NCBI GenBank assembly: GCA_016188865.1
Contig: JACPGX010000002.1
Span: 2,398 to 66,397, forward strand
Direction: 5' to 3'
DNA from: Candidatus Nealsonbacteria bacterium
Lineage (GTDB): Bacteria > Patescibacteriota > Minisyncoccia > Minisyncoccales > MHMH01
Length of the DNA stretch: 64,000 nt
A program made the translations under genes and the position numbers. Below, piece by piece: positions 1 through 64,000 of this stretch. The notes under the pieces were generated by a model, which was not told where the DNA came from, searched no databases, and was given only the letters and a program-made list of their open reading frames with translations. Position 1 is the stretch's first letter; every line of letters begins with the position of its first letter.

Positions 1-70
1 TCCGCCGGCAAATAGTCGAAAAAGCCTTAAAAGCTTTGCAGACAAAAGTTGAAAATCAAACAATCTTCTA
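1..70 (+). CDS. 3' end of an unidentified upstream ORF (partial, runs off the window)
   Basis: Frame open from the window edge, ending ...ALKALQTKVENQTIF then TAA at 68-70, followed by a terminator. Too short to name. Confidence 0.25.
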
Positions 71-71
71 A

Positions 72-95
72 AGCAGCCTTCGGGTTGCTTTTTTC
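72..95 (+). terminator. Rho-independent terminator
   Basis: Stem AGCAGCC / GGTTGCT around loop TTCG, followed by a T-run. Confidence 0.6.
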
Positions 96-154
96 TTTAA
101 TTTTTGTTATTTTTTCTAGACAGTTGCCCTTTAAAAATATTATAGGAGGCGGGA

Positions 155-481
155 ATGATAATAGAAGTGACAAAAGACAATTTCGAAACTGAAGTGCTGA
201 AAGAAACGGGAAAACCGGTAATGGTTGATTTCTGGGGACCTAAATGTTCTCACTGCCTGATTTTAATGCCTCACGTTGAAAAACTGGCCCATCAATATTC
301 AGCTAAGATAAAAGTGGTCAAAATGAATATGACCGGCAACGTTTTGTTTTGCGCAAAAGCCGGATTGAGAATCATGGGCCTGCCTACATTCATCTTTTTT
401 GAAAACGGCAAAGAAGTAAAAAGATTGACCGGGCAGGTAACCGTAGAAGAGCTGGAAAAAACCATGGAGGAAATATTATGA
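155..481 (+). CDS. trxA: Thioredoxin-family protein with an atypical redox motif (W-G-P-K-C-S-H-C)
   Basis: 108 aa with thioredoxin-fold layout (DFWGPKCSHC ... GLPTFIFF). AGGAGG RBS upstream. Stop overlaps the next gene's start (ATGA). Confidence 0.8.
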   Translation: MIIEVTKDNFETEVLKETGKPVMVDFWGPKCSHCLILMPHVEKLAHQYSAKIKVVKMNMTGNVLFCAKAGLRIMGLPTFIFFENGKEVKRLTGQVTVEELEKTMEEIL

Positions 482-1953
482 AGCCGGTAATTAAAAATTA
501 CGCTTATACTATGTATCACGTTCCGAATCTCGTAAGGTACGGCTCGAAACCAATGCGAGAGATAGAAAAAAATCCTGAGCTCTATCCCAAAATTCATGAG
601 CTGCTAAGAAGCTACTTTGAAGCGGTGTCTTATCCGCCTAATCAAGTTTTCATCGGCAACATTAAGCCCGATGATTTGAGAGCAATTCCCAGGCCATGGT
701 TCAAAAATCCTGCCGGCGCTTTTCGCTCCGGAAAATTCGGCGAAATATTTTCAGAAGACGAATTTTTGGGCCTATTAAAAATTGCTGATGTCCATGATTA
801 CGAGTTGATCTGGCTGGAAAAGACTTTTACCGCGCACGTAAAAAATGTTTTAAATGAAAATCCCATACTGCAGGAAACCGATCTCCAGAAAATCGGCGAA
901 GGCAAAAGCATTCAGGAAATAAAAGAAAAATTGGAAAAAGGCGAAAATTTTAGCCTTCCGCTTTTATACGAAAACATTTTGGTAGGGTGCTTCAATCGGT
1001 CAAAAGACGTCCACGCCCAAGAAGATGAGGCCCTAAGCCCCCACCATCTGATGGAAGGGCTTGTTGCCAAAGCCTCGGGAGCTTTAGCCCTAAAACATCT
1101 TATTAGAAGAGAAGGCATTGGTCCTGAAGAAATAGATTTTATTCTTAGCTGTTCGGAAGAAGCCATTGGCGACAGGTACAATCGAGGAGGCGGGAGTTTA
1201 GCCAAAGCTATGGGAGAAATGTGCGGCTGCCAAAATGCAACTGGCTCCGACATTAAATCATTTTGCGTCGGCCCAGTTTATGCTATAGTTTTTGCAGCCA
1301 GTTTGGTTAAAGCAGGGGTCGTTAAAAACGTGGCAGTAGTGGGCGGAGGATGCCTTGCAAAACTTGGAATGAAATTCCAGGGGCACCTTGCAAGCGGCAT
1401 GCCGATTATTGAAGATACCTTGGCGTCATTTGCCTTTCTGATTGCTGGAGATGACAAAAAAAGCCCGATCATCAGGCTGGACGCTATCGGAAAAAATAAT
1501 ATAAAAAACGCTGCGAAACCCGAAAGTGTAACAAGAGCAGTAGTTTTGGAACCGCTGCAAAAATTAGGCAAAAAAATTACCGACATTGATAAGTATGCAG
1601 TGCAGCTGGAAAACCCGGAAATTACAGAACCATCTAAAACCGGCGACGTGCCGAGAAAAAATTACGACACGATTGCGGCTTTAGCAGTTATGAATGGAGA
1701 AATTACTCCGGCCGATATGCCGGCTTTCAGGGAAAAACACGGCATGCCTGGATTTTCGCCAACGCAAGGCCATGTGCCCGCGGCCGTCCCTTATGTCGGA
1801 CACGCAGTGGAGGCAATGGAAAACGGCGAAATTAAAAACGCCATGTTTGTCGCGAGAGGCAGTTTCTTTCTGGGAAGAATGACCCAATTGGAAGACGGAA
1901 TGTCATTTATTATTGAAAAAAATCCGAAAAGAAAGGAGGTGAAAAATGTTTAA
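478..1953 (+). CDS. grdC: Glycine reductase complex component C beta-subunit-like protein (thiolase/FabH-like)
   Basis: The N-terminus (PVIKNYAYTMYHVPNLV...NPELYPKIHELLRSYFEAVSYPPNQVFIGN) matches my recollection of GrdC N-termini. Sits between trx and grdA and is translationally coupled to both. Confidence 0.6.
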   Translation: MKPVIKNYAYTMYHVPNLVRYGSKPMREIEKNPELYPKIHELLRSYFEAVSYPPNQVFIGNIKPDDLRAIPRPWFKNPAGAFRSGKFGEIFSEDEFLGLLKIADVHDYELIWLEKTFTAHVKNVLNENPILQETDLQKIGEGKSIQEIKEKLEKGENFSLPLLYENILVGCFNRSKDVHAQEDEALSPHHLMEGLVAKASGALALKHLIRREGIGPEEIDFILSCSEEAIGDRYNRGGGSLAKAMGEMCGCQNATGSDIKSFCVGPVYAIVFAASLVKAGVVKNVAVVGGGCLAKLGMKFQGHLASGMPIIEDTLASFAFLIAGDDKKSPIIRLDAIGKNNIKNAAKPESVTRAVVLEPLQKLGKKITDIDKYAVQLENPEITEPSKTGDVPRKNYDTIAALAVMNGEITPADMPAFREKHGMPGFSPTQGHVPAAVPYVGHAVEAMENGEIKNAMFVARGSFFLGRMTQLEDGMSFIIEKNPKRKEVKNV

Positions 1954-2419
1954 GGGAAAAAAGATAATAATCTTTGGGGAAAGAGATGAAATTCAGGGCG
2001 CATCAATTGAAAATTGCCTTAAAGCAGCCGGAGTCAAAGAGGAAAACATTATTTCTTCCATAACTGAATGTTTTGTCTGAACAGCGGCTGGGGCAATGAG
2101 TCTGGAATACCAAAACGCCGTCAAAGATCTGGCTTTTAAATATGGGCCAGAAAACTTAGTGGTTATGCTCGGCTTCCTGGATATGGACCTTATTGAAATC
2201 CAGGCCATAACCATGACTGATGGCGATCCTTCCGGAGTTGGCTCATTGTCTGGAGTCGCGTTGCGGCTCAAAGTCTATCATATTCTGGAACCGGAAATAA
2301 AATCGCAGATTCCTCAAGACGTTTATCAGGAACAAATCGGCCTGATGGCAATCACCGCAGGGCCTGAAAAAATAGCAAAAATAAGCGAATTATTGCAACA
2401 ATTAAGAACCACCCGATAG
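1946..2419 (+). CDS. grdA: Glycine/sarcosine/betaine reductase selenoprotein A (GrdA), with in-frame UGA (Sec) at 2078-2080
   Basis: ATG at 1946 after a GGAGGT RBS. Translation MFKGKKIIIFGERDEIQG...ITECFV-U-TAAGAMSLEYQNAVKDL...GDPS..G.L.GV.L.L.VYHILEPE matches the GrdA hallmark CFVUTAAGAM. The ORF track reports only the part after the UGA (2096..2419). Confidence 0.9.
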
Positions 2420-2430
2420 GTGGTTCTTTT
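2406..2430. terminator. Bidirectional terminator between grdA and prs
   Basis: GAACCACC / GGTGGTTC hairpin followed by TTTT. The grdA stop codon (TAG) lies in the loop and stem. Confidence 0.6.
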
Positions 2431-3280
2431 ACTTGAGATTATCGGCAATTAAACGGCTTATATCAACGTTCGCTTCTTTGATTTTAACAGTATTGGTTAA
2501 ATAAAGTTTAAAAAACTTATTTTTCACTCTTTTAACGCCCGCTTTAAAGGGAGCGTGAGTGATTAAAGCAATTACCTTAGAAGCTCCGGAAGCGCTGGCA
2601 TAGTCGTAGAATTTGGAAAGGGTGCCTCCGGTTGCCAGAATGTCATCGATAACACCTATTACTCCTCCCCGAAAAATGATTTGCGATGGATAAAAATCCA
2701 CCCCAAAAGAATCAATCCTCTTTTTGTTTAAACCTGAAATTCCGGTCCTTCTTTTCCCGCCCCTGTCCGGAGACAAAAATAATATATCCTGGCCGAAGTC
2801 TTCTCTGGCTTTTTGCATCAAAAGATGGGCCGCTGAAACGCTTATTACCGGATATTTTTTAAGCCAGGGCATTTTCCCAAAATGCGGATCAATTGCATAA
2901 ATTTTCCTGACCTTGTAATATTTTACTGCTTTTTTTATAAGATTTTCGGCAGCGTTAGTTTCTCCGCGCTGAAATACTTTATCCTGCCGGCTATAGGGAA
3001 AATATGTAAAAAATAACTCTGGCCTTATCTTATGGTCTTTTAAAATTTGCAAAATCAAATCCAATTCCATCAAACCGTTGTTGGGATTGGGAGCTCCCGA
3101 ATGCAAAACAATTATCCTTCTATTTTTAAAACTGTTTATCCCAGATAATCTCATGTAAACTTCCCCGTCGGGAAAAAAACGCTTGCCTTCCTTGTTTTTT
3201 TCGGGAAAAATCAATTCAAAACTTTCTAAGTTTTTCGCCAAATGTTCAGCCGCAGATGTAAAAATTATAAGAGGCCTCAT
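2429..3280 (-). CDS. prs: Ribose-phosphate pyrophosphokinase (PRPP synthetase)
   Basis: Motifs FPDGE, PYSRQDK and the PRPP-binding loop VIDDILATGGT. Confidence 0.8.
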   Translation of the reverse strand: MRPLIIFTSAAEHLAKNLESFELIFPEKNKEGKRFFPDGEVYMRLSGINSFKNRRIIVLHSGAPNPNNGLMELDLILQILKDHKIRPELFFTYFPYSRQDKVFQRGETNAAENLIKKAVKYYKVRKIYAIDPHFGKMPWLKKYPVISVSAAHLLMQKAREDFGQDILFLSPDRGGKRRTGISGLNKKRIDSFGVDFYPSQIIFRGGVIGVIDDILATGGTLSKFYDYASASGASKVIALITHAPFKAGVKRVKNKFFKLYLTNTVKIKEANVDISRLIADNLK

Positions 3281-3810
3281 TAATATTGCAGCAAAGATCT
3301 TATTTTTTGCCCCTTAATATTTTTTCTTCCTTTTAAATAAGTCAACTCAATAAGAAAATTAACTCCCACAATTTTTCCCTTAAGCTGTTTGACTAGATCA
3401 ATAGCGGCTTTCATTGTTCCGCCGGTAGCTAAAACATCGTCAACAATGACAACTTTTTCTCCCGGCAGAATAGCATCTTCATGCATTTCAAGAACATTGC
3501 TGGCATATTCCAGAGAATATTCCCTGGAAACAGTTTTAGCCGGAAGCTTTCCTTTTTTTCTGACAATCGCTAACCCCGTCTTGAATTTATAAGCTGAAGC
3601 GGCAGCCAGTATAAAACCTCTAGCGTCAATGCCGACAATCTTATCAACTTTTTTCCCGGAATAAGGAGCAATCAAAAAATCAATCATTTTATGGAAAAGA
3701 TTCTTATCCTGCAGCAGGGGGGTGATATCTTTAAAATTAACTCCTTTATGCGGCCAATCGGGAATTTCCCTGATTTTAGATTTAATTTCCGAAAGAAGTT
3801 TTGTCCGCAT
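3280..3810 (-). CDS. apt: Adenine phosphoribosyltransferase
   Basis: 176 aa. VVIVDDVLATGGTMKAAIDLV PRTase motif and typical Apt N-terminus (IPDWPHKGVNFKDITPLL). Confidence 0.9.
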   Translation of the reverse strand: MRTKLLSEIKSKIREIPDWPHKGVNFKDITPLLQDKNLFHKMIDFLIAPYSGKKVDKIVGIDARGFILAAASAYKFKTGLAIVRKKGKLPAKTVSREYSLEYASNVLEMHEDAILPGEKVVIVDDVLATGGTMKAAIDLVKQLKGKIVGVNFLIELTYLKGRKNIKGQKIRSLLQY

Positions 3811-3815
3811 TCTAT

Positions 3816-4898
3816 TTAAATCTTAAAACTTTTAAACACCTCTTTGCAAAAATTGTGATTTCTTTTAACTTTTGGTAAAAAATAGAAGTTATCCCTAAGA
3901 TTTTCGTAATCATCTGGGATGATTCCGTATTCTATATCTTTTTTTATTTGCTGAGGCGCCTCAATGCCTCTTACCCACGTTCTAATGGTTGCCCAGTTTA
4001 CTTTTTGATGACGCGATAAGGCCCTAAATGACATTTGCTTCTTTCCAAAAACACGCAAACAATCCCAATATAGATTAGTATCATAAGTGTACTTTCGGAG
4101 GCATCTTACCATCTCTGTTAATTTATTTCTTTTATAAGCAATACTAAAGTTAATCAATTCTCTATACTTTTTAAGGTTACGATACAAAGAAACAACTAAT
4201 TGATCTGGATTATTTTTCTTATGGTATGTCTTGCTTTGAATGCCAAGTTCTAATAATAATTTTTGGATTTTTTTTAAAATTATCTCGTCATTTTGCGTTA
4301 TAACAATTTGATGTCTGTGGTTAGTGTTATCAACGCAACCCTCGGCATCGGCGAATCCTCGAATAAAGTTTGCTTTTACTTTTTTATTTCCATTTATTAT
4401 ATAATTGGGTATTGTTCTAGAATCTCCCATCATCTTTTTAATTCTTTTTACTACCAAAACCCTGTGGACATCGCAAATAAAAATACCCTCTCCTCCTCTA
4501 AGAATTGGTTCTAAACGATAGGCCTTTTTTATATATCTAGCAAATTTATCTCTAAAGTCTTTTTGAGTAACTTTAAGTCGAACGCCATTAGAACTCAGGT
4601 GTCCATCTCCCATCACTGCCCCAATAATATAAGCTTCGGCTACTTTTTCTTCAGTAGAATAAGGATGGTGAAATGATTTTGGTAAATTTTTTTTATTAAA
4701 TCTGCCGCGGAAATATGCAAATTTCTGAGCTTCCGCATTGTCTCTAATTTTTATGCCTGCTTTTCTAAGTTTATTGTAAATAGTTACCTTATTGATACCC
4801 AATTTCTCAGCGATTTCAACGCCAGTCATTCGTTGATAAAGTTTTCCTATGGAAATAGAAAAAGAGTCTTTGGTGTGATTTTGAAGTTTATTTAGCAT
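3816..4898 (-). CDS. Free-standing LAGLIDADG-type homing-endonuclease-like protein with flanking HTH segments
   Basis: Two LAGLIDADG motifs (YIIGAVMGDGHL and FIRGFADAEGCV). N-terminal HTH (VEIAEKLGINKVTIYNKLRKAG) and a C-terminal HTH-like segment. Confidence 0.8.
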   Translation of the reverse strand: MLNKLQNHTKDSFSISIGKLYQRMTGVEIAEKLGINKVTIYNKLRKAGIKIRDNAEAQKFAYFRGRFNKKNLPKSFHHPYSTEEKVAEAYIIGAVMGDGHLSSNGVRLKVTQKDFRDKFARYIKKAYRLEPILRGGEGIFICDVHRVLVVKRIKKMMGDSRTIPNYIINGNKKVKANFIRGFADAEGCVDNTNHRHQIVITQNDEIILKKIQKLLLELGIQSKTYHKKNNPDQLVVSLYRNLKKYRELINFSIAYKRNKLTEMVRCLRKYTYDTNLYWDCLRVFGKKQMSFRALSRHQKVNWATIRTWVRGIEAPQQIKKDIEYGIIPDDYENLRDNFYFLPKVKRNHNFCKEVFKSFKI

Positions 4899-5706
4899 CT
4901 TTAAGAATGTTTCGACAGGGGCAAACCCTCTGAGAAGGAATTTTTAGTATTGATTGCTTAAGAATCTCCCGAAGTTTCACCATATTTGTCTTCATCGTGT
5001 TTAAAATTCTTTCCCAACTGACTTCTCTCCCCGTCTTCCAGACATCCCAATCGGTAACGCTGGCAAGAGATGAATAACAAATTTCCAATTCTCTAGCTAA
5101 ATTGACTTCGGGGATTAGGGTCATACCAACGATATCGGCGAAATTCCTGAAAAACTTTGATTCCGCCTTAGTTGAAAATCTTGGTCCTTCGATGCAAATG
5201 TAAGTTCCATTTTGATGAATAGAAATATTTAATTTTTTACCTGCTTGGTAAAGAAGTCTAGCTAATTCAGGACAAAAAGGATCGGCCGATGTAATATGAA
5301 CTGTCTCCTTGTCGTAAAAAGTATAATCTCTCTTTTTGGTAAAATCGATGAACTGGTCAGAAGTAACAATATCTCCCGGCTTAAATTCCCTTTTAAGGGA
5401 ACCGACTGCTCCGACTCCAATAATTCTTTCCACTCCCAACTTCTTCAAAGCCCAGATATTCGCTCTTTGGGGAACTTTGTGTGGAGGAAACTGGTGTTTT
5501 TTCCCATGGCGGGATAAAAAAGCGACCTTCTTCCCGTGAAAATCAGCGATGGTAATCGGCGATGATGGATAACCGAAAGGAGTTTTGATATTAACCTCTT
5601 TAATCTTTTTGAAGAATTTCGGATCCTCTAATCCGCTTCCGCCAATAATGGCAATTTTGGGATTAGATTTTAAATAATTTTCTGGCATTTTGAGTTGTGG
5701 CATCAA
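4888..5706 (-). CDS. mtnP: S-methyl-5'-thioadenosine / purine nucleoside phosphorylase
   Basis: PNP/MTAP family pattern (IAIIGGSGL ... FLSRHG..H...P..V..RANIWALK.LGV). The start may be a few codons downstream, since the ORF overlaps tatD. Confidence 0.8.
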   Translation of the reverse strand: MMPQLKMPENYLKSNPKIAIIGGSGLEDPKFFKKIKEVNIKTPFGYPSSPITIADFHGKKVAFLSRHGKKHQFPPHKVPQRANIWALKKLGVERIIGVGAVGSLKREFKPGDIVTSDQFIDFTKKRDYTFYDKETVHITSADPFCPELARLLYQAGKKLNISIHQNGTYICIEGPRFSTKAESKFFRNFADIVGMTLIPEVNLARELEICYSSLASVTDWDVWKTGREVSWERILNTMKTNMVKLREILKQSILKIPSQRVCPCRNILKDAK

Positions 5707-6400
5707 TTATTTCTTCATAACTCAAATTTTTAACTTTGGCAATCTTTTCTGCAATATATTTTGTATAAATAGGCTCATTGCGACCGAATACTGAAGGAGG
5801 CGTTAAATATGGGCAGTCCGTTTCCAGTAAAATTTTATCTAAAGGAGCTTTGGCAATAACCTCGTCTAAATTCATCTTGAAAATTATTCCATTAAATCCC
5901 AAATATAGCCCCATATCGATATATCTTTGCGCCTCTCCCCATGTTCCGGTAAAACAATGGATGACTCCTGTTCGAATGTTCGATTGTTCGAGTGTTCGAA
6001 TGAGATCGTTGTGGGCTAATCGGCAATGGAAAATTACCGGCAAATTCACTTCTCTTGCCAACTCCACCTGCCTCAGCAAGACTTCTTTTTGTTTCTCCTT
6101 AAAAGGCAAATATTCTGCTTTATAGTCAAGGCCAATTTCTCCAACTGCCACCGCTGAATTAGCCAGTTCTTTATATTTTTGGTATTCAAACTCCTCTCCC
6201 ACATGAATCGGATGGAGCCCCACTGCCGCATATACCCCTTCTTTATATTTTCCAGCTATTTCCACCGCGCGCTTGCTCGTGGTGTATTGCGAGCCGACAT
6301 TAATCATCCAAATATTTTCAGCCAAAGACCGCCGAATCACTTCTTCGGAATCATCTTTATAGGCGTTGAAATTAACGTGAGCGTGAGTATCGATAATCAT
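5663..6400 (-). CDS. tatD: TatD-family metal-dependent hydrolase
   Basis: MIIDTHAHVNF, GEIGLDY, HCR, HCFTG and ETDCPYL motifs. Confidence 0.85.
   Translation of the reverse strand: MIIDTHAHVNFNAYKDDSEEVIRRSLAENIWMINVGSQYTTSKRAVEIAGKYKEGVYAAVGLHPIHVGEEFEYQKYKELANSAVAVGEIGLDYKAEYLPFKEKQKEVLLRQVELAREVNLPVIFHCRLAHNDLIRTLEQSNIRTGVIHCFTGTWGEAQRYIDMGLYLGFNGIIFKMNLDEVIAKAPLDKILLETDCPYLTPPSVFGRNEPIYTKYIAEKIAKVKNLSYEEIIDATTQNARKLFKI
5969..6000. repeat. Octanucleotide tandem repeat (TGTTCGAN x4) inside tatD
   Basis: tgttcgaa tgttcgat tgttcgag tgttcgaa. Encodes IRTLEQSNIRTG in the variable linker of TatD. Confidence 0.9.
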
Positions 6401-6476
6401 ACTTAAAATATTAACAAAAATTTATACAAATAAAAGGGGGGTCGTCTAAGACTATACCCCCCTTTTGCCGAATTTT

Positions 6477-7124
6477 TTATGGAAATTCTACGCGAGGACA
6501 ATACTTTTTGTAGAATACGTGCACCATTAAAGCAATGGTGTATATTATATCTTTAATTCCCCTAAATAATACCTTAAGAACTGTCCATGGCAAGAAAAGT
6601 ATCTTGCGAATGACGGATGATCGTCTCGGCTTTGCTTGTTTTGAGGCCGACACTGCCAGTCGTTTTTCATGTTTTCTCTGTTTTTCTTCTTCTTTTTCCA
6701 AATACCACCTTGTATGTTTAACTCTTTCGATCGCAAATGATATTGCAAACGGTAAACTGATAAATGCTATGACAGCGCCTAACCATATCAGCGTTTTCAG
6801 CCAATCTTCCCTTGCCAAAACTACTATCAAACCAAGGAGTGTCAATCCGACCAGCACATAAAACAACACTAGTAGAATTTTGCCCGTTACTCTCATCGGC
6901 TTGCTGCCAAAGAATCTGCGAGCGCGGCCTTGGCCGAAAACCAATCTGATGAGCCAGCCCAATAAAACAACCGGCAAACCGGGGACTATCCCCACAAAAG
7001 CTACCCAGAAGGGACCGCAGAAATTAGCCGGCCAAGGATGGGGAACCGTTGCGCCAAATCCTCCGGCAACAAATCTGTAAACTGCCCCGATAACGGCAAC
7101 TATCCAATCAGGAACTCTATGCAT
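6477..7124 (-). CDS. Hypothetical multi-pass membrane protein
   Basis: Several hydrophobic helices plus a K/E/R-rich segment. No recognisable family. Confidence 0.5.
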   Translation of the reverse strand: MHRVPDWIVAVIGAVYRFVAGGFGATVPHPWPANFCGPFWVAFVGIVPGLPVVLLGWLIRLVFGQGRARRFFGSKPMRVTGKILLVLFYVLVGLTLLGLIVVLAREDWLKTLIWLGAVIAFISLPFAISFAIERVKHTRWYLEKEEEKQRKHEKRLAVSASKQAKPRRSSVIRKILFLPWTVLKVLFRGIKDIIYTIALMVHVFYKKYCPRVEFP

Positions 7125-7192
7125 TTCTTGCTCCTCCTATATTATATTTATTACTAAGAAAGTGTACCAAAAAATAATAATTCTGTCAAGGT

Positions 7193-8344
7193 CTAAAGTT
7201 TGCCAACTAAAATATCTTTTCTGATTTTTTGCATTAAACCGAGAGTGAAATAAAGATTATGAATAGTGGCTAATCTATAATATAGGAGTTCTTTGGCTCT
7301 AAAAAGATGCGATAAATAAGCCCGGGTGAAATTTTGACAGGTATAACAACCGCACTTCTTCTCAATGGCATGGAAATCTTTAATATATCGGGAATTTCCT
7401 ATATTCAAGCGGCCATTTTTTATCAGTAAAGTTCCTCTTCTGGCTAATCTTGTGGGCCAGACGCAATCAAATAGATCCATACCGTGCTTTACGCAATTTT
7501 CCAAATCTTCCGGCCGGCCTATACCCAAAAGATGGCGAGGTTTTTCTTCAGGCAATAATGGCGTAATCCACTTTAAAATTTTAAACATGTCTTTTTGTGT
7601 TTTTCCCAAAGAACCGCCAATGCCAATGCCATCAAAAGGCAAGGATGAAATGAATTTAGTGCTTTCTTCTCTTAAATCTTTATACTCTCCGCCTTGGATT
7701 ATCCCAAACAAAGCCTGTTCCCGCTTTTTTTTAACCTTTAAGCACCGCAAGGCCCAATTATGCGTTTTTTTTAAAGATTTTTTAGTATATTCATAATCAG
7801 CTAAAGGAGAGGTGCATTCGTCAAAGGCAAAAATAATATCGGCTCCCAAATCTTCTTGTATTTTAATGGATTTTTCCGGAGTAAAAATATGCTTTGAGCC
7901 GTCTAAATGAGAGGTAAATTCTACGCCATCGTCAGTAATTTTTACCAATTTAAGAGGTCCGACCTCCCGAGGAGGTCGGACCTCCTCATATCCCGGAAAC
8001 CACCCAATTTTTCCTATCTGGTGTACCTTGCCCCAGCCTAAAGAAAAAACTTGAAAACCTCCGCTGTCAGTAACCATCGGTCCCGGCCAGTTCATGAATT
8101 TATGGAGCCCGCCGGCTTTTTTTATAACATCCGCTCCCGGTCTCAAATAAAGATGATAAGTATTGGCTAAAATAATTTCGGCTCCCAAATTTTTCAAGTC
8201 TTCGGGCGTTAAACTCTTAACGCTGGCTTGCGTAGCTACTGAAACAAAAGCAGGAGTTTCAATCCTGCCGTGAGGCGTCTCTAAAATACCAGCTCTCGCC
8301 CAAGACTTCTTAGATTTTTTAACAATTTTAAATCTAAATTGCAT
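7193..8344 (-). CDS. tgt: Queuine tRNA-ribosyltransferase (tRNA-guanine transglycosylase)
   Basis: TPAFVSVATQASVK, VTDSGGFQVFSL and the C-terminal Zn motif CGCYTC. Confidence 0.9.
   Translation of the reverse strand: MQFRFKIVKKSKKSWARAGILETPHGRIETPAFVSVATQASVKSLTPEDLKNLGAEIILANTYHLYLRPGADVIKKAGGLHKFMNWPGPMVTDSGGFQVFSLGWGKVHQIGKIGWFPGYEEVRPPREVGPLKLVKITDDGVEFTSHLDGSKHIFTPEKSIKIQEDLGADIIFAFDECTSPLADYEYTKKSLKKTHNWALRCLKVKKKREQALFGIIQGGEYKDLREESTKFISSLPFDGIGIGGSLGKTQKDMFKILKWITPLLPEEKPRHLLGIGRPEDLENCVKHGMDLFDCVWPTRLARRGTLLIKNGRLNIGNSRYIKDFHAIEKKCGCYTCQNFTRAYLSHLFRAKELLYYRLATIHNLYFTLGLMQKIRKDILVGKL
7954..7985. repeat. GC-rich palindromic element (short form), in-frame inside tgt
   Basis: GAGGTCCGACCTCC-cga-GGAGGTCGGACCTCC. 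Read on the minus strand it encodes EEVRPPREVGPLK. Confidence 0.85.
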
Positions 8345-9754
8345 TTAAATTCGAGGAAATAACGGCTGGCTTTTTTGCGTTTTCAATTGTTCTAAAATTT
8401 TTTCCGATGTTTTGGGCAAAAATGGTTCCAGTAATTTGGCTATTTCGCCTACGGCAAATAACAAATTGCCGATTACTTCTTTTTGGTTTTTGCTCTCTAC
8501 CCATGGTCTTTCTTTTTCAATATATTTATCGCACCAGCTAATTATTTCCCATATAGCCATCAACGCCTCATTAAACTCAAATCCATCAAGAAAACTATAG
8601 CATTCTTTTTGGGTTTTATTGATGAGTGATTTTAAATTTTTATTTGTAATTTTGGTTTTTGAATTTTTAATTTCTAATTTAGCAGCCATAGTAATAACTC
8701 TGGCAACGAGGTTACCCAGACCGCTTGCCAAATCGGCATTATATCTTCCCTCAAACTTTTCCTGTGTAAAGTCTCCGTCTTCCGTCGGCGGAATTTCCCG
8801 CAAAAGAAAATATCTTACTGCATCTGTTCCGTATTTTTTAATCAGTTCAAACGGGTCAACCACATTTCCCAACGACTTAGACATTTTCTGCCCGGCAACC
8901 GTAATAAAACCGTGGACAAAAATAGTTTTTGGCAAAGCTAATCCCAAAGATAAAAGCATTCCCGGCCAAATTAAAGAATGAAATTTTTGGATATCTTTGC
9001 CTATGCACTGGACATCTGCCGGCCAACGCCCGGGAGCGCCCGATAGATAATTTATTAACGCGTCAGCCCAAACATATATCGTTTGGGTTTCGTCGTCGGA
9101 AACTGGAATTCCCCACTTTAAATCTTTTCTGGGTCGCGAAAAACTGATATCCTCTAAACCATCTTTTAGGAAACTTAGCATCTCATTCTTTCTAGATGCG
9201 GGGATTATTTTAATTTTATCTTTCTTCAAAATTTCTTCAATATTTTTAGAATATTTTGAAAGCCGGAAAAAATAATTTTCTTCCTCCACAACTTCCGGTT
9301 CTTTCAAGTGAATGCGGCACCTTCCATCAATTAAATCTTTTTTCGTAATAAAAGCTTCGCAGCCCACGCAATACAAACCTTTATACTTTTTCTTATAAAT
9401 ATCTCCATTTTCCAGCAATTTTAACCATACCCCCTGAACTTTTGACCAATGTTTTTCCCTATCAGTGGTTCTGATAAAGTAGTCATTTGACAAATTAAAA
9501 ATTCTTGTCAATTCTCTAAATTTTTCAGAAACCATGTCAGTAAAATCTTCTGGAATTTTCCCGGCTTGCTCGGCAGCTTTTACCACTTTGGCTCCGTGTT
9601 CATCGGTGCCGGTTAAAAAGAAAACATCCTCGCCTAGAATACGGTGATATCTTGCTAAAACATCCGCTTGGACGATTTCCAATGCATATCCTAAATGCGG
9701 GAGAGCGTTGACATATGCTATGCTGGTTGTGATATAAAACTTTTTTCTTGCCAT
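8345..9754 (-). CDS. metG: Methionyl-tRNA synthetase (short form, no C-terminal tRNA-binding domain)
   Basis: HIGH-region variant NALPHLGYA, KMSKSLGN, and CxxC...C knuckle. Confidence 0.95.
   Translation of the reverse strand: MARKKFYITTSIAYVNALPHLGYALEIVQADVLARYHRILGEDVFFLTGTDEHGAKVVKAAEQAGKIPEDFTDMVSEKFRELTRIFNLSNDYFIRTTDREKHWSKVQGVWLKLLENGDIYKKKYKGLYCVGCEAFITKKDLIDGRCRIHLKEPEVVEEENYFFRLSKYSKNIEEILKKDKIKIIPASRKNEMLSFLKDGLEDISFSRPRKDLKWGIPVSDDETQTIYVWADALINYLSGAPGRWPADVQCIGKDIQKFHSLIWPGMLLSLGLALPKTIFVHGFITVAGQKMSKSLGNVVDPFELIKKYGTDAVRYFLLREIPPTEDGDFTQEKFEGRYNADLASGLGNLVARVITMAAKLEIKNSKTKITNKNLKSLINKTQKECYSFLDGFEFNEALMAIWEIISWCDKYIEKERPWVESKNQKEVIGNLLFAVGEIAKLLEPFLPKTSEKILEQLKTQKSQPLFPRI
8644..8678. 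repeat. Degenerate heptanucleotide tandem repeat inside metG
   Basis: ttgtaat tttggtt tttgaat ttttaat ttctaat. Encodes LEIKNSKTKITNKNLK. Confidence 0.5.
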
Positions 9755-9791
9755 ATATGATGTGTTATAATAATCATATCATTAAAACTTT

Positions 9792-10244
9792 ATGATTTTA
9801 AGCGCTCATCTTCTTGCTGGGGCAGTTATCGCCTCAAAAATATCCAATCCGATCCTTGCTCTTCCCTTAGCTCTTTTAAGCCATTATTTTTTAGATTTGC
9901 TGCCCCAAACAGAATACTCAATCTCAAATATTAAAGCAAAACGTTGGAGTAAATCTCTTTTAGATTGGTCTAAAGTTTTTTTGGATATTTCCTTTGGAAT
10001 TTTATTAATTTATTTATTTTCCGATAAAAGCCCCCTAATCTTTATTGGAGCTATTCCAGCCATAATCCCGGATGGAATGACTTTAGTCTATATTCTTTTC
10101 CCCGGAAAAAAACTAATAAAACTGCATCATAAATTCCACCAAACCGTGAATAATGTCTACGATACTGAAACTAAAAGAAAACCCGCTCTTTGGGGCATTT
10201 TTATGCAGATTATCATAGCTCTAATAGCTATTTTCCTATTATAA
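9792..10244 (+). CDS. Small membrane protein (possibly a DUF457/YdjM-like membrane-bound hydrolase)
   Basis: Four hydrophobic segments and an N-terminal SAHLLAG...SHYFLDLLP pattern. Family assignment is tentative. Confidence 0.35.
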   Translation: MILSAHLLAGAVIASKISNPILALPLALLSHYFLDLLPQTEYSISNIKAKRWSKSLLDWSKVFLDISFGILLIYLFSDKSPLIFIGAIPAIIPDGMTLVYILFPGKKLIKLHHKFHQTVNNVYDTETKRKPALWGIFMQIIIALIAIFLL

Positions 10245-10923
10245 CCACAAATTCTCCCCTGATCTCTTCTTTTTCAAGCTGTTCCAAAACATCCTCAATC
10301 GTGCCCCGATAAATAGTTTCAAACTTTTTAGTTAACTCGCGGCAGACTACCACCGCTAAGGAACTTAGTTCCTTAGCCCTTAAGGAACTAAGTTCCTTAA
10401 GGGTTTTTATTATTCTATAAGGAGATTCGTAAAAAATTACCGGATATTTTGAATCCGCCAGCTGGCGAACTGCTTCCTCAAAAAACTTTTTTCTTTTATT
10501 TTTTACCGGCGGAAAACCCAAAAATAAAAACCTATCCATTGGCAAGCCAGAAATGGAAACTGCGGCAGTCAAGGCGCTCGGTCCCGGTATGGGCACAATT
10601 CTTATTAATGGATATCGGACATCCATTATTCTCCTAACCAATTGATTGCCGGGGTCGGAAATGCCGGGAGTGCCGGCATCGGAAACTAATGCCAAATTTT
10701 TACCTTCTTTCAAAAGCTGAAAGATATATTCAGCTTTATTTAATTTAGAGTGCTGATGATAACTTATGGTTTTAGTTTTAATCTCGTAATGATCCAGCAA
10801 CTTTTGAGTTTGCCTGGTATCTTCGCATAAAATTAAATCAACCGACTTTAAAATGTCGATTGCCCTTAATGTGATATCGCCAAGATTGCCAATTGGCGTA
10901 GCGACAATATAAAGAGTAGCCAT
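10228..10923 (-). CDS. rsmI: 16S rRNA (cytidine1402-2'-O)-methyltransferase
   Basis: LYIVATPIGNLGDITLRAI..L..VDLILCEDTR and SDAGTPGISDPG motifs. Confidence 0.9.
   Translation of the reverse strand: MATLYIVATPIGNLGDITLRAIDILKSVDLILCEDTRQTQKLLDHYEIKTKTISYHQHSKLNKAEYIFQLLKEGKNLALVSDAGTPGISDPGNQLVRRIMDVRYPLIRIVPIPGPSALTAAVSISGLPMDRFLFLGFPPVKNKRKKFFEEAVRQLADSKYPVIFYESPYRIIKTLKELSSLRAKELSSLAVVVCRELTKKFETIYRGTIEDVLEQLEKEEIRGEFVVIIGK
10355..10403. repeat. Two abutting perfect-arm palindromes inside rsmI
   Basis: GCTAAGGAACTtAGTTCCTTAGC overlaps CCCTTAAGGAACTaAGTTCCTTAAGGG. Encodes LKELSSLRAKELSSL. Confidence 0.85.
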
Positions 10924-10924
10924 G

Positions 10925-11953
10925 TTAGAGCACTACTGCTTTTTCTTCCTTTTTTTTCTTTAAGAAGTCTTTTAAAAATTCAAAGAAAATCCCGGCAACC
11001 GGAATAGCCAAAAGCGCTCCCATCAAACCCCATAACTTTCCTCCGACCAATAAAGAAACCAGCACTAAAACCGGCGGCAAGCCGATGAATTTTTTAGCCA
11101 AGATTGGGGTTAAAATATTGCCTTCAATTTGCTGGATTAATATAAAGGCAACTGTGAAAAACACTGCCTTTAGCCAAACTGCAGAGGCCACGATAACTGC
11201 AATAACTGCTCCCGAGATAATTGGACCGACAATAGGTATAAAATTAAAAACACCTGCAAAAATACCGAAAGAAACCGCGTAGTCGATATTCAAAACGTAG
11301 CAAATCAAAAAAGTCATTAATCCAATAAAGAAAGAGGTCAAAATTCTCGTGCCAAACCAACCAGAAACCTTCCATTGGCTCTTTGCTAAAATATTCAAAA
11401 CTACAGCTTCATACTTCTTCGGAGTAAGAGCTCGTATTACTTTCTCAAACCCCTCTTCTTCCAAAGAAAGAAAGATGGCAATAGATAGAATGGTGAGAGT
11501 AGAAAATAATCCGCCGAAGATAACCCCTATGGCATTAAACACGCTGGAAGAAACAGCAGAAAGCTCGCTTTCCATAGTTTTAGTAAATTTCTCAAAACTT
11601 TCAAAAGCTTCTATGCCCAAGCCCCTAAAAGTTGGAGACACTCTTTCAAAATAAACAGGGAAAGATTGGGAAAACTGTTTAATTTCTGCAACAAAAATGG
11701 GGGCTACTAAATAAATAGAAATACCCACGATACCGAAAATAGCCACATAAACTAAAATCACGGCTAAAGCCCGAGGCATAAATTTCTTCAAAAAATTAAT
11801 AGCCGGATTAAATAGAATAGAAATAATAAGAGCAAAAATAACCCAAATTAAAATATCCCTTATTAAATAAAGAAGGTAGAAAATGCCTCCGGCAATGGCA
11901 ATCTTTAAAATTGTCTGCCAGGAAATATCTAATACTTTTGTATCATCAGCCAT
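10925..11953 (-). CDS. AI-2E family transporter (PerM/UPF0118-like permease)
   Basis: 342 aa with about 8 TM segments and a family-typical C-terminal half (FNFIPIVGPIISG ... QQIEGNILTP). Confidence 0.7.
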   Translation of the reverse strand: MADDTKVLDISWQTILKIAIAGGIFYLLYLIRDILIWVIFALIISILFNPAINFLKKFMPRALAVILVYVAIFGIVGISIYLVAPIFVAEIKQFSQSFPVYFERVSPTFRGLGIEAFESFEKFTKTMESELSAVSSSVFNAIGVIFGGLFSTLTILSIAIFLSLEEEGFEKVIRALTPKKYEAVVLNILAKSQWKVSGWFGTRILTSFFIGLMTFLICYVLNIDYAVSFGIFAGVFNFIPIVGPIISGAVIAVIVASAVWLKAVFFTVAFILIQQIEGNILTPILAKKFIGLPPVLVLVSLLVGGKLWGLMGALLAIPVAGIFFEFLKDFLKKKKEEKAVVL

Positions 11954-11960
11954 ATATTAT

Positions 11961-13223
11961 TTATTTTAATATTTTTAAAAAAGAAGCTTTCTCTCTAAAG
12001 GGGCCGATTAAAGCCAGGTTCAGTTTGCCCGGCTGAAAAATATCTTTGGCAACCAGCAAAACGTCATTAGCTGAAACTTTATTAATTTTAGCATACATTT
12101 GCTCTGGCGTTAAAATTTCTTTCTGCAGAAGTTCTTCGCTGCCGTAAAAAGAAGCCAAGGCATCCGATGATTCCAGGAGCAGAGCCATTTTGCCCGTAAT
12201 ATAATCTTTAGCTTTTTTTAATTCATTTGCCGGAACTTTTTTCTCTGATATTCTTTTATATTCTCTTAAAATAACCGAGACAGCTTTTTCTGTGTTTTTA
12301 TTATCTACGCCGGCCTGGGTAACCAAATATCCTGTATCCGGATTGGCATCGGCTTCAGTTCTAATGTAGTAAGCCAATCCCAAATTATCCCTAACCTCCA
12401 TAAAAAGGCGGGAACTCATCATCCCTCCCAAAATCACTCCCAAAACATCCTGAACATATTTTTTAGGATGGAAAAGATTATATCCCCTAACCCCGAAACA
12501 AAGATGAGTTTGATCGGTTTCTTTAAAATGTAAAAGGCATTCTGGCTGAGTTTGGCGTTCTATAACCGCCGCTTTTGGATTAAAAGCGGCTGATTTAATA
12601 CCGGAAAAATATTCTCTAATTTTATTTATAGCGTGGGAATTTTCTATCTTGCCTGCCACGCAAATAACGGTATTGGAGGCGACATATTGGCTTTTCATAT
12701 AATCTGCCAGTTTTTGCTGCGTCATTTTTGCGACAGTTTCTTTGGTACCGGCAATATCCCAGCCGGCCGGCTGGTCGCCATACAAAAGTTTGGACCATAA
12801 AATACCGACATGCGCCATGGGATTGTCATAAATCATATTGATCTCTTCGGTAATCACGCCTTTCTCTCTTTCGGCTTCTTTTTCCGGAAGCAAGCTATTC
12901 AAAAAAATATCCGAAACCCAATCTAAGGCCAATTCGAATTTTGAAGCTTCAACTTTGGCGAAATACCCAGTATAATCTTCACCGGTGAAAGCGTTGTATA
13001 TTCCCCCCACCTTATCTAAGGTTTCGGCAATCTCCAGTTTATTGGGCCTTTTTTTTGTTCCCTTAAAAAACATGTGCTCCAAAAAATGGGAAATACCGGA
13101 AATGTCTCTTTGCTCATACTTGGAGCCCGTTCCCACCAATACTAAAACAGTTACCGCCTGCGTGCTCTTTTGCGGCACCGTAATAATCCTCAAACCGTTT
13201 TTTAAAGTGATTTTTTTATGCAT
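11961..13223 (-). CDS. M16-family (pitrilysin/insulinase-like) zinc peptidase
   Basis: Inverted zinc motif HFLEHMFFKGT (HxxEH) near the N-terminus. Length is typical of the family. Confidence 0.85.
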   Translation of the reverse strand: MHKKITLKNGLRIITVPQKSTQAVTVLVLVGTGSKYEQRDISGISHFLEHMFFKGTKKRPNKLEIAETLDKVGGIYNAFTGEDYTGYFAKVEASKFELALDWVSDIFLNSLLPEKEAEREKGVITEEINMIYDNPMAHVGILWSKLLYGDQPAGWDIAGTKETVAKMTQQKLADYMKSQYVASNTVICVAGKIENSHAINKIREYFSGIKSAAFNPKAAVIERQTQPECLLHFKETDQTHLCFGVRGYNLFHPKKYVQDVLGVILGGMMSSRLFMEVRDNLGLAYYIRTEADANPDTGYLVTQAGVDNKNTEKAVSVILREYKRISEKKVPANELKKAKDYITGKMALLLESSDALASFYGSEELLQKEILTPEQMYAKINKVSANDVLLVAKDIFQPGKLNLALIGPFREKASFLKILK

Positions 13224-13251
13224 AACTTATTTAATTATACTCTATCTTATG

Positions 13252-13284
13252 AAAAATAAAAGTAGAGGATATTTTCCTCTACTT
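13252..13284 (-). terminator. Rho-independent terminator of the 13305..14897 gene
   Basis: AAGTAGAGG / CCTCTACTT hairpin, followed by a T-run on the minus strand. Confidence 0.6.
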
Positions 13285-13304
13285 TATTGTTTCTTCAAAA
13301 GTTA

Positions 13305-14897
13305 TTATTTTTCCGGCAAAGAAGGCAGCAGCCGCTCCAGCCGATCAGTCAGTTCCTTTAACTGCCCAATCACTTGTCGAAGCTCTTTTTGAGAAAGTTT
13401 ATCAACCGTCTGATTGATTATCTGGCCTGTCGCATCAATGATTGGGCTTTCGCCAATGCCCGCTATGCGTCCCTTCTTTTCTCCAAGCAGGAAACCGATC
13501 ATTTCTTGGTAATTGGAGCCCAAGCTTAACACTTCGTTTGTCTGGGAATTGACCAATACCGTATCAACAATGCCGGCAAAAGTATTGGGCGTCAGGGTGA
13601 ACATCCAGTACAGAACGCCCTGTTTCATTATTGGCCTGGGCTCGAGCACCAGAATTTGATCCCACTTAAATGCTGGATAAGCCCGGACAACGTAATCGCG
13701 AGCCCTTATTGGACCGATTAAAGTGCTATCTCCCGACATGGTTAACAACTCAACTTTACCAGTAATGGCATCTACGAAAAATAGTCGATAGATACCCTGG
13801 GCTCCCCAAGCATTAGCCGCAACCACCCACTTCTGGCCAAGATCAGTTGGCAAAAGAAATGGCATCTCATTAACCAAGTAGCCAGTTTCTGAAGGACCGA
13901 CTGAAGGAATTTCGATCTGATCTTGATGCTTAAAAATGGTGTTAGCAATGCCGTTTTTGTAAGCATAGGCCTCAACGTAAAGCCTGGCCAATTTCTCAGG
14001 AAATATGCGCGCATCTTTTAACAAATGATTTTGCATAGCCTCTTGAGGAGTTAAGTCTTCAACCGAGCCGTTGCTGTGGACCAGGAAGACTCCGCCGAAA
14101 TGAGGCACCATCACAGGAAACTTAAACGAATAATTCAAATATGGGGCTACCGCTACGACCTCTTCTTTTTCGCTCTGGATGTAATAAATCTCGGTGACTT
14201 CAGACCAGTATCTTTTCTGCCGCAGCTTCCAAAGAATGTGATCGCTGCCCAGCATGCCTTCGCCGATCGTCATTTTTTGCCGAATAGTTGAAACATCACC
14301 TCGGCTATCAACAATCGTGAAGCCGTCGCTATTGCGCAATGCTTCATTCCAAAAGCCCCGTGGCGCACGAGTCAAAATCCAGTGCATTTCATTTCCTTTA
14401 ATAACCGGATCGGCGTCTACATGCTGAACCATCGGCTCCTGAAGACGATTTTCGCCATACCGCCAAGCAACTTCCAGGGGTAGGTAACGAACAGCAGTTG
14501 TATTTGGCATAATTTCGACCTCTTCATAAGCTAGAGATTTATAAATATTCTGGCGAGTCCAGGAAGAATTGAAAGAGCCGAAAATTATAAGCCAAATGAC
14601 AAAACAAATTAAAAAATAAACGCCAGATGCTCCCCAGCTCTTTACTATCAAGCCAATGAACGCAGCGCTAATCAAAATTAGCGACAAAACTATCCAAAAA
14701 CCGAGGACACCATAAAACAGATAAAAGAACATCGGCTGGAAGAACGGCAACCAAGCAATCAGCCAGAAAAGAGTCAAAACAAGAGAAACAAAAAACAATA
14801 TAACCGATGTTTTTTTATCGTAATTGGAGATCGTCGCCCAAAAAGCAATCCAAGTGATGCAACTCATGAGAAAGACCACCAAAGCAAAAACTATCAT
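13305..14897 (-). CDS. Hypothetical membrane protein (N-terminal TM bundle, large soluble domain, C-terminal coiled-coil-like tail)
   Basis: 530-aa uninterrupted ORF. N-terminal hydrophobic helices. No family recognised. Confidence 0.5.
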   Translation of the reverse strand: MIVFALVVFLMSCITWIAFWATISNYDKKTSVILFFVSLVLTLFWLIAWLPFFQPMFFYLFYGVLGFWIVLSLILISAAFIGLIVKSWGASGVYFLICFVIWLIIFGSFNSSWTRQNIYKSLAYEEVEIMPNTTAVRYLPLEVAWRYGENRLQEPMVQHVDADPVIKGNEMHWILTRAPRGFWNEALRNSDGFTIVDSRGDVSTIRQKMTIGEGMLGSDHILWKLRQKRYWSEVTEIYYIQSEKEEVVAVAPYLNYSFKFPVMVPHFGGVFLVHSNGSVEDLTPQEAMQNHLLKDARIFPEKLARLYVEAYAYKNGIANTIFKHQDQIEIPSVGPSETGYLVNEMPFLLPTDLGQKWVVAANAWGAQGIYRLFFVDAITGKVELLTMSGDSTLIGPIRARDYVVRAYPAFKWDQILVLEPRPIMKQGVLYWMFTLTPNTFAGIVDTVLVNSQTNEVLSLGSNYQEMIGFLLGEKKGRIAGIGESPIIDATGQIINQTVDKLSQKELRQVIGQLKELTDRLERLLPSLPEK

Positions 14898-14936
14898 TTT
14901 TTCCGCCCCCTTATCAAAGAACTTTTTTACTACAAT

Positions 14937-14965
14937 AGGATATCATTTAATATAGAAAATGTCAA
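14937..14965 (-). promoter_or_regulatory. Putative sigma70-type promoter (TTGACA-N17-TATCCT, with TGA directly upstream of the -10)
   Basis: Minus-strand sequence TTGACAttttctatattaaatgaTATCCT, 40 nt upstream of the 14897 start. Confidence 0.45.
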
Positions 14966-15017
14966 GACAAAAAAACCGCGCCGGGCGAGGTTGAAAAAAT
15001 CTTATTTTAAGAAAATT

Positions 15018-16343
15018 TTATTTTTCTAATTTTTCTTTAAGAATTTCTAACAAATTATCTATTTTAACTCTGTCTTGTTTCATAGTGTCGCGGTCGCGGA
15101 TGGTTAAATCGTCTTTTTCTAAAGTTTCAAAATCTACAGTCAGACAAAATAACGTGCCGATTTCGTCCTGACGGCGGTACCTGCGGCCGATAGAGCCGGC
15201 TTCGTCGTATTGGCAGGCAAAATTATTTTTTAATAAATCAAAAACCTCCCTGGCCTTTTTGACTAATTCCGGCTTATTTTTCAGCAAAGGCAAAATAGCC
15301 ACTTTTACCGGAGCCAAAGATTTATGCAATTTTAACATCACTTCAACTTCTTTTACGGCTTCCGTTGTTTCCGTTCTGCCGCCCCTTATTTCCTCATAAG
15401 CATCTATTAAAAAAGCTAAAAAGCCTCTGTCTGCCCCTCCCGATGTTTCTATAATATGGGGGTAGTAACCTTCATATTTTAATTCTTTGCCGCAGTGCTT
15501 AGAATGATTAGACAAGTCCCAATCTCCCCTATTGTGAACGCCTTCAATTTCTTTCCAGCCAAAAGGAAACTTATACTCAATATCAACTGCTCTTTTGGCA
15601 TAATGAGCCAATTCTTCTTTATTAACTTCCCTGAATCTTAAATTTTCTTTTTTAATGCCCAAATTTAAATACCATTTCATTCTCTGCTCCTTCCAGTACT
15701 CAAAAAATTCCGGGGCTGTTTTGGGCTCGCAAAACCACTGCATTTCCATCTGCTCAAATTCACGAGTTCTGTAAATAAAATCCTTGGGAGTAATTTCGTT
15801 TCTAAATGATTTGCCAATTTGCGCCACCCCAAAAGGAATTTTTAAGCGCATTGAATTCACGATATTCTCAAAATTAACATAAATACCCTGACAGGTTTCG
15901 GCCCTTAAATAAGCCATAGCTGAATCTTCTTCTAAGGCGCCGACAAAAGTTTTCATCATCAAGTTAAACTTTCTGGGCTGAGTAATTTCTCCGCCGCAAT
16001 CCGGACATTTGTCTTTTTCCAAAAAATCTTTCCTAAACCTGTGGTGGCACTTTTTGCATTCCACCAACTCATCGGCAAAACCGGCTGATAAATGCCCGGA
16101 CGCCTGCCAAACTTTAGGGTTCATCATAATGGCGGAGTCCAGCCCCACAACAATTCCGCCAGCTGGCGGATTCTGCTTCCTTAACATTTCATCGCGCCAA
16201 GCATTTTTAATGTTATTTTTCATTTCCACGCCCAAGGGACCAAAATCATAACTCGATCCAAAACCGCCATAGATTTCAGACGATGGAAAAATAAAACCTC
16301 GGCGTTTGGATAAAGATATTATTTTTTGCAATAAGTCTTCCAT
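15018..16343 (-). CDS. glyQS: Glycyl-tRNA synthetase (class II, dimeric GlyQS type)
   Basis: RRGFIFPSSEIYGG, WQASGH, and the class II motif 3 region. Confidence 0.95.
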   Translation of the reverse strand: MEDLLQKIISLSKRRGFIFPSSEIYGGFGSSYDFGPLGVEMKNNIKNAWRDEMLRKQNPPAGGIVVGLDSAIMMNPKVWQASGHLSAGFADELVECKKCHHRFRKDFLEKDKCPDCGGEITQPRKFNLMMKTFVGALEEDSAMAYLRAETCQGIYVNFENIVNSMRLKIPFGVAQIGKSFRNEITPKDFIYRTREFEQMEMQWFCEPKTAPEFFEYWKEQRMKWYLNLGIKKENLRFREVNKEELAHYAKRAVDIEYKFPFGWKEIEGVHNRGDWDLSNHSKHCGKELKYEGYYPHIIETSGGADRGFLAFLIDAYEEIRGGRTETTEAVKEVEVMLKLHKSLAPVKVAILPLLKNKPELVKKAREVFDLLKNNFACQYDEAGSIGRRYRRQDEIGTLFCLTVDFETLEKDDLTIRDRDTMKQDRVKIDNLLEILKEKLEK

Positions 16344-16344
16344 A

Positions 16345-17967
16345 TTATTGAACTACTTGAGCCGTATTTATGACCGCTGCTTCTCCTCGAACGATTGATC
16401 CGGTAAACTGGTCCTCTCCGACAATTTCTGCTTTGCCAATCAAATCCTTGCTTACCAAACCTTGAGGCGTTATGGCTATCTGGAAAGCTGCGCTTGGCCC
16501 CTCTCCGCCAAAAACTCCCCTGCCGGCTGATAAATTATCTAATTTCCAAATAACCTCCCGGGAATTGGAATCAAAAGTTAACAAAGTATTCTCTGGAAAA
16601 ATCTTACCGGTTAAGTTAACTCCTTGGCCCAAAACTGCTTTTACTCGGGCGTTATTTACATCATTATAATAATTCTTTGCCTGCCAAATTATAGTATAGC
16701 TTGTGCGGCTGCCTGCTTGCGGCGGCAAGGGACCGGAATTTCCGAAAACTTCATCTTGGTAGTATCCTTTTTGGGTTATTTCTATTTTAGAATTGACTTT
16801 AGTGATAAATTCTTGGCTGGCCTGAGAAAGATAAACTCTGTTTCTTATTGTCGGGTTTGCGTCCTGCAGGCTATTCATGTTCCAATTTTCTTTCAAATTA
16901 ATCCAAAATTCTATTTTTCCCTCATCGCCTGACTCTAAAAATCTAAGGTTAGAAACCTTTCGCCAATCAAAAATTACAGAATTATCGCCAACCTCAAACT
17001 CGCCCAAGGGGGCCTTTAGTGTTTGGAAATCAAAAGCTTGGCCCTCCAATTTGGCTATTAAAAATAAATTATTAAAAGGTTCTGGGCCGATATTCCTGAA
17101 GAAAATCTCGTAATGCAAATTATCTCCCGGATTGGCGACATACTGGGGATTGTTATTAATTAACTGTGAAATATATATGGAAGGAGTGGCGATCTTAACT
17201 GCCCTTACCGATTCCTTTAAAACAACGAATGTCCCGGATTGCCAAATGCCTGCCTGGGCTTTAAACATTTTTTCTTCTTCCAACTCTCCCTTGAGGTTGC
17301 CCGTAATTTCAATTCTGCCGCCCTCGGCTTTATTCAAAAGGCCGATTTCCCATTCATTTACCCCTAAGGTTTTAGGATTGGAACTCATAAATTCGAAGTT
17401 TGACGGATATTCAATTTTAATGCCCAAACCGGAAAGAGGATAATCAGCATTTGAAAAATAATTCAGGCGAAATCTTATTTCTCCGCCAGACTCAACTTTC
17501 GATGGCAAATCGAACTCAAGAACCAAAGGCACTGACTTAATTTTTGCCGTATGGGAGGTTTCCGATTCGTAACGTGCTTTTAAATTTTTGGGCTTGTAAC
17601 TCAACCAAGCTCTGGCTTTTTTAATATCTCCCTGCTTGCCCAGAAGCCTGCCCTTAAAGTAAAGGGTGTCTGATTGTCCCGGGTAAATATCTTCTAAAAT
17701 GACTTCCTGCCTCAGCGGTTTTCCCGCTTCTAAAATGGAAAATTCAGGATACTCGAAAATAAGCCGAGGCTCTTCCAGCCGAATATCTCCATTATTTTTG
17801 TACCTCACGGCATACTCTACATCTTGAGCCGTATCTGCTTCATCGGGCCCCAAAATTTCCAATTTTAAAATATCTTTGGAGTAGATATTCCTCTGATAGT
17901 ACCAAAATCCTAAAATACCCACCAAGACGGCTAAAATGATAATGGTTAGGGTAAGTTTATTCTTCAT
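16345..17967 (-). CDS. Hypothetical N-terminally anchored, beta-rich extracytoplasmic protein
   Basis: Single N-terminal TM (LTLTIIILAVLVGILGFW) followed by repetitive beta-strand-like sequence. No family assigned. Confidence 0.5.
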   Translation of the reverse strand: MKNKLTLTIIILAVLVGILGFWYYQRNIYSKDILKLEILGPDEADTAQDVEYAVRYKNNGDIRLEEPRLIFEYPEFSILEAGKPLRQEVILEDIYPGQSDTLYFKGRLLGKQGDIKKARAWLSYKPKNLKARYESETSHTAKIKSVPLVLEFDLPSKVESGGEIRFRLNYFSNADYPLSGLGIKIEYPSNFEFMSSNPKTLGVNEWEIGLLNKAEGGRIEITGNLKGELEEEKMFKAQAGIWQSGTFVVLKESVRAVKIATPSIYISQLINNNPQYVANPGDNLHYEIFFRNIGPEPFNNLFLIAKLEGQAFDFQTLKAPLGEFEVGDNSVIFDWRKVSNLRFLESGDEGKIEFWINLKENWNMNSLQDANPTIRNRVYLSQASQEFITKVNSKIEITQKGYYQDEVFGNSGPLPPQAGSRTSYTIIWQAKNYYNDVNNARVKAVLGQGVNLTGKIFPENTLLTFDSNSREVIWKLDNLSAGRGVFGGEGPSAAFQIAITPQGLVSKDLIGKAEIVGEDQFTGSIVRGEAAVINTAQVVQ

Positions 17968-17989
17968 CGTGATTTTTTTATTTTAAATT

Positions 17990-18622
17990 TTATTCATGTA
18001 TCTTTATACTATACCATTCTGAGATATTTTTTAACAACACTAAATGATTGACCATGATTTTCAGTTTGAATAGAATATTCCAATCTTTTTTTAAAATTAA
18101 TTTAATAATTTTAGCGATATCGCAATCTACTTTTTTCCCCCGGACAGAGCATCCTGCAATATCGGGGTAATATCCCAAAATGGCGACTAGATTCCAAAAA
18201 AAATAATAATACATCAGCCTTAAATCATAAATCTTAAATCTTAAATCATTCATTTTACCTAAAACCTCGTTTAGGAGTTGCCAGATTTTTTCGTCTTTTT
18301 CTTCTTTGTGGGCCAATTCATCAAGAATTCTGACAATCCCATGAACAACATGCAATTTCCCCAAATTTCTTCTGATATTGATAAAGTTTTCTATCAAAAT
18401 AGCATCTGTAAGTGTTTTATGAGTTTTTCCCTGTATGAATTCAATTTCGGATAAATAAAAAAGCCCGGCGCCGCCTCTCAGCTTTGAGTTAATTTTTCTA
18501 ATTGCTTTTCCTAAAACTTTTATTTTCCCGAAATCTTCCGTATAAACAGTGAAAAGCTGATCCGCTTCTTTAAGATCAGCTTTTCTCAAAAAAATACCCC
18601 GAGTTCTGTAATGAACTGCCAT
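17990..18622 (-). CDS. recO: DNA repair protein RecO
   Basis: N-terminal OB-fold pattern typical of RecO (GIFLRKADLKEADQLFTVYTEDFGKIKVLGKAIRK). Confidence 0.8.
   Translation of the reverse strand: MAVHYRTRGIFLRKADLKEADQLFTVYTEDFGKIKVLGKAIRKINSKLRGGAGLFYLSEIEFIQGKTHKTLTDAILIENFINIRRNLGKLHVVHGIVRILDELAHKEEKDEKIWQLLNEVLGKMNDLRFKIYDLRLMYYYFFWNLVAILGYYPDIAGCSVRGKKVDCDIAKIIKLILKKDWNILFKLKIMVNHLVLLKNISEWYSIKIHE
18221..18248. repeat. Heptanucleotide tandem repeat (TAAATCW x4) inside recO
   Basis: taaatca taaatct taaatct taaatca. Encodes NDLRFKIYDLRL. Confidence 0.85.
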
Positions 18623-18636
18623 GAATTTTTATTAAG

Positions 18637-19074
18637 CTAAAATCCCTTCTTCCATTGTTCGAACACTTTTATCTTATCCTCCAGCGCCTTTTTTTCTTTA
18701 AAAGTTTTGGCATACATCTTTTCTTTTTTCATTTTACCTAAAACAGCATTAAGTTTTTCTGATGAAAGGCCGTATGTTTGGCCCATCTTTTTGGCTCTTG
18801 TCTGCAGTTCCTGTATCATGCCCACTCTTTGTTTCTGCCCAAGTTTTCTGAAGGTGCCGGGTATGGGGGCATAGGGAGCCTTCCTGGCAAATTGTCTTAA
18901 CTCCAAAAAACTCTTATACGTCTTTCCACCGAAAAGACCTTTTGACTGGGGCGCAGCTTGTGGTTTTGGCTCTAGTTTGGGCGCAGGTCTTGTTATCCCC
19001 AACCTCTCAAATATGCTGGATACCGCTGGTTTCTGTGGAGAGGGGCTTGGTTTTGGCGCAAATGGCATGGGCAT
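18637..19074 (-). CDS. Hypothetical protein (Pro-rich N-terminus, basic C-terminus)
   Basis: 145-aa ORF in an operon-like position between ileS and recO. No family recognised. Confidence 0.4.
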   Translation of the reverse strand: MPMPFAPKPSPSPQKPAVSSIFERLGITRPAPKLEPKPQAAPQSKGLFGGKTYKSFLELRQFARKAPYAPIPGTFRKLGQKQRVGMIQELQTRAKKMGQTYGLSSEKLNAVLGKMKKEKMYAKTFKEKKALEDKIKVFEQWKKGF

Positions 19075-19098
19075 AATTATTGGTTAATTATATCATAT

Positions 19099-22000
19099 TT
19101 ATAATTTCTTCACCGCAAGACTAAGTTTTTGCCGATCAACATTTATTTCCTTCTCGCCTTTACCCGGCTTAAAATCCTTAGCCTTAATTTCAGATAAAAT
19201 AAACTTTTTATTTTTACCTAAAATTCTATTTAATTCTGACGCACCGGAATACTGGACAAAAATTTTATCTTTTGGCTTAAAGCCGGCTTCCTTTCTCATC
19301 TCATTAATCTGGCGAATAACTTCTCGAATAATTCCCTCTTCTTTAAGCTCTGGGGTAATTTTCGTATCCAATATTAAAATATTGCTGAAAATAATTTTCT
19401 TGACGTTAACTTCTTCTTTTATGAACTCTGATAAACCTTTCTCCATTTTCTCGGGAATCACAAGAGAAGTTAGGGGTTGGCGAACTTTTATGCCAGTCTT
19501 AGCTCTTTCGGCCAAGGCCAAAGCCACAATTTCCCTGACCCTCGTCATTTTCTGATTTAATTTTTTATTAATCAATTTTTTATTAGCCTTGGGCCAATCA
19601 GCCAAGTGGATACTGCGAGAACGCTTCTCGTAATGACGAGAAACGTTCTCGTAAATTTGCTCGGAGAGGAAAGGAATAAAGGGGGCGGTTAATTTTGAAA
19701 CCGTTTGAAGAACCAAGGTCAGAGTGCCGACAGCTTCGTTAAAACGCTTGCGCGACCTTCTGATATACCACAAAGACAGATCGTTAACCACAAAATCTTC
19801 AATAGCTCTGGCCGCTCCTGTTACGTCGTATTTATCAAGATTATAAGTAGTTTCTGCAATTAACTCATTTAATCGGGAAACCACCCACTTATCTAATAAG
19901 TTTTTAGTTTTTAGTTTATAGTTTGTAGTTTTAATATTATAAGTTTTGTAGAAAGTAAAACAATTCCACAAAATCAAAATAAACTTTTTCAAAGCTTGGT
20001 CTATGTCTTTTTCTGTAAAAAGTTTTGAATCGCCGGACTGATTAACTGTGTAAAAATACCACCTAACAGCGTCGGCGCCATATTTTTCAACAATATACCA
20101 AGGGTCAACGACATTGCCCCTTGATTTTGACATTTTCTCTCCTTTCTCGTCTAAAACATGGCCAGTAGAAATTACATTTTTATAGGGCGCGCCTTTTCCC
20201 AAAAGTGTGGAAACCGCCAAAAGTGTATAGAACCAGCCGCGAGTCTGATCGATAGCCTCTGAAATATAATCAGCTGGAAATATGGCTCCGGAAGCGAACG
20301 GCATACTGCCCGAATCAAACCAAACATCGCAAACTTCCGAAACCCTTGCCATTTTTTCTCCGCATTTAGAGCAATAGAATTTAATTTCATCTATATAAGG
20401 CCGATGAAAATCAACCCTCCCCTCTTTATCCAGGGGTAAATTTTTAAAATCCAGCTTGCGCCACTCTCCGGTCTTTATGTCTTTTTTAGCTAATTTTATT
20501 TTCAATAATTTTTCGTCAGACAAACCCTTGACTGCTCCTTCTAAAAGCCACAATGGATCGCAATGGCTGACAATTAAAATAGTTTTATTTTTATGCTTTT
20601 GATCAATATCGCTTATAAAGCTCATCATTCTTTTTCTAACTTCGCCCCAATTTTCCCCGCCTTCGGGCTTTCTCCCGTAAAAACTGTCTACGCTTTTCGG
20701 AAAATCTTTAAAATATTTTTCTTTCTTTTTACCCTGATAAATGCCAAAATTCATATCTCTTAAGCGCATATCAGAAATTATTTCTGCGCCAAGTTCTTCA
20801 TTAACGAGCTGGGCTGTCTGACGGGTTCTGTTCATATCTGAAAAATAAATTATATCTATTTTCTTTATTTTAAGTTCTTTAGCGGCTTTTCTTACATCGC
20901 TCTCCCCACCCTTGCTTAATAATATGGGACTTTTTTCCGGCCAAGGATAAATATAATCTCCATTATTAACCTGATGGTTATTTTGGCCGTGCCGCATAAT
21001 ATAATATTTATTGGCTGAAAATTTTTGACCCAATAAATCATTTTTACCACCGATAACTTCCTTGAGCCCGCAACTCTGACAGCTCCAAATCGGCAAAGGT
21101 GTTCCCCAATATCTCTCTCGGGAAAAAGCCCAATCTTTCAGTTCTTTTAGCCACTCGCCGAATCTCCCGTCTTTTAAATGCGAGGGCACCCAATTGATTT
21201 TTTGGTTGTTGCCGATCAGGTCTTTTTTTACGTCCTGCATTTTTATAAACCAGCTCTCTTTGGCGTAATAAAGAAGCGGCGATTTGCAGCGCCAGCAGAA
21301 AGGATAATCATGCTCGTATAATTCTTCTTTAAAAAGAACTCCCCTCTCCTGCAGGTCTTTAATAATCAACGGGTCCGCATCTTTAACAAACATTTCATTC
21401 CACTCATAATCCGGCGTTATCATTTTGCCTTCTTCATTAACGGTCACTAATACTGGCAAATTATTCTCTTTTCCTACCTTCATATCATCCTCGCCAAAAG
21501 CCGGAGCAATATGCACCAAACCTGTACCGTCTTCCATGGAAACAAAATCGCCGGCAACTACGCGATATTTCGATGTCCGACCTCCCGACAAATCTGACGG
21601 GAGATCGGACATCCCAAATATCCGTTCATATTCTAATCCAATTAAGTCCCTACCCTTAAATTCTCCAACGATTTCTCCAACTATGCCGACTGGCTTCATT
21701 CTATCTTTAGCTAAAATCAGATATTCCTCACCAACTTTTATTTTTACATAAGTAAATTCCGGGTTTACCGCTACCGCAACATTCCCGGGCAAAGTCCAGG
21801 GCGTCGTCGTCCACACGAGCAAAGAAGAGTCCTTGAATTTTAAATTTTTAATCTTAAATCTTACATAAATTGAATTTTCTTCAATTCTTTTGTACCCCTG
21901 CGCCACTTCATGGGAAGACAAACTTGTCCCACACCTCGGACAATACGGCACTACTTTGTAATCTTTGTACAAAAGCCCTTTTTGATAAATTTGTTTTACT

Positions 22001-22467
22001 ATCCACCATAAAGTTTCGATATATTCATTTTCATAGGTGACATAAGGGTGCTCCATATCTAACCAATAGCCAATCCTTTCGGTTAATTTCTCCCAATCTC
22101 GCTTGTATTGCCAAACCGATTCTTTGCATTGCTTATTGAATTCAGCGATACCATATCTTTCAATGTCTTTTTTATTTTTTAAGCCCAGCTTTTTCTCAAC
22201 TTCCAGTTCTACGGGCAAACCATGGGTATCCCAGCCGGCTTTTCTCAAAACCCTAAAACCCTGCATGGTCTTATAGCGGCAAATAATATCTTTGAAGGCG
22301 CGGCTTAAAACATGATGAATACCCGGCTTCCCATTAGCCGTCGGCGGTCCCTCGTAAAACACAAAATCCCGCGCCCTAGCGCGCTGTTTGATGCTTTTCT
22401 CAAAAATCTTCTTTTCTTTCCAGAACTTCAATATCTCTTCTTCTTTCTGGGAAAAATTTAACTCCAT
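19099..22467 (-). CDS. ileS: Isoleucyl-tRNA synthetase (type 2) with an inserted histidine-phosphatase domain
   Basis: HIGH (PPTANGKPGIHHVLSR), KMSKS, editing-domain TTPWTLPGN and WFDSG motifs. A PGAM-type domain sits at about aa 486-686 (YIMRHGQ ... IVSHCDPL). Confidence 0.95.
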   Translation of the reverse strand: MELNFSQKEEEILKFWKEKKIFEKSIKQRARARDFVFYEGPPTANGKPGIHHVLSRAFKDIICRYKTMQGFRVLRKAGWDTHGLPVELEVEKKLGLKNKKDIERYGIAEFNKQCKESVWQYKRDWEKLTERIGYWLDMEHPYVTYENEYIETLWWIVKQIYQKGLLYKDYKVVPYCPRCGTSLSSHEVAQGYKRIEENSIYVRFKIKNLKFKDSSLLVWTTTPWTLPGNVAVAVNPEFTYVKIKVGEEYLILAKDRMKPVGIVGEIVGEFKGRDLIGLEYERIFGMSDLPSDLSGGRTSKYRVVAGDFVSMEDGTGLVHIAPAFGEDDMKVGKENNLPVLVTVNEEGKMITPDYEWNEMFVKDADPLIIKDLQERGVLFKEELYEHDYPFCWRCKSPLLYYAKESWFIKMQDVKKDLIGNNQKINWVPSHLKDGRFGEWLKELKDWAFSRERYWGTPLPIWSCQSCGLKEVIGGKNDLLGQKFSANKYYIMRHGQNNHQVNNGDYIYPWPEKSPILLSKGGESDVRKAAKELKIKKIDIIYFSDMNRTRQTAQLVNEELGAEIISDMRLRDMNFGIYQGKKKEKYFKDFPKSVDSFYGRKPEGGENWGEVRKRMMSFISDIDQKHKNKTILIVSHCDPLWLLEGAVKGLSDEKLLKIKLAKKDIKTGEWRKLDFKNLPLDKEGRVDFHRPYIDEIKFYCSKCGEKMARVSEVCDVWFDSGSMPFASGAIFPADYISEAIDQTRGWFYTLLAVSTLLGKGAPYKNVISTGHVLDEKGEKMSKSRGNVVDPWYIVEKYGADAVRWYFYTVNQSGDSKLFTEKDIDQALKKFILILWNCFTFYKTYNIKTTNYKLKTKNLLDKWVVSRLNELIAETTYNLDKYDVTGAARAIEDFVVNDLSLWYIRRSRKRFNEAVGTLTLVLQTVSKLTAPFIPFLSEQIYENVSRHYEKRSRSIHLADWPKANKKLINKKLNQKMTRVREIVALALAERAKTGIKVRQPLTSLVIPEKMEKGLSEFIKEEVNVKKIIFSNILILDTKITPELKEEGIIREVIRQINEMRKEAGFKPKDKIFVQYSGASELNRILGKNKKFILSEIKAKDFKPGKGEKEINVDRQKLSLAVKKL
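19901..19935. repeat. Heptanucleotide tandem repeat (TTTNTAG-like x5) inside ileS
   Basis: tttttag tttttag tttatag tttgtag ttttaat. Encodes YNIKTTNYKLKTKNL. Confidence 0.75.
21572..21613. repeat. Palindromic element (diverged full-length copy), in-frame inside ileS
   Basis: GATGTCCGACCTCCCGACAAATCTGACGGGAGATCGGACATC. Encodes MSDLPSDLSGGRTS on the minus strand. Confidence 0.8.
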
Positions 22468-22479
22468 AAATCTATTTCC

Positions 22480-22508
22480 AGAATATCATTTTATCTCATT
22501 TTTATCAA
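22480..22508 (-). promoter_or_regulatory. Putative ileS promoter (TTGATA-N17-TATTCT, preceded by TGA)
   Basis: Minus strand reads TTGATAaaaatgagataaaatgaTATTCT. Only 12 nt separate the -10 from the ATG, which would imply a very short leader. Confidence 0.3.
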
Positions 22509-22511
22509 AAT

Positions 22512-22559
22512 AAAACCCTCTGTCGCATCGCAATATGCTTAGCGAGAGAGGGCTTTTTT
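22512..22559. terminator. Long hairpin terminator (A-run / T-run on both sides) downstream of the 22574..23068 gene
   Basis: CCCTCTGTCGC ... GCGAGAGAGGG: 11-bp arms with one mismatch and a 15-nt loop. Confidence 0.55.
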
Positions 22560-22573
22560 CTAAGTACCGAAAA

Positions 22574-23068
22574 TTACTTGCGAAGAAAACGGAAGACCAA
22601 TAATCTGTCGGAATCAAAAAAATTGTTAGAAAATATTAAACCGCTACTGAGCCAAAATATCGAAACATCGCGCTCCATGCAGAATATGCCTCGGCGACCA
22701 TACGGATCGTCAGGAATAAGAATCGGTTCCATGGCGATTGGCAACCAGTCGTTTTTAGGCTGGTCTGGATACTGCTCGCGCAGAGCGGGGCCAACTTCGC
22801 TTGGGCATCTTTGAAGGCCATTCTCTAGAGCGCAATTGCAAATGACATCAAAGTGCGCATATCCTTCAAGGCCCAGTTCCCGACTCGTCGCAAGCACCAA
22901 ATCCACCTCTATCGCTTCTTGACTAATCGGAATTTTATCGAAAAACTGATCAGCGTGGTAGTAGCGAATGCGATACTTCCTGCCCCTGAGGACCCTGCGG
23001 TACTCCTCGGATGATTTATGAAGGCCGAGCTTGATTGTTCTCCAAATCTTGAATTTGGAAGTTATCAT
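22574..23068 (-). CDS. Conserved hypothetical protein (visibly GC-richer than its neighbours)
   Basis: 164-aa ORF with GGAGG RBS. The segment ELGLEGYAHFDVICNCALENGLQRCPSEVGPALREQYPDQPKNDWLPIAMEPI resembles a widespread uncharacterised family that I cannot name. Confidence 0.5.
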   Translation of the reverse strand: MITSKFKIWRTIKLGLHKSSEEYRRVLRGRKYRIRYYHADQFFDKIPISQEAIEVDLVLATSRELGLEGYAHFDVICNCALENGLQRCPSEVGPALREQYPDQPKNDWLPIAMEPILIPDDPYGRRGIFCMERDVSIFWLSSGLIFSNNFFDSDRLLVFRFLRK

Positions 23069-23160
23069 TAACGTTTCCTCCTTTCAAAGAGCAACTTTAA
23101 CTTTAAAATGATAGCATATTCTAATTTTTCTATCAAATTATTTTAGTATAAAAACTAAAT

Positions 23161-23194
23161 ACGTATGAATTAAACTATGGTTTTTTTCATACGT
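23161..23194. promoter_or_regulatory. CCATGG-type long palindrome (copy L1), abutting the stop of the PaaX-like gene
   Basis: ACGTATGAATTAAACTATGGTTTTTTTCATACGT, with outer arms ACGTATGAA / TTCATACGT. Confidence 0.6.
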
Positions 23195-23196
23195 AA

Positions 23197-23769
23197 TTAT
23201 ATTTTAAAAATTTCCCTTAGAAAATCATCATTTTCTATATTCTCGGCGGTGATTAAACGAACTTCGCGCTGTCCCAACCCAAAGAACTCCCTCAATAACT
23301 CTACCTCATCTTTGCAGGGATAAGGATTAATCCAAACGCTTTTCTGCAAAGGCAAAAAACCTAATTCCCTTAATTTTCCCCTGAAAGCATTCCGTTGTAG
23401 ATTTTTAAGCTGAATGATATCAAAAATTACTATTCGCCATTTTTTATCCCATTTTTTCGGCTTATTTATATTCAAACTGTCAATTTGAAACCTGCCGGCC
23501 AATTTTCTCCCTTTTTCCGTCAAAGAAATATAAATTTGATGATTTTTATTTATAATTTTAATACATCCTTGCCTTCTAAGATTATAAAAGGTGTCGGAAA
23601 CTTTTTTCGCTTTATACTTGTCTTTATTTTGAAATCCTTTAATAATATTCGTGGCAAAATGGGGAGAGGTAGCAGCGATGCAAACCGCACCGGCAACGGC
23701 CAGCCACTTAAAAACATCTTTGGTGATTTCTGATTTCGGTTTTCTAAAATAATATTTATATTTACTCAT
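23197..23769 (-). CDS. PaaX-like / Cas2-fold domain protein with N-terminal hydrophobic segment and wHTH-like middle (paralogue 1)
   Basis: KWRIVIFDI...LRNAFRGKLRELGF.PLQKSVWINPY resembles the Cas2-like ferredoxin-fold core of PaaX-family proteins. Paralogue at 62063..62635. Confidence 0.6.
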   Translation of the reverse strand: MSKYKYYFRKPKSEITKDVFKWLAVAGAVCIAATSPHFATNIIKGFQNKDKYKAKKVSDTFYNLRRQGCIKIINKNHQIYISLTEKGRKLAGRFQIDSLNINKPKKWDKKWRIVIFDIIQLKNLQRNAFRGKLRELGFLPLQKSVWINPYPCKDEVELLREFFGLGQREVRLITAENIENDDFLREIFKI

Positions 23770-23777
23770 AGTCTAAT

Positions 23778-23813
23778 AACGTATGAATAATACCATGGTT
23801 TTATTCATACGTT
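23778..23813. promoter_or_regulatory. 36-bp near-perfect palindrome (copy R1), 9 nt upstream of the PaaX-like start: candidate operator
   Basis: AACGTATGAATAATACCA|TGGTTTTATTCATACGTT, with one mismatch between the half-sites. Confidence 0.65.
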
Positions 23814-23845
23814 ATTTTATATTACTATATTAACGGGCTTTAATC

Positions 23846-23876
23846 AAAAGAAAAAGCTCGGAATTAACCCGAGCTT
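23846..23876 (-). terminator. Rho-independent terminator of argS
   Basis: AAGCTCGG / CCGAGCTT hairpin, followed by a T-run on the minus strand. Confidence 0.6.
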
Positions 23877-23901
23877 GATTTTGGCATCATCGCGCGCCTT
23901 T

Positions 23902-25413
23902 CTACATTTTCTCCGGAGCGGAAATACCCATAAGAGAAAGGGTATTCTTTAAAACGATTTGGGTTGCTAACGACAGGGCTAAGCGGGCTTGAGTTAAATT
24001 TTTATCCTCGGAAATCACGTGGCAATCTCTGTAAAATTGATGGAAAACAGTCGCTAACTCCATTGCGTATTGAGGCAACCTTTGAAGCTGGTAATCCTTG
24101 GCAGTATCTTCAATAACTTCCGGCAATTTAATCAGCTGTTTAATTAAATCCAATTCACTTGCATGCGTTAATAATTTCACGTTTTCGGATTTCGGATTTC
24201 GGATTTCGGATTTCGCCAAAATACTGCATATTCTTGCGTGAGCGTATTGAACATAATATACCGGGTTTTTCTCCGACTGCTCTTTTGCCAAATCCAAATC
24301 AAAATTCAAATGGCTGTCATGGCTGCGGGTTAAAAAAAAGAATCGGGCAACATCCAATGAAACTTCTTCGATAAGTTCATCAATAGTTACGAATACTCCA
24401 GTCCTTTTAGACATTTTAACTTCTTTGCCAGCCTCAATTAACCTTACTAACTGATAGACAATCGGAGTAATTTTTTCTTTATCATATCCTAATGCCTGTG
24501 CTGCGGCCTTCAAGCGAGGGACGTAGCCGTGATGCTCTGCCCCTAAAAAAATTACTAACCAATCAAATCCTCTTCCAAATTTATTTTTTAAATAAGCGAT
24601 GTCAGAAAGGAAATAAGTTTCTTCTTCATAGGTCGTTTTCTTTTCCGCCCTAACCAAAACTCGATCTTTATCGTCGCCAAATTCCGTAGATTTAAACCAA
24701 ATAGCTCCATCTTTTTCATAAACAAGGCCTTTTTTCTTTAAAAAACCGGAAACTTGTTTTGCTTCTTTGGGATATAAAGATGTTTCATAAAACCATTTGT
24801 CAAATTTAATTCCCATTATTTTTGCCGTATTTTCTATTTTTTTAACAATATACTTTACTGCTTTATCAATGTCTTTTTCGCCTTTTTTAATCAACTTTTC
24901 GGTATATTCATTTTTATAGCCCTGCTTTCCCTCAAGAGTATCCTGCAGAACCTTAATTTGCCTGCCCCGGTCGTTAACATAGTATTCACGCCAAACCCTG
25001 TATCCGGCTTTATTAAAAACATTGGCTAAAACATCTCCGCAAAAGCCGCCTCGCGCATTGCCAACGTGAAGAGGGCCGGTAGGATTGGCTGAAATAAATT
25101 CCACGTTTACTTTTTTATTTTGGCCAATTTTTAAATTACCGAAATTATTTTTTTGTTTTAAAATTTCTCTGACCTGCTTTTGCAGATACTCTTTGGAAAT
25201 AAAAAAGTTAATGAAGCCGGGGCCGGCTGCTTCAACTTTTTCAAAAAGATTGGATTTCAGTTTGTTGATTATTTCTTTCGGGTCTTTTTTTAATCTAAAG
25301 GCGATGTTGGTTGAATAATCTCCATATTTTTTATCTTCCGGAGTTTCCAGTCTGACATCCTCTTCTCCGGTTGCTTTTTGAACCAATTTTACTATTTCTT
25401 GACGTATCATCAC
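23902..25413 (-). CDS. argS: Arginyl-tRNA synthetase
   Basis: SANPTGPLHVGNARG (HIGH region), the MSKRTG variant of KMSKS, and C-terminal YVQYAHARICSI. Confidence 0.95.
   Translation of the reverse strand: MMIRQEIVKLVQKATGEEDVRLETPEDKKYGDYSTNIAFRLKKDPKEIINKLKSNLFEKVEAAGPGFINFFISKEYLQKQVREILKQKNNFGNLKIGQNKKVNVEFISANPTGPLHVGNARGGFCGDVLANVFNKAGYRVWREYYVNDRGRQIKVLQDTLEGKQGYKNEYTEKLIKKGEKDIDKAVKYIVKKIENTAKIMGIKFDKWFYETSLYPKEAKQVSGFLKKKGLVYEKDGAIWFKSTEFGDDKDRVLVRAEKKTTYEEETYFLSDIAYLKNKFGRGFDWLVIFLGAEHHGYVPRLKAAAQALGYDKEKITPIVYQLVRLIEAGKEVKMSKRTGVFVTIDELIEEVSLDVARFFFLTRSHDSHLNFDLDLAKEQSEKNPVYYVQYAHARICSILAKSEIRNPKSENVKLLTHASELDLIKQLIKLPEVIEDTAKDYQLQRLPQYAMELATVFHQFYRDCHVISEDKNLTQARLALSLATQIVLKNTLSLMGISAPEKM
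24183..24217. repeat. Heptanucleotide tandem repeat (TTTCGGA x4 plus 1 degenerate unit) inside argS
   Basis: tttcgga x4 then tttcgcc. Encodes AKSEIRNPKSEN. The same unit occurs in the archease gene. Confidence 0.9.
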
Positions 25414-25439
25414 TTAAATTTTATCTCATTATCCACCGT

Positions 25440-25468
25440 TTGACAAATTTCCCATTCTCTGATATCCT
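25440..25468 (+). promoter_or_regulatory. Putative promoter of the P1-P2 unit (TTGACA-N17-TATCCT, preceded by TGA)
   Basis: TTGACAaatttcccattctctgaTATCCT. The conserved leader starts 7 nt downstream. Confidence 0.5.
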
Positions 25469-25474
25469 ACTTTA

Positions 25475-25498
25475 TCTAGCAACTTGAAAATTTAATCG
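25475..25498 (+). promoter_or_regulatory. Conserved 5' leader box, copy 1 (TCTAGCAACTTGAAAATTTAATCG)
   Basis: Near-identical to 29290-29312 and at the same distance from a TTGACA-N17 promoter. Confidence 0.55.
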
Positions 25499-25521
25499 TA
25501 AGGTAGGGAAGAACGGCAAAA

Positions 25522-25833
25522 GTGGAAAGTATAATTGTCATACTCGTAGTTGCAGTTTCGTTTTTCATCATACCTATAGTCGTATTAATAGCAAACCAAA
25601 CTCATCCTAAGCCCAAGAAACCAAAAATCCTCTATTACAGACGGGAGCCAAATCCTAATGCTAGCTGGGATATTGCAAACCCCTATGACTACATTCCCGT
25701 TTATGAAGAGCAGAACGACAAAAATGTTTTAATCAACCCCTGGGAACCGGTGGATATTCCGAAAGAAAAAAGCGATAAACAAAATCACCCAATCAATCCC
25801 TGGGAAAAGAAAGTTTTGGAGGCAGGAAAATGA
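25522..25833 (+). CDS. Tail-family protein P1: single-pass membrane protein ending in the double-NPWE tail
   Basis: GTG start. One N-terminal TM followed by KPKKPK (tail predicted cytoplasmic). C-terminus is INPWEPVDIPKEKSDKQNHPINPWEKKVLEAGK. Stop overlaps the P2 start (ATGA). Confidence 0.65.
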   Translation: MESIIVILVVAVSFFIIPIVVLIANQTHPKPKKPKILYYRREPNPNASWDIANPYDYIPVYEEQNDKNVLINPWEPVDIPKEKSDKQNHPINPWEKKVLEAGK

Positions 25834-26327
25834 AACAAGATAGTGTTTTAACCGAAATGATTATAAAATTGTTAATAATTCTCTATAAAATATTTATTTT
25901 TTGGCCAATAAGGATTATCATTGCGCTTATTTACTACTTTATTCTTTACCCCTGGTTGGCTGCAATAAATGGTAAAGGCATAGATCCTCCCTTTGAAGCT
26001 TTAGCTTTGGATGATATGGATAGTTGTATATGCGCGCTCGTGGCGGACTTTTTTGTGATGATAACGATGATAATTATGCTGTACCAGAGTGCTCTTTGGG
26101 CGCCATTGGGCTATTTTATCTTCCGATTATTTTCTTATTTAGTTCCGTTGGCTTACTGCAAAGTGAAAGAGGAACAAATTTCTCTCCAGTCGCAACCCAA
26201 ACCTCAAGTGCAGTCTCAACCCAAGGCAACCAACCCCTGGGAGCCGGTGGATATTCCGAAAGAAAAAAATGATAAACAAAATCCCCCGATTAATCCATGG
26301 GAAAAGAAAGTTATAGAAATTAACTAA
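25830..26327 (+). CDS. Tail-family protein P2: multi-pass membrane protein ending in the double-NPWE tail
   Basis: Three to four TM segments. C-terminus is TNPWEPVDIPKEKNDKQNPPINPWEKKVIEIN. Confidence 0.7.
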   Translation: MKQDSVLTEMIIKLLIILYKIFIFWPIRIIIALIYYFILYPWLAAINGKGIDPPFEALALDDMDSCICALVADFFVMITMIIMLYQSALWAPLGYFIFRLFSYLVPLAYCKVKEEQISLQSQPKPQVQSQPKATNPWEPVDIPKEKNDKQNPPINPWEKKVIEIN

Positions 26328-26331
26328 CAAA

Positions 26332-26351
26332 GAGCCTCAACAAAGAGGCTC
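26332..26351 (+). terminator. Hairpin after P2 (GAGCCTC / GAGGCTC), duplicated after P3
   Basis: Same hairpin and flanks as 26852-26873. The T-run is weak. Confidence 0.4.
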
Positions 26352-26369
26352 CTTAATCAGCTGGACGGA

Positions 26370-26398
26370 TTGAACGAATGGGTGCGGGTGTATATTGT
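26370..26398 (+). promoter_or_regulatory. Putative promoter of P3 (TTGAAC-N17-TATTGT)
   Basis: TTGAACgaatgggtgcgggtgtaTATTGT, 30 nt upstream of the 26429 ATG. Confidence 0.35.
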
Positions 26399-26428
26399 AA
26401 TGTTGTACAAGAAATGAAGGGGGAAAGG

Positions 26429-26848
26429 ATGAATAATTCAGAATTATTGAGGGTAGTCACTGAAAGAACTAGGAGCGGGAAACTTCAGTGGCTTCAAAGG
26501 AAAAATACGTGGTGGTGTGATGTACGGCATGCTGAATTTGAATGTTATGGTTTGTCGCTGATATACTACCCCACATCTACCCCCTCGGATTTATGCCTGC
26601 GCATTGAGAATTACCAAAAATATATTGAATTAAGAGATAGAGGGTTCCGATTTTTTTCAAAACCAATTCATAAATTGTACGATCTGATCCGATATAAAAA
26701 TTTAATCCCGCCACAAACACTAAATCCGCATTCCAAAGATAGGCCTCAAGATCTTAATGTTTGGGAACCGGTCAATATCCCAAAAACTGCCAAAGAAAAA
26801 ATAGAAATCATCAACCCCTGGGAGAAGAAAGTGGCGGAAATCAACTAA
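26429..26848 (+). CDS. Tail-family protein P3: soluble protein ending in the double-NPWE tail
   Basis: ATG at 26429 preceded by GGGGGAAAGG. The track's 26378 start lacks an RBS. C-terminus is LNVWEPVNIPKTAKEKIEIINPWEKKVAEIN. Confidence 0.65.
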   Translation: MNNSELLRVVTERTRSGKLQWLQRKNTWWCDVRHAEFECYGLSLIYYPTSTPSDLCLRIENYQKYIELRDRGFRFFSKPIHKLYDLIRYKNLIPPQTLNPHSKDRPQDLNVWEPVNIPKTAKEKIEIINPWEKKVAEIN

Positions 26849-26851
26849 CAA

Positions 26852-26880
26852 AGAGCCTCAATAAAGAGGCTCTTTAAATT
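26852..26880 (+). terminator. Hairpin terminator after P3 (AGAGCCTC / GAGGCTCT)
   Basis: Duplicate of the P2 hairpin, followed by TTTAAATTTTT. Confidence 0.45.
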
Positions 26881-26881
26881 T

Positions 26882-26910
26882 TTGACAAAAATCTAAATTG
26901 GTGCTAAGGT
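26882..26910 (+). promoter_or_regulatory. Putative promoter of the vWA unit (TTGACA-N17-TAAGGT)
   Basis: TTGACAaaaatctaaattggtgcTAAGGT. Its position argues that the real vWA start is the ATG at 26972. Confidence 0.45.
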
Positions 26911-26971
26911 AATGCGTCTGAATGATTCAGATATTTTTGAGTACTTTAAAAATAAGGCGGGGAGGGCGAAT

Positions 26972-28672
26972 ATGTCTCCTGAAGATGAAAGATTAAGCCA
27001 GGTTATTGATTTCAGGGTCGGCAGAGGGGCTAAGGGAAAATATCCCATTGAAAGAAGGCCCCTTATTCCCGCTCCCTCAACTGATGGAAAAAAGATTTTT
27101 ATTCCAACGCCATTTCCTTTTTCCCAAGAAATGCTTATAGACACCATACGCCACGAAGCTGACCACATTAAAGAAATGGAAGACCTGTCGAGAAAAATCT
27201 CCAATAACCCAGCAACCGACGCCGCCAAGGAATATATTGAGAAATTTTTCTGGCGCAAGGAAGTTGAAGAAAACCCAACTCTAGCTTTTGAGATATTGAA
27301 TATCGTCTGGGATAACAGCATTGACGCTGCGGCCATAAAAGAATTGGCTGGTTCAAAAAGAATTTTTGAAAAAGAAAAACCAGGTATTTTAGCCAAAAGG
27401 CCGTCAACCGCTAGATTTAATGATTTAGATAAATTCCGCGAGCTATTCCTGCAAAAAACTCTGCTTGGCCAAACAAAGGAAGTAGTGCCGGAAAAATGGC
27501 AAACTCTGCTTGAAGAATGCGTTAATTATGCCAAAAATGCCCAAGGAAAAGATATTCCGGCTTACTTGGAGACTACTCAAAGCATATACCAAAAATTCAA
27601 GGAAAACTTTGATATCAAACAAAAACTCCAGAGATTGCCTCCTTTGCATGGCCGAGGAAAACCGGTAGAGGGTTTCCAAATTCCCCAAAATTATCGGGAA
27701 GAAGAAAATTCCAACCAAGGCAACGGCAAAAAAACATCCAAAAAGCCCAAAGAAAAAGAATCAAAAGAAAAAACGAACGAAACGCAAGAGAAAAACAAAC
27801 CACGGGAAAAATCTGAGGGGCGAAAAGAGCCAAAAGATAAGCGGGGAGAACAAAAGGAAACTCCCTGGCTGAATGAAGACAGAGATATTCTCAATCCAGC
27901 TCTTTTGGAACTTGAAGGCCGGGGAAAAGTCGGCGAAATAATCGGCAAACATTCTGGCGAGATTGAAAGAATGATTAAAATCTTCCGCCATTTAAAGCAA
28001 GAGGCCATGCTGCCCAAAAGGAAAAGGGACGGCCAAGAACTTGAGCTTGATGAATACATCCAGTCGGAATTGAAAAAAGAGGCGACCGGCGTTGATTCTC
28101 AAGAACCCATGTTTCTAAACGAAATAAAGAAAAAACCTAATCCAGCCTGGGCAATTTTGCAGGATATTAGCGGTTCAACCTCCGGCATCATCGAAGAACT
28201 GAAAGCCGCTTCAATCATTCTCGGCGAAACCATGAAAAGATCAAATTACCATTTCGGATTATATGCTTTCAACTCTGATGCTTCCGGCAAGGATTACCTG
28301 TATCCATTGAAAGACTTCGAAGAGAAATATTCTTTAGATTCTCTCAAAAAAATCCTTAACCTTCAAAGCGACGGCGGCACCGGCATGGCTGACGCCATTA
28401 AGTATCTTACGGAAAAACTGCTGAAACTACCCGGCTTCCCGCGAGGATTAATCGTAGTAACCGATGGAATGCCCAATAGGTTAGCTCCCGTTGAAAGAGT
28501 AATCAAGGAAGCTGCTTCAAGGGGCGTAATCGTAATTTTTGTCTGCGTTGGACAGCATTTGCCGGAAATAAGCAAAATCGTTAAAGAATATATTTCAATC
28601 AAGAACGAGGAAATTCATAAACTCCCGCAGGAAATGCTGGCAATTTTCAGAAAATACCGGCTGGCGAGGTGA
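26972..28672 (+). CDS. HExxH (putative metallopeptidase) plus K/E-rich linker plus vWA(MIDAS) protein, DUF2201-like architecture
   Basis: ATG at 26972 after GGGGAGGG (alternative upstream ATG at 26912). HEADH motif in DTIRHEADHIKEM. Low-complexity KE-rich stretch. MIDAS residues: DISGSTSG, SDGGTG, VVTDGMPN. Confidence 0.75.
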   Translation: MSPEDERLSQVIDFRVGRGAKGKYPIERRPLIPAPSTDGKKIFIPTPFPFSQEMLIDTIRHEADHIKEMEDLSRKISNNPATDAAKEYIEKFFWRKEVEENPTLAFEILNIVWDNSIDAAAIKELAGSKRIFEKEKPGILAKRPSTARFNDLDKFRELFLQKTLLGQTKEVVPEKWQTLLEECVNYAKNAQGKDIPAYLETTQSIYQKFKENFDIKQKLQRLPPLHGRGKPVEGFQIPQNYREEENSNQGNGKKTSKKPKEKESKEKTNETQEKNKPREKSEGRKEPKDKRGEQKETPWLNEDRDILNPALLELEGRGKVGEIIGKHSGEIERMIKIFRHLKQEAMLPKRKRDGQELELDEYIQSELKKEATGVDSQEPMFLNEIKKKPNPAWAILQDISGSTSGIIEELKAASIILGETMKRSNYHFGLYAFNSDASGKDYLYPLKDFEEKYSLDSLKKILNLQSDGGTGMADAIKYLTEKLLKLPGFPRGLIVVTDGMPNRLAPVERVIKEAASRGVIVIFVCVGQHLPEISKIVKEYISIKNEEIHKLPQEMLAIFRKYRLAR

Positions 28673-28675
28673 AAA

Positions 28676-29218
28676 ATGGAGTGGTTAATTAGGAGTTCAA
28701 AAGAAAAAAAAGAGCTGGAGATATTTGCGGTCGGAGGAAAGGACAAAAAGCTGGTTGCCAAAATTCTTGATGACTTTGTTTTGCAAAAACCGGAAGTCTT
28801 GCCCAAAAAAGCGCAAATCCAAAACTTAAATGGAAAAACCCTGGGTTTCATCGAAGCTTTTTATCCGGAAAAAGATGAAATTACAATTCTCTCCAGTCGG
28901 GGAAATTTGATCTCGCAACTCCAAAAAGGCAATAACCATCTGAAGGTTAGAGCAAGATTAAAGATGGGTTTCGTTTCTGGCGCTGTTAAGAAAGAAAAAT
29001 TCGAAATTATACCTTTGGCGCAGGCAGTTTTTAAAGAAAACTTAGGCGCCGGCATCCAGCAAATTTATTCTTTTGGAAAAGAAAAAATTTATTACTTTGA
29101 GAAAGACGATGAGATAGCCATTACCGTGAGAGGCGGAGCAAGATTTTTGAAATTTTTACCTCTTTTGCTTGCCCAAAGGGTTTGGCGGCAAGAGGAGATA
29201 AAAAAACTCTTATCATAA
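28676..29218 (+). CDS. Hypothetical 180-aa protein, apparent stand-alone homologue of the N-terminal domain of the neighbouring AAA ATPase
   Basis: By-eye alignment: KKLVAKILDDFVLQKPEVLPKK...GKTLGFIEAFYPEK versus KSPIAKVVFPDIAQNEVFLPVV...EEKIGEIQTWLPEE, and later EKFEI versus EKTFEI. Confidence 0.55.
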   Translation: MEWLIRSSKEKKELEIFAVGGKDKKLVAKILDDFVLQKPEVLPKKAQIQNLNGKTLGFIEAFYPEKDEITILSSRGNLISQLQKGNNHLKVRARLKMGFVSGAVKKEKFEIIPLAQAVFKENLGAGIQQIYSFGKEKIYYFEKDDEIAITVRGGARFLKFLPLLLAQRVWRQEEIKKLLS

Positions 29219-29235
29219 AACTAGAGATAAAAAAA

Positions 29236-29269
29236 ACCTTGTCAGTCACACACATTGACAAGGTTTTTA
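29236..29269 (+). terminator. Rho-independent terminator of the vWA unit
   Basis: ACCTTGTCA / TGACAAGGT 9-bp stem followed by TTTTT. The right arm doubles as the -35 of the next promoter. Confidence 0.7.
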
Positions 29270-29283
29270 TTTTCTGCTAAGCT
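29255..29283 (+). promoter_or_regulatory. Putative promoter of the P4-ATPase unit (TTGACA-N17-TAAGCT)
   Basis: TTGACAaggtttttattttctgcTAAGCT. The conserved leader starts 7 nt downstream, with the same geometry as at 25440-25498. Confidence 0.5.
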
Positions 29284-29289
29284 ATTTTG

Positions 29290-29312
29290 TCTAGCAACTT
29301 AAAAATTTAACG
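29290..29312 (+). promoter_or_regulatory. Conserved 5' leader box, copy 2 (TCTAGCAACTTAAAAATTTAACG)
   Basis: Matches 25475-25498 except for one substitution and one single-base indel. Confidence 0.55.
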
Positions 29313-29327
29313 AACGGGGTAAAAGAA

Positions 29328-29732
29328 ATGACGAAGACTAAAGAGCGGGGAATAACAAAAAATATCTGCATAATTTTGGGTATTACGGCTTGCGTTTATC
29401 TGTGGATGTTGATGGGTTTTTCTGATCATAAAAATCAATGGTGGGGCTGGGAGAAACCATGGAAATCGACAGAGGAGCATGCGATCGTTTATAAAATAGT
29501 GAGCATCCTATCCCCCTCGCCCTACCCTTACATCGGCAATTTCGCTACTGGAAATTATACTACTGGCAATACAATAATTCCTCCAGACCGAAAGGAAACT
29601 CTCGAAGAACCAGAAAAATGGAAAGAAACTTTAACCAATCCTTGGGATCCGGTGAATATTCCGAGGGAGGGCAAAAAGAAGGAGCCCCCAATCAATCCGT
29701 GGGAGAAGAAAATTTTGGAGGCAGAGCAATGA
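29328..29732 (+). CDS. Tail-family protein P4: single-pass membrane protein ending in the double-NPWE tail
   Basis: One TM (ICIILGITACVYLWMLMGF). C-terminus is TNPWDPVNIPREGKKKEPPINPWEKKILEAEQ. Stop overlaps the ATPase start (ATGA). Confidence 0.7.
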   Translation: MTKTKERGITKNICIILGITACVYLWMLMGFSDHKNQWWGWEKPWKSTEEHAIVYKIVSILSPSPYPYIGNFATGNYTTGNTIIPPDRKETLEEPEKWKETLTNPWDPVNIPREGKKKEPPINPWEKKILEAEQ

Positions 29733-31291
29733 AAGATTACCTGATTGTTTTTGAGGAAAAGGGAGTTTTTATTTTTGAGAGAGACACAAAAAAAAGTCCC
29801 ATAGCTAAGGTGGTTTTCCCCGACATCGCCCAAAATGAAGTTTTTCTGCCTGTAGTTTATCCGGTGTTATCGGCTAGCGAAGAAAAAATCGGCGAAATTC
29901 AAACTTGGCTACCCGAAGAGTGTCTATTCCGCAGCCGGATTAATTCCAAAATGTCCGAAACAATTAAAGACCAAAAAGTAATAAAAATAAAAGTAAAAAA
30001 CCTGATAGATGGAACGGAGAAAACGTTTGAAATCTATGGTCGGAACCGGCAAAACTTATCAAAAGAAGAGGCCGATAAATTAAAAGAGTACGGTTTTACC
30101 CGAGGTTTGGATATTATTCGAAACGAAAAAGTTGGCGCGATCGATTTTTACGAAAAAAAGGAAGGGCAAAGAGCGCTCTTAAAGCTTGCTGACAATCTAT
30201 CCTGGGAAGAATTCGCGATTTTAGCGGTGCTTGATAAAATTAATAATCAGCTCAAGGGCAAAAAAATAGCCGAGGAATTGATTAAGGTGACTGCCCCGAC
30301 AAGAGCTAAAACTAAAATTGTTTATAAAACACCGGAAAAAGAGGATGAGGAAAGGAAGGAAGTGGAGAAACACGCCGAGGCGGCGGATAGCTATCGAGAA
30401 TTTGTTGCCTCCCTTCCAGCTACCAGACAAGAAAGAGCAACTGAATATATCGACCAAAACGGCGAGTGGGATATTTTTAATGAATTCATGGATAGGCAAA
30501 AACCAGTTTTGATTAATGGCCCGACGGGCAACGGCAAATCAACGATGATTAAGTGGTATGCTAAAACTCGCGGCCAATCCTATTTTAAATATACCGGTCA
30601 CCGAGATACGGCCCTGAAAGATTTAGTCGGACTCTGGGTGCCGACTAGCGGAAAGCCCATTAAAGCTCCGGGTCCCCTAACTCTAGCTATGGTTCATGGA
30701 GGCATATTCCATTTTGAAGAAATCGGGCCGGTCAGCCAGGAAGTTCTTGAGGGCATTCATACCGTCCTTGATGATAAAGAAATCATTCTTGATTCCCAGT
30801 TCGGTTTTGAAGTGATAAAAGCTCACCCAGAATTCAAGATGGTATCCTCGGGAAATCTAAACAGGGGCTACACAGTGAATGAATTCAATGCCGCTTCCAT
30901 GGAGAGGTGGATTCAAATACGGCTGGGCTACCCGAATAAAGAAAACACTACTGAAATCATCGCTTCGGTAACCGGGATCGACAGACAAATCGCTGGAAAA
31001 TTGACTGAGATTACTTTTGAAATGAGAAATTTTCTCTTTCAAAACTACCAAATGGATTTCGGCTTGCGAGGCCCGGTAGCTGTGGCCGAGGCTTTCATGA
31101 ATAACTCCAATCAGCCCTTGATGAGACTAATCGAAGTTTGCATGATAAATCCGAAAGCGACCTATGACGAATCTGATTTGAGAAAAAGGTTAAGAGAAAT
31201 TGTTGAAAAACATTTCAATCTTGCGGATAGCGAACGAACTCCCGGAAACAGCAAAAAATTTGTTCCTCATAATAAGGCCCTGGACTCTTAA
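29729..31291 (+). CDS. AAA_5 (MoxR/CbbQ/NorQ-type) ATPase with an unassigned N-terminal region of about 260 aa
   Basis: Start at ATG 29729, after GGAGG and coupled to P4. The track's 29618 start overlaps P4 out of frame. Walker A is LINGPTGNGKST, Walker B is GGIFHFEEI, followed by SQEVLEGIHTVLDDKEIIL, typical of AAA_5. Confidence 0.8.
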   Translation: MKDYLIVFEEKGVFIFERDTKKSPIAKVVFPDIAQNEVFLPVVYPVLSASEEKIGEIQTWLPEECLFRSRINSKMSETIKDQKVIKIKVKNLIDGTEKTFEIYGRNRQNLSKEEADKLKEYGFTRGLDIIRNEKVGAIDFYEKKEGQRALLKLADNLSWEEFAILAVLDKINNQLKGKKIAEELIKVTAPTRAKTKIVYKTPEKEDEERKEVEKHAEAADSYREFVASLPATRQERATEYIDQNGEWDIFNEFMDRQKPVLINGPTGNGKSTMIKWYAKTRGQSYFKYTGHRDTALKDLVGLWVPTSGKPIKAPGPLTLAMVHGGIFHFEEIGPVSQEVLEGIHTVLDDKEIILDSQFGFEVIKAHPEFKMVSSGNLNRGYTVNEFNAASMERWIQIRLGYPNKENTTEIIASVTGIDRQIAGKLTEITFEMRNFLFQNYQMDFGLRGPVAVAEAFMNNSNQPLMRLIEVCMINPKATYDESDLRKRLREIVEKHFNLADSERTPGNSKKFVPHNKALDS

Positions 31292-31305
31292 GGTCCGGGG
31301 CTTTT
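31277..31305 (+). terminator. Rho-independent terminator of the P4-ATPase unit
   Basis: GCCCTGGAC / GTCCGGGGC stem (one G-U pair) followed by TTTT. The stop codon lies in the loop. Confidence 0.6.
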
Positions 31306-31380
31306 CAATTGCACAGGGGTTGATTTTTATTCAATCTTTGATAATCTCTTGAGAGGACTTTGACAATAAGGGAGGATGGG

Positions 31381-32421
31381 ATGAGGGCGATAGTTAAAAC
31401 TAAAATGGCGCCGGGAGCGGAATTGTTAGATATTCCCATTCCAATGCCGAAGCCAGATGAGGTTTTGGTTAAAATGAAGGCTGTTTCCATTTGCGGCACG
31501 GATGTCCATATATATGAATGGGATTCAGCCGCACAGATGTATATAAAAAATGTCCCGCAAATAATGGGCCATGAATTTGCCGGAGAAATCGTTGAAGTCG
31601 GCAAAAAGGTAAAAAAATTCAGAGTTGGCGACTATGTTTCTGCCGAAACCCATATTTTTTGCGGTAAATGCCTGCAGTGCAAAAACAATCAAAAAAACAT
31701 TTGCGAAAAAGGAGAAATTTTCGGCTTAACCTGCGACGGCTGTTTTGCCGAATACGCGGCAATTCCGGAAATAATCATTTGGAAAAATAACCCGCAGCTT
31801 CCGCCGGAAATAGCCACCCTGCAAGAACCTTTGGGAAATGCAATTTACTGCTCTCTTGCCAATGATAAAAATCTGAATGGGAAAAAAGTGCTGATTATAG
31901 GCGACGGCCCAATCGGCTTGCTGGCAACTGGCGTCTGCTATGCCGAGGGGGCAGAAACGGTTGTTCTTGTTGGCTTGGAAGAAGAACGGCTGAAAATCGC
32001 AAGGCGGATGGGCGCTTTCACGCTCAACGGCGAAAATCCTAACGCGACAAAAATCCTCTTGGATTTCACCAATAAAAGAAAATTTGACGTTGCTCTAGAA
32101 ATGGCTGGAAATGCAAAGGCTAGCGCCATGGCTCTTAACATGGTAAGAAATGGCGGCAGAATGTCGGCCTTTGGCATTTACGGCGGACCATTCTTTATAG
32201 AAAACTATGGAAATTTTGTCAGGAGCGGCATAGAAATACAGGCAATATCCGGCCGAAGAATCTGGCAAACATGGAAAGAAACAAGAAGATTGCTGGAATC
32301 GGGGCTTCTTGATATTACTCCGATTATCACGCATAAACTGCCCTTGGCGGAATTTCAAAAAGGTTTTGATTTAATGATTAAAAGGCCGAAAGTTTCGGGA
32401 AAAGTAATTTTGCTCCCATAG
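31381..32421 (+). CDS. tdh: L-threonine 3-dehydrogenase (Zn-dependent MDR family)
   Basis: ATG at 31381 after AAGGGAGGA. ICGTDVHIYEWD and GHEFAGEIVEVG motifs. Followed by kbl. Confidence 0.85.
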   Translation: MRAIVKTKMAPGAELLDIPIPMPKPDEVLVKMKAVSICGTDVHIYEWDSAAQMYIKNVPQIMGHEFAGEIVEVGKKVKKFRVGDYVSAETHIFCGKCLQCKNNQKNICEKGEIFGLTCDGCFAEYAAIPEIIIWKNNPQLPPEIATLQEPLGNAIYCSLANDKNLNGKKVLIIGDGPIGLLATGVCYAEGAETVVLVGLEEERLKIARRMGAFTLNGENPNATKILLDFTNKRKFDVALEMAGNAKASAMALNMVRNGGRMSAFGIYGGPFFIENYGNFVRSGIEIQAISGRRIWQTWKETRRLLESGLLDITPIITHKLPLAEFQKGFDLMIKRPKVSGKVILLP

Positions 32422-32430
32422 GAGGCGGCA

Positions 32431-33657
32431 ATGTACGAAAAAGGGTTTCAAGATTATCTTCAAAAAGAATTATCCGGCATTCAAGAAAACGGATTGTTCA
32501 AAGAAGAGTGGGCAATTTCTTCTCCGCAAGGAGCAAAGATTATAGTTGATGGCAAAACAATGCTCAACTTCTGCGCCAACAATTATCTCGGGCTGGCAAA
32601 TGACTGGAGATTAAAAATTGAGGCAATATCAGCTATTTTGAAGCGGGGCTACGGCTTAGCTTCAGTGCGTTTTATATGCGGCACGCAGGATATCCATAAA
32701 GAATTAGAAAAAAAGATTTCTGAATTTTTAATAAAAGAAGATACTATTCTTTATTCTTCCTGCGCCGCAGCTAATGAGGGAATCTTTGAAGTTTTGCTGA
32801 ATCATGAAGACGCCGTAATTTCCGATTGGCTAAACCACGCCACGATTATTGACGGCATTAGGCTCTGGCAAAGAATCCACGCCAAGAAACTTCCTGACGG
32901 CAGATATGAACTGCCGACCAGCAGAGTTTACAAACACATGGATATGGATGACCTGGAAAAAGGTCTTCGGGAAACTAAAGATAAACGCTTCAGGGTCATT
33001 GTTACTGACGGCGTATTCAGTATGGACGGCGATATTGCGCCCCTCAAAGAAATCTGCGGCTTGGCTGAAAAATACAATGCCTTAGTGATGGTTGACGATA
33101 GCCATGCCACGGGATTTATTGGAAAAACAGGCCGCGGCACGCCGGAATACTGCGGAGTAATGAATAAAGTTGATATTATTACCAGCACTATGGGCAAAGC
33201 TTTAGGCGGAGCTGCTGGAGGATTTGTCAGCGCTAAAAAAGAAATTGTGGAAATTCTAAGGCAGAGATCGCGACCCTATCTTTTCTCCAATACATTGCCG
33301 GCTGTGATCGTCGCTGTCACCATCAAAGTTCTTGATATGATTAAGGATAACACTGAGTTGAGAGATAAATTGGAAACAAATACTACTTACTTTAGAAAAA
33401 AAATCAGGGAATTGGGTTTTGATGTCAGAACGGGAACCCACCCCATAGTCCCGATTATGCTGTATGACGCCAAAAAGGCAGCGGAAATGGCTATCAGGTT
33501 GAAGCAGGGGGGAATTTATGTCAAAGCTTTCAGCTATCCAGTTGTCCCCGAAGGCCAAGCTAGAATTAGAGTACAAGTCTCAGCTGCCCACACCAGAAAA
33601 GATTTAGATTCAGCTCTGGAAAAATTCGCCAAAGTAAAAAATAAACCGCAATCGTAA
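32431..33657 (+). CDS. kbl: Glycine C-acetyltransferase (2-amino-3-ketobutyrate CoA ligase)
   Basis: Alpha-oxoamine synthase pattern (NNYLGL, DDSHATG, PLP-lysine context TSTMGKALGG). Operon partner of tdh. Confidence 0.9.
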   Translation: MYEKGFQDYLQKELSGIQENGLFKEEWAISSPQGAKIIVDGKTMLNFCANNYLGLANDWRLKIEAISAILKRGYGLASVRFICGTQDIHKELEKKISEFLIKEDTILYSSCAAANEGIFEVLLNHEDAVISDWLNHATIIDGIRLWQRIHAKKLPDGRYELPTSRVYKHMDMDDLEKGLRETKDKRFRVIVTDGVFSMDGDIAPLKEICGLAEKYNALVMVDDSHATGFIGKTGRGTPEYCGVMNKVDIITSTMGKALGGAAGGFVSAKKEIVEILRQRSRPYLFSNTLPAVIVAVTIKVLDMIKDNTELRDKLETNTTYFRKKIRELGFDVRTGTHPIVPIMLYDAKKAAEMAIRLKQGGIYVKAFSYPVVPEGQARIRVQVSAAHTRKDLDSALEKFAKVKNKPQS

Positions 33658-33670
33658 AGATTGCGGTTTT
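33644..33670 (+). terminator. Rho-independent terminator of tdh-kbl
   Basis: AACCGCAATC / GATTGCGGTT 10-bp stem plus T-run. The stop codon lies in the loop. Confidence 0.75.
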
Positions 33671-33686
33671 ATGATAAAATAAAAGC

Positions 33687-34136
33687 ATGAAATCGCTTGC
33701 GGAAAATAAAAAAGCGTATTTTAATTATGAAATTCTGGAAAGATTCGAAGCCGGGATGGTTTTGACCGGACAAGAAGTAAAATCAATCAAATCGGGCAGG
33801 ATAAACTTGGCTGGCTCTTATGTGGTTATAAAAAACGAAGAGGCTTTTTTGCTTAATGCCGACATCCCGCCGTATCAGCCGAAAAACGCGCCGCCCGATT
33901 ACGATTCCACTCGCCTGAGAAAACTGCTTTTAAATAAATCGGAAATTAAATACCTTATCGGCAAATCGCAGGAAAAGCGCTTGACTTTAATACCCCTTAA
34001 GGTATATACTAAGAAAGGTAAAATTAAGCTGGAATTCGGATTAGCTAAGGGCAGACAAAAAGCGAGTAAAAAAGAATTATTGAAAAAAAGAGATGTCAGG
34101 AGAGAGATAGAAATCGAATTAAAAACAAGGGGGTGA
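33687..34136 (+). CDS. smpB: SsrA-binding protein
   Basis: NKKAYFNYEILE...GQEVKSIK.GR.NL..SY and a basic C-terminal tail. Confidence 0.9.
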   Translation: MKSLAENKKAYFNYEILERFEAGMVLTGQEVKSIKSGRINLAGSYVVIKNEEAFLLNADIPPYQPKNAPPDYDSTRLRKLLLNKSEIKYLIGKSQEKRLTLIPLKVYTKKGKIKLEFGLAKGRQKASKKELLKKRDVRREIEIELKTRG

Positions 34137-34457
34137 ATTGCTTCGACAGAAATCTGAGCCAAAATCTGCAAACCTGTCCCGCTCAGCGGGATAATAAAAT
34201 AAGCGCCAACTTATTCAAACAACCTGCTTACGCTTTAGCGTAAGCCATCCAAACCGTTGATTCTCGATAGGTGGCAAGGGTGTTATATTATCGAGATTAG
34301 GCAGCCAGATTGTTTCGACTGGCCGCCAAAATTAAGAAACTAGGAATAAGGGAATTTTGTCTGCTTCATATCCCCTATTCTAAATGGCAAAACAGACTAA
34401 ATTTGTAGACGATTTTTGGCGAAATTTCTGGATTGGGGTTCAAACCCCACACCTCCA
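34129..34457 (+). ncRNA. ssrA: tmRNA (SsrA), one-piece. Tag reading frame 34205-34243 encodes ANLFKQPAYALA-stop
   Basis: 5' GGGGGTGAATTGCTTCGAC. 3' T-arm GGGGTTCAAACCCC, then acceptor strand CACCTCC and discriminator A. The acceptor pairs with the 5' end through a G3:U wobble. No ORF of 60 aa or more in 34137-34383. CCA is not encoded. Confidence 0.85.
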
Positions 34458-34491
34458 CACTTCGACAAAGCTCAGTGTAAACACAACCAAC

Positions 34492-34995
34492 TTGCAAAAA
34501 CCATTAGTCAACAGACAAATAAGGGCAAAAGAAGTAAGGCTTATTGATGAAACCGGAAAACAGGTGGGTGTTGTTGCTTTGGAGCAGGCTATTCAAATGG
34601 CCCTAGACAGCGGTTTGGATTTAATCCAGGTAACAGAAATGGTGGAGCCGCCGGTATGTAAAATAATGGACTTTGGGAAATATCTGTATCAGCAGAGGAA
34701 AAAAGAAAAGGGAGCGAAAACCGGCGGCAGCGAAATAAAGGGCGTAAGACTGGGTTTTAACATGGCCTCGCATGACTTGGAGGTTAGGGCCCATCAAGCG
34801 GAAAAATTTTTAAAAGAGGGGGATGCAGTGAGAATTGAAATGAGACTAAAGGGCAGAGAAAAAGCTTTGGGGGACTTCGCCAAAGAAAAAATAAATAAAT
34901 TTTTAGAACAACTTCAGAATTTAATGCCTTATAAAATAGAAAGAGAACTCAAGCGCGACCCCAGGGGATTCTCAATGATTATCGCTAAAAAATAA
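34492..34995 (+). CDS. infC: Translation initiation factor IF-3 (start uncertain; proposed TTG at 34492)
   Basis: IRAKEVRLIDETGKQVGVV onward is canonical IF-3. The track's ATG at 34384 lies inside the tmRNA. IF-3 genes commonly use non-ATG starts. Confidence 0.8.
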   Translation: MQKPLVNRQIRAKEVRLIDETGKQVGVVALEQAIQMALDSGLDLIQVTEMVEPPVCKIMDFGKYLYQQRKKEKGAKTGGSEIKGVRLGFNMASHDLEVRAHQAEKFLKEGDAVRIEMRLKGREKALGDFAKEKINKFLEQLQNLMPYKIERELKRDPRGFSMIIAKK

Positions 34996-34998
34996 AAT

Positions 34999-35184
34999 AT
35001 GAAAACACGAAAATCAATAACAAAACGATTCAAAATTACAAAAAACGGAAAAATCTTACGAAGACTTTCCGGCCAGGATCACGCCTTAGCCAAAAAAAGC
35101 GGGGGCAGGAAAAGAGCCGGCCGGAAATGGATTCAGGTTTCTAAATCAGAAATAAAAAGAATTAAAAAACTTTTAAATTTTTAA
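34999..35184 (+). CDS. rpmI: 50S ribosomal protein L35
   Basis: 61 aa, basic, in the infC-rpmI-rplT gene order. Confidence 0.9.
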   Translation: MKTRKSITKRFKITKNGKILRRLSGQDHALAKKSGGRKRAGRKWIQVSKSEIKRIKKLLNF

Positions 35185-35196
35185 TTATCAATCATT

Positions 35197-35544
35197 ATGG
35201 TACGCATAAAACGAGGCAAAATAGCTTTAAGAAAAAGAAAAAGGATTTTCCAGCAAGTCAAGGGTTTTCGCTGGGGCAGAAAAAACAGGCTAAGATTGGC
35301 TAAAGACGCCTTGCGCCATGCCATGGCGCATGCTTATATCGGCCGCAAAAATAAAAAAAGGGATATGAGGCAGTTCTGGCAGCTGCAAATTAATGCGGCT
35401 TGCAGAGAAGCCGGCCTCTCTTACAGTAAATTCATTTACGGACTCAAAAAAAACAAAATAGAACTGGACAGAAAAATCCTATCGGAGTTAGTCAGAAACC
35501 ACCCCGATATCTTCAAAAAAATAGTAGAAAAAATCTCGGTTTAA
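35197..35544 (+). CDS. rplT: 50S ribosomal protein L20
   Basis: MVRIKRG...R.R.K.....KGFRG and typical length. Confidence 0.95.
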   Translation: MVRIKRGKIALRKRKRIFQQVKGFRWGRKNRLRLAKDALRHAMAHAYIGRKNKKRDMRQFWQLQINAACREAGLSYSKFIYGLKKNKIELDRKILSELVRNHPDIFKKIVEKISV

Positions 35545-35560
35545 AAGCCGAGATTTTTTT
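35531..35560. terminator. Bidirectional terminator between rplT and the convergent 35571 gene
   Basis: AAATCTCGG / CCGAGATTT hairpin plus T-run. The rplT stop lies in the loop. Confidence 0.65.
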
Positions 35561-35570
35561 ATTGAATAAA

Positions 35571-36395
35571 CTAAAAGAAAACTAAAATTACCCAAAAGAT
35601 AAAGACTGCGAAACCGGCAAAGGTGACGGCGGCAGCTAAAAGATCTTTTATTACTTTTACGCGCGGATCAAATTTGGATTGAATCAAATCCGATAAACGT
35701 TCGATGGCTGAATTAAATATTTCCAAAGCATTAAAAATGCCGAATCCTAGAAGCAAGATACCGGTTTCCACAAAGGTTGCGCCCTGCCAAATAGCGACTC
35801 CTATCAAAAGGGCTTGGAGCGCTAAAAACATTTTTAAGTTTTTCTCGTACCTGAAAGCATAAACTAGCCCCTCGAAGGCAAAAATCAAATTAAGAAATCT
35901 TTTTAAATACAGCAAAAAAATATTTTTCTCTTTAAAACCGGCGAGGACCTTGCTGGCGCTGGTTTGAATATACAACCGCCAAAACCAATTTGCCTGCCAC
36001 AACTTCATTTCCTCCAGGGCTTCTTTAAGATGCCACTTCTGCCGCCCCAATCTATAAAGAGCTATCATAGCGCCAGTTCGATCTTTGCCTCTCCAGCAAT
36101 GAATTAGTATGGGACCGCTGTCAAAATCCTCTAAAAGATCCAGATACCATTTAACTTCTTCCACTTCCGGCCAGCGCCGCCAACTCTTCATTGGCAATTG
36201 AACTAACTGAATATTATTCTTTTGGCAAAATTCTTTTTCTCCATCATCAATATGTGTTCTCAAAACAATAACGGTTTTAATACTGTAATGTCTTTGCAAA
36301 TATTCCAGAAATTCGCCATTCGGCTGGGAACTGCGGTAAAGCTTATCTGGAACTACTGTCCCAAAGTTAAATTTCTTCTCTAGCCCGCTATCCAC
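35571..36395 (-). CDS. Fusion protein: Cys-based (CX5R) dual-specificity/PTP-like phosphatase plus DgkA-type lipid kinase membrane domain
   Basis: N-terminal half carries IHCWRGKDRTGAM (the HCxxGxxRT P-loop). C-terminal half has 3 TM segments with the prokaryotic DAG-kinase motifs EIFNSAIERLSD and IKDLLAAAV. Confidence 0.7.
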   Translation of the reverse strand: MDSGLEKKFNFGTVVPDKLYRSSQPNGEFLEYLQRHYSIKTVIVLRTHIDDGEKEFCQKNNIQLVQLPMKSWRRWPEVEEVKWYLDLLEDFDSGPILIHCWRGKDRTGAMIALYRLGRQKWHLKEALEEMKLWQANWFWRLYIQTSASKVLAGFKEKNIFLLYLKRFLNLIFAFEGLVYAFRYEKNLKMFLALQALLIGVAIWQGATFVETGILLLGFGIFNALEIFNSAIERLSDLIQSKFDPRVKVIKDLLAAAVTFAGFAVFIFWVILVFF

Positions 36396-36452
36396 ATTTC
36401 ACACTCCTCTATCAAAGAACTTCTGCCAGCATAACAAAAAGCCGTGATTTTG

Positions 36453-37877
36453 TCACGACTTTATTGGATAATTACCGGTAAAGCAGGCGGTGCAAAAATC
36501 GCAAGGTTTAAGTTTACCGGTTAAATCAGACTCTACCACTGCTTTAATGGTGCTTTCCAAGCTCAAATAGCCTAAATAATCAGCGCCAATTTTTTCCCTT
36601 ACCTTTTCAATATCGCCCTTGCATTGGCCGGCAATCAGCTCGCCCTCATAGCGCCAGGTATCTATGCCGTAATAACAGGGATACAAATAAGGAGGGGCCG
36701 TTACTAGCATGTAAACTTCTTTTGCGCCCTGATAAATTTTTCCCATCAACTTCTTGGGGGTTTTCAAAAGTTTAACCAATCTTGGGGCTGTCGTTCCTCT
36801 GACGATAGAATCATCTATCAAGATAACTCTTTTATTTTCTATATCAAAAAGCACTGGATTAAATTTAAGCGAAACTCCGAACTCTCTTGAATCCTGCGTT
36901 GAGGCAATAAAAGTTCTGCCAAACGTGAAATGGGCTCGGAATAAAGCTTCGTAAACAAGCAGGATATTAGTGCAGTCGCGAAACCCTAGGGCTGCCAAAA
37001 GCCCTGAATCCAAGGCCGGAACAATTGCCTGCCCGGAAAGAATCTTGGGCGAATGCTCGCAAGCTAAATAACAACCCATTTTTCTGCGAGCGCGATGAAC
37101 GGGCACTCCGTCAATAACGCTGTCCGGCCTGGCAAAATAAATATACTCAAACAGACAGATTTTCTTTTTTGTCTGCAAAATCCACGATTTAGATTGAATT
37201 CCATAGCGGTCAATGATAATCAGTTCGCCTGGTTTTACTTCTCTTAACAATTGAATATTCAAATGATCCAAACTGCAGCTTTCCGAAGAAACGGCATAAT
37301 ACTGCTCGTTTTCGCCAAAGCAAAGCGGCCTCACGCCAAACGAATCTTTAGCAGCAATAACTTTATCCCGGTAAAGAATAACCAAAGAAAATGCTCCTCT
37401 TAATTTGAGGAGGGAATCCTCAAGCGCCTCAAGAAAATCTTGTTTGATAGAAATTTCAATCAGTTTAACGATAATTCTGGTATCTGACACTCCTTCTTCA
37501 AAAACAGCGCCGCAGTCTTCAACGATTTTTTTTAACTCTAGGGTATTAGTTAAATTACCGTTGTGGGCTAAAGCAAAAGGTATGCCGCGAAAACTTCCTT
37601 GAATTGGCTGAATATTTTTTTTATTAACTCCGCCGGTAGTGGAATAACGATTATGGCCGATGCCGGCATTGCAGCAAACTGCCATGCCGCTGCTGTCCTG
37701 TCCCCTGTGCTGCAGCCCCTTTAGGGCAAAAAAAATCTGGAAAGCCAGCTTCCCCATCCTTTTTAGGGCAGTATCGCTATAAGCCTTGTCTACCTGGCCT
37801 AATCCATGATGTATTTTGAAATTTCTCTGCCTTTCTCTTTTTTCAACTATGCCGAAAACCCCGCAGGACTCTTGCAT
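36453..37877 (-). CDS. purF: Amidophosphoribosyltransferase (Fe-S type) with non-canonical order of N-terminal segments
   Basis: Propeptide plus CGVFGI, LQHRGQDSSG, GIGHNRYST, LAHNGNL, PRTase loop LIDDSIVRGTT, and Cys ligands (CLFEYIYF, PCYYGIDT, CDFCTACFTG). Confidence 0.9.
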   Translation of the reverse strand: MQESCGVFGIVEKRERQRNFKIHHGLGQVDKAYSDTALKRMGKLAFQIFFALKGLQHRGQDSSGMAVCCNAGIGHNRYSTTGGVNKKNIQPIQGSFRGIPFALAHNGNLTNTLELKKIVEDCGAVFEEGVSDTRIIVKLIEISIKQDFLEALEDSLLKLRGAFSLVILYRDKVIAAKDSFGVRPLCFGENEQYYAVSSESCSLDHLNIQLLREVKPGELIIIDRYGIQSKSWILQTKKKICLFEYIYFARPDSVIDGVPVHRARRKMGCYLACEHSPKILSGQAIVPALDSGLLAALGFRDCTNILLVYEALFRAHFTFGRTFIASTQDSREFGVSLKFNPVLFDIENKRVILIDDSIVRGTTAPRLVKLLKTPKKLMGKIYQGAKEVYMLVTAPPYLYPCYYGIDTWRYEGELIAGQCKGDIEKVREKIGADYLGYLSLESTIKAVVESDLTGKLKPCDFCTACFTGNYPIKS

Positions 37878-37943
37878 TAAGACCTCCTTTTAAAAGAACG
37901 CCTTCTTTTTGCAATAGCTCAATTTTGCTTTTTTGTCCACGAT

Positions 37944-38360
37944 TTATCTGGATTCCAAATATCCGTTTGCTTTTTTAAGAACTTTCTTGGCATTAACGAA
38001 AGTTAATTGCTTTAGCGCCTTTTCGTAAGGCAGCCACTCATAACCTTCGTGCTCAAAAGATATTTTGACTTCTTTGGTTTTTGTTTCTGCCAAAAAGAAA
38101 ATAACTGTTTTGAAAAAAATTTTACTGCTGCGTTTATAAAAATACTTTATGGTTTCTTTAAAGCCGGCGATGAACTCGACATCTTTAATCCCGGTTTCCT
38201 CAAAGATTTCCCTAATTGCCGCTTCTTCAGGAGTTTCCCCTTTTTCAATGTGACCCTTGGGCAAATCCCAATGCCCGGCACTGTAATGCAATAATAAAAA
38301 TAGGGTCTCCTTGCCCTCTTGTTTAAATATTACTGCTCCGGCTGATTTTTCAATCGGCAT
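37944..38360 (-). CDS. NUDIX hydrolase
   Basis: Nudix box: LPKGHIEKGETPEEAAIREIFEETG. Confidence 0.85.
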   Translation of the reverse strand: MPIEKSAGAVIFKQEGKETLFLLLHYSAGHWDLPKGHIEKGETPEEAAIREIFEETGIKDVEFIAGFKETIKYFYKRSSKIFFKTVIFFLAETKTKEVKISFEHEGYEWLPYEKALKQLTFVNAKKVLKKANGYLESR

Positions 38361-38363
38361 TTA

Positions 38364-38906
38364 TTATTTGCTAATTATTTCTTCTAAAATAGAATAAGTT
38401 AAAGTCTTTTTTGCCCAACCCTTAATATAATTTAAATTCGGCTTTGAAATTTCTATAATTGACCTGATGTCCTCCATGTGTTTATCGCTTCGAGATTCTT
38501 TAATCCAGAGTAATTTTTCTAATATTAAATCTTCTGGAGAAATAATATAAATGTACTTTCCAAAAATCTTCTTCTTTAGTTTTCGCTTAAATTCCATTAT
38601 TCTGAAGGAATCTTTTTTGCTTAACCAAAAATCTACCTTAAGCCCCTCTTTCAAATGAATAATATTAAAAGTAAATCTTCGTTCGATGGCATCTGATAAG
38701 GCGATTTCTGAAATATAAAAATCTTTTTTGAAGATATTTAAAATTTTCTCCCGATCTTCTTCGTGGGCATCAATCACGATATCAATATCGTGAGTACTCC
38801 TGGAAGATCCCCAAAAACTCACGGCCAAACCGCCGGTAAGAACGTAGGGAATTTTAAGTTTTTCCAATCTACGAACGACTAGCTTTAGTAATGCCACTAG
38901 TTCCAT
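38364..38906 (-). CDS. Nucleotidyltransferase-fold protein (MNT/AbiEii-like; start uncertain between 38906 and 38963)
   Basis: IPYVLTGGLAVSFWGSSRSTHDIDIVI matches the G[GS]...D.D pattern of minimal nucleotidyltransferases. Confidence 0.55.
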   Translation of the reverse strand: MELVALLKLVVRRLEKLKIPYVLTGGLAVSFWGSSRSTHDIDIVIDAHEEDREKILNIFKKDFYISEIALSDAIERRFTFNIIHLKEGLKVDFWLSKKDSFRIMEFKRKLKKKIFGKYIYIISPEDLILEKLLWIKESRSDKHMEDIRSIIEISKPNLNYIKGWAKKTLTYSILEEIISK

Positions 38907-39093
38907 ATATTCTCTCCTGAAGTTTTTTACGTAATTCTTCAGAAGAAATCTTCGGATTTGCATCCATAATTGCCGTTTTGGCTAATTCCAAAACCGCGGT
39001 CCTCAATTGCATAGCGATTTTAAATCTTTCCTGTCCACTTTTTTTTCTCATTATCTCAAAATATTTTTCCTCGGCATCAGAAATCATAAACAT
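38869..39093 (-). CDS. Small helical protein upstream of, and overlapping, the nucleotidyltransferase (possible antitoxin-like partner)
   Basis: 74-aa ORF whose 3' end overlaps the NTase ORF in another frame. No family recognised. Confidence 0.35.
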   Translation of the reverse strand: MFMISDAEEKYFEIMRKKSGQERFKIAMQLRTAVLELAKTAIMDANPKISSEELRKKLQERIYGTSGITKASRS

Positions 39094-39138
39094 TTTTACT
39101 TATTTTACTCCAAAAATCTAAAAACTTAAGATGTTTAG

Positions 39139-40863
39139 TTATTTAAGATATTTTAACATTTTTTCCAGCGGCCAGCAATTGGCGATGTCTCCTTTCTCGG
39201 CCCAGCCCCTTCGGGCTTGGGCAACGCCAAATTCCATAAGTCTTAACTGATCTTTTCGGTGAGAATCGGTATTGATTATCATTTTAACGCCAACTTTCTT
39301 GGCTTTTCTGATATTTTGATCGTTTAAGTCCAATCTTTCCGGCCAAGCGTTAATTTCCAAAATAGTGCCGGTTTCTTTCGCCGCCCGCAAAACCTTATCA
39401 AAATCAATTTGATATTCATCTCTCTGTTTCAAAATTCTGCCGGTGGGATGGGAAATAATATCAACATTTGGATTTTGCATAGCCCGAATCATTCTTTCTG
39501 TCATTCTATTTTTATCAATTTTCATACTAGAATGAATACCGGCTATAACGTAATCCAGCTTTGCCAAAAACTCATCTTTGATATCTATTGAACCATCTTT
39601 TAAGATATTAGCCTCGCAGCCCTTCAAAATACGGAATTTTGAATTTTGAATTTTGAATTTTGAATTTAAATCATCTATTTCTTTATTGCGTTTTTCTAAC
39701 TGCTTCTCATCAAGGCCGTGCTCAATGTGCAAAGCCTTAGTATGATCGGCTATGCCAATGTACTCATAACCCAAAACCATAGCTGCTTTAGCCATTTCCT
39801 CAATAGAATCATCGCCTCCATCCCAATCAGAATGGGTATGGAGATCGCCCTTTATATCGTGGTGCCCAATGATTTTCGGCAACTTTCCGCTTAAAGCGGC
39901 CTCGATTTCTCCCTGATTTTCACGCAATTCCGGGTCAATCCACAAAAGACCCAGCATTTTATAAATTTCTTCTTCGGTTTGGCCGCCAATCATTTTATTG
40001 CCTTTGAACAATCCGTACTCTGATAATTTTAATCCCTTATCCATGGCAATGCGCCGAGTGGCAATATTGTGTTCTTTGGAACCGGTAAAATACTGCAAGG
40101 CAGAACCGTAAGACCTTTCGGGGACTACCCTGATGTCCATATCAAAACCATCTTTCATTCTCACCGATGCCTTGGTGGTTCCCTTGCCCCAAATTTTTAC
40201 TATACCCGGCAATTTAACAAAAAAATCTATCACTTTAGATGGATAATTAGAAATTGCCAAAAAATCAACGTCACCGATGGTTTCTTTTCTTCTTCTGGCA
40301 GAGCCAGCAATATCAGCTTGCTCCACCTCTCTTAAATTTTGCAATTTTTCTAAAACTTCTTTGGCTTTAAGTAAAATATCTCCTAAAAGAAATCTTCCCT
40401 TGCTTCTTTTTACGAAAGCGATTCCCTCTAAAATATTCTTTTCCGTCTTTTGGCCGAAACCGAATAAGGGAGCAATCTTATGGGCTTTAGCTGCTTTTTC
40501 TAAAGTCTTTAAATCTCTAATCCCTAATTTTTGATAGAGAACTTTTACTTTCTTGGGACCCACCCCCTCTACGGAAATAAGCTCTTCCAAATTCAATGGA
40601 AGCCGTTTCTTGAATTGCTCATAATGTTTTATTTTTCCAGTTTTCAAATATTCCTCTATGGCCTTGGCAAGGCCTTCGCCGACACCGGTAATTTCTTTTA
40701 AGGCTTCAATACCTCCCCTTTTGTAAATCTCCTCAACGTCCTCTTCTGTCGATTCCAAACCGATAGCCGCCTTCCGGTAAGCGTAGGGCTTAAAAGCCAC
40801 CTCATCCATCTCAAGATAATCGGCTATTCTATAGAATATTTTAGCTATTTCTTGGTTAACCAT
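39139..40863 (-). CDS. polX: DNA polymerase X family protein with C-terminal PHP domain
   Basis: N-terminal HhH pattern (IAKIFYRIADYLE...FKPYAYRKAA), Pol beta-like core (GSARRRKETIGDVDFL), and PHP motifs (GDLHTHSDWDGG). Confidence 0.9.
   Translation of the reverse strand: MVNQEIAKIFYRIADYLEMDEVAFKPYAYRKAAIGLESTEEDVEEIYKRGGIEALKEITGVGEGLAKAIEEYLKTGKIKHYEQFKKRLPLNLEELISVEGVGPKKVKVLYQKLGIRDLKTLEKAAKAHKIAPLFGFGQKTEKNILEGIAFVKRSKGRFLLGDILLKAKEVLEKLQNLREVEQADIAGSARRRKETIGDVDFLAISNYPSKVIDFFVKLPGIVKIWGKGTTKASVRMKDGFDMDIRVVPERSYGSALQYFTGSKEHNIATRRIAMDKGLKLSEYGLFKGNKMIGGQTEEEIYKMLGLLWIDPELRENQGEIEAALSGKLPKIIGHHDIKGDLHTHSDWDGGDDSIEEMAKAAMVLGYEYIGIADHTKALHIEHGLDEKQLEKRNKEIDDLNSKFKIQNSKFRILKGCEANILKDGSIDIKDEFLAKLDYVIAGIHSSMKIDKNRMTERMIRAMQNPNVDIISHPTGRILKQRDEYQIDFDKVLRAAKETGTILEINAWPERLDLNDQNIRKAKKVGVKMIINTDSHRKDQLRLMEFGVAQARRGWAEKGDIANCWPLEKMLKYLK
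39634..39668. repeat. Heptanucleotide tandem repeat (GAATTTT x4 plus 1 degenerate unit) inside polX
   Basis: gaatttt x4 then gaattta. Encodes NSKFKIQNSKFRI. Confidence 0.9.
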
Positions 40864-40865
40864 AT

Positions 40866-41489
40866 TTAAAATGGTTTTTCCAATGGAGGCAGGCGAGGAA
40901 CAAAATGGTCTTTAGGAAATATATTTTTCCTGATTAATAAAAGGGTTGAAGAAGAAAGCAGGCCGAATAAACTCACTAAAACAAAAACCACCTTAAACCC
41001 CAAAATACTGACTAAAATTCCTCCAAGGGCCCCCGCTGCTCCAGCGGCAAAGCCAATGCCAGTGCTTTCCAGGCTCCAGGAAAATGCCTCCCTGCCTTTA
41101 TCTATATGCCTTGTGAAAATACCCGACCAGGTCGGTATGACGCAAGCCATGGCCAAACCTCTGACAACTTCCAAGGTAAAAATATGCCATGGCTGGGTAG
41201 AAAAAATATAACCCAAGGGAATTAAATTGGCTACATACATTCCTATGACCAAAAATTTAAAATCATCTTTTTCGCCATGATTTTTATCTAATTGATGGGC
41301 AATAAGGGGCTGAACAATCGACTTTGTTATCCAATAGGTAGTCGCCACGAAACCTACCATTTTAATGTCGCCTCCCTGAATTTGTTTGGTCAAAAAAATA
41401 GCGAAAATCGGACCGGAAAGACCCCAGCCAGCCTGAAGAAAAAAATCTGAAGTTATTAAAATCTTAATAACCCTATTAATTTTAATCAC
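40866..41489 (-). CDS. Six-TM membrane protein resembling half of an MFS transporter
   Basis: 207 aa, hydrophobic throughout. Could be a half-size or truncated transporter. Confidence 0.4.
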   Translation of the reverse strand: MIKINRVIKILITSDFFLQAGWGLSGPIFAIFLTKQIQGGDIKMVGFVATTYWITKSIVQPLIAHQLDKNHGEKDDFKFLVIGMYVANLIPLGYIFSTQPWHIFTLEVVRGLAMACVIPTWSGIFTRHIDKGREAFSWSLESTGIGFAAGAAGALGGILVSILGFKVVFVLVSLFGLLSSSTLLLIRKNIFPKDHFVPRLPPLEKPF

Positions 41490-42502
41490 TGCTTTATTTT
41501 AATTAATTTTGCTATTTTTTTAAATACTATCGATTCCATCATTTGAATCCCAAACCTAAAGAAAAAAATTAGTCCCAGCAAAGCCACCGCTAATTCCGCG
41601 CCCCTGACAATAAACACGAAGGCCATGCCGATGTTGGCGCCCAAACCAAATGCATTAAAAACAAAAGACTGCACCGCTTCATGCGAGCCAAGAGCGGCGG
41701 GTATCGGTAAGGTAATAGCCAAAAAAGAAAAAGCGACAACAGCTGTCGCCCCCAAAAAACTAATTTGTTTGCCTAAAAATAAAACTAAGAAAAATGTTCT
41801 GGCAGTTAATATCAATTGGGTTATTAAACTCAAGCCGAACCCTTGCCACATTGTTTTTTTATTCGGCCCAAAATATGCGAATATTTCTTTTTCGACATCG
41901 ATCATCGTATCAGCCCCGTTGTTATGTCTAAGATTAAGTTTTTTCAGAAAAAATTTAATGATGCTTTCTTTGCGAAAGCTTTTGAAATAAAAAACGACCA
42001 CCGCTATGGCGGTGGAAATTGCCAATAAAAATAGGGCTATTCCAATTTTTTGCGAAAGAAAACTTACTTTTGAAAATAAAAAAAATATGCCAAAGATTAT
42101 AACTATGGCATTGATTGTTATTTCTAAAAATCTGTCTATAAAAACCGAGGCGATTGATTTTGGCCATGGCACAGAATACTTTTCTTTTAAATCATATCCT
42201 CTAAAGATTTCTCCGCCCAAAATTACCATTGGGAAGAAAAATCCTATCGCATTACCAGAAAGATAGTATTCTATGATTCTTAGGGTGGGGATATTATATC
42301 CCTGACTCTTTAAAACCATCTTCCATCTCCAGGATCTCACAAAAAAAGATAAAATCGTTAATAATAAAATTATTAAACCTGCCTTAAGGGAAAATGTTTT
42401 AAGGGCTAATAAAATTTCCTCCCATCCAACGTTATTTATAATAAAAAGAAAAAGGGCTGCGCCTATTAAAAGAGAAACCAGAAACAGGAAAAACTTTTTC
42501 AT
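41486..42502 (-). CDS. Lysylphosphatidylglycerol-synthase-TM-region / UPF0104-type flippase-like membrane protein
   Basis: 338 aa with about 8 TM segments and an N-terminal pattern typical of the family (SWRWKMVLKSQGYNI). Confidence 0.55.
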   Translation of the reverse strand: MKKFFLFLVSLLIGAALFLFIINNVGWEEILLALKTFSLKAGLIILLLTILSFFVRSWRWKMVLKSQGYNIPTLRIIEYYLSGNAIGFFFPMVILGGEIFRGYDLKEKYSVPWPKSIASVFIDRFLEITINAIVIIFGIFFLFSKVSFLSQKIGIALFLLAISTAIAVVVFYFKSFRKESIIKFFLKKLNLRHNNGADTMIDVEKEIFAYFGPNKKTMWQGFGLSLITQLILTARTFFLVLFLGKQISFLGATAVVAFSFLAITLPIPAALGSHEAVQSFVFNAFGLGANIGMAFVFIVRGAELAVALLGLIFFFRFGIQMMESIVFKKIAKLIKIKQ

Positions 42503-42559
42503 AAATACGTTTCTATTATATCAAAACTAGCCATTTTTAGAAAGGCGCGCCGCGAACGC

Positions 42560-42588
42560 TAGACAAACCGGTTATTAGCTACTATGAT
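42560..42588 (+). promoter_or_regulatory. Putative promoter (TAGACA-N17-TATGAT) overlapping a 12-bp direct repeat
   Basis: ATTAGCTACTAT occurs twice (42574-42585 and 42591-42602), upstream of the 42619 ORF and the pilin gene. Confidence 0.35.
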
Positions 42589-42618
42589 ATATTAGCTACT
42601 ATAATAAAGAGGTGGGTT

Positions 42619-42867
42619 ATGCTGGGCAGGATTAAAATTTATTGGACAGATCTCGGCTTAAAAATCGAGAAGTTAGGAAATCTTTCACTAGCTGGAGGGA
42701 AAACCTACGTTTTGAAAGAGGGAGCGCAGGAGATATTAATCATAAAAGTGGAACACAGCGATGAAGTAATTACGCCCGAAATGTTCTTGATAAAACAGTT
42801 CTTTCATAAAGATGACGTAAAGATATGTGATGTCTTTCTGGCTCAACAAGAAGAAATTTGGAGGTGA
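42619..42867 (+). CDS. Hypothetical 82-aa protein
   Basis: ORF with AGAGGTGG RBS, directly upstream of the pilin gene. Confidence 0.4.
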   Translation: MLGRIKIYWTDLGLKIEKLGNLSLAGGKTYVLKEGAQEILIIKVEHSDEVITPEMFLIKQFFHKDDVKICDVFLAQQEEIWR

Positions 42868-42957
42868 TAAAAATGAAACCCCAGCCGCTTGACAATAATT
42901 GATGCTTTTGTAATACTGCCGATAGGAATGGATCTTTTAAAAAAGGAGGAGAAAATC

Positions 42958-43635
42958 GTGAAAAAAATGATTAGAAGACTCTTTGGCCTTAAGGGTAAAA
43001 ATGAAAGAGGTTTTACCCTAGTTGAATTAATGGTGGTTGTCGCCATTTTAGCCGTCTTGGCTGGCATAATATTTGTTGCCATAACTTCAAGCAGCGGAAA
43101 GGCAAGATATGCTGCGGCTAAAACTGACGTTGAGGAGATGCAAAAAGCTCTGGAAATGTTTACTGGAGATTTAAACGAATTTCCAACCCGTTTAAACAAA
43201 ACTACTGCTGACCAATACACTCTTTTGTTTACCGGCATGTATGATGGGGCGGCTCAAATATCTGTTACCATGAACGATCTGCAGGCAGCCGATAAAAGCC
43301 AAGCAAACTATTTGGACCTTACCGACTTCCCCCTGGCTAACCGCGATAATCTATACAGTCATTTTTCGATCAACGGCCGAGAATACGGAAAATATGTAGG
43401 AAATCCGGAAAATCCTTCCCACGGCTGGCACGGCTCATACTTAAAACTCAAAGGAACCATGTATGATCCTTGGGGCAACAGCTATATCGTCACTTTTAAG
43501 AGTTTAGGCGACGGGAGCTATCGAATTTTCATACTTTCAGCCGGAGAAGACAGGGTGCTAGACACCGATCCGGCCACCGCTACCGGTATTGACGACAGCG
43601 ATATCGGCATAACTTGGATTGGCAGGCCGAAATAA
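42958..43635 (+). CDS. Type IV pilin-like protein (prepilin-type N-terminal cleavage/methylation domain)
   Basis: GTG at 42958 after AGGAGG. Class III signal GFTLVELMVVVAILAVLAGI. Confidence 0.8.
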   Translation: MKKMIRRLFGLKGKNERGFTLVELMVVVAILAVLAGIIFVAITSSSGKARYAAAKTDVEEMQKALEMFTGDLNEFPTRLNKTTADQYTLLFTGMYDGAAQISVTMNDLQAADKSQANYLDLTDFPLANRDNLYSHFSINGREYGKYVGNPENPSHGWHGSYLKLKGTMYDPWGNSYIVTFKSLGDGSYRIFILSAGEDRVLDTDPATATGIDDSDIGITWIGRPK

Positions 43636-43676
43636 AATCAGTAAAACGCCGAAAGTTGTTAAAACTTTTGGCGTTT

Positions 43677-44498
43677 TTATTTATAAAAAGCGATTGCCCC
43701 GTAGCCCACTACTTTTGATTTACCCCTCCCACCAAAATTTTGGTGAGGGGGTTTATCGCCAGCAGTATCTCCGGAGTTAGCGTATTTTAGCAAAGATGCT
43801 TTGCCGCCTAAAAGTTTGGTTGTTTCAATTAGCGTTTTTACTGAATCAATGGCGCAAATATTTAAATTGCTCACCCGAAGATTTAAAATGTTTTTTAGAG
43901 TTTTCTCATCAATATCTTTTGCTTCTTTATAAGATAAATAATGCGATAAATCTGCAGAAGCTATAATTAAAACTTTCCTATTTTTTATATTTTTAAAAAT
44001 CACTCTGGCCAGCAATTGCCAGTCTTTATTTTCCGAACCAAAAATAATCGGCAGAATTTTAAAATTTTTGACAGAGATCCTCTGCAAAAAAGGCAGCTGG
44101 ACCTCGATCGAGTGTTCCCAAAGGTGGGCAGAATCTCTCCTAAAAAATCTTCTTGAACTGTCGAGAACCGTTCTCGTCAGTTTTTTATCAACCATTACCT
44201 TGCCGAGAGGTGTCTCCCAAAATCCCTCTTCTGACCATACAGCAACTCCGTCAAATCTCTCGTAGTGAGAGTCGCCCATAATAATGACCGTATCAAATTT
44301 TTTACCGATAATAGCTTTAAAGCCATACGCTGCTACTTGTCCGGAATAAGCATAGCCCGCATGAGGCAAGAGCAAACCGAAAATTTCTCCTTTAATCTTG
44401 GGGGGATTGGCCCGATCTAAAAGTTTATTTATTATTCCAGATAATTCCTTGTTATTTTCCGGATAAAATTCTCCGGCTAATGCAGCCGACCTTAACAT
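43677..44498 (-). CDS. AmmeMemoRadiSam system protein B (Memo-like)
   Basis: AGEFYP, LLPHAGYAYSGQVAAYGF and the C-terminal VVGYGAIAF pattern. Confidence 0.8.
   Translation of the reverse strand: MLRSAALAGEFYPENNKELSGIINKLLDRANPPKIKGEIFGLLLPHAGYAYSGQVAAYGFKAIIGKKFDTVIIMGDSHYERFDGVAVWSEEGFWETPLGKVMVDKKLTRTVLDSSRRFFRRDSAHLWEHSIEVQLPFLQRISVKNFKILPIIFGSENKDWQLLARVIFKNIKNRKVLIIASADLSHYLSYKEAKDIDEKTLKNILNLRVSNLNICAIDSVKTLIETTKLLGGKASLLKYANSGDTAGDKPPHQNFGGRGKSKVVGYGAIAFYK
43722..43752. repeat. Palindromic insert (related centre CAAAATTTTG), in-frame in the Memo-like gene
   Basis: ACCCCTCCCACCAAAATTTTGGTGAGGGGGT. Encodes KPPHQNFGGRGKS just before the conserved VVGY terminus. Confidence 0.7.
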
Positions 44499-44854
44499 GT
44501 CAAATGGAAGAGTCCTATTACTTTTTCTAATTTACCGTCTTCTTCCTGCGATTCCTCTTTTCTGATATTGAAAGTCTTAATCGCTTGTTCTGTGTGGTCA
44601 ATATATAATTTAATTCCCCTGTCTGTAATTAATTTTTTAGCGGCATCGGTAATTTTGGCCATGCCCGATTGACCTGTTCCGATTACGATGCTTTCCGGAT
44701 TCTGATCTACTATATCTAATATGTCTTCAACATCAATAATATGCGACTCTTTACGCCACCAGTCAAAAACATCGCCAGTCCAAAAAACCTCAATGTCATG
44801 AGTGTAAATTTCTCCGTCAATGGTGATTGAGCCGAATTGATAGTCCTCGATCAT
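44492..44854 (-). CDS. Mth938-like domain protein
   Basis: Proposed start is the ATG at 44854 (MIEDYQFGSITIDGEIY...). The track's TTG start at 44884 lies inside the palindromic element. Confidence 0.55.
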   Translation of the reverse strand: MIEDYQFGSITIDGEIYTHDIEVFWTGDVFDWWRKESHIIDVEDILDIVDQNPESIVIGTGQSGMAKITDAAKKLITDRGIKLYIDHTEQAIKTFNIRKEESQEEDGKLEKVIGLFHLTC

Positions 44855-44863
44855 CGGATTTAG

Positions 44864-44906
44864 GGAGGTCCGACCTCCACTCAAATTTGAGAGGAGATCG
44901 GACCTC
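44864..44906. repeat. 43-nt palindromic element, intergenic copy (EndoQ / Mth938-like spacer)
   Basis: GGAGGTCCGACCTCC-ACTCAAATTTGAGA-GGAGATCGGACCTC. Confidence 0.9.
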
Positions 44907-44914
44907 TTTTGTCT

Positions 44915-46180
44915 TTAAAACAACGTTTTCTGCTTCAAAATATCTTTCCTTTCGCTTTGGGAGAAAATCATAACCTTTCCGTATACCCCGTCGTAACCAG
45001 GCTCGATGGAAACCCTGCCCTCTCTTACCCTTATAATGCCTTCTGCTATTTCCGGCAAGGCGGCAGATTCTAATTCCTGTCTGGTGGCATCTAATAAAAT
45101 CTTAAACTCATTGCCAAAATTTTTAATTATATTTTTGTATTCTTTTTGTACTTGCTTACTGGCAACGCCAACACCCAAACTTTCAGCGATTATTTCTCCC
45201 AATGGGACTAAACTTTTAAAGGAAACGGCATTTTGAGGTTTACCCGCCGAAGATTTATCGAAGGCGGGCCTGTCGGCTAATTCCTCAACTCTATTCATCA
45301 CTCCGATAGTTAAAGGTTTCCCACAGGTTGGGCAAATGTTGTTGTATTTTTTTGATTCTTCGGGAGATAAAACAATTTCACAACTGCGGTGGCCGTCGTA
45401 GTGATATTTTCCTTCTTCCGGAAAAAACTCAATGGTGTGTAAAAAATTTTGCGGGTCCTTAGTTTTTATGGCGGTAATAATCGAATCATAGCTTAAAAAT
45501 GGCAAATCAAAGACATTGGCCTCCCTGCCTATTTTTGAGGGACTGTGAGCATCGCTATTGGAAATCAGGGCAATTTTATCTAATGCTGAAAGCCGCCAAT
45601 TCATTGCAGGATCGCTGCTCAATCCCGTCTCTATCGCATAAATATATTTTGAATAATCTTCAAAACACTCTTCAATTGAATTGAAGCCGGATTTTGAACC
45701 GAATACGGAAAACCAGGGAGTCCAAGCATGCGCGGGCACCACCAAACAATCTTCGGAGGCTCCTAAAACAATTTTAGCTAATTCTTTGGCATCCAAGCCC
45801 AAAATTGGCCGGCCGTCTGACTTTAAATTCCCAATCCACCCCAAACGAGCATTAATATTATCAACCGCCTCAAAAGAGGGAGCAAAAACTATAATATGAA
45901 TTTTCCTGACTCTGTTATTTTTTGAGTAGATACAGCTAATTTCGGCAGTTAAGATAAAACGCGTTTCCGAATTACCGCTTTTTAACTGAAAAAGCCCGGC
46001 TTCCGCGGATTTCAATTTTTCTTTCAGACTCTTAAACCATTCGGGATGCGTGAAGTCGCCCGTACCCAAAACCTTGATTCCCTTGATTTTTGCCCACTTA
46101 TCTAAATTTTCCAAGTCCATATCGCGGCTCGTCGCCCTTGAGTATTTGCTATGTATATGAAAATCCGCAATAAACCTCAT
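44915..46180 (-). CDS. Endonuclease Q-like PHP-domain protein
   Basis: MRFIADFHIHSKYSRATS N-terminus and a C-terminal Zn-finger-like CPTCGKPL, as in the EndoQ/TIGR00375 family. Confidence 0.75.
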   Translation of the reverse strand: MRFIADFHIHSKYSRATSRDMDLENLDKWAKIKGIKVLGTGDFTHPEWFKSLKEKLKSAEAGLFQLKSGNSETRFILTAEISCIYSKNNRVRKIHIIVFAPSFEAVDNINARLGWIGNLKSDGRPILGLDAKELAKIVLGASEDCLVVPAHAWTPWFSVFGSKSGFNSIEECFEDYSKYIYAIETGLSSDPAMNWRLSALDKIALISNSDAHSPSKIGREANVFDLPFLSYDSIITAIKTKDPQNFLHTIEFFPEEGKYHYDGHRSCEIVLSPEESKKYNNICPTCGKPLTIGVMNRVEELADRPAFDKSSAGKPQNAVSFKSLVPLGEIIAESLGVGVASKQVQKEYKNIIKNFGNEFKILLDATRQELESAALPEIAEGIIRVREGRVSIEPGYDGVYGKVMIFSQSERKDILKQKTLF

Positions 46181-46185
46181 GCTAA

Positions 46186-47304
46186 CTATCTAGCAAAAAA
46201 ATAGTAAATTTCAAAGAAAATGCCGAGAACGAAAAAAACAGGCAAAATATACATTAAGGGATTCATCGCTCTGGCAAATTTTTTAAGTAAAAAGGCGCGA
46301 TATAAAAATACAATAATTATTGCCTCAAAGCCCAAAGAAATAGCTCCGGTCAAACCGATAACGGCAATAAATTCTTTGAGGCCCAAGAAAAAGAGAATCA
46401 GCGGCAAAAAACAGGCGATAAGCCAGGACAATCTTCTCGGTAAACCGAAATCATACCAGAGAATTTTTTTAAAAGTCAGTCCCAAAGTGATAAAAGAGGT
46501 GAAGCAGGTAATCACTCCGAAAATAAATCCCAAACGAATTATGCCGTTGCCTAGAGTATTGGCCAGCCCGGAAATTGCTTCCTTGGAGGTATTTTGCCCG
46601 GTCGCGCCCAAAACCATGAAAATAAAAAATAAGTAAGTGACGACAGAAAGCAAAATTCCCGATACGATTACTCGTTTTAATAACTTCTTGGCGTCTGAAC
46701 CCAGCATTTCCTCCAATTCAGGTATCAAAGACGAACCCCATATGGCAAAGAGAATCACTCCGTAGGGCAAAGCGATAAAAGATAAATCGGTTTTTTGAAA
46801 ATTGCTAAAATCTATAAAGGGCGCGGCTTTAACAAAAATAACAATCAGAATGGCGAAAAAAACGAGGAGAAGCGAAAATTCCACCCGGGAAATATGTTTG
46901 ATGCCCCTTAAAATCAGGTAAGCGCCCGCGCCAAAAAAAAGAAGGGTGTAAATAAGATTATTGCCGCCAAAATAGGGGGCAAAGAAATATTCCAGAAATG
47001 TTCCCCCGACAATCAAATAAGCCAATATAGCGCCGACTAACCCAGAACCAATTGTCAGCAAAGTGATTTTTTTCCAATTAGGGCCCATATATTCCCCCGC
47101 AAATCCCGGTAAACGGTAAAGAGTTTCCGTGCCCAAGGCGACCTTGCCGAAAAGCAGATGAATCAGGATGGCGATAGTAGACATCGCTAAAAAATATATA
47201 AAAACAACAAAAAAGCCGGCCCTAGAAGCAATGTAGGGCAGGCCAAAAATTCCTACCCCGATGATTGTGCCGACAAAAACAGAAAGCGCCCTTATGAATT
47301 TCAT
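46186..47304 (-). CDS. Amino acid permease (aromatic/hydroxy amino acid transporter-like, 11 TM)
   Basis: 372 aa, hydrophobic throughout. N-terminal FVGTIIGVGIFGLPY motif. Confidence 0.6.
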   Translation of the reverse strand: MKFIRALSVFVGTIIGVGIFGLPYIASRAGFFVVFIYFLAMSTIAILIHLLFGKVALGTETLYRLPGFAGEYMGPNWKKITLLTIGSGLVGAILAYLIVGGTFLEYFFAPYFGGNNLIYTLLFFGAGAYLILRGIKHISRVEFSLLLVFFAILIVIFVKAAPFIDFSNFQKTDLSFIALPYGVILFAIWGSSLIPELEEMLGSDAKKLLKRVIVSGILLSVVTYLFFIFMVLGATGQNTSKEAISGLANTLGNGIIRLGFIFGVITCFTSFITLGLTFKKILWYDFGLPRRLSWLIACFLPLILFFLGLKEFIAVIGLTGAISLGFEAIIIVFLYRAFLLKKFARAMNPLMYILPVFFVLGIFFEIYYFFAR

Positions 47305-47637
47305 TTATTTTAACAGCTTAATCCCCAATCCAGCTATCTGGCCGCCGCCAAATATAAGAATTCCGGCGAAAATCGACCAACTCATCAAATTCAAAAGCCC
47401 GGGGATTGAGTCCGTCGGCAGTAAACCCTTTAGCTGATCTTGAAGGAGATTTTGCAATTGAGCTTCTACGCCTTGCTGGGCATTGGGAGTCGCTTTAACC
47501 TGCTCAAATTTAAAAATATCCGGAGCTGAAGTTTTGGCAGTAAAAATATTATAAGAAGAATAAAGGCTGTAAAGAATAATCGCCAAGCCAGCCAAAAGCA
47601 AAATTAAGCCAATAAGTTTCTTAACGGAGTTCATCAT
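47305..47637 (-). CDS. Hypothetical small membrane protein
   Basis: Two hydrophobic segments flanking a Q-rich linker. Confidence 0.4.
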   Translation of the reverse strand: MMNSVKKLIGLILLLAGLAIILYSLYSSYNIFTAKTSAPDIFKFEQVKATPNAQQGVEAQLQNLLQDQLKGLLPTDSIPGLLNLMSWSIFAGILIFGGGQIAGLGIKLLK

Positions 47638-47971
47638 AAAACGAAGATTTTTTAATTATTATTTTATAAATATTCTCTATAAAATCGCCGCCGGCGTATC
47701 CAATAATAAAAGCCAGTACCCCGCTGAAATTTCCCAAAAGAGTAAAGCCTATTTCTTTAACGGCCAATGTCGACAAAAGCCCGACTACTCCGGAAATAAA
47801 CATGGTTGCTAAAAAATAACGAGGCCTGAATTTTACTTCTTTATAGGAAAACATATATTTTACAAAACCAACCAAACCTCGCAGGATTCCTCCGGAAAAA
47901 CCGGCGAAAAAAATTAAAATCATAATTAAGATAATTATTTTACTCCTTGCCTTTAATAAATTTTTCTTCAA
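47621..47971 (-). CDS. Hypothetical small membrane protein
   Basis: Three TM segments. Overlaps both neighbouring genes in an operon-like arrangement. Confidence 0.4.
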   Translation of the reverse strand: MKKNLLKARSKIIILIMILIFFAGFSGGILRGLVGFVKYMFSYKEVKFRPRYFLATMFISGVVGLLSTLAVKEIGFTLLGNFSGVLAFIIGYAGGDFIENIYKIIIKKSSFYDELR

Positions 47972-48368
47972 CCGGCCTTAAAACAGCTAACACTAAAATA
48001 GCTAAAATAGCAGCGAAAATTGCCGGCATATAAAGCTTAATCCCCACCGCAGTTCCAATGGCTGCTGTTATCCAAAGGCCAGCTGCGGTAGTCAGCCCGC
48101 TGATATGAAACTCGCGATGAATAATGGAACCTGCGCCGATAAAGCCAATGCCTAAAACTATCTGGCCAATAATTCTGCTGGGGTCAAAGCCGGTAAATCC
48201 CGCAAAAAGCTTAATTGATTCAAAGGCAATTATTGTAAAAAAGGCCGCTCCCAAAGAAGCTAAAGCATAGGTCCTCAAGCCCGCTTCTTTTCTGCTGAAC
48301 TCTCTTTCTAAACCAACTAACCCGCCCAGCAGGGTAGCTAAAACTAATTGCCAAAACATCTCTAGCAT
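47940..48368 (-). CDS. MgtC/SapB family membrane protein
   Basis: LLGGLVGLEREFSRKEAGLRTYALASLGAA matches the family signature. Confidence 0.8.
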   Translation of the reverse strand: MLEMFWQLVLATLLGGLVGLEREFSRKEAGLRTYALASLGAAFFTIIAFESIKLFAGFTGFDPSRIIGQIVLGIGFIGAGSIIHREFHISGLTTAAGLWITAAIGTAVGIKLYMPAIFAAILAILVLAVLRPVEEKFIKGKE

Positions 48369-48382
48369 TTTAAAATTGGAGA

Positions 48383-48640
48383 TTAGAGTTTATAAACTTT
48401 ATATCCTTCCCTGACTTTTTGGTCAACTTTCAAGCCGACAGAATCGCCCTTCTTGGCTTTTTTAACTTTATCGCGCTCAATCTGCATTGATTCTACTTTC
48501 TGGGAAAAATCAGTTTCGCCGCCGACAATTCTTATTTCATCGCCTTCTTCTAATTTATCCGACAAATCAATCACTCCCACGCTAATGTTGCTGAAATAAT
48601 GGCTTATTTTGCCTATTAATTTTCCTTCTTTTTCTTTCAT
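48383..48640 (-). CDS. Small EF-Tu domain-2-like beta-barrel protein (translation elongation factor-like protein)
   Basis: 85 aa. GKISHYFSNISVGVIDLSDKLEEGDEIRI ... GDSVGLKV pattern. Confidence 0.5.
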   Translation of the reverse strand: MKEKEGKLIGKISHYFSNISVGVIDLSDKLEEGDEIRIVGGETDFSQKVESMQIERDKVKKAKKGDSVGLKVDQKVREGYKVYKL

Positions 48641-48656
48641 AAAAAATATAAATTTT

Positions 48657-49220
48657 TTACTTCGACCTTTTTGTTTTTTTAATAGCTGCGATTAATTTCT
48701 GAACTAATTTCTTCGGGTCGGTATCATACACAATAGGACCTCTTTTGGTATGGGGACGGGCTAGAATTATTTTGAGAAGGTCAGCTGTGCCTCCGGAGCC
48801 TTCCAAAACGCCAATTGGCTTTCTATCTTCATAGGCAATGGTAAATTCATTTAAGGTTCCCATCCTCCCGCAAACGACAATTACGCCGTCTGCTGCTCTA
48901 GTTAGTAAAAGATTCCTGCCGGAGTAATCAAACCCGGTATAAATTATGATATCAAATTGATCTAATGGAAGTTTATATACTTTTTTATGGGCCAACTCAG
49001 AAGCTGCCGGCGAAAATCCGATGCTGAATCCCCCCACCTCCTTGCATCCCACAGCAGCAAAATAAGGAACGCCGGTAGTAGCTCCGGTAAGTAAAAAACA
49101 ATCCTGCCAGAAAATCTGGCGGCCAACTTCTTTGGACAATTCTTCAATATTATTGCAGCAATGGCCAACTGCAGCTGCTCCAGAAACTGCTATCTTATAT
49201 TTTCCGGGATCGGGTGACAT
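48657..49220 (-). CDS. TIGR00725/LOG-like Rossmann-fold protein
   Basis: IAVSGAA...LLTGATTGVPYFAAVGCKEVGGFSIGFSP pattern. Confidence 0.55.
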   Translation of the reverse strand: MSPDPGKYKIAVSGAAAVGHCCNNIEELSKEVGRQIFWQDCFLLTGATTGVPYFAAVGCKEVGGFSIGFSPAASELAHKKVYKLPLDQFDIIIYTGFDYSGRNLLLTRAADGVIVVCGRMGTLNEFTIAYEDRKPIGVLEGSGGTADLLKIILARPHTKRGPIVYDTDPKKLVQKLIAAIKKTKRSK

Positions 49221-49243
49221 ATTATTTATTATACCATACTTTG

Positions 49244-49316
49244 TGCGCCCAACTGGAGTCGAACCAGTAATCTTTGGCTTCGGAGGCCAATGTTTTATCC
49301 ATTAAACTACGGGCGC
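49244..49316 (-). tRNA. tRNA-Arg (anticodon CCG)
   Basis: Manual cloverleaf: GCGCCCG-TA-GTTT-AATGGATA-AAAC-A-TTGGC-CTCCGAA-GCCAA-AGATT-ACTGG-TTCGACT-CCAGT-TGGGCGC-A. 73 nt, CCA not encoded. Confidence 0.9.
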
Positions 49317-49326
49317 TTTAATATTA

Positions 49327-49369
49327 GGAGGTCCGACCTCCACTCAAATTTGAGAGGAGGTCGGACCTC
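49327..49369. repeat. 43-nt palindromic element, intergenic copy (10 nt upstream of the tRNA-Arg 5' end)
   Basis: GGAGGTCCGACCTCC-ACTCAAATTTGAGA-GGAGGTCGGACCTC. Confidence 0.9.
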
Positions 49370-49453
49370 TCGCCATCTTTACAAATTAAAATATCTATGA
49401 TATACTCTATTGTATAGTAGCTTAAAAACTCGGCCCTGGAAAGGAGCTTTAAG

Positions 49454-49807
49454 ATGGATTTTGATAAAATAGCCGTATTCTTTTACTGCGCAACGTTGAA
49501 CCATTTCCTGGCTGACTTTCTCTCTCATCGCAAAAAGAAGGGAGCCTTCATTTTCCTGCATTGTTTTCTCTACGCCATGTTATTCATGCCCCTGTTCTGG
49601 TGGCTAGGGGTTAACCTTCTATGGCTATTTCTTCTTTTCTCTTCTCACTTAGCGATTGATTCCCAGTGGAAAAGACTGCTCTCGTTCTTTAACAATCAAA
49701 CCAAGGAGCAAGAAAAACTAAGCCAAACTACCCTAATAATTTTCACCGTAGGACTAGATCAGGTACTCCACCTCTCGATGCTGGTTGTTATTGCTTTCAC
49801 TTTTTAG
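49454..49807 (+). CDS. Hypothetical membrane protein (possibly DUF3307-like)
   Basis: 117 aa with 3-4 TM segments and conserved His residues. Family assignment is tentative. Confidence 0.35.
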   Translation: MDFDKIAVFFYCATLNHFLADFLSHRKKKGAFIFLHCFLYAMLFMPLFWWLGVNLLWLFLLFSSHLAIDSQWKRLLSFFNNQTKEQEKLSQTTLIIFTVGLDQVLHLSMLVVIAFTF

Positions 49808-49817
49808 GGAGGGAAAA

Positions 49818-50012
49818 TTGGATAAAAAAACTGGGAAACATCATTTCCATATCCGATTTGAAATAGAAAAAGTGGGAATTTTCGAAAGATGGGCTTGGTA
49901 TAAAAACCGAGACAGCTTTGTCAAATCCTTGGCCATAGAATTCGAAAAGAGACTCCGCCGCAAGATTTTCATTAAAGTTCTTACCTTTGAAGAAATCCCC
50001 CACCCCGCATAG
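49818..50012 (+). CDS. Hypothetical small protein
   Basis: TTG start after GGGAGGG. The track gives 49785. A hairpin terminator follows. Confidence 0.3.
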   Translation: MDKKTGKHHFHIRFEIEKVGIFERWAWYKNRDSFVKSLAIEFEKRLRRKIFIKVLTFEEIPHPA

Positions 50013-50085
50013 GTTTGGGGGATTTTAATTCAAGATTATATGAGCATACCTTAGCGAATCAAGGTTCTCGCCAGGGGCGAGGTTC

Positions 50086-50781
50086 TTATTTTTCGGCGAC
50101 TAAATAAATATTCTGCCGTTTTTTATTTTTGCTTTTCGCAAAACCTATTTTTTTTACTTTTAAACCAACTTCCTCTATCGGTTTTGCTAATTCTTTTTTT
50201 GAAAACCAATGATAATATCTTTTAACATTCGTTTTGCCCCAGGGGTCCAAAACATCGCCAAAATCCAATTTTGATAAACCAAGTAATTTTTGAAGCGTAT
50301 ATTTTAAAAGCAAAAAGCGCATTTTGGGCTGAGAAAACTTCCAAACTGTCAAAATCAAAAGGCCGTTCGGCTTCAATACCCTTCTTGCTTCTTCTAAAAA
50401 CATCGAGCGCGATTCGCTTGATGGAATATGATGAAAAACAGCGATACTGTAAACTTTATCGAAAGAATTATCTGGGAAAGGCAGCTGCATAGCGTCGCCA
50501 ACCTGAAATTTCGCTTGGGGGTATCTGGTTTTAGCTATTTCAATAAGTTTCTCGGATGGGTCAATTCCCAAATAGTCTACATTTTTATTCATGCAAAATT
50601 CAAAAAATCGCCCATTACCGCAACCCAAATCTAAAACTTTATCGCCTGAAGCCAAATAATCATCAAATAGAAACTTGAGCTCGGGCCAAGGCTCTCGCCT
50701 TTTCCCGGAAAATTCTTCGGCAATCAAATTATAATCCTCTTTAGTTTTTCCCAACAAATATTGCGCGTAATTTTTATCCAT
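50086..50781 (-). CDS. Class I SAM-dependent methyltransferase
   Basis: Motif I: VLDLGCGNGRF. Post-I: acidic residue in YLGIDPS. Confidence 0.8.
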   Translation of the reverse strand: MDKNYAQYLLGKTKEDYNLIAEEFSGKRREPWPELKFLFDDYLASGDKVLDLGCGNGRFFEFCMNKNVDYLGIDPSEKLIEIAKTRYPQAKFQVGDAMQLPFPDNSFDKVYSIAVFHHIPSSESRSMFLEEARRVLKPNGLLILTVWKFSQPKMRFLLLKYTLQKLLGLSKLDFGDVLDPWGKTNVKRYYHWFSKKELAKPIEEVGLKVKKIGFAKSKNKKRQNIYLVAEK

Positions 50782-50818
50782 GGTATATTCATTTTAGCAT
50801 ATTTATAGGAGGCAAAAA

Positions 50819-51409
50819 ATGGCTGTCGGCAGAGTAGAATTCGAGAAAAAACTTAAAGAAAAAATAGATTTAACGCCAAGGGAATTTCAACTGATAATGC
50901 TTGCGTACAAGCTTGCCAAATACGGCCATGGCCACAAAGGCCAAATGCGTGATGACGGGAAAATCCGTTATTTTGAACATCCCAAAGCAGTAGCCCTTAT
51001 ATTAATCGAAGAAAATACGCGGTTTATCGTGGTTAAGCCATGGCAGATTGTCGCAGCTTTGCTGCACGATATTAAAGAGAATACTTTCATTCTATCGTGG
51101 AAAGATATCGAATTGATTTTTGGCAAACGAGTTAGAAAAAGCGTGAGAATTATGACTAAAGACGAGGTATTTCGTGGCGAAGTCTATTTCAAAAGGCTAT
51201 CTATGGCTTCATCGGAAGATATAGATAACAAACTTGCTGACCGCCTCCACAATATGCGCACTCTCGGTGATTGCTCTTCGGAAAAACAAAAAGAATATCT
51301 CAAAGAAACTGTTGATTTTTATCTGCCTCTGGCAAAAAAACGCAACGGTTATCTCTATTTCTTGTTAGAACAAGAATGCAAAAAATACGCCAACAAAGAA
51401 CTGCCCTAA
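50819..51409 (+). CDS. HD-domain protein, SpoT/Mesh1-like (p)ppGpp hydrolase family
   Basis: HKGQMRDDGKIRYFEHPKAVA and ALLHDIKENT motifs. Confidence 0.65.
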   Translation: MAVGRVEFEKKLKEKIDLTPREFQLIMLAYKLAKYGHGHKGQMRDDGKIRYFEHPKAVALILIEENTRFIVVKPWQIVAALLHDIKENTFILSWKDIELIFGKRVRKSVRIMTKDEVFRGEVYFKRLSMASSEDIDNKLADRLHNMRTLGDCSSEKQKEYLKETVDFYLPLAKKRNGYLYFLLEQECKKYANKELP

Positions 51410-51460
51410 ACAGTTCTTTTTATTTACAAAACCCCTCGGAAAACATATAATAATTAGGTT

Positions 51461-53017
51461 ATGAATACTGCCGAAATAATGATTATGGAAATTATGAAAA
51501 ACCGGCTGAAAACTCCGGAGGATTTGGCATCTGTAAAAAGGAAAATGTCAAAAAAATACAAAGTCCCCTGTCCCAGCAATATTAAACTGTTAGAAACTTA
51601 CCGTAAAATGCTTGAGAATAAAAAAATTAAAAAAACTCCGCTGATTGAAAAATTACTGCGAACCCGGCCGGTAAGATCGCTTTCCGGCATTGTAAACATT
51701 TCGGTTTTAACCAAACCCTACCCTTGCCCCGGAAAATGTATTTATTGTCCCACCGAAAAAGGCATTCCCAAAAGCTATGTCTCCGGAGAACCAGCCGTAG
51801 AAAGAGCAAAAAAATTAAATTTTGACCCCTATTTACAGGTAAAAAAAAGAATTGAAACCTTGGAAATGGAAGGCCACCCTACGGATAAAATAGAGCTGCG
51901 CATAGTTGGTGGAACATGGTCTTATTACCCAAAAAAATACCAGGAATGGTTCATCAAGCGCTGCTTTGAATCTTGCAATAATGGTCGGACGTCGGGTTTC
52001 CGACCAACTCAGAGGTTCAATGAGCGAGCTCGGCACCGTATTGTCGGACTATCTATAGAAACTAGACCAGACTTTATAAATCTCGGCGAGATTAAATGGC
52101 TTAGAGAACTTGGCGTAACAATGGTTGAGCTGGGGGTTCAATCAATTTACGACGATGTTTTAAAATTCAATAATCGCGGCCATGGGGTGAAGGAGATAAG
52201 CGAGGCCACCAAACTCTTAAAAAATGCTGGCTTCAAAATCCTTTATCAAATGATGCCCAATCTGCCCGGCTCAACTTCAACTCGTGATTTAAAAATGTTC
52301 GGAGAACTGTCCTCTGATTTTCGATTTAAGCCAGATTTATTAAAAATATATCCGTGTGCTTTAGTTAAAGGAGCGCCGCTTTACAAATTATGGAAAAATA
52401 AAAAATATAAACCGTATACTGAAAAACAACTAATAAATTTAGTGAAATCAATCAAAAAAATCATCCCCTATTATGTGAGGATACAAAGAATCACCAGAGA
52501 CATTCCTTCTCATAGCATAGCGGCCGGGCCTGCAAAAATATCAAATTTACGGCAAATAGTTTCCGGTAATTGTAAGTGCATCCGCTGCCGGGAAGTGGGG
52601 GCAAATTACGATCCCAAGGAAAAATTATATTTATTCCGCCAAGATTACAACGCCTCCGGCGGCAAGGAGATTTTTTTATCTTTTGAAAACAAAAATCGAA
52701 GCAAACTTTACTCCCTACTCCGCCTTCGTCTATGTAACGGGTCGTACCAGTTACATGGGGCAGTTATCCGGGAGCTTCACACTTACGGCCAATCGCTAGA
52801 GGTCTGGCATCCCTCCAAATTTGGGGGAGGTCGGACCTCTCCCTCTCCGCAACACAAGGGATTGGGGAGAAAACTCATCAAAGAGGCGGAAAAAATCTCC
52901 GAAAAAGAATTCGGCTTTAATAAAATTACGGTAATTTCCGGTATCGGCGCAAGAGATTACTATCGAAAACTCGGCTATAGACTGGAAAATACTTATATGG
53001 TAAAAAAATTAAGATAG
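51461..53017 (+). CDS. elp3: Elp3-like radical SAM plus GNAT tRNA-modification enzyme
   Basis: Radical-SAM cluster motif CPGKCIYCP, ELGVQS, and a C-terminal GNAT region (QHKGLGRKLIKEAEKI). Confidence 0.85.
   Translation: MNTAEIMIMEIMKNRLKTPEDLASVKRKMSKKYKVPCPSNIKLLETYRKMLENKKIKKTPLIEKLLRTRPVRSLSGIVNISVLTKPYPCPGKCIYCPTEKGIPKSYVSGEPAVERAKKLNFDPYLQVKKRIETLEMEGHPTDKIELRIVGGTWSYYPKKYQEWFIKRCFESCNNGRTSGFRPTQRFNERARHRIVGLSIETRPDFINLGEIKWLRELGVTMVELGVQSIYDDVLKFNNRGHGVKEISEATKLLKNAGFKILYQMMPNLPGSTSTRDLKMFGELSSDFRFKPDLLKIYPCALVKGAPLYKLWKNKKYKPYTEKQLINLVKSIKKIIPYYVRIQRITRDIPSHSIAAGPAKISNLRQIVSGNCKCIRCREVGANYDPKEKLYLFRQDYNASGGKEIFLSFENKNRSKLYSLLRLRLCNGSYQLHGAVIRELHTYGQSLEVWHPSKFGGGRTSPSPQHKGLGRKLIKEAEKISEKEFGFNKITVISGIGARDYYRKLGYRLENTYMVKKLR
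51983..52005. repeat. Short GGTCGGA...TCCGACC hairpin inside elp3 (possible degraded palindromic element)
   Basis: GGTCGGACGTCGGGTTTCCGACC encodes NGRTSGFRPT. It shares the GRTS reading with other copies. Confidence 0.45.
52799..52840. repeat. Palindromic element (left arm degenerate), in-frame inside elp3
   Basis: GAGGTCTGGCATCCCTCCAAATTTGGGGGAGGTCGGACCTCT. Encodes LEVWHPSKFGGGRTS in the linker before the GNAT motif. Confidence 0.7.
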
Positions 53018-53041
53018 CACCTTGCCATAAAGGAGGCTGTG

Positions 53042-53896
53042 ATGAAAGAGATAAAGACTGTCGGAGTGGTTGGGGCTGGCACAATGGGCCAGGGTATTGC
53101 TCAAATTTGCGGCCAAAAGGGCTTTGTTACGCTTATCCATGATATTGACCGCACCAGGCTCATAAAAGGATCTAATAATATAACAGAAAATCTATACAAG
53201 CTGCGCGACAAAGGCAAAATTACTCAAGAAGAGTGGAACGCCATGGCTGGCAGAATGTATGTTGCTTACGATTTAGAAAACTTAAAAACTGCTGATTTGG
53301 TTATTGAAGCTATTGTCGAAAAGGAAGCGGCGAAAATGGCTTTGTATAAACAATTGAGTGTAATTTGCCCGGAAAAAACAATTTTTGCCACAAACACCTC
53401 ATCAATCTCAATCACCAAACTGGCGAACGCTACAAAAAGGCCAGAAAAATTTATCGGCATTCATTTTATGAATCCTGCGACGATAATGCCGCTGATCGAA
53501 GTCATCAAGGGCTTGCGTACATCGGAAGAAACATTGCAAGCTGCCATGGATTTTTGCAGAAAACTTGATAAAACGCCTCTTTTATCCAACGACTCGCCCG
53601 GGTTCATTGTCAATAGAATCTTAATGCCGATGATTAATGAAGCAATTTTTGCTTTCCAGGAAGAAGTGGCTGATGCTAAAACCATAGATGAAGCAATGAA
53701 ATTGGGCACTAATCAAAAAATGGGGCCGCTGGAACTAGCTGATTTTATCGGACTGGATATTTGTTTGGCCATAATGGAAACTCTCTATCGTGATCTTAAT
53801 AATCCTAAATATCAACCGTGCCCGCTTCTTAGGAAATATGTTGCTGACGGATTCTTGGGCAGAAAAACTGGAAAAGGATTTTATGAATATAAATAA
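53042..53896 (+). CDS. hbd: 3-hydroxybutyryl-CoA / 3-hydroxyacyl-CoA dehydrogenase
   Basis: [18 protein letters not shown]-binding motif, HFMNPA, and GFIVNRIL. Confidence 0.9.
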
Positions 53897-53936
53897 AAAT
53901 AGAAAAGGAGTGATTTTTCAATCACTCCTTTTTTGT

Positions 53937-55103
53937 TTATTCGTTTCCAAAAGCAGAAATGCCGGTAATATCTTTTCCAATAATCAAGAGATGGATATTA
54001 TGCGTTCCTTCGTAAGTAGAAACTGCTTCCAAGTTCATCATATGCCTGACAATTCTGTGATCCAGATGAATGCCATTGGCTCCCAGTAAATCTCTGGCAT
54101 CCCGGGCGATTTTCAGGGCGTGATAAACATTATTCATTTTAGCCATTGATATTTGCTGATGGCGCTCCTTGCCCTCATCCTCCAATCTGCCTAATTGAAG
54201 CGCCAATAATTGACCCTTGGTAATTTCAGTAAGCATTTCTACCAGACTTTTTTGAACCAGCTGAAATGACGCTATGGGTTTGCCAAATTGCTTTCTTTGT
54301 TTGGTGTAATTCAAGGCTATTTCATAACATTCAATAGCTGCCCCTAAAGCTCCCCAGGCAATACCGTAACGAGCTTCATTCAAACACATTAGGATAGCTT
54401 TTAATCCTTCAGCTTTGGGCAGCATATTCTTTTCAGGGACGGCGACATTATCCAAAATCAACTCCGAAGTGACTGAAGCTCTTAAAGACATCTTGCCTTT
54501 GATATCAACAGCCGAAAATCCTTCCATGCCTTTTTCCACCAAAAAACCCCTTATGCCTTTTTGAGTTTTTGCCCAGACAATAGCCACATCGGCAATACTG
54601 CCATTGGTAATCCACATTTTAGTTCCGTTGAGAATATAGTTCTCCCCGTCTTTTTTAGCCGTGGTTTTCATGCTGGCGGGATCGGAACCAGCGTCAGGCT
54701 CGGTTAAGCCAAAACAGCCGATTTTTTCTCCTGAAGCCAGTTTTGGCAGCCAAAAATTTTTCTGTTCTTCAGAACCAAAAGTTTCAATCGGATACATCAC
54801 TAAAGAATTAGTCACGGAAACAAAACTTCGCAATCCGCTGTCGCCTCTTTCTAATTCTTGGCAAACCAGTCCGTAAACCATATTACTGGCTCCCGGACAG
54901 CCGTAGCCTTGAGTTTTTATTCCCAAAAGGCCAAGCTGGGCAAGCTGCGGGATAATCTCCCTTGGAAAGCGATCTTTCTCAAAACAGTCCTTAATAATTG
55001 GCAGATAATTTTTACCTACCCACTTCTGCACTTCATCTCTTATATTTTTTTCATCTTCAGAAAGCGAATCATTTATTCCATAGTAATCAGTCGCCATTCG
55101 CAC
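53937..55103 (-). CDS. Acyl-CoA dehydrogenase (glutaryl-CoA dehydrogenase-like)
   Basis: CFGLTEPDAGSD, the ACAD middle beta-domain, and C-terminal YEGTHNIH. Confidence 0.85.
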   Translation of the reverse strand: MRMATDYYGINDSLSEDEKNIRDEVQKWVGKNYLPIIKDCFEKDRFPREIIPQLAQLGLLGIKTQGYGCPGASNMVYGLVCQELERGDSGLRSFVSVTNSLVMYPIETFGSEEQKNFWLPKLASGEKIGCFGLTEPDAGSDPASMKTTAKKDGENYILNGTKMWITNGSIADVAIVWAKTQKGIRGFLVEKGMEGFSAVDIKGKMSLRASVTSELILDNVAVPEKNMLPKAEGLKAILMCLNEARYGIAWGALGAAIECYEIALNYTKQRKQFGKPIASFQLVQKSLVEMLTEITKGQLLALQLGRLEDEGKERHQQISMAKMNNVYHALKIARDARDLLGANGIHLDHRIVRHMMNLEAVSTYEGTHNIHLLIIGKDITGISAFGNE

Positions 55104-55174
55104 GCCTCCTTAATTTTCAAATTACAAATCTTTCTTATCTTATATAAATTAAAAGAAAAGTCAACCCAGATGAC

Positions 55175-56431
55175 TTATGTTCCTTCCTGCCAACTGGATA
55201 GGTATTTTTTTTGTTCCTCGGTTAGTTCGTCGATCGTAATATCCATAGCTTCCAGCTGAAGTTTGGCGATAAAATCATCTAATTCTTCCGGCAGCATAAT
55301 AACATCTGTCGGTAATTTTCCCTTACTCTTAACTAAATATTCAACCGAAAGCGCTTGGCCGCAAAATGAAGTGGACATTACTTCTGAGGGGTGGCCTTCG
55401 GCAGCAGCCAAATTGACTAATCTGCCTTCGCCGGCAACAAAAATCTTCTTTCCCTGCACCATATATTCATCTAAAGAAGGCCGAACCCGCCTTACAGATT
55501 CCGATATTTTCTTTAATCCCTTGAGATCTATTTCCACGTCAAAGTGCCCGGAATTGGCAAGAATGACTCCGTCTTTCATAACTTGCATATGTTCAGACCT
55601 GACAACATTAAGATCGCCTGTTAGCGTTATAAATATATCGCCGATTTTAGCCGCTTCCTCCATGGGAAGCACCCTAAAGCCGTCGTAAGCTGCCTGAAGC
55701 GCTGGAAAATTCGCCACTTCTGTTACGATAACGTTTGCTCCCATGCCCTTCGCTCTCATTGCCGCCCCCTTGCCGCAGCTTCCATAGCCGGCAATAACCA
55801 CATTTTTTCCGGCCACTAAAATATTAGACGATCTTATAATCCCATCCCAGGTTGATTGGCCTGTGCCATAATAATTATCCAATAAATGCTTAGTTTTATT
55901 ATCATTAACGGCAATTATCGGGTATTTTAAAGCGCCGTCTTTTTTCATGGCTTTTAATCTTACTATGCCGGTGGTTGTTTCTTCGCAGCCGCCGATAATT
56001 TGCGGAATCAAATTTTCATGCTTCTTATGAATTTCCGAAACCAAATCCATGCCGTCATCAATGGTAATGTGCGGTTTAAAATCAATCACGTATTCTAAAT
56101 AGCGATAATAATCTTCGGTTGTTTCTCCCTTATATGCCCAAACATTGACGCCATCTGACGCCAAGGCGGCTGCTACATCGTCTTGAGTGCTTAAGGGGTT
56201 ACACCCGGTAATAGCCACTTGGGCGCCGCCAGCCATAAGAGTTTTAACTAAAACAGCGGTTTCTTTAGTAACATGAAGGGCCAGACCCACTCTTATGCCC
56301 TGAAGCGGCTTTTCTTTTTCAAAGCGTTTCTTTATTTTCATCAAGGCACCCATATGCATCTCTGCTAATTCTATATTTAATTTTCCCTGCTCGGCTAATT
56401 TTATATCTTTTACTTCGTGCATAAATATCAA
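55175..56431 (-). CDS. ahcY: Adenosylhomocysteinase
   Basis: ALHVTKETAVLVKTL, CNPLSTQDDVAAAL, and the NAD motif GYGSCGKG. Confidence 0.95.
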   Translation of the reverse strand: MIFMHEVKDIKLAEQGKLNIELAEMHMGALMKIKKRFEKEKPLQGIRVGLALHVTKETAVLVKTLMAGGAQVAITGCNPLSTQDDVAAALASDGVNVWAYKGETTEDYYRYLEYVIDFKPHITIDDGMDLVSEIHKKHENLIPQIIGGCEETTTGIVRLKAMKKDGALKYPIIAVNDNKTKHLLDNYYGTGQSTWDGIIRSSNILVAGKNVVIAGYGSCGKGAAMRAKGMGANVIVTEVANFPALQAAYDGFRVLPMEEAAKIGDIFITLTGDLNVVRSEHMQVMKDGVILANSGHFDVEIDLKGLKKISESVRRVRPSLDEYMVQGKKIFVAGEGRLVNLAAAEGHPSEVMSTSFCGQALSVEYLVKSKGKLPTDVIMLPEELDDFIAKLQLEAMDITIDELTEEQKKYLSSWQEGT

Positions 56432-57000
56432 ATTCCGATAATTTTAAAAGCCTCGCTGGCCCTCGTCTCCACCGCCCCCCTTAATTCGTGATGCTTTATA
56501 TCATGCAAATGCAAAAATTTATCAATTCGATTGGAAATTTCTTCTATTTTGTCGGTATAAAGACGAACGCCGTCTTTTTCTGCGGGAATTTCCGGCGGAA
56601 GAAAAAACACGAAATCGTAGCTGTTTATATCGCCTTTAATCTCCTGCCAGAGTTTATTTTCAATCTTTTTCAGTATCTCTGCTTCTCTTTTATCAATAAC
56701 ACCGTCATTTAAAAAATGAAAGTAAACATGGGAAAGAAAAGCCGGCACATCGCAAACAACAAATTCAGGATTACTGCTACAAGCAGTTTTCTCTTTTTCT
56801 TTTTGCCCCTTAACTATTAAAAGCTGATCTTCCGGGCCTTTTATGCCTCCTTTCTCAACGATAAAATCTCTGGCAAACTCGCTCACAAATTCGGCCGTAT
56901 AATTTTTCTTTGCTAATTCCTCCGTCAAATATTTAGCCAAGGTGCTTTTTCCAGTGCTGGGCCCGCCTACAAAACAAATTTTCTTCGGCTTTGCATCCAT
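56428..57000 (-). CDS. P-loop ATPase/kinase (NadR-type ribosylnicotinamide-kinase-like)
   Basis: Walker A: GGPSTGKSTLAKYL. Size and layout of a small nucleoside/nucleotide kinase. Confidence 0.5.
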   Translation of the reverse strand: MDAKPKKICFVGGPSTGKSTLAKYLTEELAKKNYTAEFVSEFARDFIVEKGGIKGPEDQLLIVKGQKEKEKTACSSNPEFVVCDVPAFLSHVYFHFLNDGVIDKREAEILKKIENKLWQEIKGDINSYDFVFFLPPEIPAEKDGVRLYTDKIEEISNRIDKFLHLHDIKHHELRGAVETRASEAFKIIGI

Positions 57001-57049
57001 TACTTTATTCTAACAAAAAAAGCCGCCATAAGCGACCGCCGAAATATCC

Positions 57050-57093
57050 GGAGATCCGATCTCCTCTCAAATTTGAGTGGAGATCGGATCTCC
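57050..57093. repeat. 44-nt palindromic element, intergenic copy in inverted orientation with compensatory arm substitutions
   Basis: GGAGATCCGATCTCC-TCTCAAATTTGAGT-GGAGATCGGATCTCC. Confidence 0.9.
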
Positions 57094-57099
57094 CGAATA

Positions 57100-58044
57100 T
57101 TAAATTCGTTTTACTCTGATTAGTCCTGAACAGGGAATAATTTCAATGCCCTGTTTTTCTAATTCATCTAAAAATAGATTCACTCCGATAGAATCTGAAG
57201 AAATGTGTCCGGCAATAACAATATTAATATTGGCGGTTTCCGCTTCTTTTTTATGTTCTTCGGAAACATGCATGCCAACTACGGTGCCGATGCCCGCCTG
57301 CGCCATTTTTTCATAAAGCTTGGGCGAGCCCTCTGTGCCGCCGGTAAGTTCGGTTAAGGCTATTTTTCCGCAACGGCTTTCCGGAGAACCAACAAAAATC
57401 TTGGGGCCTGCCCCGATTCTCATAGCCTCTTTATATTCCGGGACTTCTTTAAGTAATTTCATCAAATCATCGATTCTTTCCACTTTTGCCGAATCGATTT
57501 TATCTTTTAAAAATTTGGCTACTAAATTATCGCAAGGAGTGTGGGCATTCATCAAATTAAAACCTAAAAGTTTGGCGGCGTCTACCGTTCTTTGATGATT
57601 TTTAGCGTTAATTCCTCTGGCTACTTCTGATATCTTTTCCCGCATCAAACCCTCGGCCACATTTATCGGCACGCCGTATAAACTGAAAATTTCGCACTGC
57701 ATATCCATCACCTCGTGAAGATTGGCCAGCCCCTTGCCCAAAGGATGATGGGCGATAATCAAATCAATGCCGCCCAATTCTTTGGCAATCAAAATTTCAG
57801 CCGGCTCAATATCTATGCCAACCAAAACTTTTTTAATTTCTTTGTCATCGGCAATATTATAAATCCTGGAGTCCAAATAGGGATTTTCCAATGCTTCTTT
57901 GTCAAATTCTTCTTTTTTTGCTGCAGCTAGATTGTCATATTGCTCCTTTTTTCTGCTTAAAAGTTTCTCTACGGCTTCTCTTCCCCGCAAATCAGAATCA
58001 ATGCCCATTTTTATCGCCAAATTGTATATGTCTTGTGTTCGCAT
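57100..58044 (-). CDS. NIF3 (DUF34) family dinuclear-metal-centre protein
   Basis: DLIIAHHPL and NAHTPCDN motifs. Confidence 0.7.
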   Translation of the reverse strand: MRTQDIYNLAIKMGIDSDLRGREAVEKLLSRKKEQYDNLAAAKKEEFDKEALENPYLDSRIYNIADDKEIKKVLVGIDIEPAEILIAKELGGIDLIIAHHPLGKGLANLHEVMDMQCEIFSLYGVPINVAEGLMREKISEVARGINAKNHQRTVDAAKLLGFNLMNAHTPCDNLVAKFLKDKIDSAKVERIDDLMKLLKEVPEYKEAMRIGAGPKIFVGSPESRCGKIALTELTGGTEGSPKLYEKMAQAGIGTVVGMHVSEEHKKEAETANINIVIAGHISSDSIGVNLFLDELEKQGIEIIPCSGLIRVKRI

Positions 58045-58048
58045 AATT

Positions 58049-59494
58049 TTATTCTCCTTTGATGACGGCTAATGGCACTAATCTTGCCACTTTCTTGGAT
58101 AGTCCTGCATTATGGACGACATCCACTACGCTGTCAACATCTTTATACGCTAAAGGTGCTTCTTCGGCAATGCCCCGATAACTCCAGTATTTTACGATAA
58201 TGCCTTTTTTCTCCAATTCTTTAACTACTTGTTCTCCCGATACACGCCTCATTGCTTCATGCCGCGACATCATGCGGCCAGCGCCATGGCAAGAAGAAAA
58301 CCAAGAATCTTTGCCCGAATCCTGACCGACCAATATATAAGAAGCGGTGCCCATGGAGCCCGGTATTAAAACCGGCTGGCCAACCGACTGATATTTCAGG
58401 GGAATTTCTGGATGCCCGGGTGGAAAAGCACGAGTAGCGCCTTTCCTGTGAACTATTAATTTTATATTTTGACCGCTGATATTATGCTCTTCAATTTTAG
58501 CTATATTATGCGCAACATCATAGAGCGAAATGAGTCGAGAACCGTTCTCGCCCAAGATTGATTCCCAAGCCTTGCGCACAAAGTGGGTAATCATCTGACG
58601 ATTGGCCCAAGCGTAGTTCGCTCCGGCGCACATTGCAGAAAAATATCTTTTACCTTCAAGAGAATTAATGGGGCAAGCGGCTAATTCCCTATCGGGCAAT
58701 CTAATGCCGTATTTTGGCATAGCTTGCATCATCACTCTAATGTAATCGGTGGCAATTTGATGACCCAGGCCCCGAGAGCCGGTATGAATCATTACAACGA
58801 CCTGATCTTTAAATAATCCGAAAACTTCGGCAACTTTTTCATCAAAAATTTCTTCAACTTTTTGAACTTCCGAAAAATGATTTCCGGAGCCTAGGGTGCC
58901 TACCTGGTCTCTCCCGCGATTTTTAGCATGATCGGAAACCAAAGAAGCATCGGCTTGAAGCAGTTGACCGCTTGACTCGCAATTTTCCAAATCTTCAGAT
59001 TGACCATAGCCTTGCTCCACTACTCTTTTGGCTCCGCCTTCTAAAATTTTATCCACCTCGGCAATACTTAATTTTATCTGCCTTCCCTTGCCTAAACCCG
59101 AGGGCACTTCTTTTTGAATTTCCGTGGCAATTTTATCTAAATGAGGCCTTAAATCTTTCTCGGAATAATCTGATTTTAAAAGCTTCATCCCACAGTTGAT
59201 ATCGTAGCCGACTCCGCCGGGTGAAATCACACCATCGGCTGTCCGCATTGCCGCTACGCCTCCAATGGGAAATCCATAGCCTTCGTGCATATCGGGCATA
59301 GCCATTGAATAATTTACCACTCCGGGCAAGGTGGCGACGTTTATTAATTGTTCGAGTGATCTGTCTTTAAAAGTGTCCTCCAGCATTTCTTCCGAGATAT
59401 AAGCTCGAGCCGGCACTTTCATGTCTGGCCTGAAACCCCTTGGTATCTCCCATAGCCAATCTGTATTTTTTTTAAAATCTTTTTTATTCAACAT
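58049..59494 (-). CDS. rtcB: RNA-splicing ligase RtcB
   Basis: GGVGYDINCG, HTGSRGLGHQ and SCHGAGR motifs. Confidence 0.95.
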   Translation of the reverse strand: MLNKKDFKKNTDWLWEIPRGFRPDMKVPARAYISEEMLEDTFKDRSLEQLINVATLPGVVNYSMAMPDMHEGYGFPIGGVAAMRTADGVISPGGVGYDINCGMKLLKSDYSEKDLRPHLDKIATEIQKEVPSGLGKGRQIKLSIAEVDKILEGGAKRVVEQGYGQSEDLENCESSGQLLQADASLVSDHAKNRGRDQVGTLGSGNHFSEVQKVEEIFDEKVAEVFGLFKDQVVVMIHTGSRGLGHQIATDYIRVMMQAMPKYGIRLPDRELAACPINSLEGKRYFSAMCAGANYAWANRQMITHFVRKAWESILGENGSRLISLYDVAHNIAKIEEHNISGQNIKLIVHRKGATRAFPPGHPEIPLKYQSVGQPVLIPGSMGTASYILVGQDSGKDSWFSSCHGAGRMMSRHEAMRRVSGEQVVKELEKKGIIVKYWSYRGIAEEAPLAYKDVDSVVDVVHNAGLSKKVARLVPLAVIKGE

Positions 59495-59556
59495 ATTAAA
59501 TTTTTATCATCTTATTATTAGATTAACATAAAGGTTTCCAAAACAAAAAGTCTCGC

Positions 59557-60963
59557 TTATGGCGAGACTTTTATTTGCATCTTTGGCTTCCAATAGCCGA
59601 TTTTAAATAAAACAATCAGGCTCAAGCCATAAAAAATCATACCGATTAGAATGGCAATCCACACGCCATTAATTCCTAATCCCCAGTATTTAGGGAGAAG
59701 AAATGCCAGCCCCAGCTGAAGTACTATCGCAATCCAATAAATTAGCATGGGCGTCTTAGTGTCCTTGGCGCCGGCAAAAGCTCTTTGTAAAATTTGTCCT
59801 GCGGCAAAAAAAACATAACCCAAACCACAAAGAGTGGTAATGCGAAAATAAGTAATGCCAATAGTTAAAATTTCCCGATCCTTGCTAAAAATGCCGATAA
59901 TCTGACCGGCAAAGATAAAAAATATTAAGCCCAAAATCCCCAAAATTCCGACATTAATTCCAGAAATTATCCAACCGCTTTTTTCTGCCCGCCTAATATC
60001 TCCGACTCCAAGATTATTTGAAACGGTAATTGCAGTAGTTTTACCAAAATCCACCCCCAGCATAGAAGCATAACCTAAAAATCGTTGGCCAATCGAAGAA
60101 GCGGTAAGAACCTGCGTCCCAAAAGACGCAACGATAGCCAGCATAGCCATGCCGGCGATCGTTCTGGTTAACCCCTCTAACGTATCAAAGCCGGCAATCG
60201 CAATAATTTCTTTTATCGTCTTGAATTTAATCTTGAAATCACGCCACTTCCTGAGGTCAATCTTAATAAAAAGCCTGCCGCTTGCCAGCATAAAAAATCC
60301 AATCAAAGCGCCGATTGTCGTTGCGCCAGCTAAACTTAGTCCGGCTCCCACCACTCCCATTTCGGGAAATCCTAAATTGCCGGAAATTAACAAAGAATCG
60401 AAAACACTGCGTAAAACAAAAATCAAGCCCGTAAAAACCGCTGGCCTTAACATATCTCTAGTAGATCTAATCATGTCACCAATCGGCCAAAACAGGAAAG
60501 AAATTACGCCACCGATTAAATTGATCCTTAAGTAACTTACGGCAAGAGAGCTTACTTCCGATTCTGCCCCAAAAAATCGTATCAGAATTGGAGCAAAAAA
60601 ATATCCAAAAATTGCCAATAAAACAGAGGTGAAAAAGGTAAAGGCTAAAATTTGCTTGACTAGCCTATCTAAACCGGGCTGATCCGCCCGATTAAAACTC
60701 CCCACTAAGCCAACTGTCGCCGTAATAATCCCCACAATCGGCACCATCATCACCATAAGGGAAATCTCCCCGATGGCTACTGCGGCGATAGCCCTCTCGC
60801 CGATCTTCGATAACCAAAAAAGATTGAGCAAATTAACAACAATCCCGAGGCCTGTCACGATCCACAAAGTGGCGGTCATCGACAGGGCATTTTTGAAAAT
60901 GCTCCCCTGGGTCGGATCTCTTTCCCTAAAAATATTAGGGATATTCATTCGACTCGCCTCCAA
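59557..60963 (-). CDS. MATE family efflux transporter
   Basis: 468 aa with 12 TM segments and MATE-like internal duplication. Confidence 0.75.
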   Translation of the reverse strand: MEASRMNIPNIFRERDPTQGSIFKNALSMTATLWIVTGLGIVVNLLNLFWLSKIGERAIAAVAIGEISLMVMMVPIVGIITATVGLVGSFNRADQPGLDRLVKQILAFTFFTSVLLAIFGYFFAPILIRFFGAESEVSSLAVSYLRINLIGGVISFLFWPIGDMIRSTRDMLRPAVFTGLIFVLRSVFDSLLISGNLGFPEMGVVGAGLSLAGATTIGALIGFFMLASGRLFIKIDLRKWRDFKIKFKTIKEIIAIAGFDTLEGLTRTIAGMAMLAIVASFGTQVLTASSIGQRFLGYASMLGVDFGKTTAITVSNNLGVGDIRRAEKSGWIISGINVGILGILGLIFFIFAGQIIGIFSKDREILTIGITYFRITTLCGLGYVFFAAGQILQRAFAGAKDTKTPMLIYWIAIVLQLGLAFLLPKYWGLGINGVWIAILIGMIFYGLSLIVLFKIGYWKPKMQIKVSP

Positions 60964-60990
60964 TTTAAGTTGTTTTCAATGAACTATATA

Positions 60991-61398
60991 TCAAACATCA
61001 AATAGCACGGTTGCTTCAAAAAGTCCATCTTTATTTTTACGAATATCTAATCCGTGATAAGTGACGGCCTTGATATCTTCGCCGAATATATCAACTTTAT
61101 GACCGGAGAGCCCGGCCTCCAATCCCGTATCAGAGAATTTCTTGAATTTTATTTTATCGTAAACCTCTTTGTTCGTTTGAATCAAATACAAAATCTCGTT
61201 CAAAAAATCCACCAACAACGCATTTAAATCCAATGATTTTACTTTGATGTTTCGGATTTCGGATTTCGTGCTTCGGATTTCCGGCCGAAGGCCGGCTATC
61301 ATTCCCAGCATCGCATTCAAAAACAGCTCTTCTTTGGTTTTAGCCCAAACCCTAATCTTAAAATCTCCTGTATGTTCTAAAACTGCATACTGCTTCAT
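60991..61398 (-). CDS. Archease (RtcB activator)
   Basis: LEHTGDFKIRVWAKTKEELF N-terminus and VTYHGLDI near the C-terminus. Confidence 0.85.
   Translation of the reverse strand: MKQYAVLEHTGDFKIRVWAKTKEELFLNAMLGMIAGLRPEIRSTKSEIRNIKVKSLDLNALLVDFLNEILYLIQTNKEVYDKIKFKKFSDTGLEAGLSGHKVDIFGEDIKAVTYHGLDIRKNKDGLFEATVLFDV
61250..61284. repeat. Heptanucleotide tandem repeat (TTTCGGA-type, 5 units) inside the archease gene
   Basis: tttcgga tttcgga tttcgtg cttcgga tttccgg. Encodes PEIRSTKSEIRNIK. Same unit as in argS. Confidence 0.85.
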
Positions 61399-61469
61399 AT
61401 ATTTTTATGTTATCAATTGCTGTTATTGACATCAAGCTGAATTAAGTTAATCTCTAAATAACGAGGGAG

Positions 61470-61961
61470 GTGATCATTGAAATGATGGATAAAGAATCTT
61501 TAAGAAAACAATTTACGGAGAGAGAGCCGTTTGCTCGATTGCTTAAGATAAGACTCTTGAATTTAATTGATGGCCGCGCCGAAATGGAGCTTCTCGTCAC
61601 GTCTCGTTTATTAAACGCGAACAACGTGGTTATGGGCGGGGTGATAGTCGTCTTAGCGGATATGGCAGCACCCTACGCAGCGATGACTTTACTCAATAAT
61701 GACGAAGTGCTCGCAACAATTCGGGCAAGTGTAAAATTTATCAAGCCAATAATACTCCAAGATAATGGATTAATAGCAATAGCATTAGCTGGAAAACTCA
61801 AACTTGAAAAAGATGACAAACAGCGAATCCAAAAAATAATAGATGTTAAAGTAGAAATTATTTCCAAAAAAACTAATGCCCAAAAAGCTCTTTATGGGGG
61901 AACTTTCTTGGTTTTACCTAAACTCATAATGAAAAAAATTATCGAGCGAGAACAGAGTTAA
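61470..61961 (+). CDS. PaaI-type hotdog-fold thioesterase
   Basis: NANNVVMGGVIVVLADMA core pattern. The start codon is uncertain (GTG at 61470 or ATG at 61482). Confidence 0.7.
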   Translation: MIIEMMDKESLRKQFTEREPFARLLKIRLLNLIDGRAEMELLVTSRLLNANNVVMGGVIVVLADMAAPYAAMTLLNNDEVLATIRASVKFIKPIILQDNGLIAIALAGKLKLEKDDKQRIQKIIDVKVEIISKKTNAQKALYGGTFLVLPKLIMKKIIEREQS

Positions 61962-61994
61962 TATAAAAAGGTGACGAAATCGTCACCTTTTTTA
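61961..61994. repeat. Terminator hairpin, left copy of a 34-nt duplication flanking the PaaX-like cassette
   Basis: ATATAAAAAGGTGACGAAATCGTCACCTTTTTTAT. Repeated at 62703-62736 with only the loop changed (AAA versus TTT). Confidence 0.85.
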
Positions 61995-62028
61995 TTCCAA
62001 AATCTGCCAAAAAATTAAATATCTAAAT

Positions 62029-62064
62029 AACGTACAATTCAAACCATGGTTTCAATCTTACGTT
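62029..62064. promoter_or_regulatory. CCATGG-type 36-bp palindrome (copy L2), overlapping the stop of PaaX-like paralogue 2
   Basis: AACGTACAATTCAAACCA|TGGTTTCAATCTTACGTT. Confidence 0.6.
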
Positions 62065-62635
62065 ATTGTATTTTGAAAATTTTTCTTAGGGGACTGTCGT
62101 CTCCCATGTTTTCGGCGGTAATTAAGCGAATCTCCTTTTCGCTCAAGCCGAAAAAATCTCTCAGGAGGTCTATCTCATCCTTACAGGGATAGGGGTGGAC
62201 CCAAACACTTTTTTGAAGAGGACAAAAACCCAATTCTTTCAATTTACCCCTGAAGGCATTGCGTTGCAGATTTTTAAGCTGGGCGATGTCAAAAATTACT
62301 ATTCTCCATTTCTTGTCCCATTTTTTAGGTTTATTGATTTTCAGGCTATCAATCTGGAATATTTCCGCTATCTTTTTTCCTCTATCGGTTAGAGAAATAT
62401 AAATTTGGTGGTTCCTTTCTTTTGCAATAATACACCCCTGCTTTTTAAGATTATAAAAGGCGTCGTAAACTTTTTTTCTTTTATATTCTGGCTTCTTCAA
62501 ATTCTTCACCAAATTAATAGTGAAATATGGGGAGCCAGCTGCGATACAAACCGCGCCAGCTGCTGCCAGCCCCTTTAAAATATCTTTGGCAATCTCCGAC
62601 CTTGGTTTTGCAAAATAATATTTATATTTACTCAT
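62063..62635 (-). CDS. PaaX-like / Cas2-fold domain protein (paralogue 2)
   Basis: Aligns end to end with 23197..23769 with a single one-residue indel. Most positions are identical, including KWDKKWRIVIFDI.QLKNLQRNAFRGKL.ELGF.PLQKSVW. Confidence 0.6.
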   Translation of the reverse strand: MSKYKYYFAKPRSEIAKDILKGLAAAGAVCIAAGSPYFTINLVKNLKKPEYKRKKVYDAFYNLKKQGCIIAKERNHQIYISLTDRGKKIAEIFQIDSLKINKPKKWDKKWRIVIFDIAQLKNLQRNAFRGKLKELGFCPLQKSVWVHPYPCKDEIDLLRDFFGLSEKEIRLITAENMGDDSPLRKIFKIQ

Positions 62636-62664
62636 ATTTAATAATTATAACACAATGGCATGAC

Positions 62665-62700
62665 GACGTAAATTTGCAACCATGGTGTGAATTGTACGTT
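62665..62700. promoter_or_regulatory. CCATGG-type 36-bp palindrome (copy R2), upstream of PaaX-like paralogue 2
   Basis: GACGTAAATTTGCAACCA|TGGTGTGAATTGTACGTT. The right half-site matches the L2 left half-site. Confidence 0.55.
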
Positions 62701-62702
62701 AA

Positions 62703-62736
62703 ATATAAAAAGGTGACGATTTCGTCACCTTTTTTA
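62703..62736. repeat. Terminator hairpin, right copy of the 34-nt duplication
   Basis: ATATAAAAAGGTGACGATTTCGTCACCTTTTTTAA, directly after the korB stop. Confidence 0.85.
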
Positions 62737-62738
62737 AT

Positions 62739-63587
62739 TTATGATTGATTAATTTTTCTTATTCTTTCAAGATAACCCTCTCTTTCTGGCGCCCTGTAAA
62801 TAATTCCGTAATATGGCCTTTCTTTCAAAGCGACTTCCACCAGCTTTCTGGCCAAATCTTTATTGCCGGGATCATGAAGCCACTTTTCGCCATTGGGCAG
62901 CTCAATTATTTCTCCTTCTTTGAGATAGCAGCAATTTTGCTTTAAGTGAGAAATCCAATCCCCTTCCTGAAAAGAAACGCACTGGCTTTGCACATTAACG
63001 AAAGAAAAACCCTTATACGTTATCGCCGCTTTAAGTATTCCCACCAAATGCGGCACATTGGTAGCCAACCCCTGCGCAAGGAAACCCGTGCCGAATGTCA
63101 ACATATCCAGCAACGGGTCAACCGGCGGATTCAAACTATGGGAAGTTAAAATATCTTCCTTGTAGGGAGTAGTCGGGCTTGTCTGGCCTTTAGTCATGGC
63201 GTAAACCTGATTATCAAGCATGATGCAGGCAATATCAACATTTCTTCTGACTGCATGCGGCAAATGCTCAGTGCCGATGCTGAATAAATCCCCGTCTCCG
63301 CCGATAGCCAACACCGTCAAATCCAACCCCAAGCTCTCTGCGGCAAGTTTTGCTCCCTGGCTGATAGGCAAAGCCCTCCCGTGAATCCCGTTAATGCCGT
63401 AAGTTTTCAAATAACCCACTACCCTGGAAGAGCAGCCAATGCCGGTAGCAACAAATAGTTTATGGTTGGGAATTTTAAGTTCGGAAAATGTTCTAGCTAA
63501 GGCGCTTAGGAAGCCGTAGTCTCCGCAGCCCGGGCACCAAATAGGCTTCAGCTCATTGAGATAGCATTTGGGATCGCACTCTGTCAT
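62739..63587 (-). CDS. korB: 2-oxoacid:ferredoxin oxidoreductase, beta (TPP-binding) subunit
   Basis: WCPGCGDYG N-terminal motif and the GDGD TPP-binding motif (IGGDGDLFSIG). Confidence 0.9.
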   Translation of the reverse strand: MTECDPKCYLNELKPIWCPGCGDYGFLSALARTFSELKIPNHKLFVATGIGCSSRVVGYLKTYGINGIHGRALPISQGAKLAAESLGLDLTVLAIGGDGDLFSIGTEHLPHAVRRNVDIACIMLDNQVYAMTKGQTSPTTPYKEDILTSHSLNPPVDPLLDMLTFGTGFLAQGLATNVPHLVGILKAAITYKGFSFVNVQSQCVSFQEGDWISHLKQNCCYLKEGEIIELPNGEKWLHDPGNKDLARKLVEVALKERPYYGIIYRAPEREGYLERIRKINQS

Positions 63588-64000
63588 CTTAGCGCCTCCT
63601 CAAAAAAATCCACCATCTCTTTCCTGGACCAAGGCCTTCCGCCAGCTCGCTTCAGGGGATAAATCTTTTTCGGAAAATCAAAGTAGCGTCTCAAATATCT
63701 GCGGTACTGGCCTGAATAATTCATTTCAACAATGATAAGTTTTTGCAGGCCCTTTAGAAATTGGCCAATCGCATTTATCGGTATAGGCGCTATAATCTCC
63801 GGGATGCAAACCTTAATTTTATTTTCCAGGCCCATGCTCTTTATGGCGCCCAACGATGCCTCACCGGAAGACCCCCAGGAAATTAAGCCGATTTTTGCTT
63901 TTTCTGGACCAAAAATCTTTACCAAATCGCTGCGATCTCTTAGGGGGTCGAGTTTTTTGGTAATCTTTTCCTGCATCTTTTGGTGCCACTCCGAAGAATT
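63584..64000 (-). CDS. korA: 2-oxoacid:ferredoxin oxidoreductase, alpha subunit (C-terminal part; gene runs off the window)
   Basis: The frame stays open to the window edge (..NSSEWHQKMQEKITK..). Overlaps the korB start by 4 nt. Confidence 0.75.
   Translation of the reverse strand, partial: NSSEWHQKMQEKITKKLDPLRDRSDLVKIFGPEKAKIGLISWGSSGEASLGAIKSMGLENKIKVCIPEIIAPIPINAIGQFLKGLQKLIIVEMNYSGQYRRYLRRYFDFPKKIYPLKRAGGRPWSRKEMVDFFEEALR

Follow-up and report, generated by a model that had tools for sequence, protein, structure and literature searches.

The window, as we call the entire 64-kb stretch of DNA analyzed here, comes from a MAG of Candidatus Nealsonbacteria (CPR), and near its start two short ORFs follow one another in the same reading frame, separated by a TGA. 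The question raised by this locus is whether they encode two small proteins, as in GenBank, where they are deposited as two separate hypothetical proteins (MBI2450177.1 and MBI2450178.1), or whether they form one gene in which the UGA is read as selenocysteine (Sec). A first-pass annotation had proposed the latter, assigning the region to grdA and attributing its division to the ORF caller. The ORF list does contain 1946..2080 (44 aa) and 2096..2419 (107 aa), and the same split was present in every relative that we fetched.

A grdA gene interrupted by an in-frame UGA

Translation of 1946-2419 yielded, as the annotation had read it, 157 codons with a single internal stop, the TGA at 2078-2080, in the context ...SSITECFV*TAAGAMSLEYQ.... 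The proposed start, ATG 1946-1948 with a ribosome binding site, was also borne out, as AGGAGG is found at 1934-1939 and the overlap with the grdC stop codon (TAA 1951-1953) can be seen. The gene comprises the following elements.

1934..1939 (+ strand): Shine-Dalgarno sequence AGGAGG, 6 nt 5' of the grdA ATG (sequence)
1946..2419 (+ strand): complete grdA gene for glycine reductase selenoprotein A, 157 codons with Sec44 counted, ending in TAG 2417-2419 (translation, HMMs, and dN/dS)
2069..2080 (+ strand): CxxU redox motif Cys41-Phe-Val-Sec44, TGT TTT GTC TGA (sequence)
2078..2080 (+ strand): in-frame UGA, putative selenocysteine codon, Sec44 (sequence; TGA at the same codon in ∼68 distinct homologues)
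2096..2419 (+ strand): false 107-aa ORF; its ATG encodes the conserved Met in TAAGAM and is no start codon (ORF list; GenBank MBI2450178.1, "hypothetical protein HYV47_01425"; third-position variation upstream)

The identity of the product as GrdA, for which alignment to PF04723 had been suggested as a check, was tested with the 157-aa product in which U was replaced by C. This family matched residues 2 to 145 with 158.8 bits (E value of 1e-46; cut-off, 22), and the match spans the stop; the NCBIfam equivalog NF040748 gave 160.7 bits (curated cut-off, 130). With such scores, the first of them obtained across the stop, the match is far beyond chance. CxxU is the motif listed for GrdA (PMC9312934). 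Identity to GrdA proteins from outside the window's clade is ∼40 to 57%, and for the nine members of the low-GC sister clade it is 56 to 80%.

If the TGA terminated translation, the locus would be a pseudogene or would give rise to two polypeptides of 44 and 107 aa, which is how gene callers and GenBank present it, and a purine-rich GGGG does lie 5' of ATG 2096. We regard this reading as scarcely credible. The TGA coincides with the single position occupied by Sec in every GrdA, the sequence of grdA contains no other lesions, and a protein without residue 44 would have no carboxymethyl acceptor according to the established GrdA chemistry (reviewed in PMC13188914). TGA occupies the Sec codon, and the same arrangement is kept, in ∼68 distinct grdA homologues adjoining GrdC relatives, nine of which come from the low-GC sister clade. 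Both halves of grdA are under purifying selection, with low and similar dN/dS values (0.05 to 0.17 over 43 N-terminal codons and 0.08 to 0.30 over ∼112 C-terminal codons), and codon periodicity is evident in the spacer that runs from the TGA to ATG 2096: in its five codons the third position takes two to four states and positions 1 and 2 are invariant in four of the five, so that it evolves as an in-frame coding sequence.

Cys codons in orthologues, which the first-pass annotation had named as a possible sign of a pseudogene, were not encountered, since TGY occurs at the Sec position in none of the ∼68 distinct homologues fetched. A 2006 survey had likewise stated that Cys-containing GrdA homologues were not known (PMC1794560). 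Full-length GrdA database entries (n = 6) were considered as Cys forms and rejected as such, as four of the six carry W, not C, at the Sec position; in these four, the TGA was translated as Trp and not as a stop, presumably because they were called under a code such as code 4. The remaining two (P0005 and P0006) carry C.

UGA is translated as an amino acid under codes 4 and 25, as in Gracilibacteria/Absconditabacteria. For the present lineage the annotation had argued against a reassigned code, pointing to TGA as a genuine stop elsewhere, and this holds: trx ends with TGA 479-481, part of an ATGA shared with the start codon of grdC at 478, and further counts agree. Reassignment to code 25 or code 4 is excluded because TGA terminates 9 of the 67 ORFs in the window, because read-through of these stops meets the next stop within 2 to 17 codons in eight of the nine cases, and because the other ORFs, among them a 1122-codon IleRS, are free of internal TGA over 19,848 codons. 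TGA is found in ATGA stop-start overlaps, and 92.8% of the window is coding under code 11. Taken with the conservation described above, we consider it highly probable that 1946-2419 is one functional GrdA gene in which UGA 2078-2080 is read as selenocysteine.

A glycine reductase cluster resident in a CPR lineage

The gene is most probably a real selenoprotein gene of a known family, and the splitting of an ORF at a Sec UGA is a familiar artefact; what is noteworthy is the CPR host lineage. grdA is the last gene of a cluster with the order grdE-grdB(TGA)-trxA-grdC-grdA(TGA), and the window begins within grdB. Sequence for grdB and grdE was read from contig L001, which is identical to window positions 1-7983 and adds 2532 nt upstream; the upstream sequence (Logan contigs) reaches 74 nt 5' of grdE. 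Features of the cluster and of a further gene pair in the window are as follows.

1..71 (+ strand): grdB (selenoprotein B), 3' end with stop codon TAA 69-71; its remaining part, with the in-frame TGA and SECIS, lies at least 187 nt upstream of the window
70..91 (+ strand): terminator-like hairpin and T-run after grdB, between grdE-grdB and trxA-grdC-grdA (hairpin scan)
155..481 (+ strand): trxA, thioredoxin, the putative reductant of oxidised GrdA (Pfam Thioredoxin, E value of 1.2e-23, and NCBIfam matches), its TGA end lying in the ATGA overlap with grdC
478..1953 (+ strand): grdC, component C subunit beta (NCBIfam NF040746, 612 bits; cut-off, 450), which shares 8 nt with the start of grdA
2407..2430 (+ strand): hairpin AACCACC-CGATA-GGTGGTT, whose loop holds the stop TAG, with CTTTT directly after it (sequence; the consensus scan did not flag the hairpin), likely the intrinsic terminator of the operon
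31360..33657 (+ strand): tdh and kbl, threonine to glycine and acetyl-CoA (Kbl NF005394, 577 bits, cut-off 460; Tdh NF003808, 371 bits, below the cut-off of 380)

The upstream gene grdB is a second selenoprotein gene. Its translation contains an in-frame TGA of its own in a UxxCxxC motif (...LITSN*GSCTRCGAT...), and its product scored 601 bits with TIGR01918 (cut-off, 65) and 590.8 bits with TIGR01917, below the cut-off of 602.2. In a regular-expression search, this GrdB fitted the published glycine-specific motif of PMC9751293 and did not match the motif of the sarcosine protein GrdF. The hairpin GCGUUGC-GGC-GCAACGC lies 11 nt 3' of the grdB UGA. In an alignment of 36 sequences, pairing extends to 90% of its cells, compensatory changes (GC/UA/AU and UA/CG) are seen, and none of 500 shuffles was as good. 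The Rfam family SECIS_4 gave 33.6 bits here, below its 38-bit threshold, and 54 to 59 bits in two clade members, above the gathering threshold; the hairpin also agrees with the bacterial SECIS consensus model in our own implementation of the bSECISearch criteria. grdB carries a canonical, covariation-supported SECIS.

A contig that is chimeric or misbinned could have brought an operon from an ordinary Sec-using anaerobe into a CPR bin, and the nearest GrdC relatives from outside the clade (55 to 57% identity) do lie on higher-GC contigs of unknown taxa, while genes of the TCA type, unusual for CPR, are located just beyond the window. Such a foreign origin is nevertheless highly improbable: GC content stays even (0.41 for the initial 4 kb versus 0.37 to 0.42 across the window), and independent assemblies from at least five sequencing runs contain the same junctions. 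Comparison of sequences indicates that the operon is resident in the lineage, because the synteny grd-MTAP-TatD-Tgt-MetRS-RsmI is common to L002 (Ca. Nealsonbacteria, GTDB representative) and L101/L102, and because the divergence of the Grd proteins (65 to 74% identity) matches that of the flanking housekeeping proteins (61 to 84%).

In the favored reading of grdA, ribosomes would initiate at ATG 1946, in translational coupling with the grdC 3' end, and read UGA 2078-2080 as Sec before terminating at TAG 2417-2419, giving a 157-residue protein with Cys41-x-x-Sec44. By analogy with the established Grd mechanism, a catalytic cycle can be proposed. GrdB and GrdE would bind glycine, release ammonia, and hand the carboxymethyl group to Sec44 of GrdA, after which Cys41 would resolve the selenoether and GrdC would accept the acetyl group, so that acetyl phosphate is released for ATP synthesis. 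Thioredoxin, whose gene lies two genes upstream of grdA, would then reduce the Se-S bond of GrdA again. The tdh-kbl pair, located 29 kb downstream, might form glycine from threonine and in this way supply the reductase.

Recoding signals and selenocysteine machinery

The first-pass annotation had been unable to fold a SECIS by eye after the grdA UGA, and by computation we likewise did not find a hairpin of the consensus type. The criteria applied were those of bSECISearch, as in PMC13188914: an upper stem of 4 to 16 bp, a loop of 3 to 9 nt with a G among its two initial positions, a spacing of 16 to 37 nt, and a minimum free energy of -7.5 kcal/mol or lower. No model-compliant SECIS was detected after the grdA UGA in the window or in six other clade members, even with relaxed thresholds. 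This failure is weak evidence, because a control, the classical-type, low-GC grdA of L105, fails the test as well; a subset of genuine selenoprotein genes is known to fail the bacterial SECIS model (PMC13188914). Rfam SECIS families, searched against 1900-2450 with E values up to 10, gave no match. Folding of 2078-2140, the region that had been suggested for this purpose, gave a z-score of +1.3, and 2060-2160 gave -1.1, with no significant hairpin; the single-sequence z-score test is uninformative, however, given a value of only -0.09 for the well-supported SECIS of grdB.

Several candidate structures were tried. Among "class I" grdA relatives, 47 of 48 satisfy the SECIS consensus model, and their 7-bp hairpin (+19..+37) is 100% paired in these 48 more distant genes; in the clade of the window, the same positions are paired in 39.8% of cells, equal to shuffles. 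An RNAalifold candidate (C11-G28/G13-U26/G14-C25/R15-Y24) was no better than shuffles (313/500). Both stems lack support from covariation and were rejected for this clade. A long-range stem of the window's minimum free energy structure, GCGGC/GCCGU, was found on inspection to be unconserved in L002 and L092. Every clade member has, in one register or another, a hairpin at 2128-2150. Its distance from the UGA, ∼50 nt, exceeds the range of 16 to 37 nt, and its pairs are largely fixed by Leu-Ala and Gly-Pro codons; it is retained as a lead only. RNAalifold also returned one helix that encloses the UGA itself.

2064..2100 (+ strand): candidate noncanonical helix, 2064-2074 with 2090-2100, UGA in a 15-nt loop (RNAalifold, nine clade sequences)

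In this candidate, 89% of cells are paired and one pair covaries, in the same alignment from which the structure was derived; its single-sequence z-score is 0.07.

The machinery for Sec was sought along with these signals. No selA, selB, selD, or tRNA-Sec was found within the 64 kb of the window, in the ∼10 kb that follow it, or in any of the clade loci fetched. ARAGORN and Rfam gave no such match in the window, and tblastn with SelD (an approximate Escherichia coli SelD query and then that of L024) and with SelA of L024 gave no match in the window or the clade loci. Searching the database with SelA was uninformative, as it recovered nothing but the query's close relatives (WOR-3 and Dehalococcoidia).

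These results bear on the possibility that the UGA is read through but not as Sec, by a near-cognate Trp or Cys tRNA or a lineage-specific suppressor, the Sec machinery having been lost or never present. The lack of any such machinery in ∼75 kb of the genome and of a consensus SECIS after the grdA UGA agrees with this, and the two database GrdA entries with Cys at the Sec position suggest that a thiol form may exist. We nonetheless judge it very unlikely. The grdB gene of the same operon keeps its canonical, covarying SECIS, recognized by Rfam SECIS_4, which would be purposeless without SelB; TGA is kept in nine diverged clade members although TGY and TGG are one base away; and the SECIS test counts for little when L105 fails it. 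Sec, rather than another residue, would be expected at position 44, and the genome would be expected to carry selABCD.

A bolder reading joins these observations: a CPR lineage, Candidatus Nealsonbacteria and its relatives, would use Sec, gain ATP by glycine reduction, and recode the grdA UGA without a consensus SECIS. We consider this proposal as a whole unlikely. Recoding of this kind could proceed via a new, weak class of SECIS, for example the candidate helix 2064-2074/2090-2100 with the UGA in its loop; alternatively, the hairpin ∼50 nt 3' of the grdA UGA could serve as the recoding element, or SelB might have relaxed RNA requirements.

Relation to known glycine reductases

In the classical enzyme, GrdD is the catalytic subunit of protein C. 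Here, GrdC is present, and no GrdD was seen by tblastn in the window or in more than 80 related loci (Brachyspira query; NF040747, 549 bits); trxB was not found at the grd locus either. Compared with its clostridial counterparts, GrdA belongs to the same HMM family and shares the CxxU motif with a TGA-encoded U and the flanks TECFV-U-TAAGAM-x-LE-x-Q, and its partners are likewise a Sec-containing GrdB (UxxCxxC), GrdE, GrdC, and thioredoxin. The gene order grdE-grdB-trxA-grdC-grdA without grdD or trxB differs from the clostridial one, as does the host, which is a CPR bacterium rather than a member of the Firmicutes, Spirochaetes, or Synergistetes. Two in-frame TGA codons are described for the Clostridium litorale grdAB operon (Kreimer and Andreesen 1995, as cited in PMC13188914).

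Further parallels are the GrdEBCA clusters in MAGs from subsurface and serpentinite environments (PMC9469722, PMC9751293), which are compact grdE-grdB-grdC-grdA arrangements with thioredoxin, without grdD, and with a GrdB of the glycine-type motif; the 80 metagenome loci that we fetched are of this kind. In those MAGs, selA and selB are often part of the cluster (in L024, tRNA-Sec, selD, selA, and selB adjoin grd), whereas no sel gene lies nearby in the Nealsonbacteria clade, and most of these relatives have the strong 7-bp grdA hairpin that the Nealsonbacteria clade lacks. According to the Lost City study, its Patescibacteria MAGs were without all of the key metabolic genes charted, including those for glycine use. 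In a literature search limited in scope, we found no published link of selenocysteine or glycine reductase to CPR. With respect to RNA structure, the grdB hairpin aligns end to end with Rfam RF01990 (SECIS_4, the grdB-type SECIS), including CGUUGC-GGN-GCAACG; the matched hairpin belongs to grdB, outside the window, and not to grdA. The bacterial SECIS model describes grdB here but not the grdA of the window or of the six other clade members. A textbook SECIS on grdB and none recognizable on grdA, within one operon, offer a test case for the RNA structure that SelB needs.

The usual view of CPR bacteria is that of fermenters with a minimal metabolism. A key gene of energy metabolism is deposited here as two hypothetical proteins, so that an entire glycine reductase will go unnoticed when the metabolism of these CPR genomes is reconstructed automatically. 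The cluster implies that one CPR lineage, at least, invests in Sec machinery, and a conserved five-gene selenoenzyme cluster together with a threonine-to-glycine route on one contig points to amino-acid-based substrate-level phosphorylation.

Reading frame of grdA and composition of the grd cluster

grdA starts at ATG 1946, which is preceded by a Shine-Dalgarno-like AGGAGG (1934-1939) and overlaps the final codons of the upstream gene, grdC (stop TAA 1951-1953). Translation to TAG 2417-2419 gives 157 positions with a single internal stop, TGA 2078-2080, in the peptide ...SSITECFV*TAAGAMSLEYQNAVKDL..., so that the start, ribosome-binding site, overlap, and hallmark context proposed in the first-pass annotation from the sequence alone were all recovered. 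The split by the ORF caller was likewise seen: the mechanical ORF list holds two separate pieces, 1946..2080 (44 aa) and 2096..2419 (107 aa), deposited in GenBank as MBI2450177.1 ("hypothetical protein HYV47_01420") and MBI2450178.1 ([quoted passage not shown]), respectively, on the same 196,235-nt contig as the window GrdC (MBI2450176.1, "glycine reductase"). That gene callers split selenoprotein genes is well known, as is the pair of in-frame TGAs in grdA and grdB. With the stop replaced by Cys, alignment to the GrdA family, the check that had been proposed, gave a Pfam GRDA match over residues 2-145 (E 1e-46) and 160.7 bits against the NCBIfam selenoprotein A equivalog (curated cutoff, 130). 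The profile match spans the TGA uninterrupted, and the TGA is therefore not a chance stop; placement of the product in the GrdA family is secure.

L001, a contig from a public short-read assembly, has the same sequence as window positions 1-7983 and reaches 2532 nt further upstream, adding grdE and grdB. grdB is itself broken by an in-frame TGA (...LITSN*GSCTRCGATLAKE...), which is the selenoprotein B UxxCxxC site, and its final 23 codons correspond to window 1-71. The reconstructed GrdB scored 601 bits with TIGR01918 and fits the glycine-specific GrdB motif of Nobu et al. (PMC9751293), not the sarcosine GrdF motif. The cluster is grdE-grdB(Sec)-[terminator-like hairpin]-trxA-grdC-grdA(Sec)-[hairpin plus T-run], with the following features.

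Features of the grd cluster (window coordinates unless L001 is named)
L001 1314-2603: grdB, second selenoprotein gene, TGA at L001 2346-2348 (...SN-U-GSCTRC...)
70-91: terminator-like hairpin between grdB and trxA
155-481, + strand: thioredoxin (trxA), profile match
478-1953, + strand: GrdC, NF040746 612 bits (cutoff, 450)
2407-2425: hairpin and T-run 3' of grdA

A bona fide Brachyspira GrdD query found nothing in the window or in >80 related loci; grdD was seen beside grdC only in two Brachyspira loci and in none of the environmental loci L002 to L104.

Translation of the in-frame UGA

With code 11, coding sequence fills 92.8% of the window, and the 67 ORFs (19,848 codons) end in TAA (48), TAG (10), or TGA (9). 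Several of the TGA stops lie in ATGA stop-start overlaps, and read-through meets the next stop after 2 to 17 codons in eight of the nine. This stop usage, the overlaps, and the quick next stops rule out a reassigned code, in agreement with the first-pass annotation; the sole internal TGA of a conserved gene within the window is that of grdA. The one TGA stop whose read-through meets no other stop soon belongs to a 586-aa VWA-domain ORF, which is in frame with the following ORF (TGA AAA ATG...; region 26912-29218, + strand), a continuation that is probably due to chance.

Every grdA found adjoining a GrdC relative (∼68 distinct sequences) carries TGA at this codon, and none carries TGT or TGC; the Cys orthologues that the first-pass annotation had named, together with other disabling lesions, as pointing to a pseudogene were absent from this set. 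Between the window gene and seven members of its clade (the low-GC sister group), dN/dS was 0.05 to 0.17 over the 43 codons 5' of the TGA and 0.08 to 0.30 over the ∼112 codons 3' of it. The five codons from the TGA to ATG 2096 (T-A-A-G-A) show 3, 4, 4, 3, and 2 third-position states, and positions 1 and 2 are invariant in four of the five, so that this spacer evolves as coding sequence in the grdA frame. Conservation, selection, and codon periodicity, three lines of sequence evidence, all argue that the grdA UGA is translated; the presumed start, ATG 2096, is no start but the codon for the conserved Met in TAAGAM.

Among database GrdA proteins, four public "full-length" entries (P0004, P0007, P0008, and P0012) show Trp in place of Sec, since the TGA was translated as Trp in these entries instead of being read as a stop, and two (P0005 and P0006) have Cys there.

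SECIS elements and Sec machinery

In grdB, a hairpin (GCGUUGC-GGC-GCAACGC; L001 2360-2376) lies 11 nt 3' of the UGA, with 90% of cells paired across 36 distinct sequences and pairing matched by 0 of 500 shuffles. Compensatory changes occur at its closing pair (GC, 18; UA, 13; AU, 2) and at an inner pair (UA, 31; CG, 5). The hairpin passes the published bacterial SECIS criteria in our own implementation; with Rfam SECIS_4, two clade members scored 59 and 54 bits, and the element of the window genome itself scored 33.6 bits (threshold, 38). The picture for grdB is clear, with a canonical SECIS hairpin.

By protein sequence, the grdA relatives form two groups, A[LF]D..GQ versus AM[DSG]x[ED][NY]Q. 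The former (48 distinct sequences, including those of loci L074, L020, and L024) has a 7-bp hairpin, YUUGAYY-N5-RRUCARR, at +19 to +37 from the TGA. Pairing in this hairpin is complete (100%), with compensatory changes from CG to UA at ten places; it satisfies the SECIS criteria in 47 of 48 sequences and corresponds to no Rfam family. The latter contains the window clade, in which the same 7-bp hairpin was rejected (pairing in 39.8% of cells, a level that shuffles also reach). No compliant hairpin was found in the window grdA or in six clade members, even with energy, stem length, and spacing relaxed, in line with the failure of the first-pass annotation to fold one by eye. This negative is tempered because a control, the classical-type low-GC grdA of L105 (...TECFV-U-TAAGAMDLENQ...), failed the criteria too and because some genuine selenoprotein genes fall outside the bacterial SECIS model (2026 review, PMC13188914). 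A weak RNAalifold stem after the UGA was rejected, shuffles being equally good. Across nine clade sequences, RNAalifold paired 2064-2074 with 2090-2100, placing the UGA in a 15-nt loop; in this G-U-rich helix, 89% of cells pair and one pair covaries, but the alignment used to score it is also the one that yielded it, and its energy is the same as that of shuffles. The helix and a hairpin ∼50 nt 3' of the UGA are candidate elements and leads only.

ARAGORN and Rfam found only a tmRNA and a tRNA-Arg in the window. In tblastn, SelD and SelA queries matched neither the window, nor the ∼10 kb past its end, nor the clade loci; the same queries matched selD and selA in two nonclade loci, one of which (L024) has tRNA-Sec-selD-selA-selB adjoining grd. 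A SelA search of the database brought up close kin of the query sequence and nothing else.

Host lineage and glycine supply

The closest species representative, L002, is another Candidatus Nealsonbacteria MAG; its GrdC is 71% identical, and it shares the gene order and both in-frame TGAs. The other clade members (L092, L093 to L096, L097, L098, L099/L100, L101 to L103, and L104; GC, 0.39 to 0.47) have GrdA 56 to 80% identical to that of the window, and the clade grdA genes are all split (43 to 46 plus ∼105 to 128 codons). Downstream synteny (MTAP, TatD, Tgt, MetRS, RsmI, AI-2E, and M16) is shared by the window with L101/L102 and partly with L002; identity between genomes is 65 to 74% for Grd proteins versus 61 to 84% for housekeeping neighbors, about equal divergence; and GC is flat over the whole window. 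Synteny, matching divergence, and flat GC argue that the grd operon is resident in the lineage.

Several other genes were observed. A free-standing LAGLIDADG homing-endonuclease gene (3816-4898, - strand) separates apt from MTAP; the matching place in L002 lacks this gene, and L101/L102 are without prs, apt, and the endonuclease. In the isoleucyl-tRNA synthetase (19099-22467, - strand), the class I catalytic domain is interrupted by a histidine-phosphatase insertion (His_Phos_1, residues 488-661, E 3.6e-33). Three adjoining small ORFs (103, 165, and 156 aa; 25522-26848, + strand) of no obvious function share a C-terminal ...NPWEKKV... motif, and a dual-specificity/tyrosine phosphatase domain is fused with a prokaryotic diacylglycerol kinase domain at 35571-36395 (- strand). 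Two PaaX_M-domain paralogues (23197-23769 and 62063-62635, - strand) have near-identical N termini (MSKYKYYF...), and L101 holds a third copy. Archaeal- or eukaryote-flavored genes encode a PHP-domain EndoQ-like protein (44915-46180), an Elp3-like radical SAM/GNAT enzyme (51461-53017), RtcB (58049-59494) and archease (60991-61398), and PolX (39139-40863). Past window position 64000 (L088, ∼10 kb), the contig goes on with genes for 2-oxoacid:ferredoxin oxidoreductase, succinyl-CoA synthetase, succinate dehydrogenase/fumarate reductase, and fumarase, a partial TCA set that is unusual in a CPR genome.

The new element is the host lineage (CPR). No paper on Sec or glycine reductase in CPR, Patescibacteria, Parcubacteria, or Nealsonbacteria was found in the searchable literature, an earlier report being possible; the Lost City study of subsurface MAGs states that its own Patescibacteria were without all of the key metabolic genes charted, glycine use included. 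Interest would be higher if the clade does use Sec with an unusual grdA SECIS.

Following the established chemistry of glycine reductase (summarized in PMC13188914), GrdB/E would bind glycine and release ammonia, the carboxymethyl group would pass to Sec44 of GrdA, Cys41 would resolve the selenoether, GrdC would make acetyl phosphate, and thioredoxin would re-reduce the Se-S bond. Plausible glycine sources are serine hydroxymethyltransferase, which adjoins the operon in one clade member, and a gene pair carried by the contig that holds the glycine reductase.

31360-33657, + strand: threonine dehydrogenase (tdh) and glycine C-acetyltransferase (kbl)

The presence of tdh-kbl (threonine to glycine plus acetyl-CoA) on one contig with glycine reductase suggests a threonine-fed, Stickland-type energy route.

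Follow-up and report, generated by a model that had tools for sequence, protein, structure and literature searches.

REP elements are short stem-loops of 20-40 bp that are mostly extragenic and also occur in frame within known genes (PMC3733652), where the hosts are often replication or repair genes and dimers encode 20-30 aa (Di Nocera et al. 2013, PMC3733652). They are defined by an unpaired GTAG or CGTC tetranucleotide at one end, and Patescibacteria are not among the phyla listed for GTAG/CGTC repeats (PMC3733652). In REPINs, two inverted copies of the palindromic unit form one hairpin (Bertels & Rainey 2011, PMC3116915). The RPEs of Rickettsia form families of about 100-150 bp and lie in housekeeping ORFs, where the extra peptide segments are thought to be compatible with folding (PMC10969869). 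In the AT-rich mitochondrial genomes of yeast and other fungi, the short GC-rich palindromes termed GC clusters include in-frame insertions in var1; their short terminal repeats are read as target-site duplications, their loops change rapidly, and they merge, shuffle, form tandem arrays, flank tRNA genes and act as recombination hotspots. The byps of Magnusiomyces mitochondria interrupt the reading frame and are skipped by the ribosome.

The DNA analysed here, a 64-kb stretch referred to as the window, derives from a Candidatus Nealsonbacteria MAG (Patescibacteria/CPR) and carries six copies of one nested palindrome, family 1, three of them genic (tgt, ileS and elp3) and three intergenic (Table 1). 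The repeat is a GC-rich hairpin of 31-42 nt with the layout GAGGTCCGACCTCC-loop-GGAGGTCGGACCTC, in which a 13-nt core dyad (GAGGTC-S-GACCTC) is present as two inverted copies around a loop of 3-20 nt. Each 13-nt arm is itself dyad-symmetric, and one arm is the true reverse complement of the other, with C as the central base of one and G as that of the other. In the long forms, inverted AATATT repeats lie outside the arms and bring the total to about 58-64 nt, and the AATAT motif is conserved in their flanks (consensus AATAT(T) plus 2-3 nt). All six frames of the arms are free of stop codons, and the GC content of the element is 55-66% against 38-42% (~39%) in the window. The 11-mer arm core GGTCGGACCTC occurs 21 times at two mismatches or fewer, compared with 4.8 +/- 2.1 times in shuffled sequence (0 of 100 shuffles reached 21), hairpins with a stem of at least 13 bp number 18 where 1.7 are expected, and the family-1 copies fold as RNA at -30 to -38 kcal/mol (z = -4 to -8). 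Family 1 is probably a dispersed, non-coding and non-autonomous hairpin repeat of Patescibacteria genomes, tolerated in permissive loops and translated there. The original prediction had recognised one palindromic family in three housekeeping genes, with every copy frame-open and the arms read in different frames; this reading holds, its quoted sequences and frames were recovered at their positions, and the three intergenic copies extend its list.

Table 1. Palindromic features of the window, in order of position.
Feature	Position	Strand	Remarks
Family-1 short form in tgt	7954-7984	minus	14-nt arm, 3-nt loop, 14-nt arm
Palindrome in rsmI	10352-10404
Palindrome in recO	18549-18587
Second palindrome family, CGAGAACG.TTCTCG, ileS loop 2	19616-19651	minus	two copies
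Family-1 long form in ileS loop 1	21572-21613	minus	42 nt; inside CP1 editing domain
Different palindrome, CCCCCTCACCAAAATTTTGGTGGGAGGGG, in Memo-like gene	43719-43751	minus	33 nt, 11 aa
Family-1 copy, intergenic	44865-44906		58-nt block between stop codon and next start
Family-1 copy, intergenic	49328-49369		12 nt upstream of tRNA-Arg(CCG)
Arm-core remnant GGTCGGA..TCCGACC, second variable Elp3 site	51983-52005	plus	read GRTSGFRP
Family-1 long form in elp3	52799-52839	plus	41 nt; directly before QHxGxG motif
Family-1 variant, intergenic	57047-57096		between AAA_28 gene and NIF3 gene; outer AATAT flanks

Hairpin repeats lying in frame have precedents in Rickettsia, in REP elements and in yeast mitochondria, but family 1 lacks the defining features of each. 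It has a miniature REPIN architecture (31-42 nt with 14-bp arms) and, like REPs and REPINs, sub-families with alternative complementary stem residues, but it carries no GTAG/CGTC tag, its GAGG...CCTC ends being base-paired and flanked by AATATT, and its copy number is much lower. The 29 larger window ORFs scanned encode no transposase, no IS gene and no RAYT-like gene or RAYT (IS200/IS605-like Y1 transposase) domain; a LAGLIDADG ORF is the only homing-type gene among them and has no evident link to the repeats. With RPEs the family shares a palindromic repeat placed in frame within conserved ORFs of a small-genome bacterium, and the analogy drawn in the original prediction is sound as a mode of working; size (31-42 nt, or ~58 nt with flanks) and a host in Patescibacteria set family 1 apart, as does the replacement of loop residues in tgt, ileS and elp3 rather than clean addition. 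The likeness to mitochondrial GC clusters, which are organellar and unrelated in sequence, is behavioural only: GC contrast, a three-arm array in one ileS orthologue (L189), loop turnover, a tRNA-Arg neighbour, and TAAA..TAAA flanks at one family-1 site and at the Memo palindrome. Ribozyme or bypass behaviour of the GC-cluster type is unsupported because the family-1 ORFs stay open. Byps are likewise GC-rich palindromic inserts inside protein-coding genes, but every family-1 coding copy is open and in phase, and plain translation is therefore simpler than bypass. MITEs resemble family 1 in being non-autonomous, in their inverted repeats, in presence/absence polymorphism and in forming in-frame fusions; family 1 is far smaller, and the window ORFs scanned include no autonomous IS whose ends match.

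The coding copies are read in more than one phase. The tgt copy, which has perfect 14-bp arms and pairing that extends across 7952-7986, is read as EVRPPREVGPL (aa 121-131), with the first arm base at codon position 1. The ileS copy is read in a different phase as (G)MSDLPSDLSGGRTS (aa 285-299), its palindrome extended by outer ATATTT/AAATAT flanks. The elp3 copy is read as EVWHPSKFGGGRTS (aa 447-460); its left arm has decayed by three substitutions, the orthologous copy in L194 having perfect arms, and its length of 41 nt means that the frame switches inside the loop. The peptides predicted across the inserts are EVRPPREVGPL (TGT), SDLPSDLSGGRTS (IleRS) and KFGGGRTS (Elp3). The arms read as EVRPP/EVGP in one frame and RSDL/GGRTS in another, the frame peptides as a whole being EVRPP, RSDL, GPTS / GGRTS, RSDL, EVGP. 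Judging from the open frames, the coding copies would simply be translated into peptides rich in Pro, Gly, Arg and Ser.

These copies survive only in flexible, length-tolerant protein loops, in line with the loop location that had been proposed. In the AlphaFold model of TGT, residues 103-130, within which the element lies, form the only low-confidence (low-pLDDT) segment. Loop 1 of IleS is 9 aa longer in the window than the matching loop of T. thermophilus IleRS; it has 19 aa against an IleS baseline of ~11 aa, and the Elp3 loop before QHxGxG has 17 aa against a baseline of 9-12 aa.

It is hardly credible that the peptides are ancestral loop residues whose nucleotide similarity arose by coincidence or by convergence of codon usage. 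Many Patescibacteria homologues have G[RLQ]TS at the Elp3 site, some baseline IleS peptides (EFVKPPKPSWF among them) bear a faint resemblance to EVRPPKEV, and tgt, ileS and elp3 offer no clean empty sites, all as this explanation would have it. However, perfect 14-nt arms recur in three unrelated genes and three intergenic sites, no shuffle equals their count, and the DNA stays constant while the peptides change with frame; the use of different frames excludes the arm as the sole codon solution for a conserved peptide. Beyond the lineage, in T. maritima TGT, M. infernus Elp3 and T. thermophilus IleRS, the loops are also shorter and unrelated in sequence. Homologous residues are indeed present at these positions in many orthologues, a prospect raised in the original prediction together with coincidental similarity, but they are there because the element itself is shared and reworked among related genomes.

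The loops occupied in tgt, ileS and elp3 are hypervariable, and orthologues hold there either unrelated peptides of similar length or an altered element (decayed, shortened, three-armed or frame-shifted). At the tgt site, the same element is present in L193 and L112 and a variant in L107, while in an orthologue at 82% identity the place of the window's 11 palindromic codons is taken by 10 unrelated codons. The IleS loop-1 element is three-armed in L189 and a deletion derivative of this form in L188, and the window form resembles that of L189 minus 15 nt; L187 has a short form displaced by 1 nt and so read in another frame, L190 a decayed element and L191 none. Neighbour-joining ordering interleaves element-bearing with element-free IleS sequences, which speaks against a single origin of the loop-1 copies, but DNA comparison identifies some of the frame differences as 1-nt shifts at one site, tempering the argument for multiple origins. 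The remnant at the second variable Elp3 site, listed as possible in the original prediction, is real, being common to the orthologues L195 and L197 and missing in L194. None of the three genes offers a clean empty site, and in all of them the element replaces loop residues rather than adding to them.

Among the intergenic copies, whole units have recently been gained or lost since close relatives diverged, as comparison shows with syntenic relatives at about 75% nucleotide identity. The entire 58-nt block at 44865 is missing in the relative L049, which reads TAA-CC-ATG at that point; the copy at 49328, identical to it at 41 of 42 bases, is kept with its flanks in the same relative. The variant at 57047, whose arms GAGATCCGATCTCC keep both symmetries, is missing in L194, where the spacer measures 18 nt against 99 nt in the window. 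Given such gain or loss between close relatives, the repeat behaves as selfish or semi-selfish mobile DNA. The 44865 copy and the Memo palindrome each have TAAA on either side, and the empty sites read TAAC and TAAG; a target-site duplication is only suggested by these two sites, one of which belongs to another palindrome family, compared at 75% identity. A role of the intergenic copies as intrinsic terminators was rejected, the transcribed strand having no consistent T-run.

Beyond the window, a genome scan for family 1 gave matches at a minimum of 106 loci, at least 56 of them low-GC, and nearly all titled ones belong to Patescibacteria; among the matches listed, nearly all have full GAGG/AAGG-extended arms. 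In-frame hosts in other Patescibacteria, among these matches, include LigA, GatB, RecG, GatA, TsaD, XseA and MiaA, with GatB and RecG each occupied in two genomes and LigA in two genomes at neighbouring positions and in different frames. Coding sequence makes up at least 84% of the window but holds only 3 of its 6 copies, and 26 of 57 overall among the matches listed; family 1 is depleted from coding sequence. All three phases are used by the coding copies (12, 8 and 6 among the matches listed), and the 47-nt type-B copies, which have stop codons in other frames, are non-coding in 7 of 7 cases among the matches listed. One copy in the third frame (L061) has TGG in place of the consensus TGA. 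An assembly or adaptor artefact can be dismissed, as the same element occupies the same codons in independent ENA, NCBI, JGI and Logan assemblies, a Logan contig matching the window at 100%. Carriage by phages or viruses found no support in 50,697 phage records, which gave no match, or in IMG/VR, which gave no exact two-arm match. The literature searched contains no description of family 1 and no report of such in-frame palindromic repeats in Patescibacteria, in line with the earlier supposition that the system is undescribed.

Uptake signals sit in coding regions, pair up as inverted repeats and occur at roughly 1 per kb. A signal of this type (USS/DUS-like), or another genome-wide signal, read by conserved Patescibacteria machinery and leaving the hairpins as by-products of pairing, would account for a 13-14 nt arm conserved across several Patescibacteria classes while loops vary, and for arms that are each dyad-symmetric, like the sites of dimeric proteins. 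Such an origin is nonetheless very improbable. Arms in the 64 kb are mostly paired, 12 of them standing in pairs against two single arm-like matches (51983 and 60910), and the density, 6 copies in about 74 kb or ~1 hairpin per 12 kb, is far below that of uptake signals. No arms were found in a further 9.6 kb beyond the window, and in about 110 kb of relatives' contigs no family-1 copy lies outside tgt, ileS and elp3, the flanks of these genes included. Derivation of the arm from a T-arm or tRNA fragment was discarded on inspection, as its 5-nt loop cannot form a T-loop.

Other palindromes are also present in the window. The Memo-like gene had been assigned a copy of the same family, but it holds a different palindrome with only a CCTCC..AAATTT..GGAGG-like centre in common. 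This is the cleanest insertion observed, missing in a syntenic relative and in about 70 Memo homologues, and the clean insertions of 10-14 aa that had been anticipated are confined to it, tgt, ileS and elp3 providing none; of the original prediction, then, the family, the frames and the loops stand, whereas clean insertion as a rule and Memo membership fall. The second palindrome family, in ileS loop 2, is read as YENVSRHYEKRSR, and L196 has nearly the same 39 nt there though its IleS is just 65% identical. Hairpins of at least 10 pairs are found in loop 2 of 4 of 7 genes, the other 3 having weaker palindromic or repeated sequence as read by eye. The palindrome in rsmI looks as if KELSSL had been duplicated locally, in inverted or direct orientation, with a gain of 4-5 aa, and that in recO lies in conserved sequence with length unchanged.

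Both of these last cases are what would be expected if palindromes arose in place by template-switch (quasi-palindrome) or fold-back mutagenesis, with no movement of an element, as is the tenfold excess of long hairpins in the window over shuffled sequence. As a source of family 1 this is quite improbable, since template switching cannot yield the same 28-42 nt in tgt, ileS, elp3 and three intergenic sites, nor the same sequence in LigA, GatB, RecG and others of other genomes. It may operate alongside family 1 and could then explain arms that continually correct each other.

It could also be proposed that the hairpins are functional structures selected at fixed places, their sequence being free to vary provided that both the hairpin and a tolerable peptide remain; they might serve in translational pausing, as signals for mRNA processing or stability, or as operator-like dyads for a dimeric protein. 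This proposal agrees with the use of the same loops by different palindromes across genomes, as in IleS loop 2 and in the TGT loop, which holds other palindromes in L107, L123, L130 and L183. It also agrees with changes that preserve pairing (GAGATC..GATCTC at 57047, a T/A pair in L194 and L190, several in L107) and with the conservation of the copy upstream of tRNA-Arg together with its flanks. Nevertheless, about 70 of 80 TGT loci have no palindrome above background in the loop, one arm of the window's elp3 copy has decayed, close relatives differ in the presence of intergenic copies, and local structural selection does not predict identical sequence in unrelated genes. Selection at the RNA level gave no signal, the sense-strand mismatches showing no G-U bias by hand count (4 wobble vs 3 C-A), and Rfam at its gathering threshold matched only tmRNA and tRNA in the window, with no family for the hairpins. 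Selected structure is accordingly unlikely as the general explanation.

The probable reading, a mobile hairpin repeat tolerated in loops, may involve recognition of the dyad or hairpin by a trans-acting enzyme that spreads the copies, as with REPINs and MITEs, or break-and-repair or gene-conversion copying between copies, as in mitochondrial GC clusters. Once resident, copies decay through loss of loops (long to short form), gain of a third arm and single-base shifts, the last of which cause an arm to be read in another frame. As palindromes are fragile, an occupied loop may remain a hotspot of turnover, which would explain why elements recur at the same sites and why loop residues are replaced and not simply added to. 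Perfect pairing is kept through coordinated changes in 57047, L194 and L107, and these could also reflect selection on structure. A more active version, which we regard as unlikely, is that across the lineage a conserved factor recognises or breaks the 13-mer dyad, and those of other families, with repeated break-and-copy repair rewriting the same surface loops, or that the hairpins are selected regulatory elements. If true, this would represent natural, site-focused loop replacement in essential enzymes, or regulatory intragenic hairpins, and not passive junk.

CPR/Patescibacteria genomes are usually portrayed as tiny, streamlined and poor in mobile DNA. Hairpins in the loops of tRNA-modification enzymes, aminoacyl-tRNA synthetases, DNA ligase, GatB and RecG amount to hidden genome dynamics in this group, and family 1 offers a way of explaining why some CPR proteins carry lineage-specific insertions. 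Alignments, phylogenies and structure predictions can all be led astray by inserts of this kind, which could also be useful as markers for telling strains apart. The same loops have been occupied repeatedly, in different frames and by more than one palindrome family, which makes this a tractable system for testing whether palindromes generate insertion or repair hotspots of their own.

Family 1, the GC-rich repeat with six copies in the window, has the architecture GAGGTCCGACCTCC - loop - GGAGGTCGGACCTC. Each 13-nt arm has its own dyad symmetry (GAGGTC-S-GACCTC) and is a true reverse complement of the other, with C at the centre of one and G at the centre of the other, making the element a nested palindrome. 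The 14-nt loop of the long form is itself palindromic (ACTCAAATTTGAGA or similar), and outer AATAT(T) flanks are conserved around the long forms. The arm core occurs 21 times in the window against 4.8 expected, a count that no shuffle attains. Folded as RNA, the copies reach -30 to -38 kcal/mol (z = -4 to -8). A G-U bias on the sense strand would have been a sign of selection on RNA structure, but the counts (4 versus 3) show none. The window has a G+C content of ~39-41%, is covered to at least 84% by ORFs of at least 150 aa and carries a tmRNA and one tRNA-Arg(CCG) as its RNA genes. The sequences quoted in the original prediction were found where it had placed them, and the analysis both confirms its observation and allows it to be extended.

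Positions of palindromic elements and associated features (window coordinates unless a relative's locus is named)
Feature	Position	Description
Family 1, tgt	7954-7984	short form, 3-nt loop
Family 1, ileS	21572-21613	long form, 14-nt loop
Family 1, elp3	52799-52839	long form, 41 nt, three substitutions in left arm
Family 1, intergenic	44865-44906	long form; missing from the original prediction
Family 1, intergenic	49328-49369	long form; missing from the original prediction
Family 1, intergenic	57047-57096	long form, GAGATCCGATCTCC variant; missing from the original prediction
Memo palindrome	43719-43751	
Second dyad family, ileS loop 2	19616-19651	CGAGAAC.GTTCTCG
Second dyad family, Memo	44156-44182	CGAGAAC.GTTCTCG
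rsmI (10228..10923, -)	10352-10404	nested palindrome, 19-bp stem, read KELSSL-RA-KELSSL
recO (17990..18622, -)	18549-18587	palindrome, 14-bp stem, in conserved RecO sequence LRKADLKEADQLFT
AT-rich palindromes	23156-23199, 23775-23816, 62009-62084	common ACGTATGAAT..ATTCATACGT
Paralogous PaaX_M-like genes	23197..23769, 62063..62635	flanked by the AT-rich palindromes
Terminator-like hairpins	61965-61992, 62707-62734	identical arms AAAAAGGTGACGA / TCGTCACCTTTTT, 2-nt loops AA versus TT
IleRS gene	19099-22467 (-)	inserted His_Phos_1 histidine-phosphatase domain, aa 489-662
Homing-endonuclease-domain ORF	3816-4898 (-)	360 aa, LAGLIDADG_3 and Hom_end domains
IleRS gene of a relative	L190:490-3879	TGTTTAAC..GTTAAACA palindrome at two sites (GCLTPGVKQ, SCLTWNVKQ); perfect 40-nt palindrome TTGGACATGCGACGTCCAACGTTGGACGTCGCATGTCCAA
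Helicase gene of GCA_016186525.1	L192:5234-9292	UvrD/AddB-like, upstream of tgt; Hint and intein-splicing domains

Pfam agreed with all the host genes named in the original prediction: a bacterial TGT, a class I IleRS, Elp3 (radical SAM and GNAT) and a Memo-like protein. The proposal that one palindromic family is read in different frames also holds, since the coding strand of the arms reads EVRPP...EVGPL in tgt, MSDLP...GGRTS in ileS and EVWHP...GGRTS in elp3, where the 41-nt length of the copy causes a frame switch within it. All six frames of the arms are free of stop codons, and two of the three frames of the 42-mer consensus are open. The inserts would be translated as part of their host proteins, at positions consistent with the tolerated surface loops that had been proposed. 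The AlphaFold2 model of TGT (mean pLDDT 89.8) has a single low-confidence segment, residues 103-130; of the residues that the element encodes (121-131), most are inside it. In Elp3 the copy is in the loop directly ahead of QHKGLG, and the equivalent loop of M. infernus Elp3 has six residues fewer. IleRS loop 1 is inside the CP1 editing domain, and in Memo the conserved VVGY strand follows the insert.

Alignment with element-free orthologues, expected to reveal clean insertions of 10-14 aa, did so for Memo (11 aa) but not for tgt, ileS or elp3. Judged from these alignments, the Memo palindrome is a clean insertion: it accounts for exactly 33 additional nt (PPHQNFGGRGK) relative to the syntenic GCA_016186525.1 and has no counterpart in ~70 diverse Memo representatives. 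Its assignment to the same family was not borne out, as its sequence differs from family 1 and the likeness is confined to the centre. The tgt palindrome is within a ~30-aa Patescibacteria-specific loop that solved TGT structures do not have, and the TGT orthologue at L192 (82% identity) places an unrelated 10-codon stretch opposite 11 codons in the window. IleRS loop 1 has 19 aa versus a baseline of ~11 aa (10 aa in T. thermophilus), and the Elp3 loop has 17 aa versus 9-12 aa elsewhere. In these three enzymes family 1 therefore occupies hypervariable loops and adds just 1-9 residues on balance.

Family 1 is a dispersed repeat family, whole units of which are present or absent between close relatives. 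The 44865 copy is part of a 58-nt block, including the 42-mer, between a stop codon and the next start, where GCA_016186525.1 reads TAA-CC-ATG, and the spacer holding the 57047 copy is 99 nt long versus 18 nt in GCA_016181985.1 (L194). The 49328 copy, upstream of tRNA-Arg, is kept together with its flanks in GCA_016186525.1. Recent copying is best indicated by the 44865 copy, which is new relative to that genome, matches this conserved copy at 41 of 42 bases and is likely to be recent. A possible target-site duplication, TAAA on either side, was seen at two sites only, the 44865 copy and the Memo palindrome.

The element is found at the same codons of TGT, Elp3 and IleRS in related genomes. 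At the TGT site, two relatives (L193 and L112) have the short form, further homologues read EARLPxEAGLQ, and L107 carries the variant GAAGCCCGGCTTCC-CGG-GGAAACCAGGCTTC; here the arm has changed in a coordinated way that preserves its own symmetry, with two C/T differences left between the arms. At the Elp3 site, the arms are perfect in L194, where a T/A pair is compensated; the short form is found in L197, and L195 lacks the element. IleRS loop 1 holds three arms in L189 (arm-loop-arm-loop-arm), a 36-nt deletion derivative of this form in L188, a copy resembling L189 less 15 nt in the window, a short form in L187 whose left arm begins one base later and reads EVRPP rather than RSDL, a decayed short form in L190 and no element in L191. 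This series indicates that some cases of different frames at one site are indels inside one resident element. Element-bearing and element-free sequences are interleaved in a neighbour-joining ordering of IleRS, making multiple gains or losses at loop 1 likely. The His_Phos_1 domain of this IleRS is inserted between the equivalents of T. thermophilus IleRS residues 477 and 488 and is present in 120 of the 120 closest homologues, so this essential synthetase seems to carry the domain insertion throughout the lineage.

Hairpins as a whole are abundant: counting stems of 13 bp or more, the window has 18 against 1.7 expected, several of them within genes. IleRS loop 2 holds a second dyad family, CGAGAACG.TTCTCG, of which there are two copies (ileS sequence YENVSRHYEKRSR); nearly the same 39 nt are found in L196 despite an IleRS identity of only 65%, and closer relatives have different palindromes or repeats. 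A loop 2 hairpin of at least 10 pairs is present in four of the seven IleRS genes examined, the other three having, by reading of the DNA, weaker palindromic or tandem-repeat sequence. Compared with its orthologues in L187 and L193, the rsmI loop has 4-5 extra aa, and its palindrome has the look of an inverted or direct duplication made locally, not of a dispersed element. The recO palindrome, with the same length as its orthologues, also looks locally generated. The several kinds of palindrome at the IleRS loops, rsmI and recO indicate that several families act on the same permissive loops, where a local palindrome-forming mutational process perhaps acts as well. The AT-rich palindromes beside the PaaX_M-like genes may be operators; the second of these genes is also bracketed by the two terminator-like hairpins.

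A two-arm scan over species-representative genomes gave at least 106 loci, at least 56 of them low-GC. Among the matches listed, the titled low-GC ones were nearly all Patescibacteria; the groups comprised Nealson-, Giovannoni-, Jorgensen-, Uhr- and Moranii-bacteria, Parcubacteria, Paceibacterota and several doubtfully labelled MAGs. The low-GC matches listed bear extended GAGG/AAGG arms with many different loops; the high-GC ones are without this extension and resemble hairpins arising by chance. A second type of long form, whose loop is CGAAATTAACGTAATATTAG, was only extragenic among the matches listed. Among these matches, the window and the relatives' contigs, 26 of 57 strict copies fall within, and in phase with, an ORF 200 aa or longer, using all three phases (12, 8 and 6). 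In other genomes, Pfam assigned in-frame copies to LigA (two genomes, with the sites offset by 4 nt and the frames differing), GatB (two genomes, same site), RecG (two genomes) and GatA, TsaD, XseA and MiaA (one genome each). The coding share in this same set is 46% versus at least 84% coding sequence, which argues that most insertions into genes are purged. The repeat is sparse, with six copies in ~74 kb of the Nealsonbacteria source genome, none outside the targeted genes in ~110 kb of relatives' contigs examined, and none found in phage records or IMG/VR contigs.

The homing-endonuclease-domain ORF, which may be free-standing or an intein remnant, has a purine or uridine phosphorylase gene on one side and phosphoribosyltransferase genes on the other. 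A helicase gene with Hint and intein-splicing domains is present in GCA_016186525.1. The contig beyond the window's right end (L198:1-9587) encodes succinyl-CoA ligase, succinate dehydrogenase or fumarate reductase, and fumarase, a combination that is unusual in Nealsonbacteria genomes.

No transposase was detected among the window ORFs scanned, and we know of no RAYT or IS partner of family 1. Functionally, its closest counterparts are three groups: intragenic REPs/REPINs, Rickettsia RPEs and mitochondrial GC clusters. Intragenic REPs/REPINs are short palindromic repeats that occur in frame within genes for replication and repair, REPINs forming a hairpin from a doublet of palindromic units, and resemble family 1 in their short palindromes, hairpin doublets and in-frame copies (PMC3733652, PMC3116915). 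Membership of the GTAG or CGTC REP superfamilies is ruled out because the unpaired tag is absent. RPEs are functionally close (PMC10969869), and membership is ruled out by size and host. Mitochondrial GC clusters occur in frame in var1, with short terminal repeats, arrays, merging and copies beside tRNA genes (PMC8811140). The literature searched, with incomplete coverage, held no paper on in-frame palindromes in Patescibacteria, and "undescribed" is a provisional term.

Coding copies of family 1 are rarer than coding density predicts, open in all frames, located in loops and reworked in place. Spread could depend on a trans-acting enzyme for which the dyad or hairpin is the recognition site, or one copy could be copied to another through break-and-repair or gene conversion, and hairpin fragility would keep occupied loops as hotspots. 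Most worth following up is the recurrent occupation of the same protein loops by multiple palindrome families.
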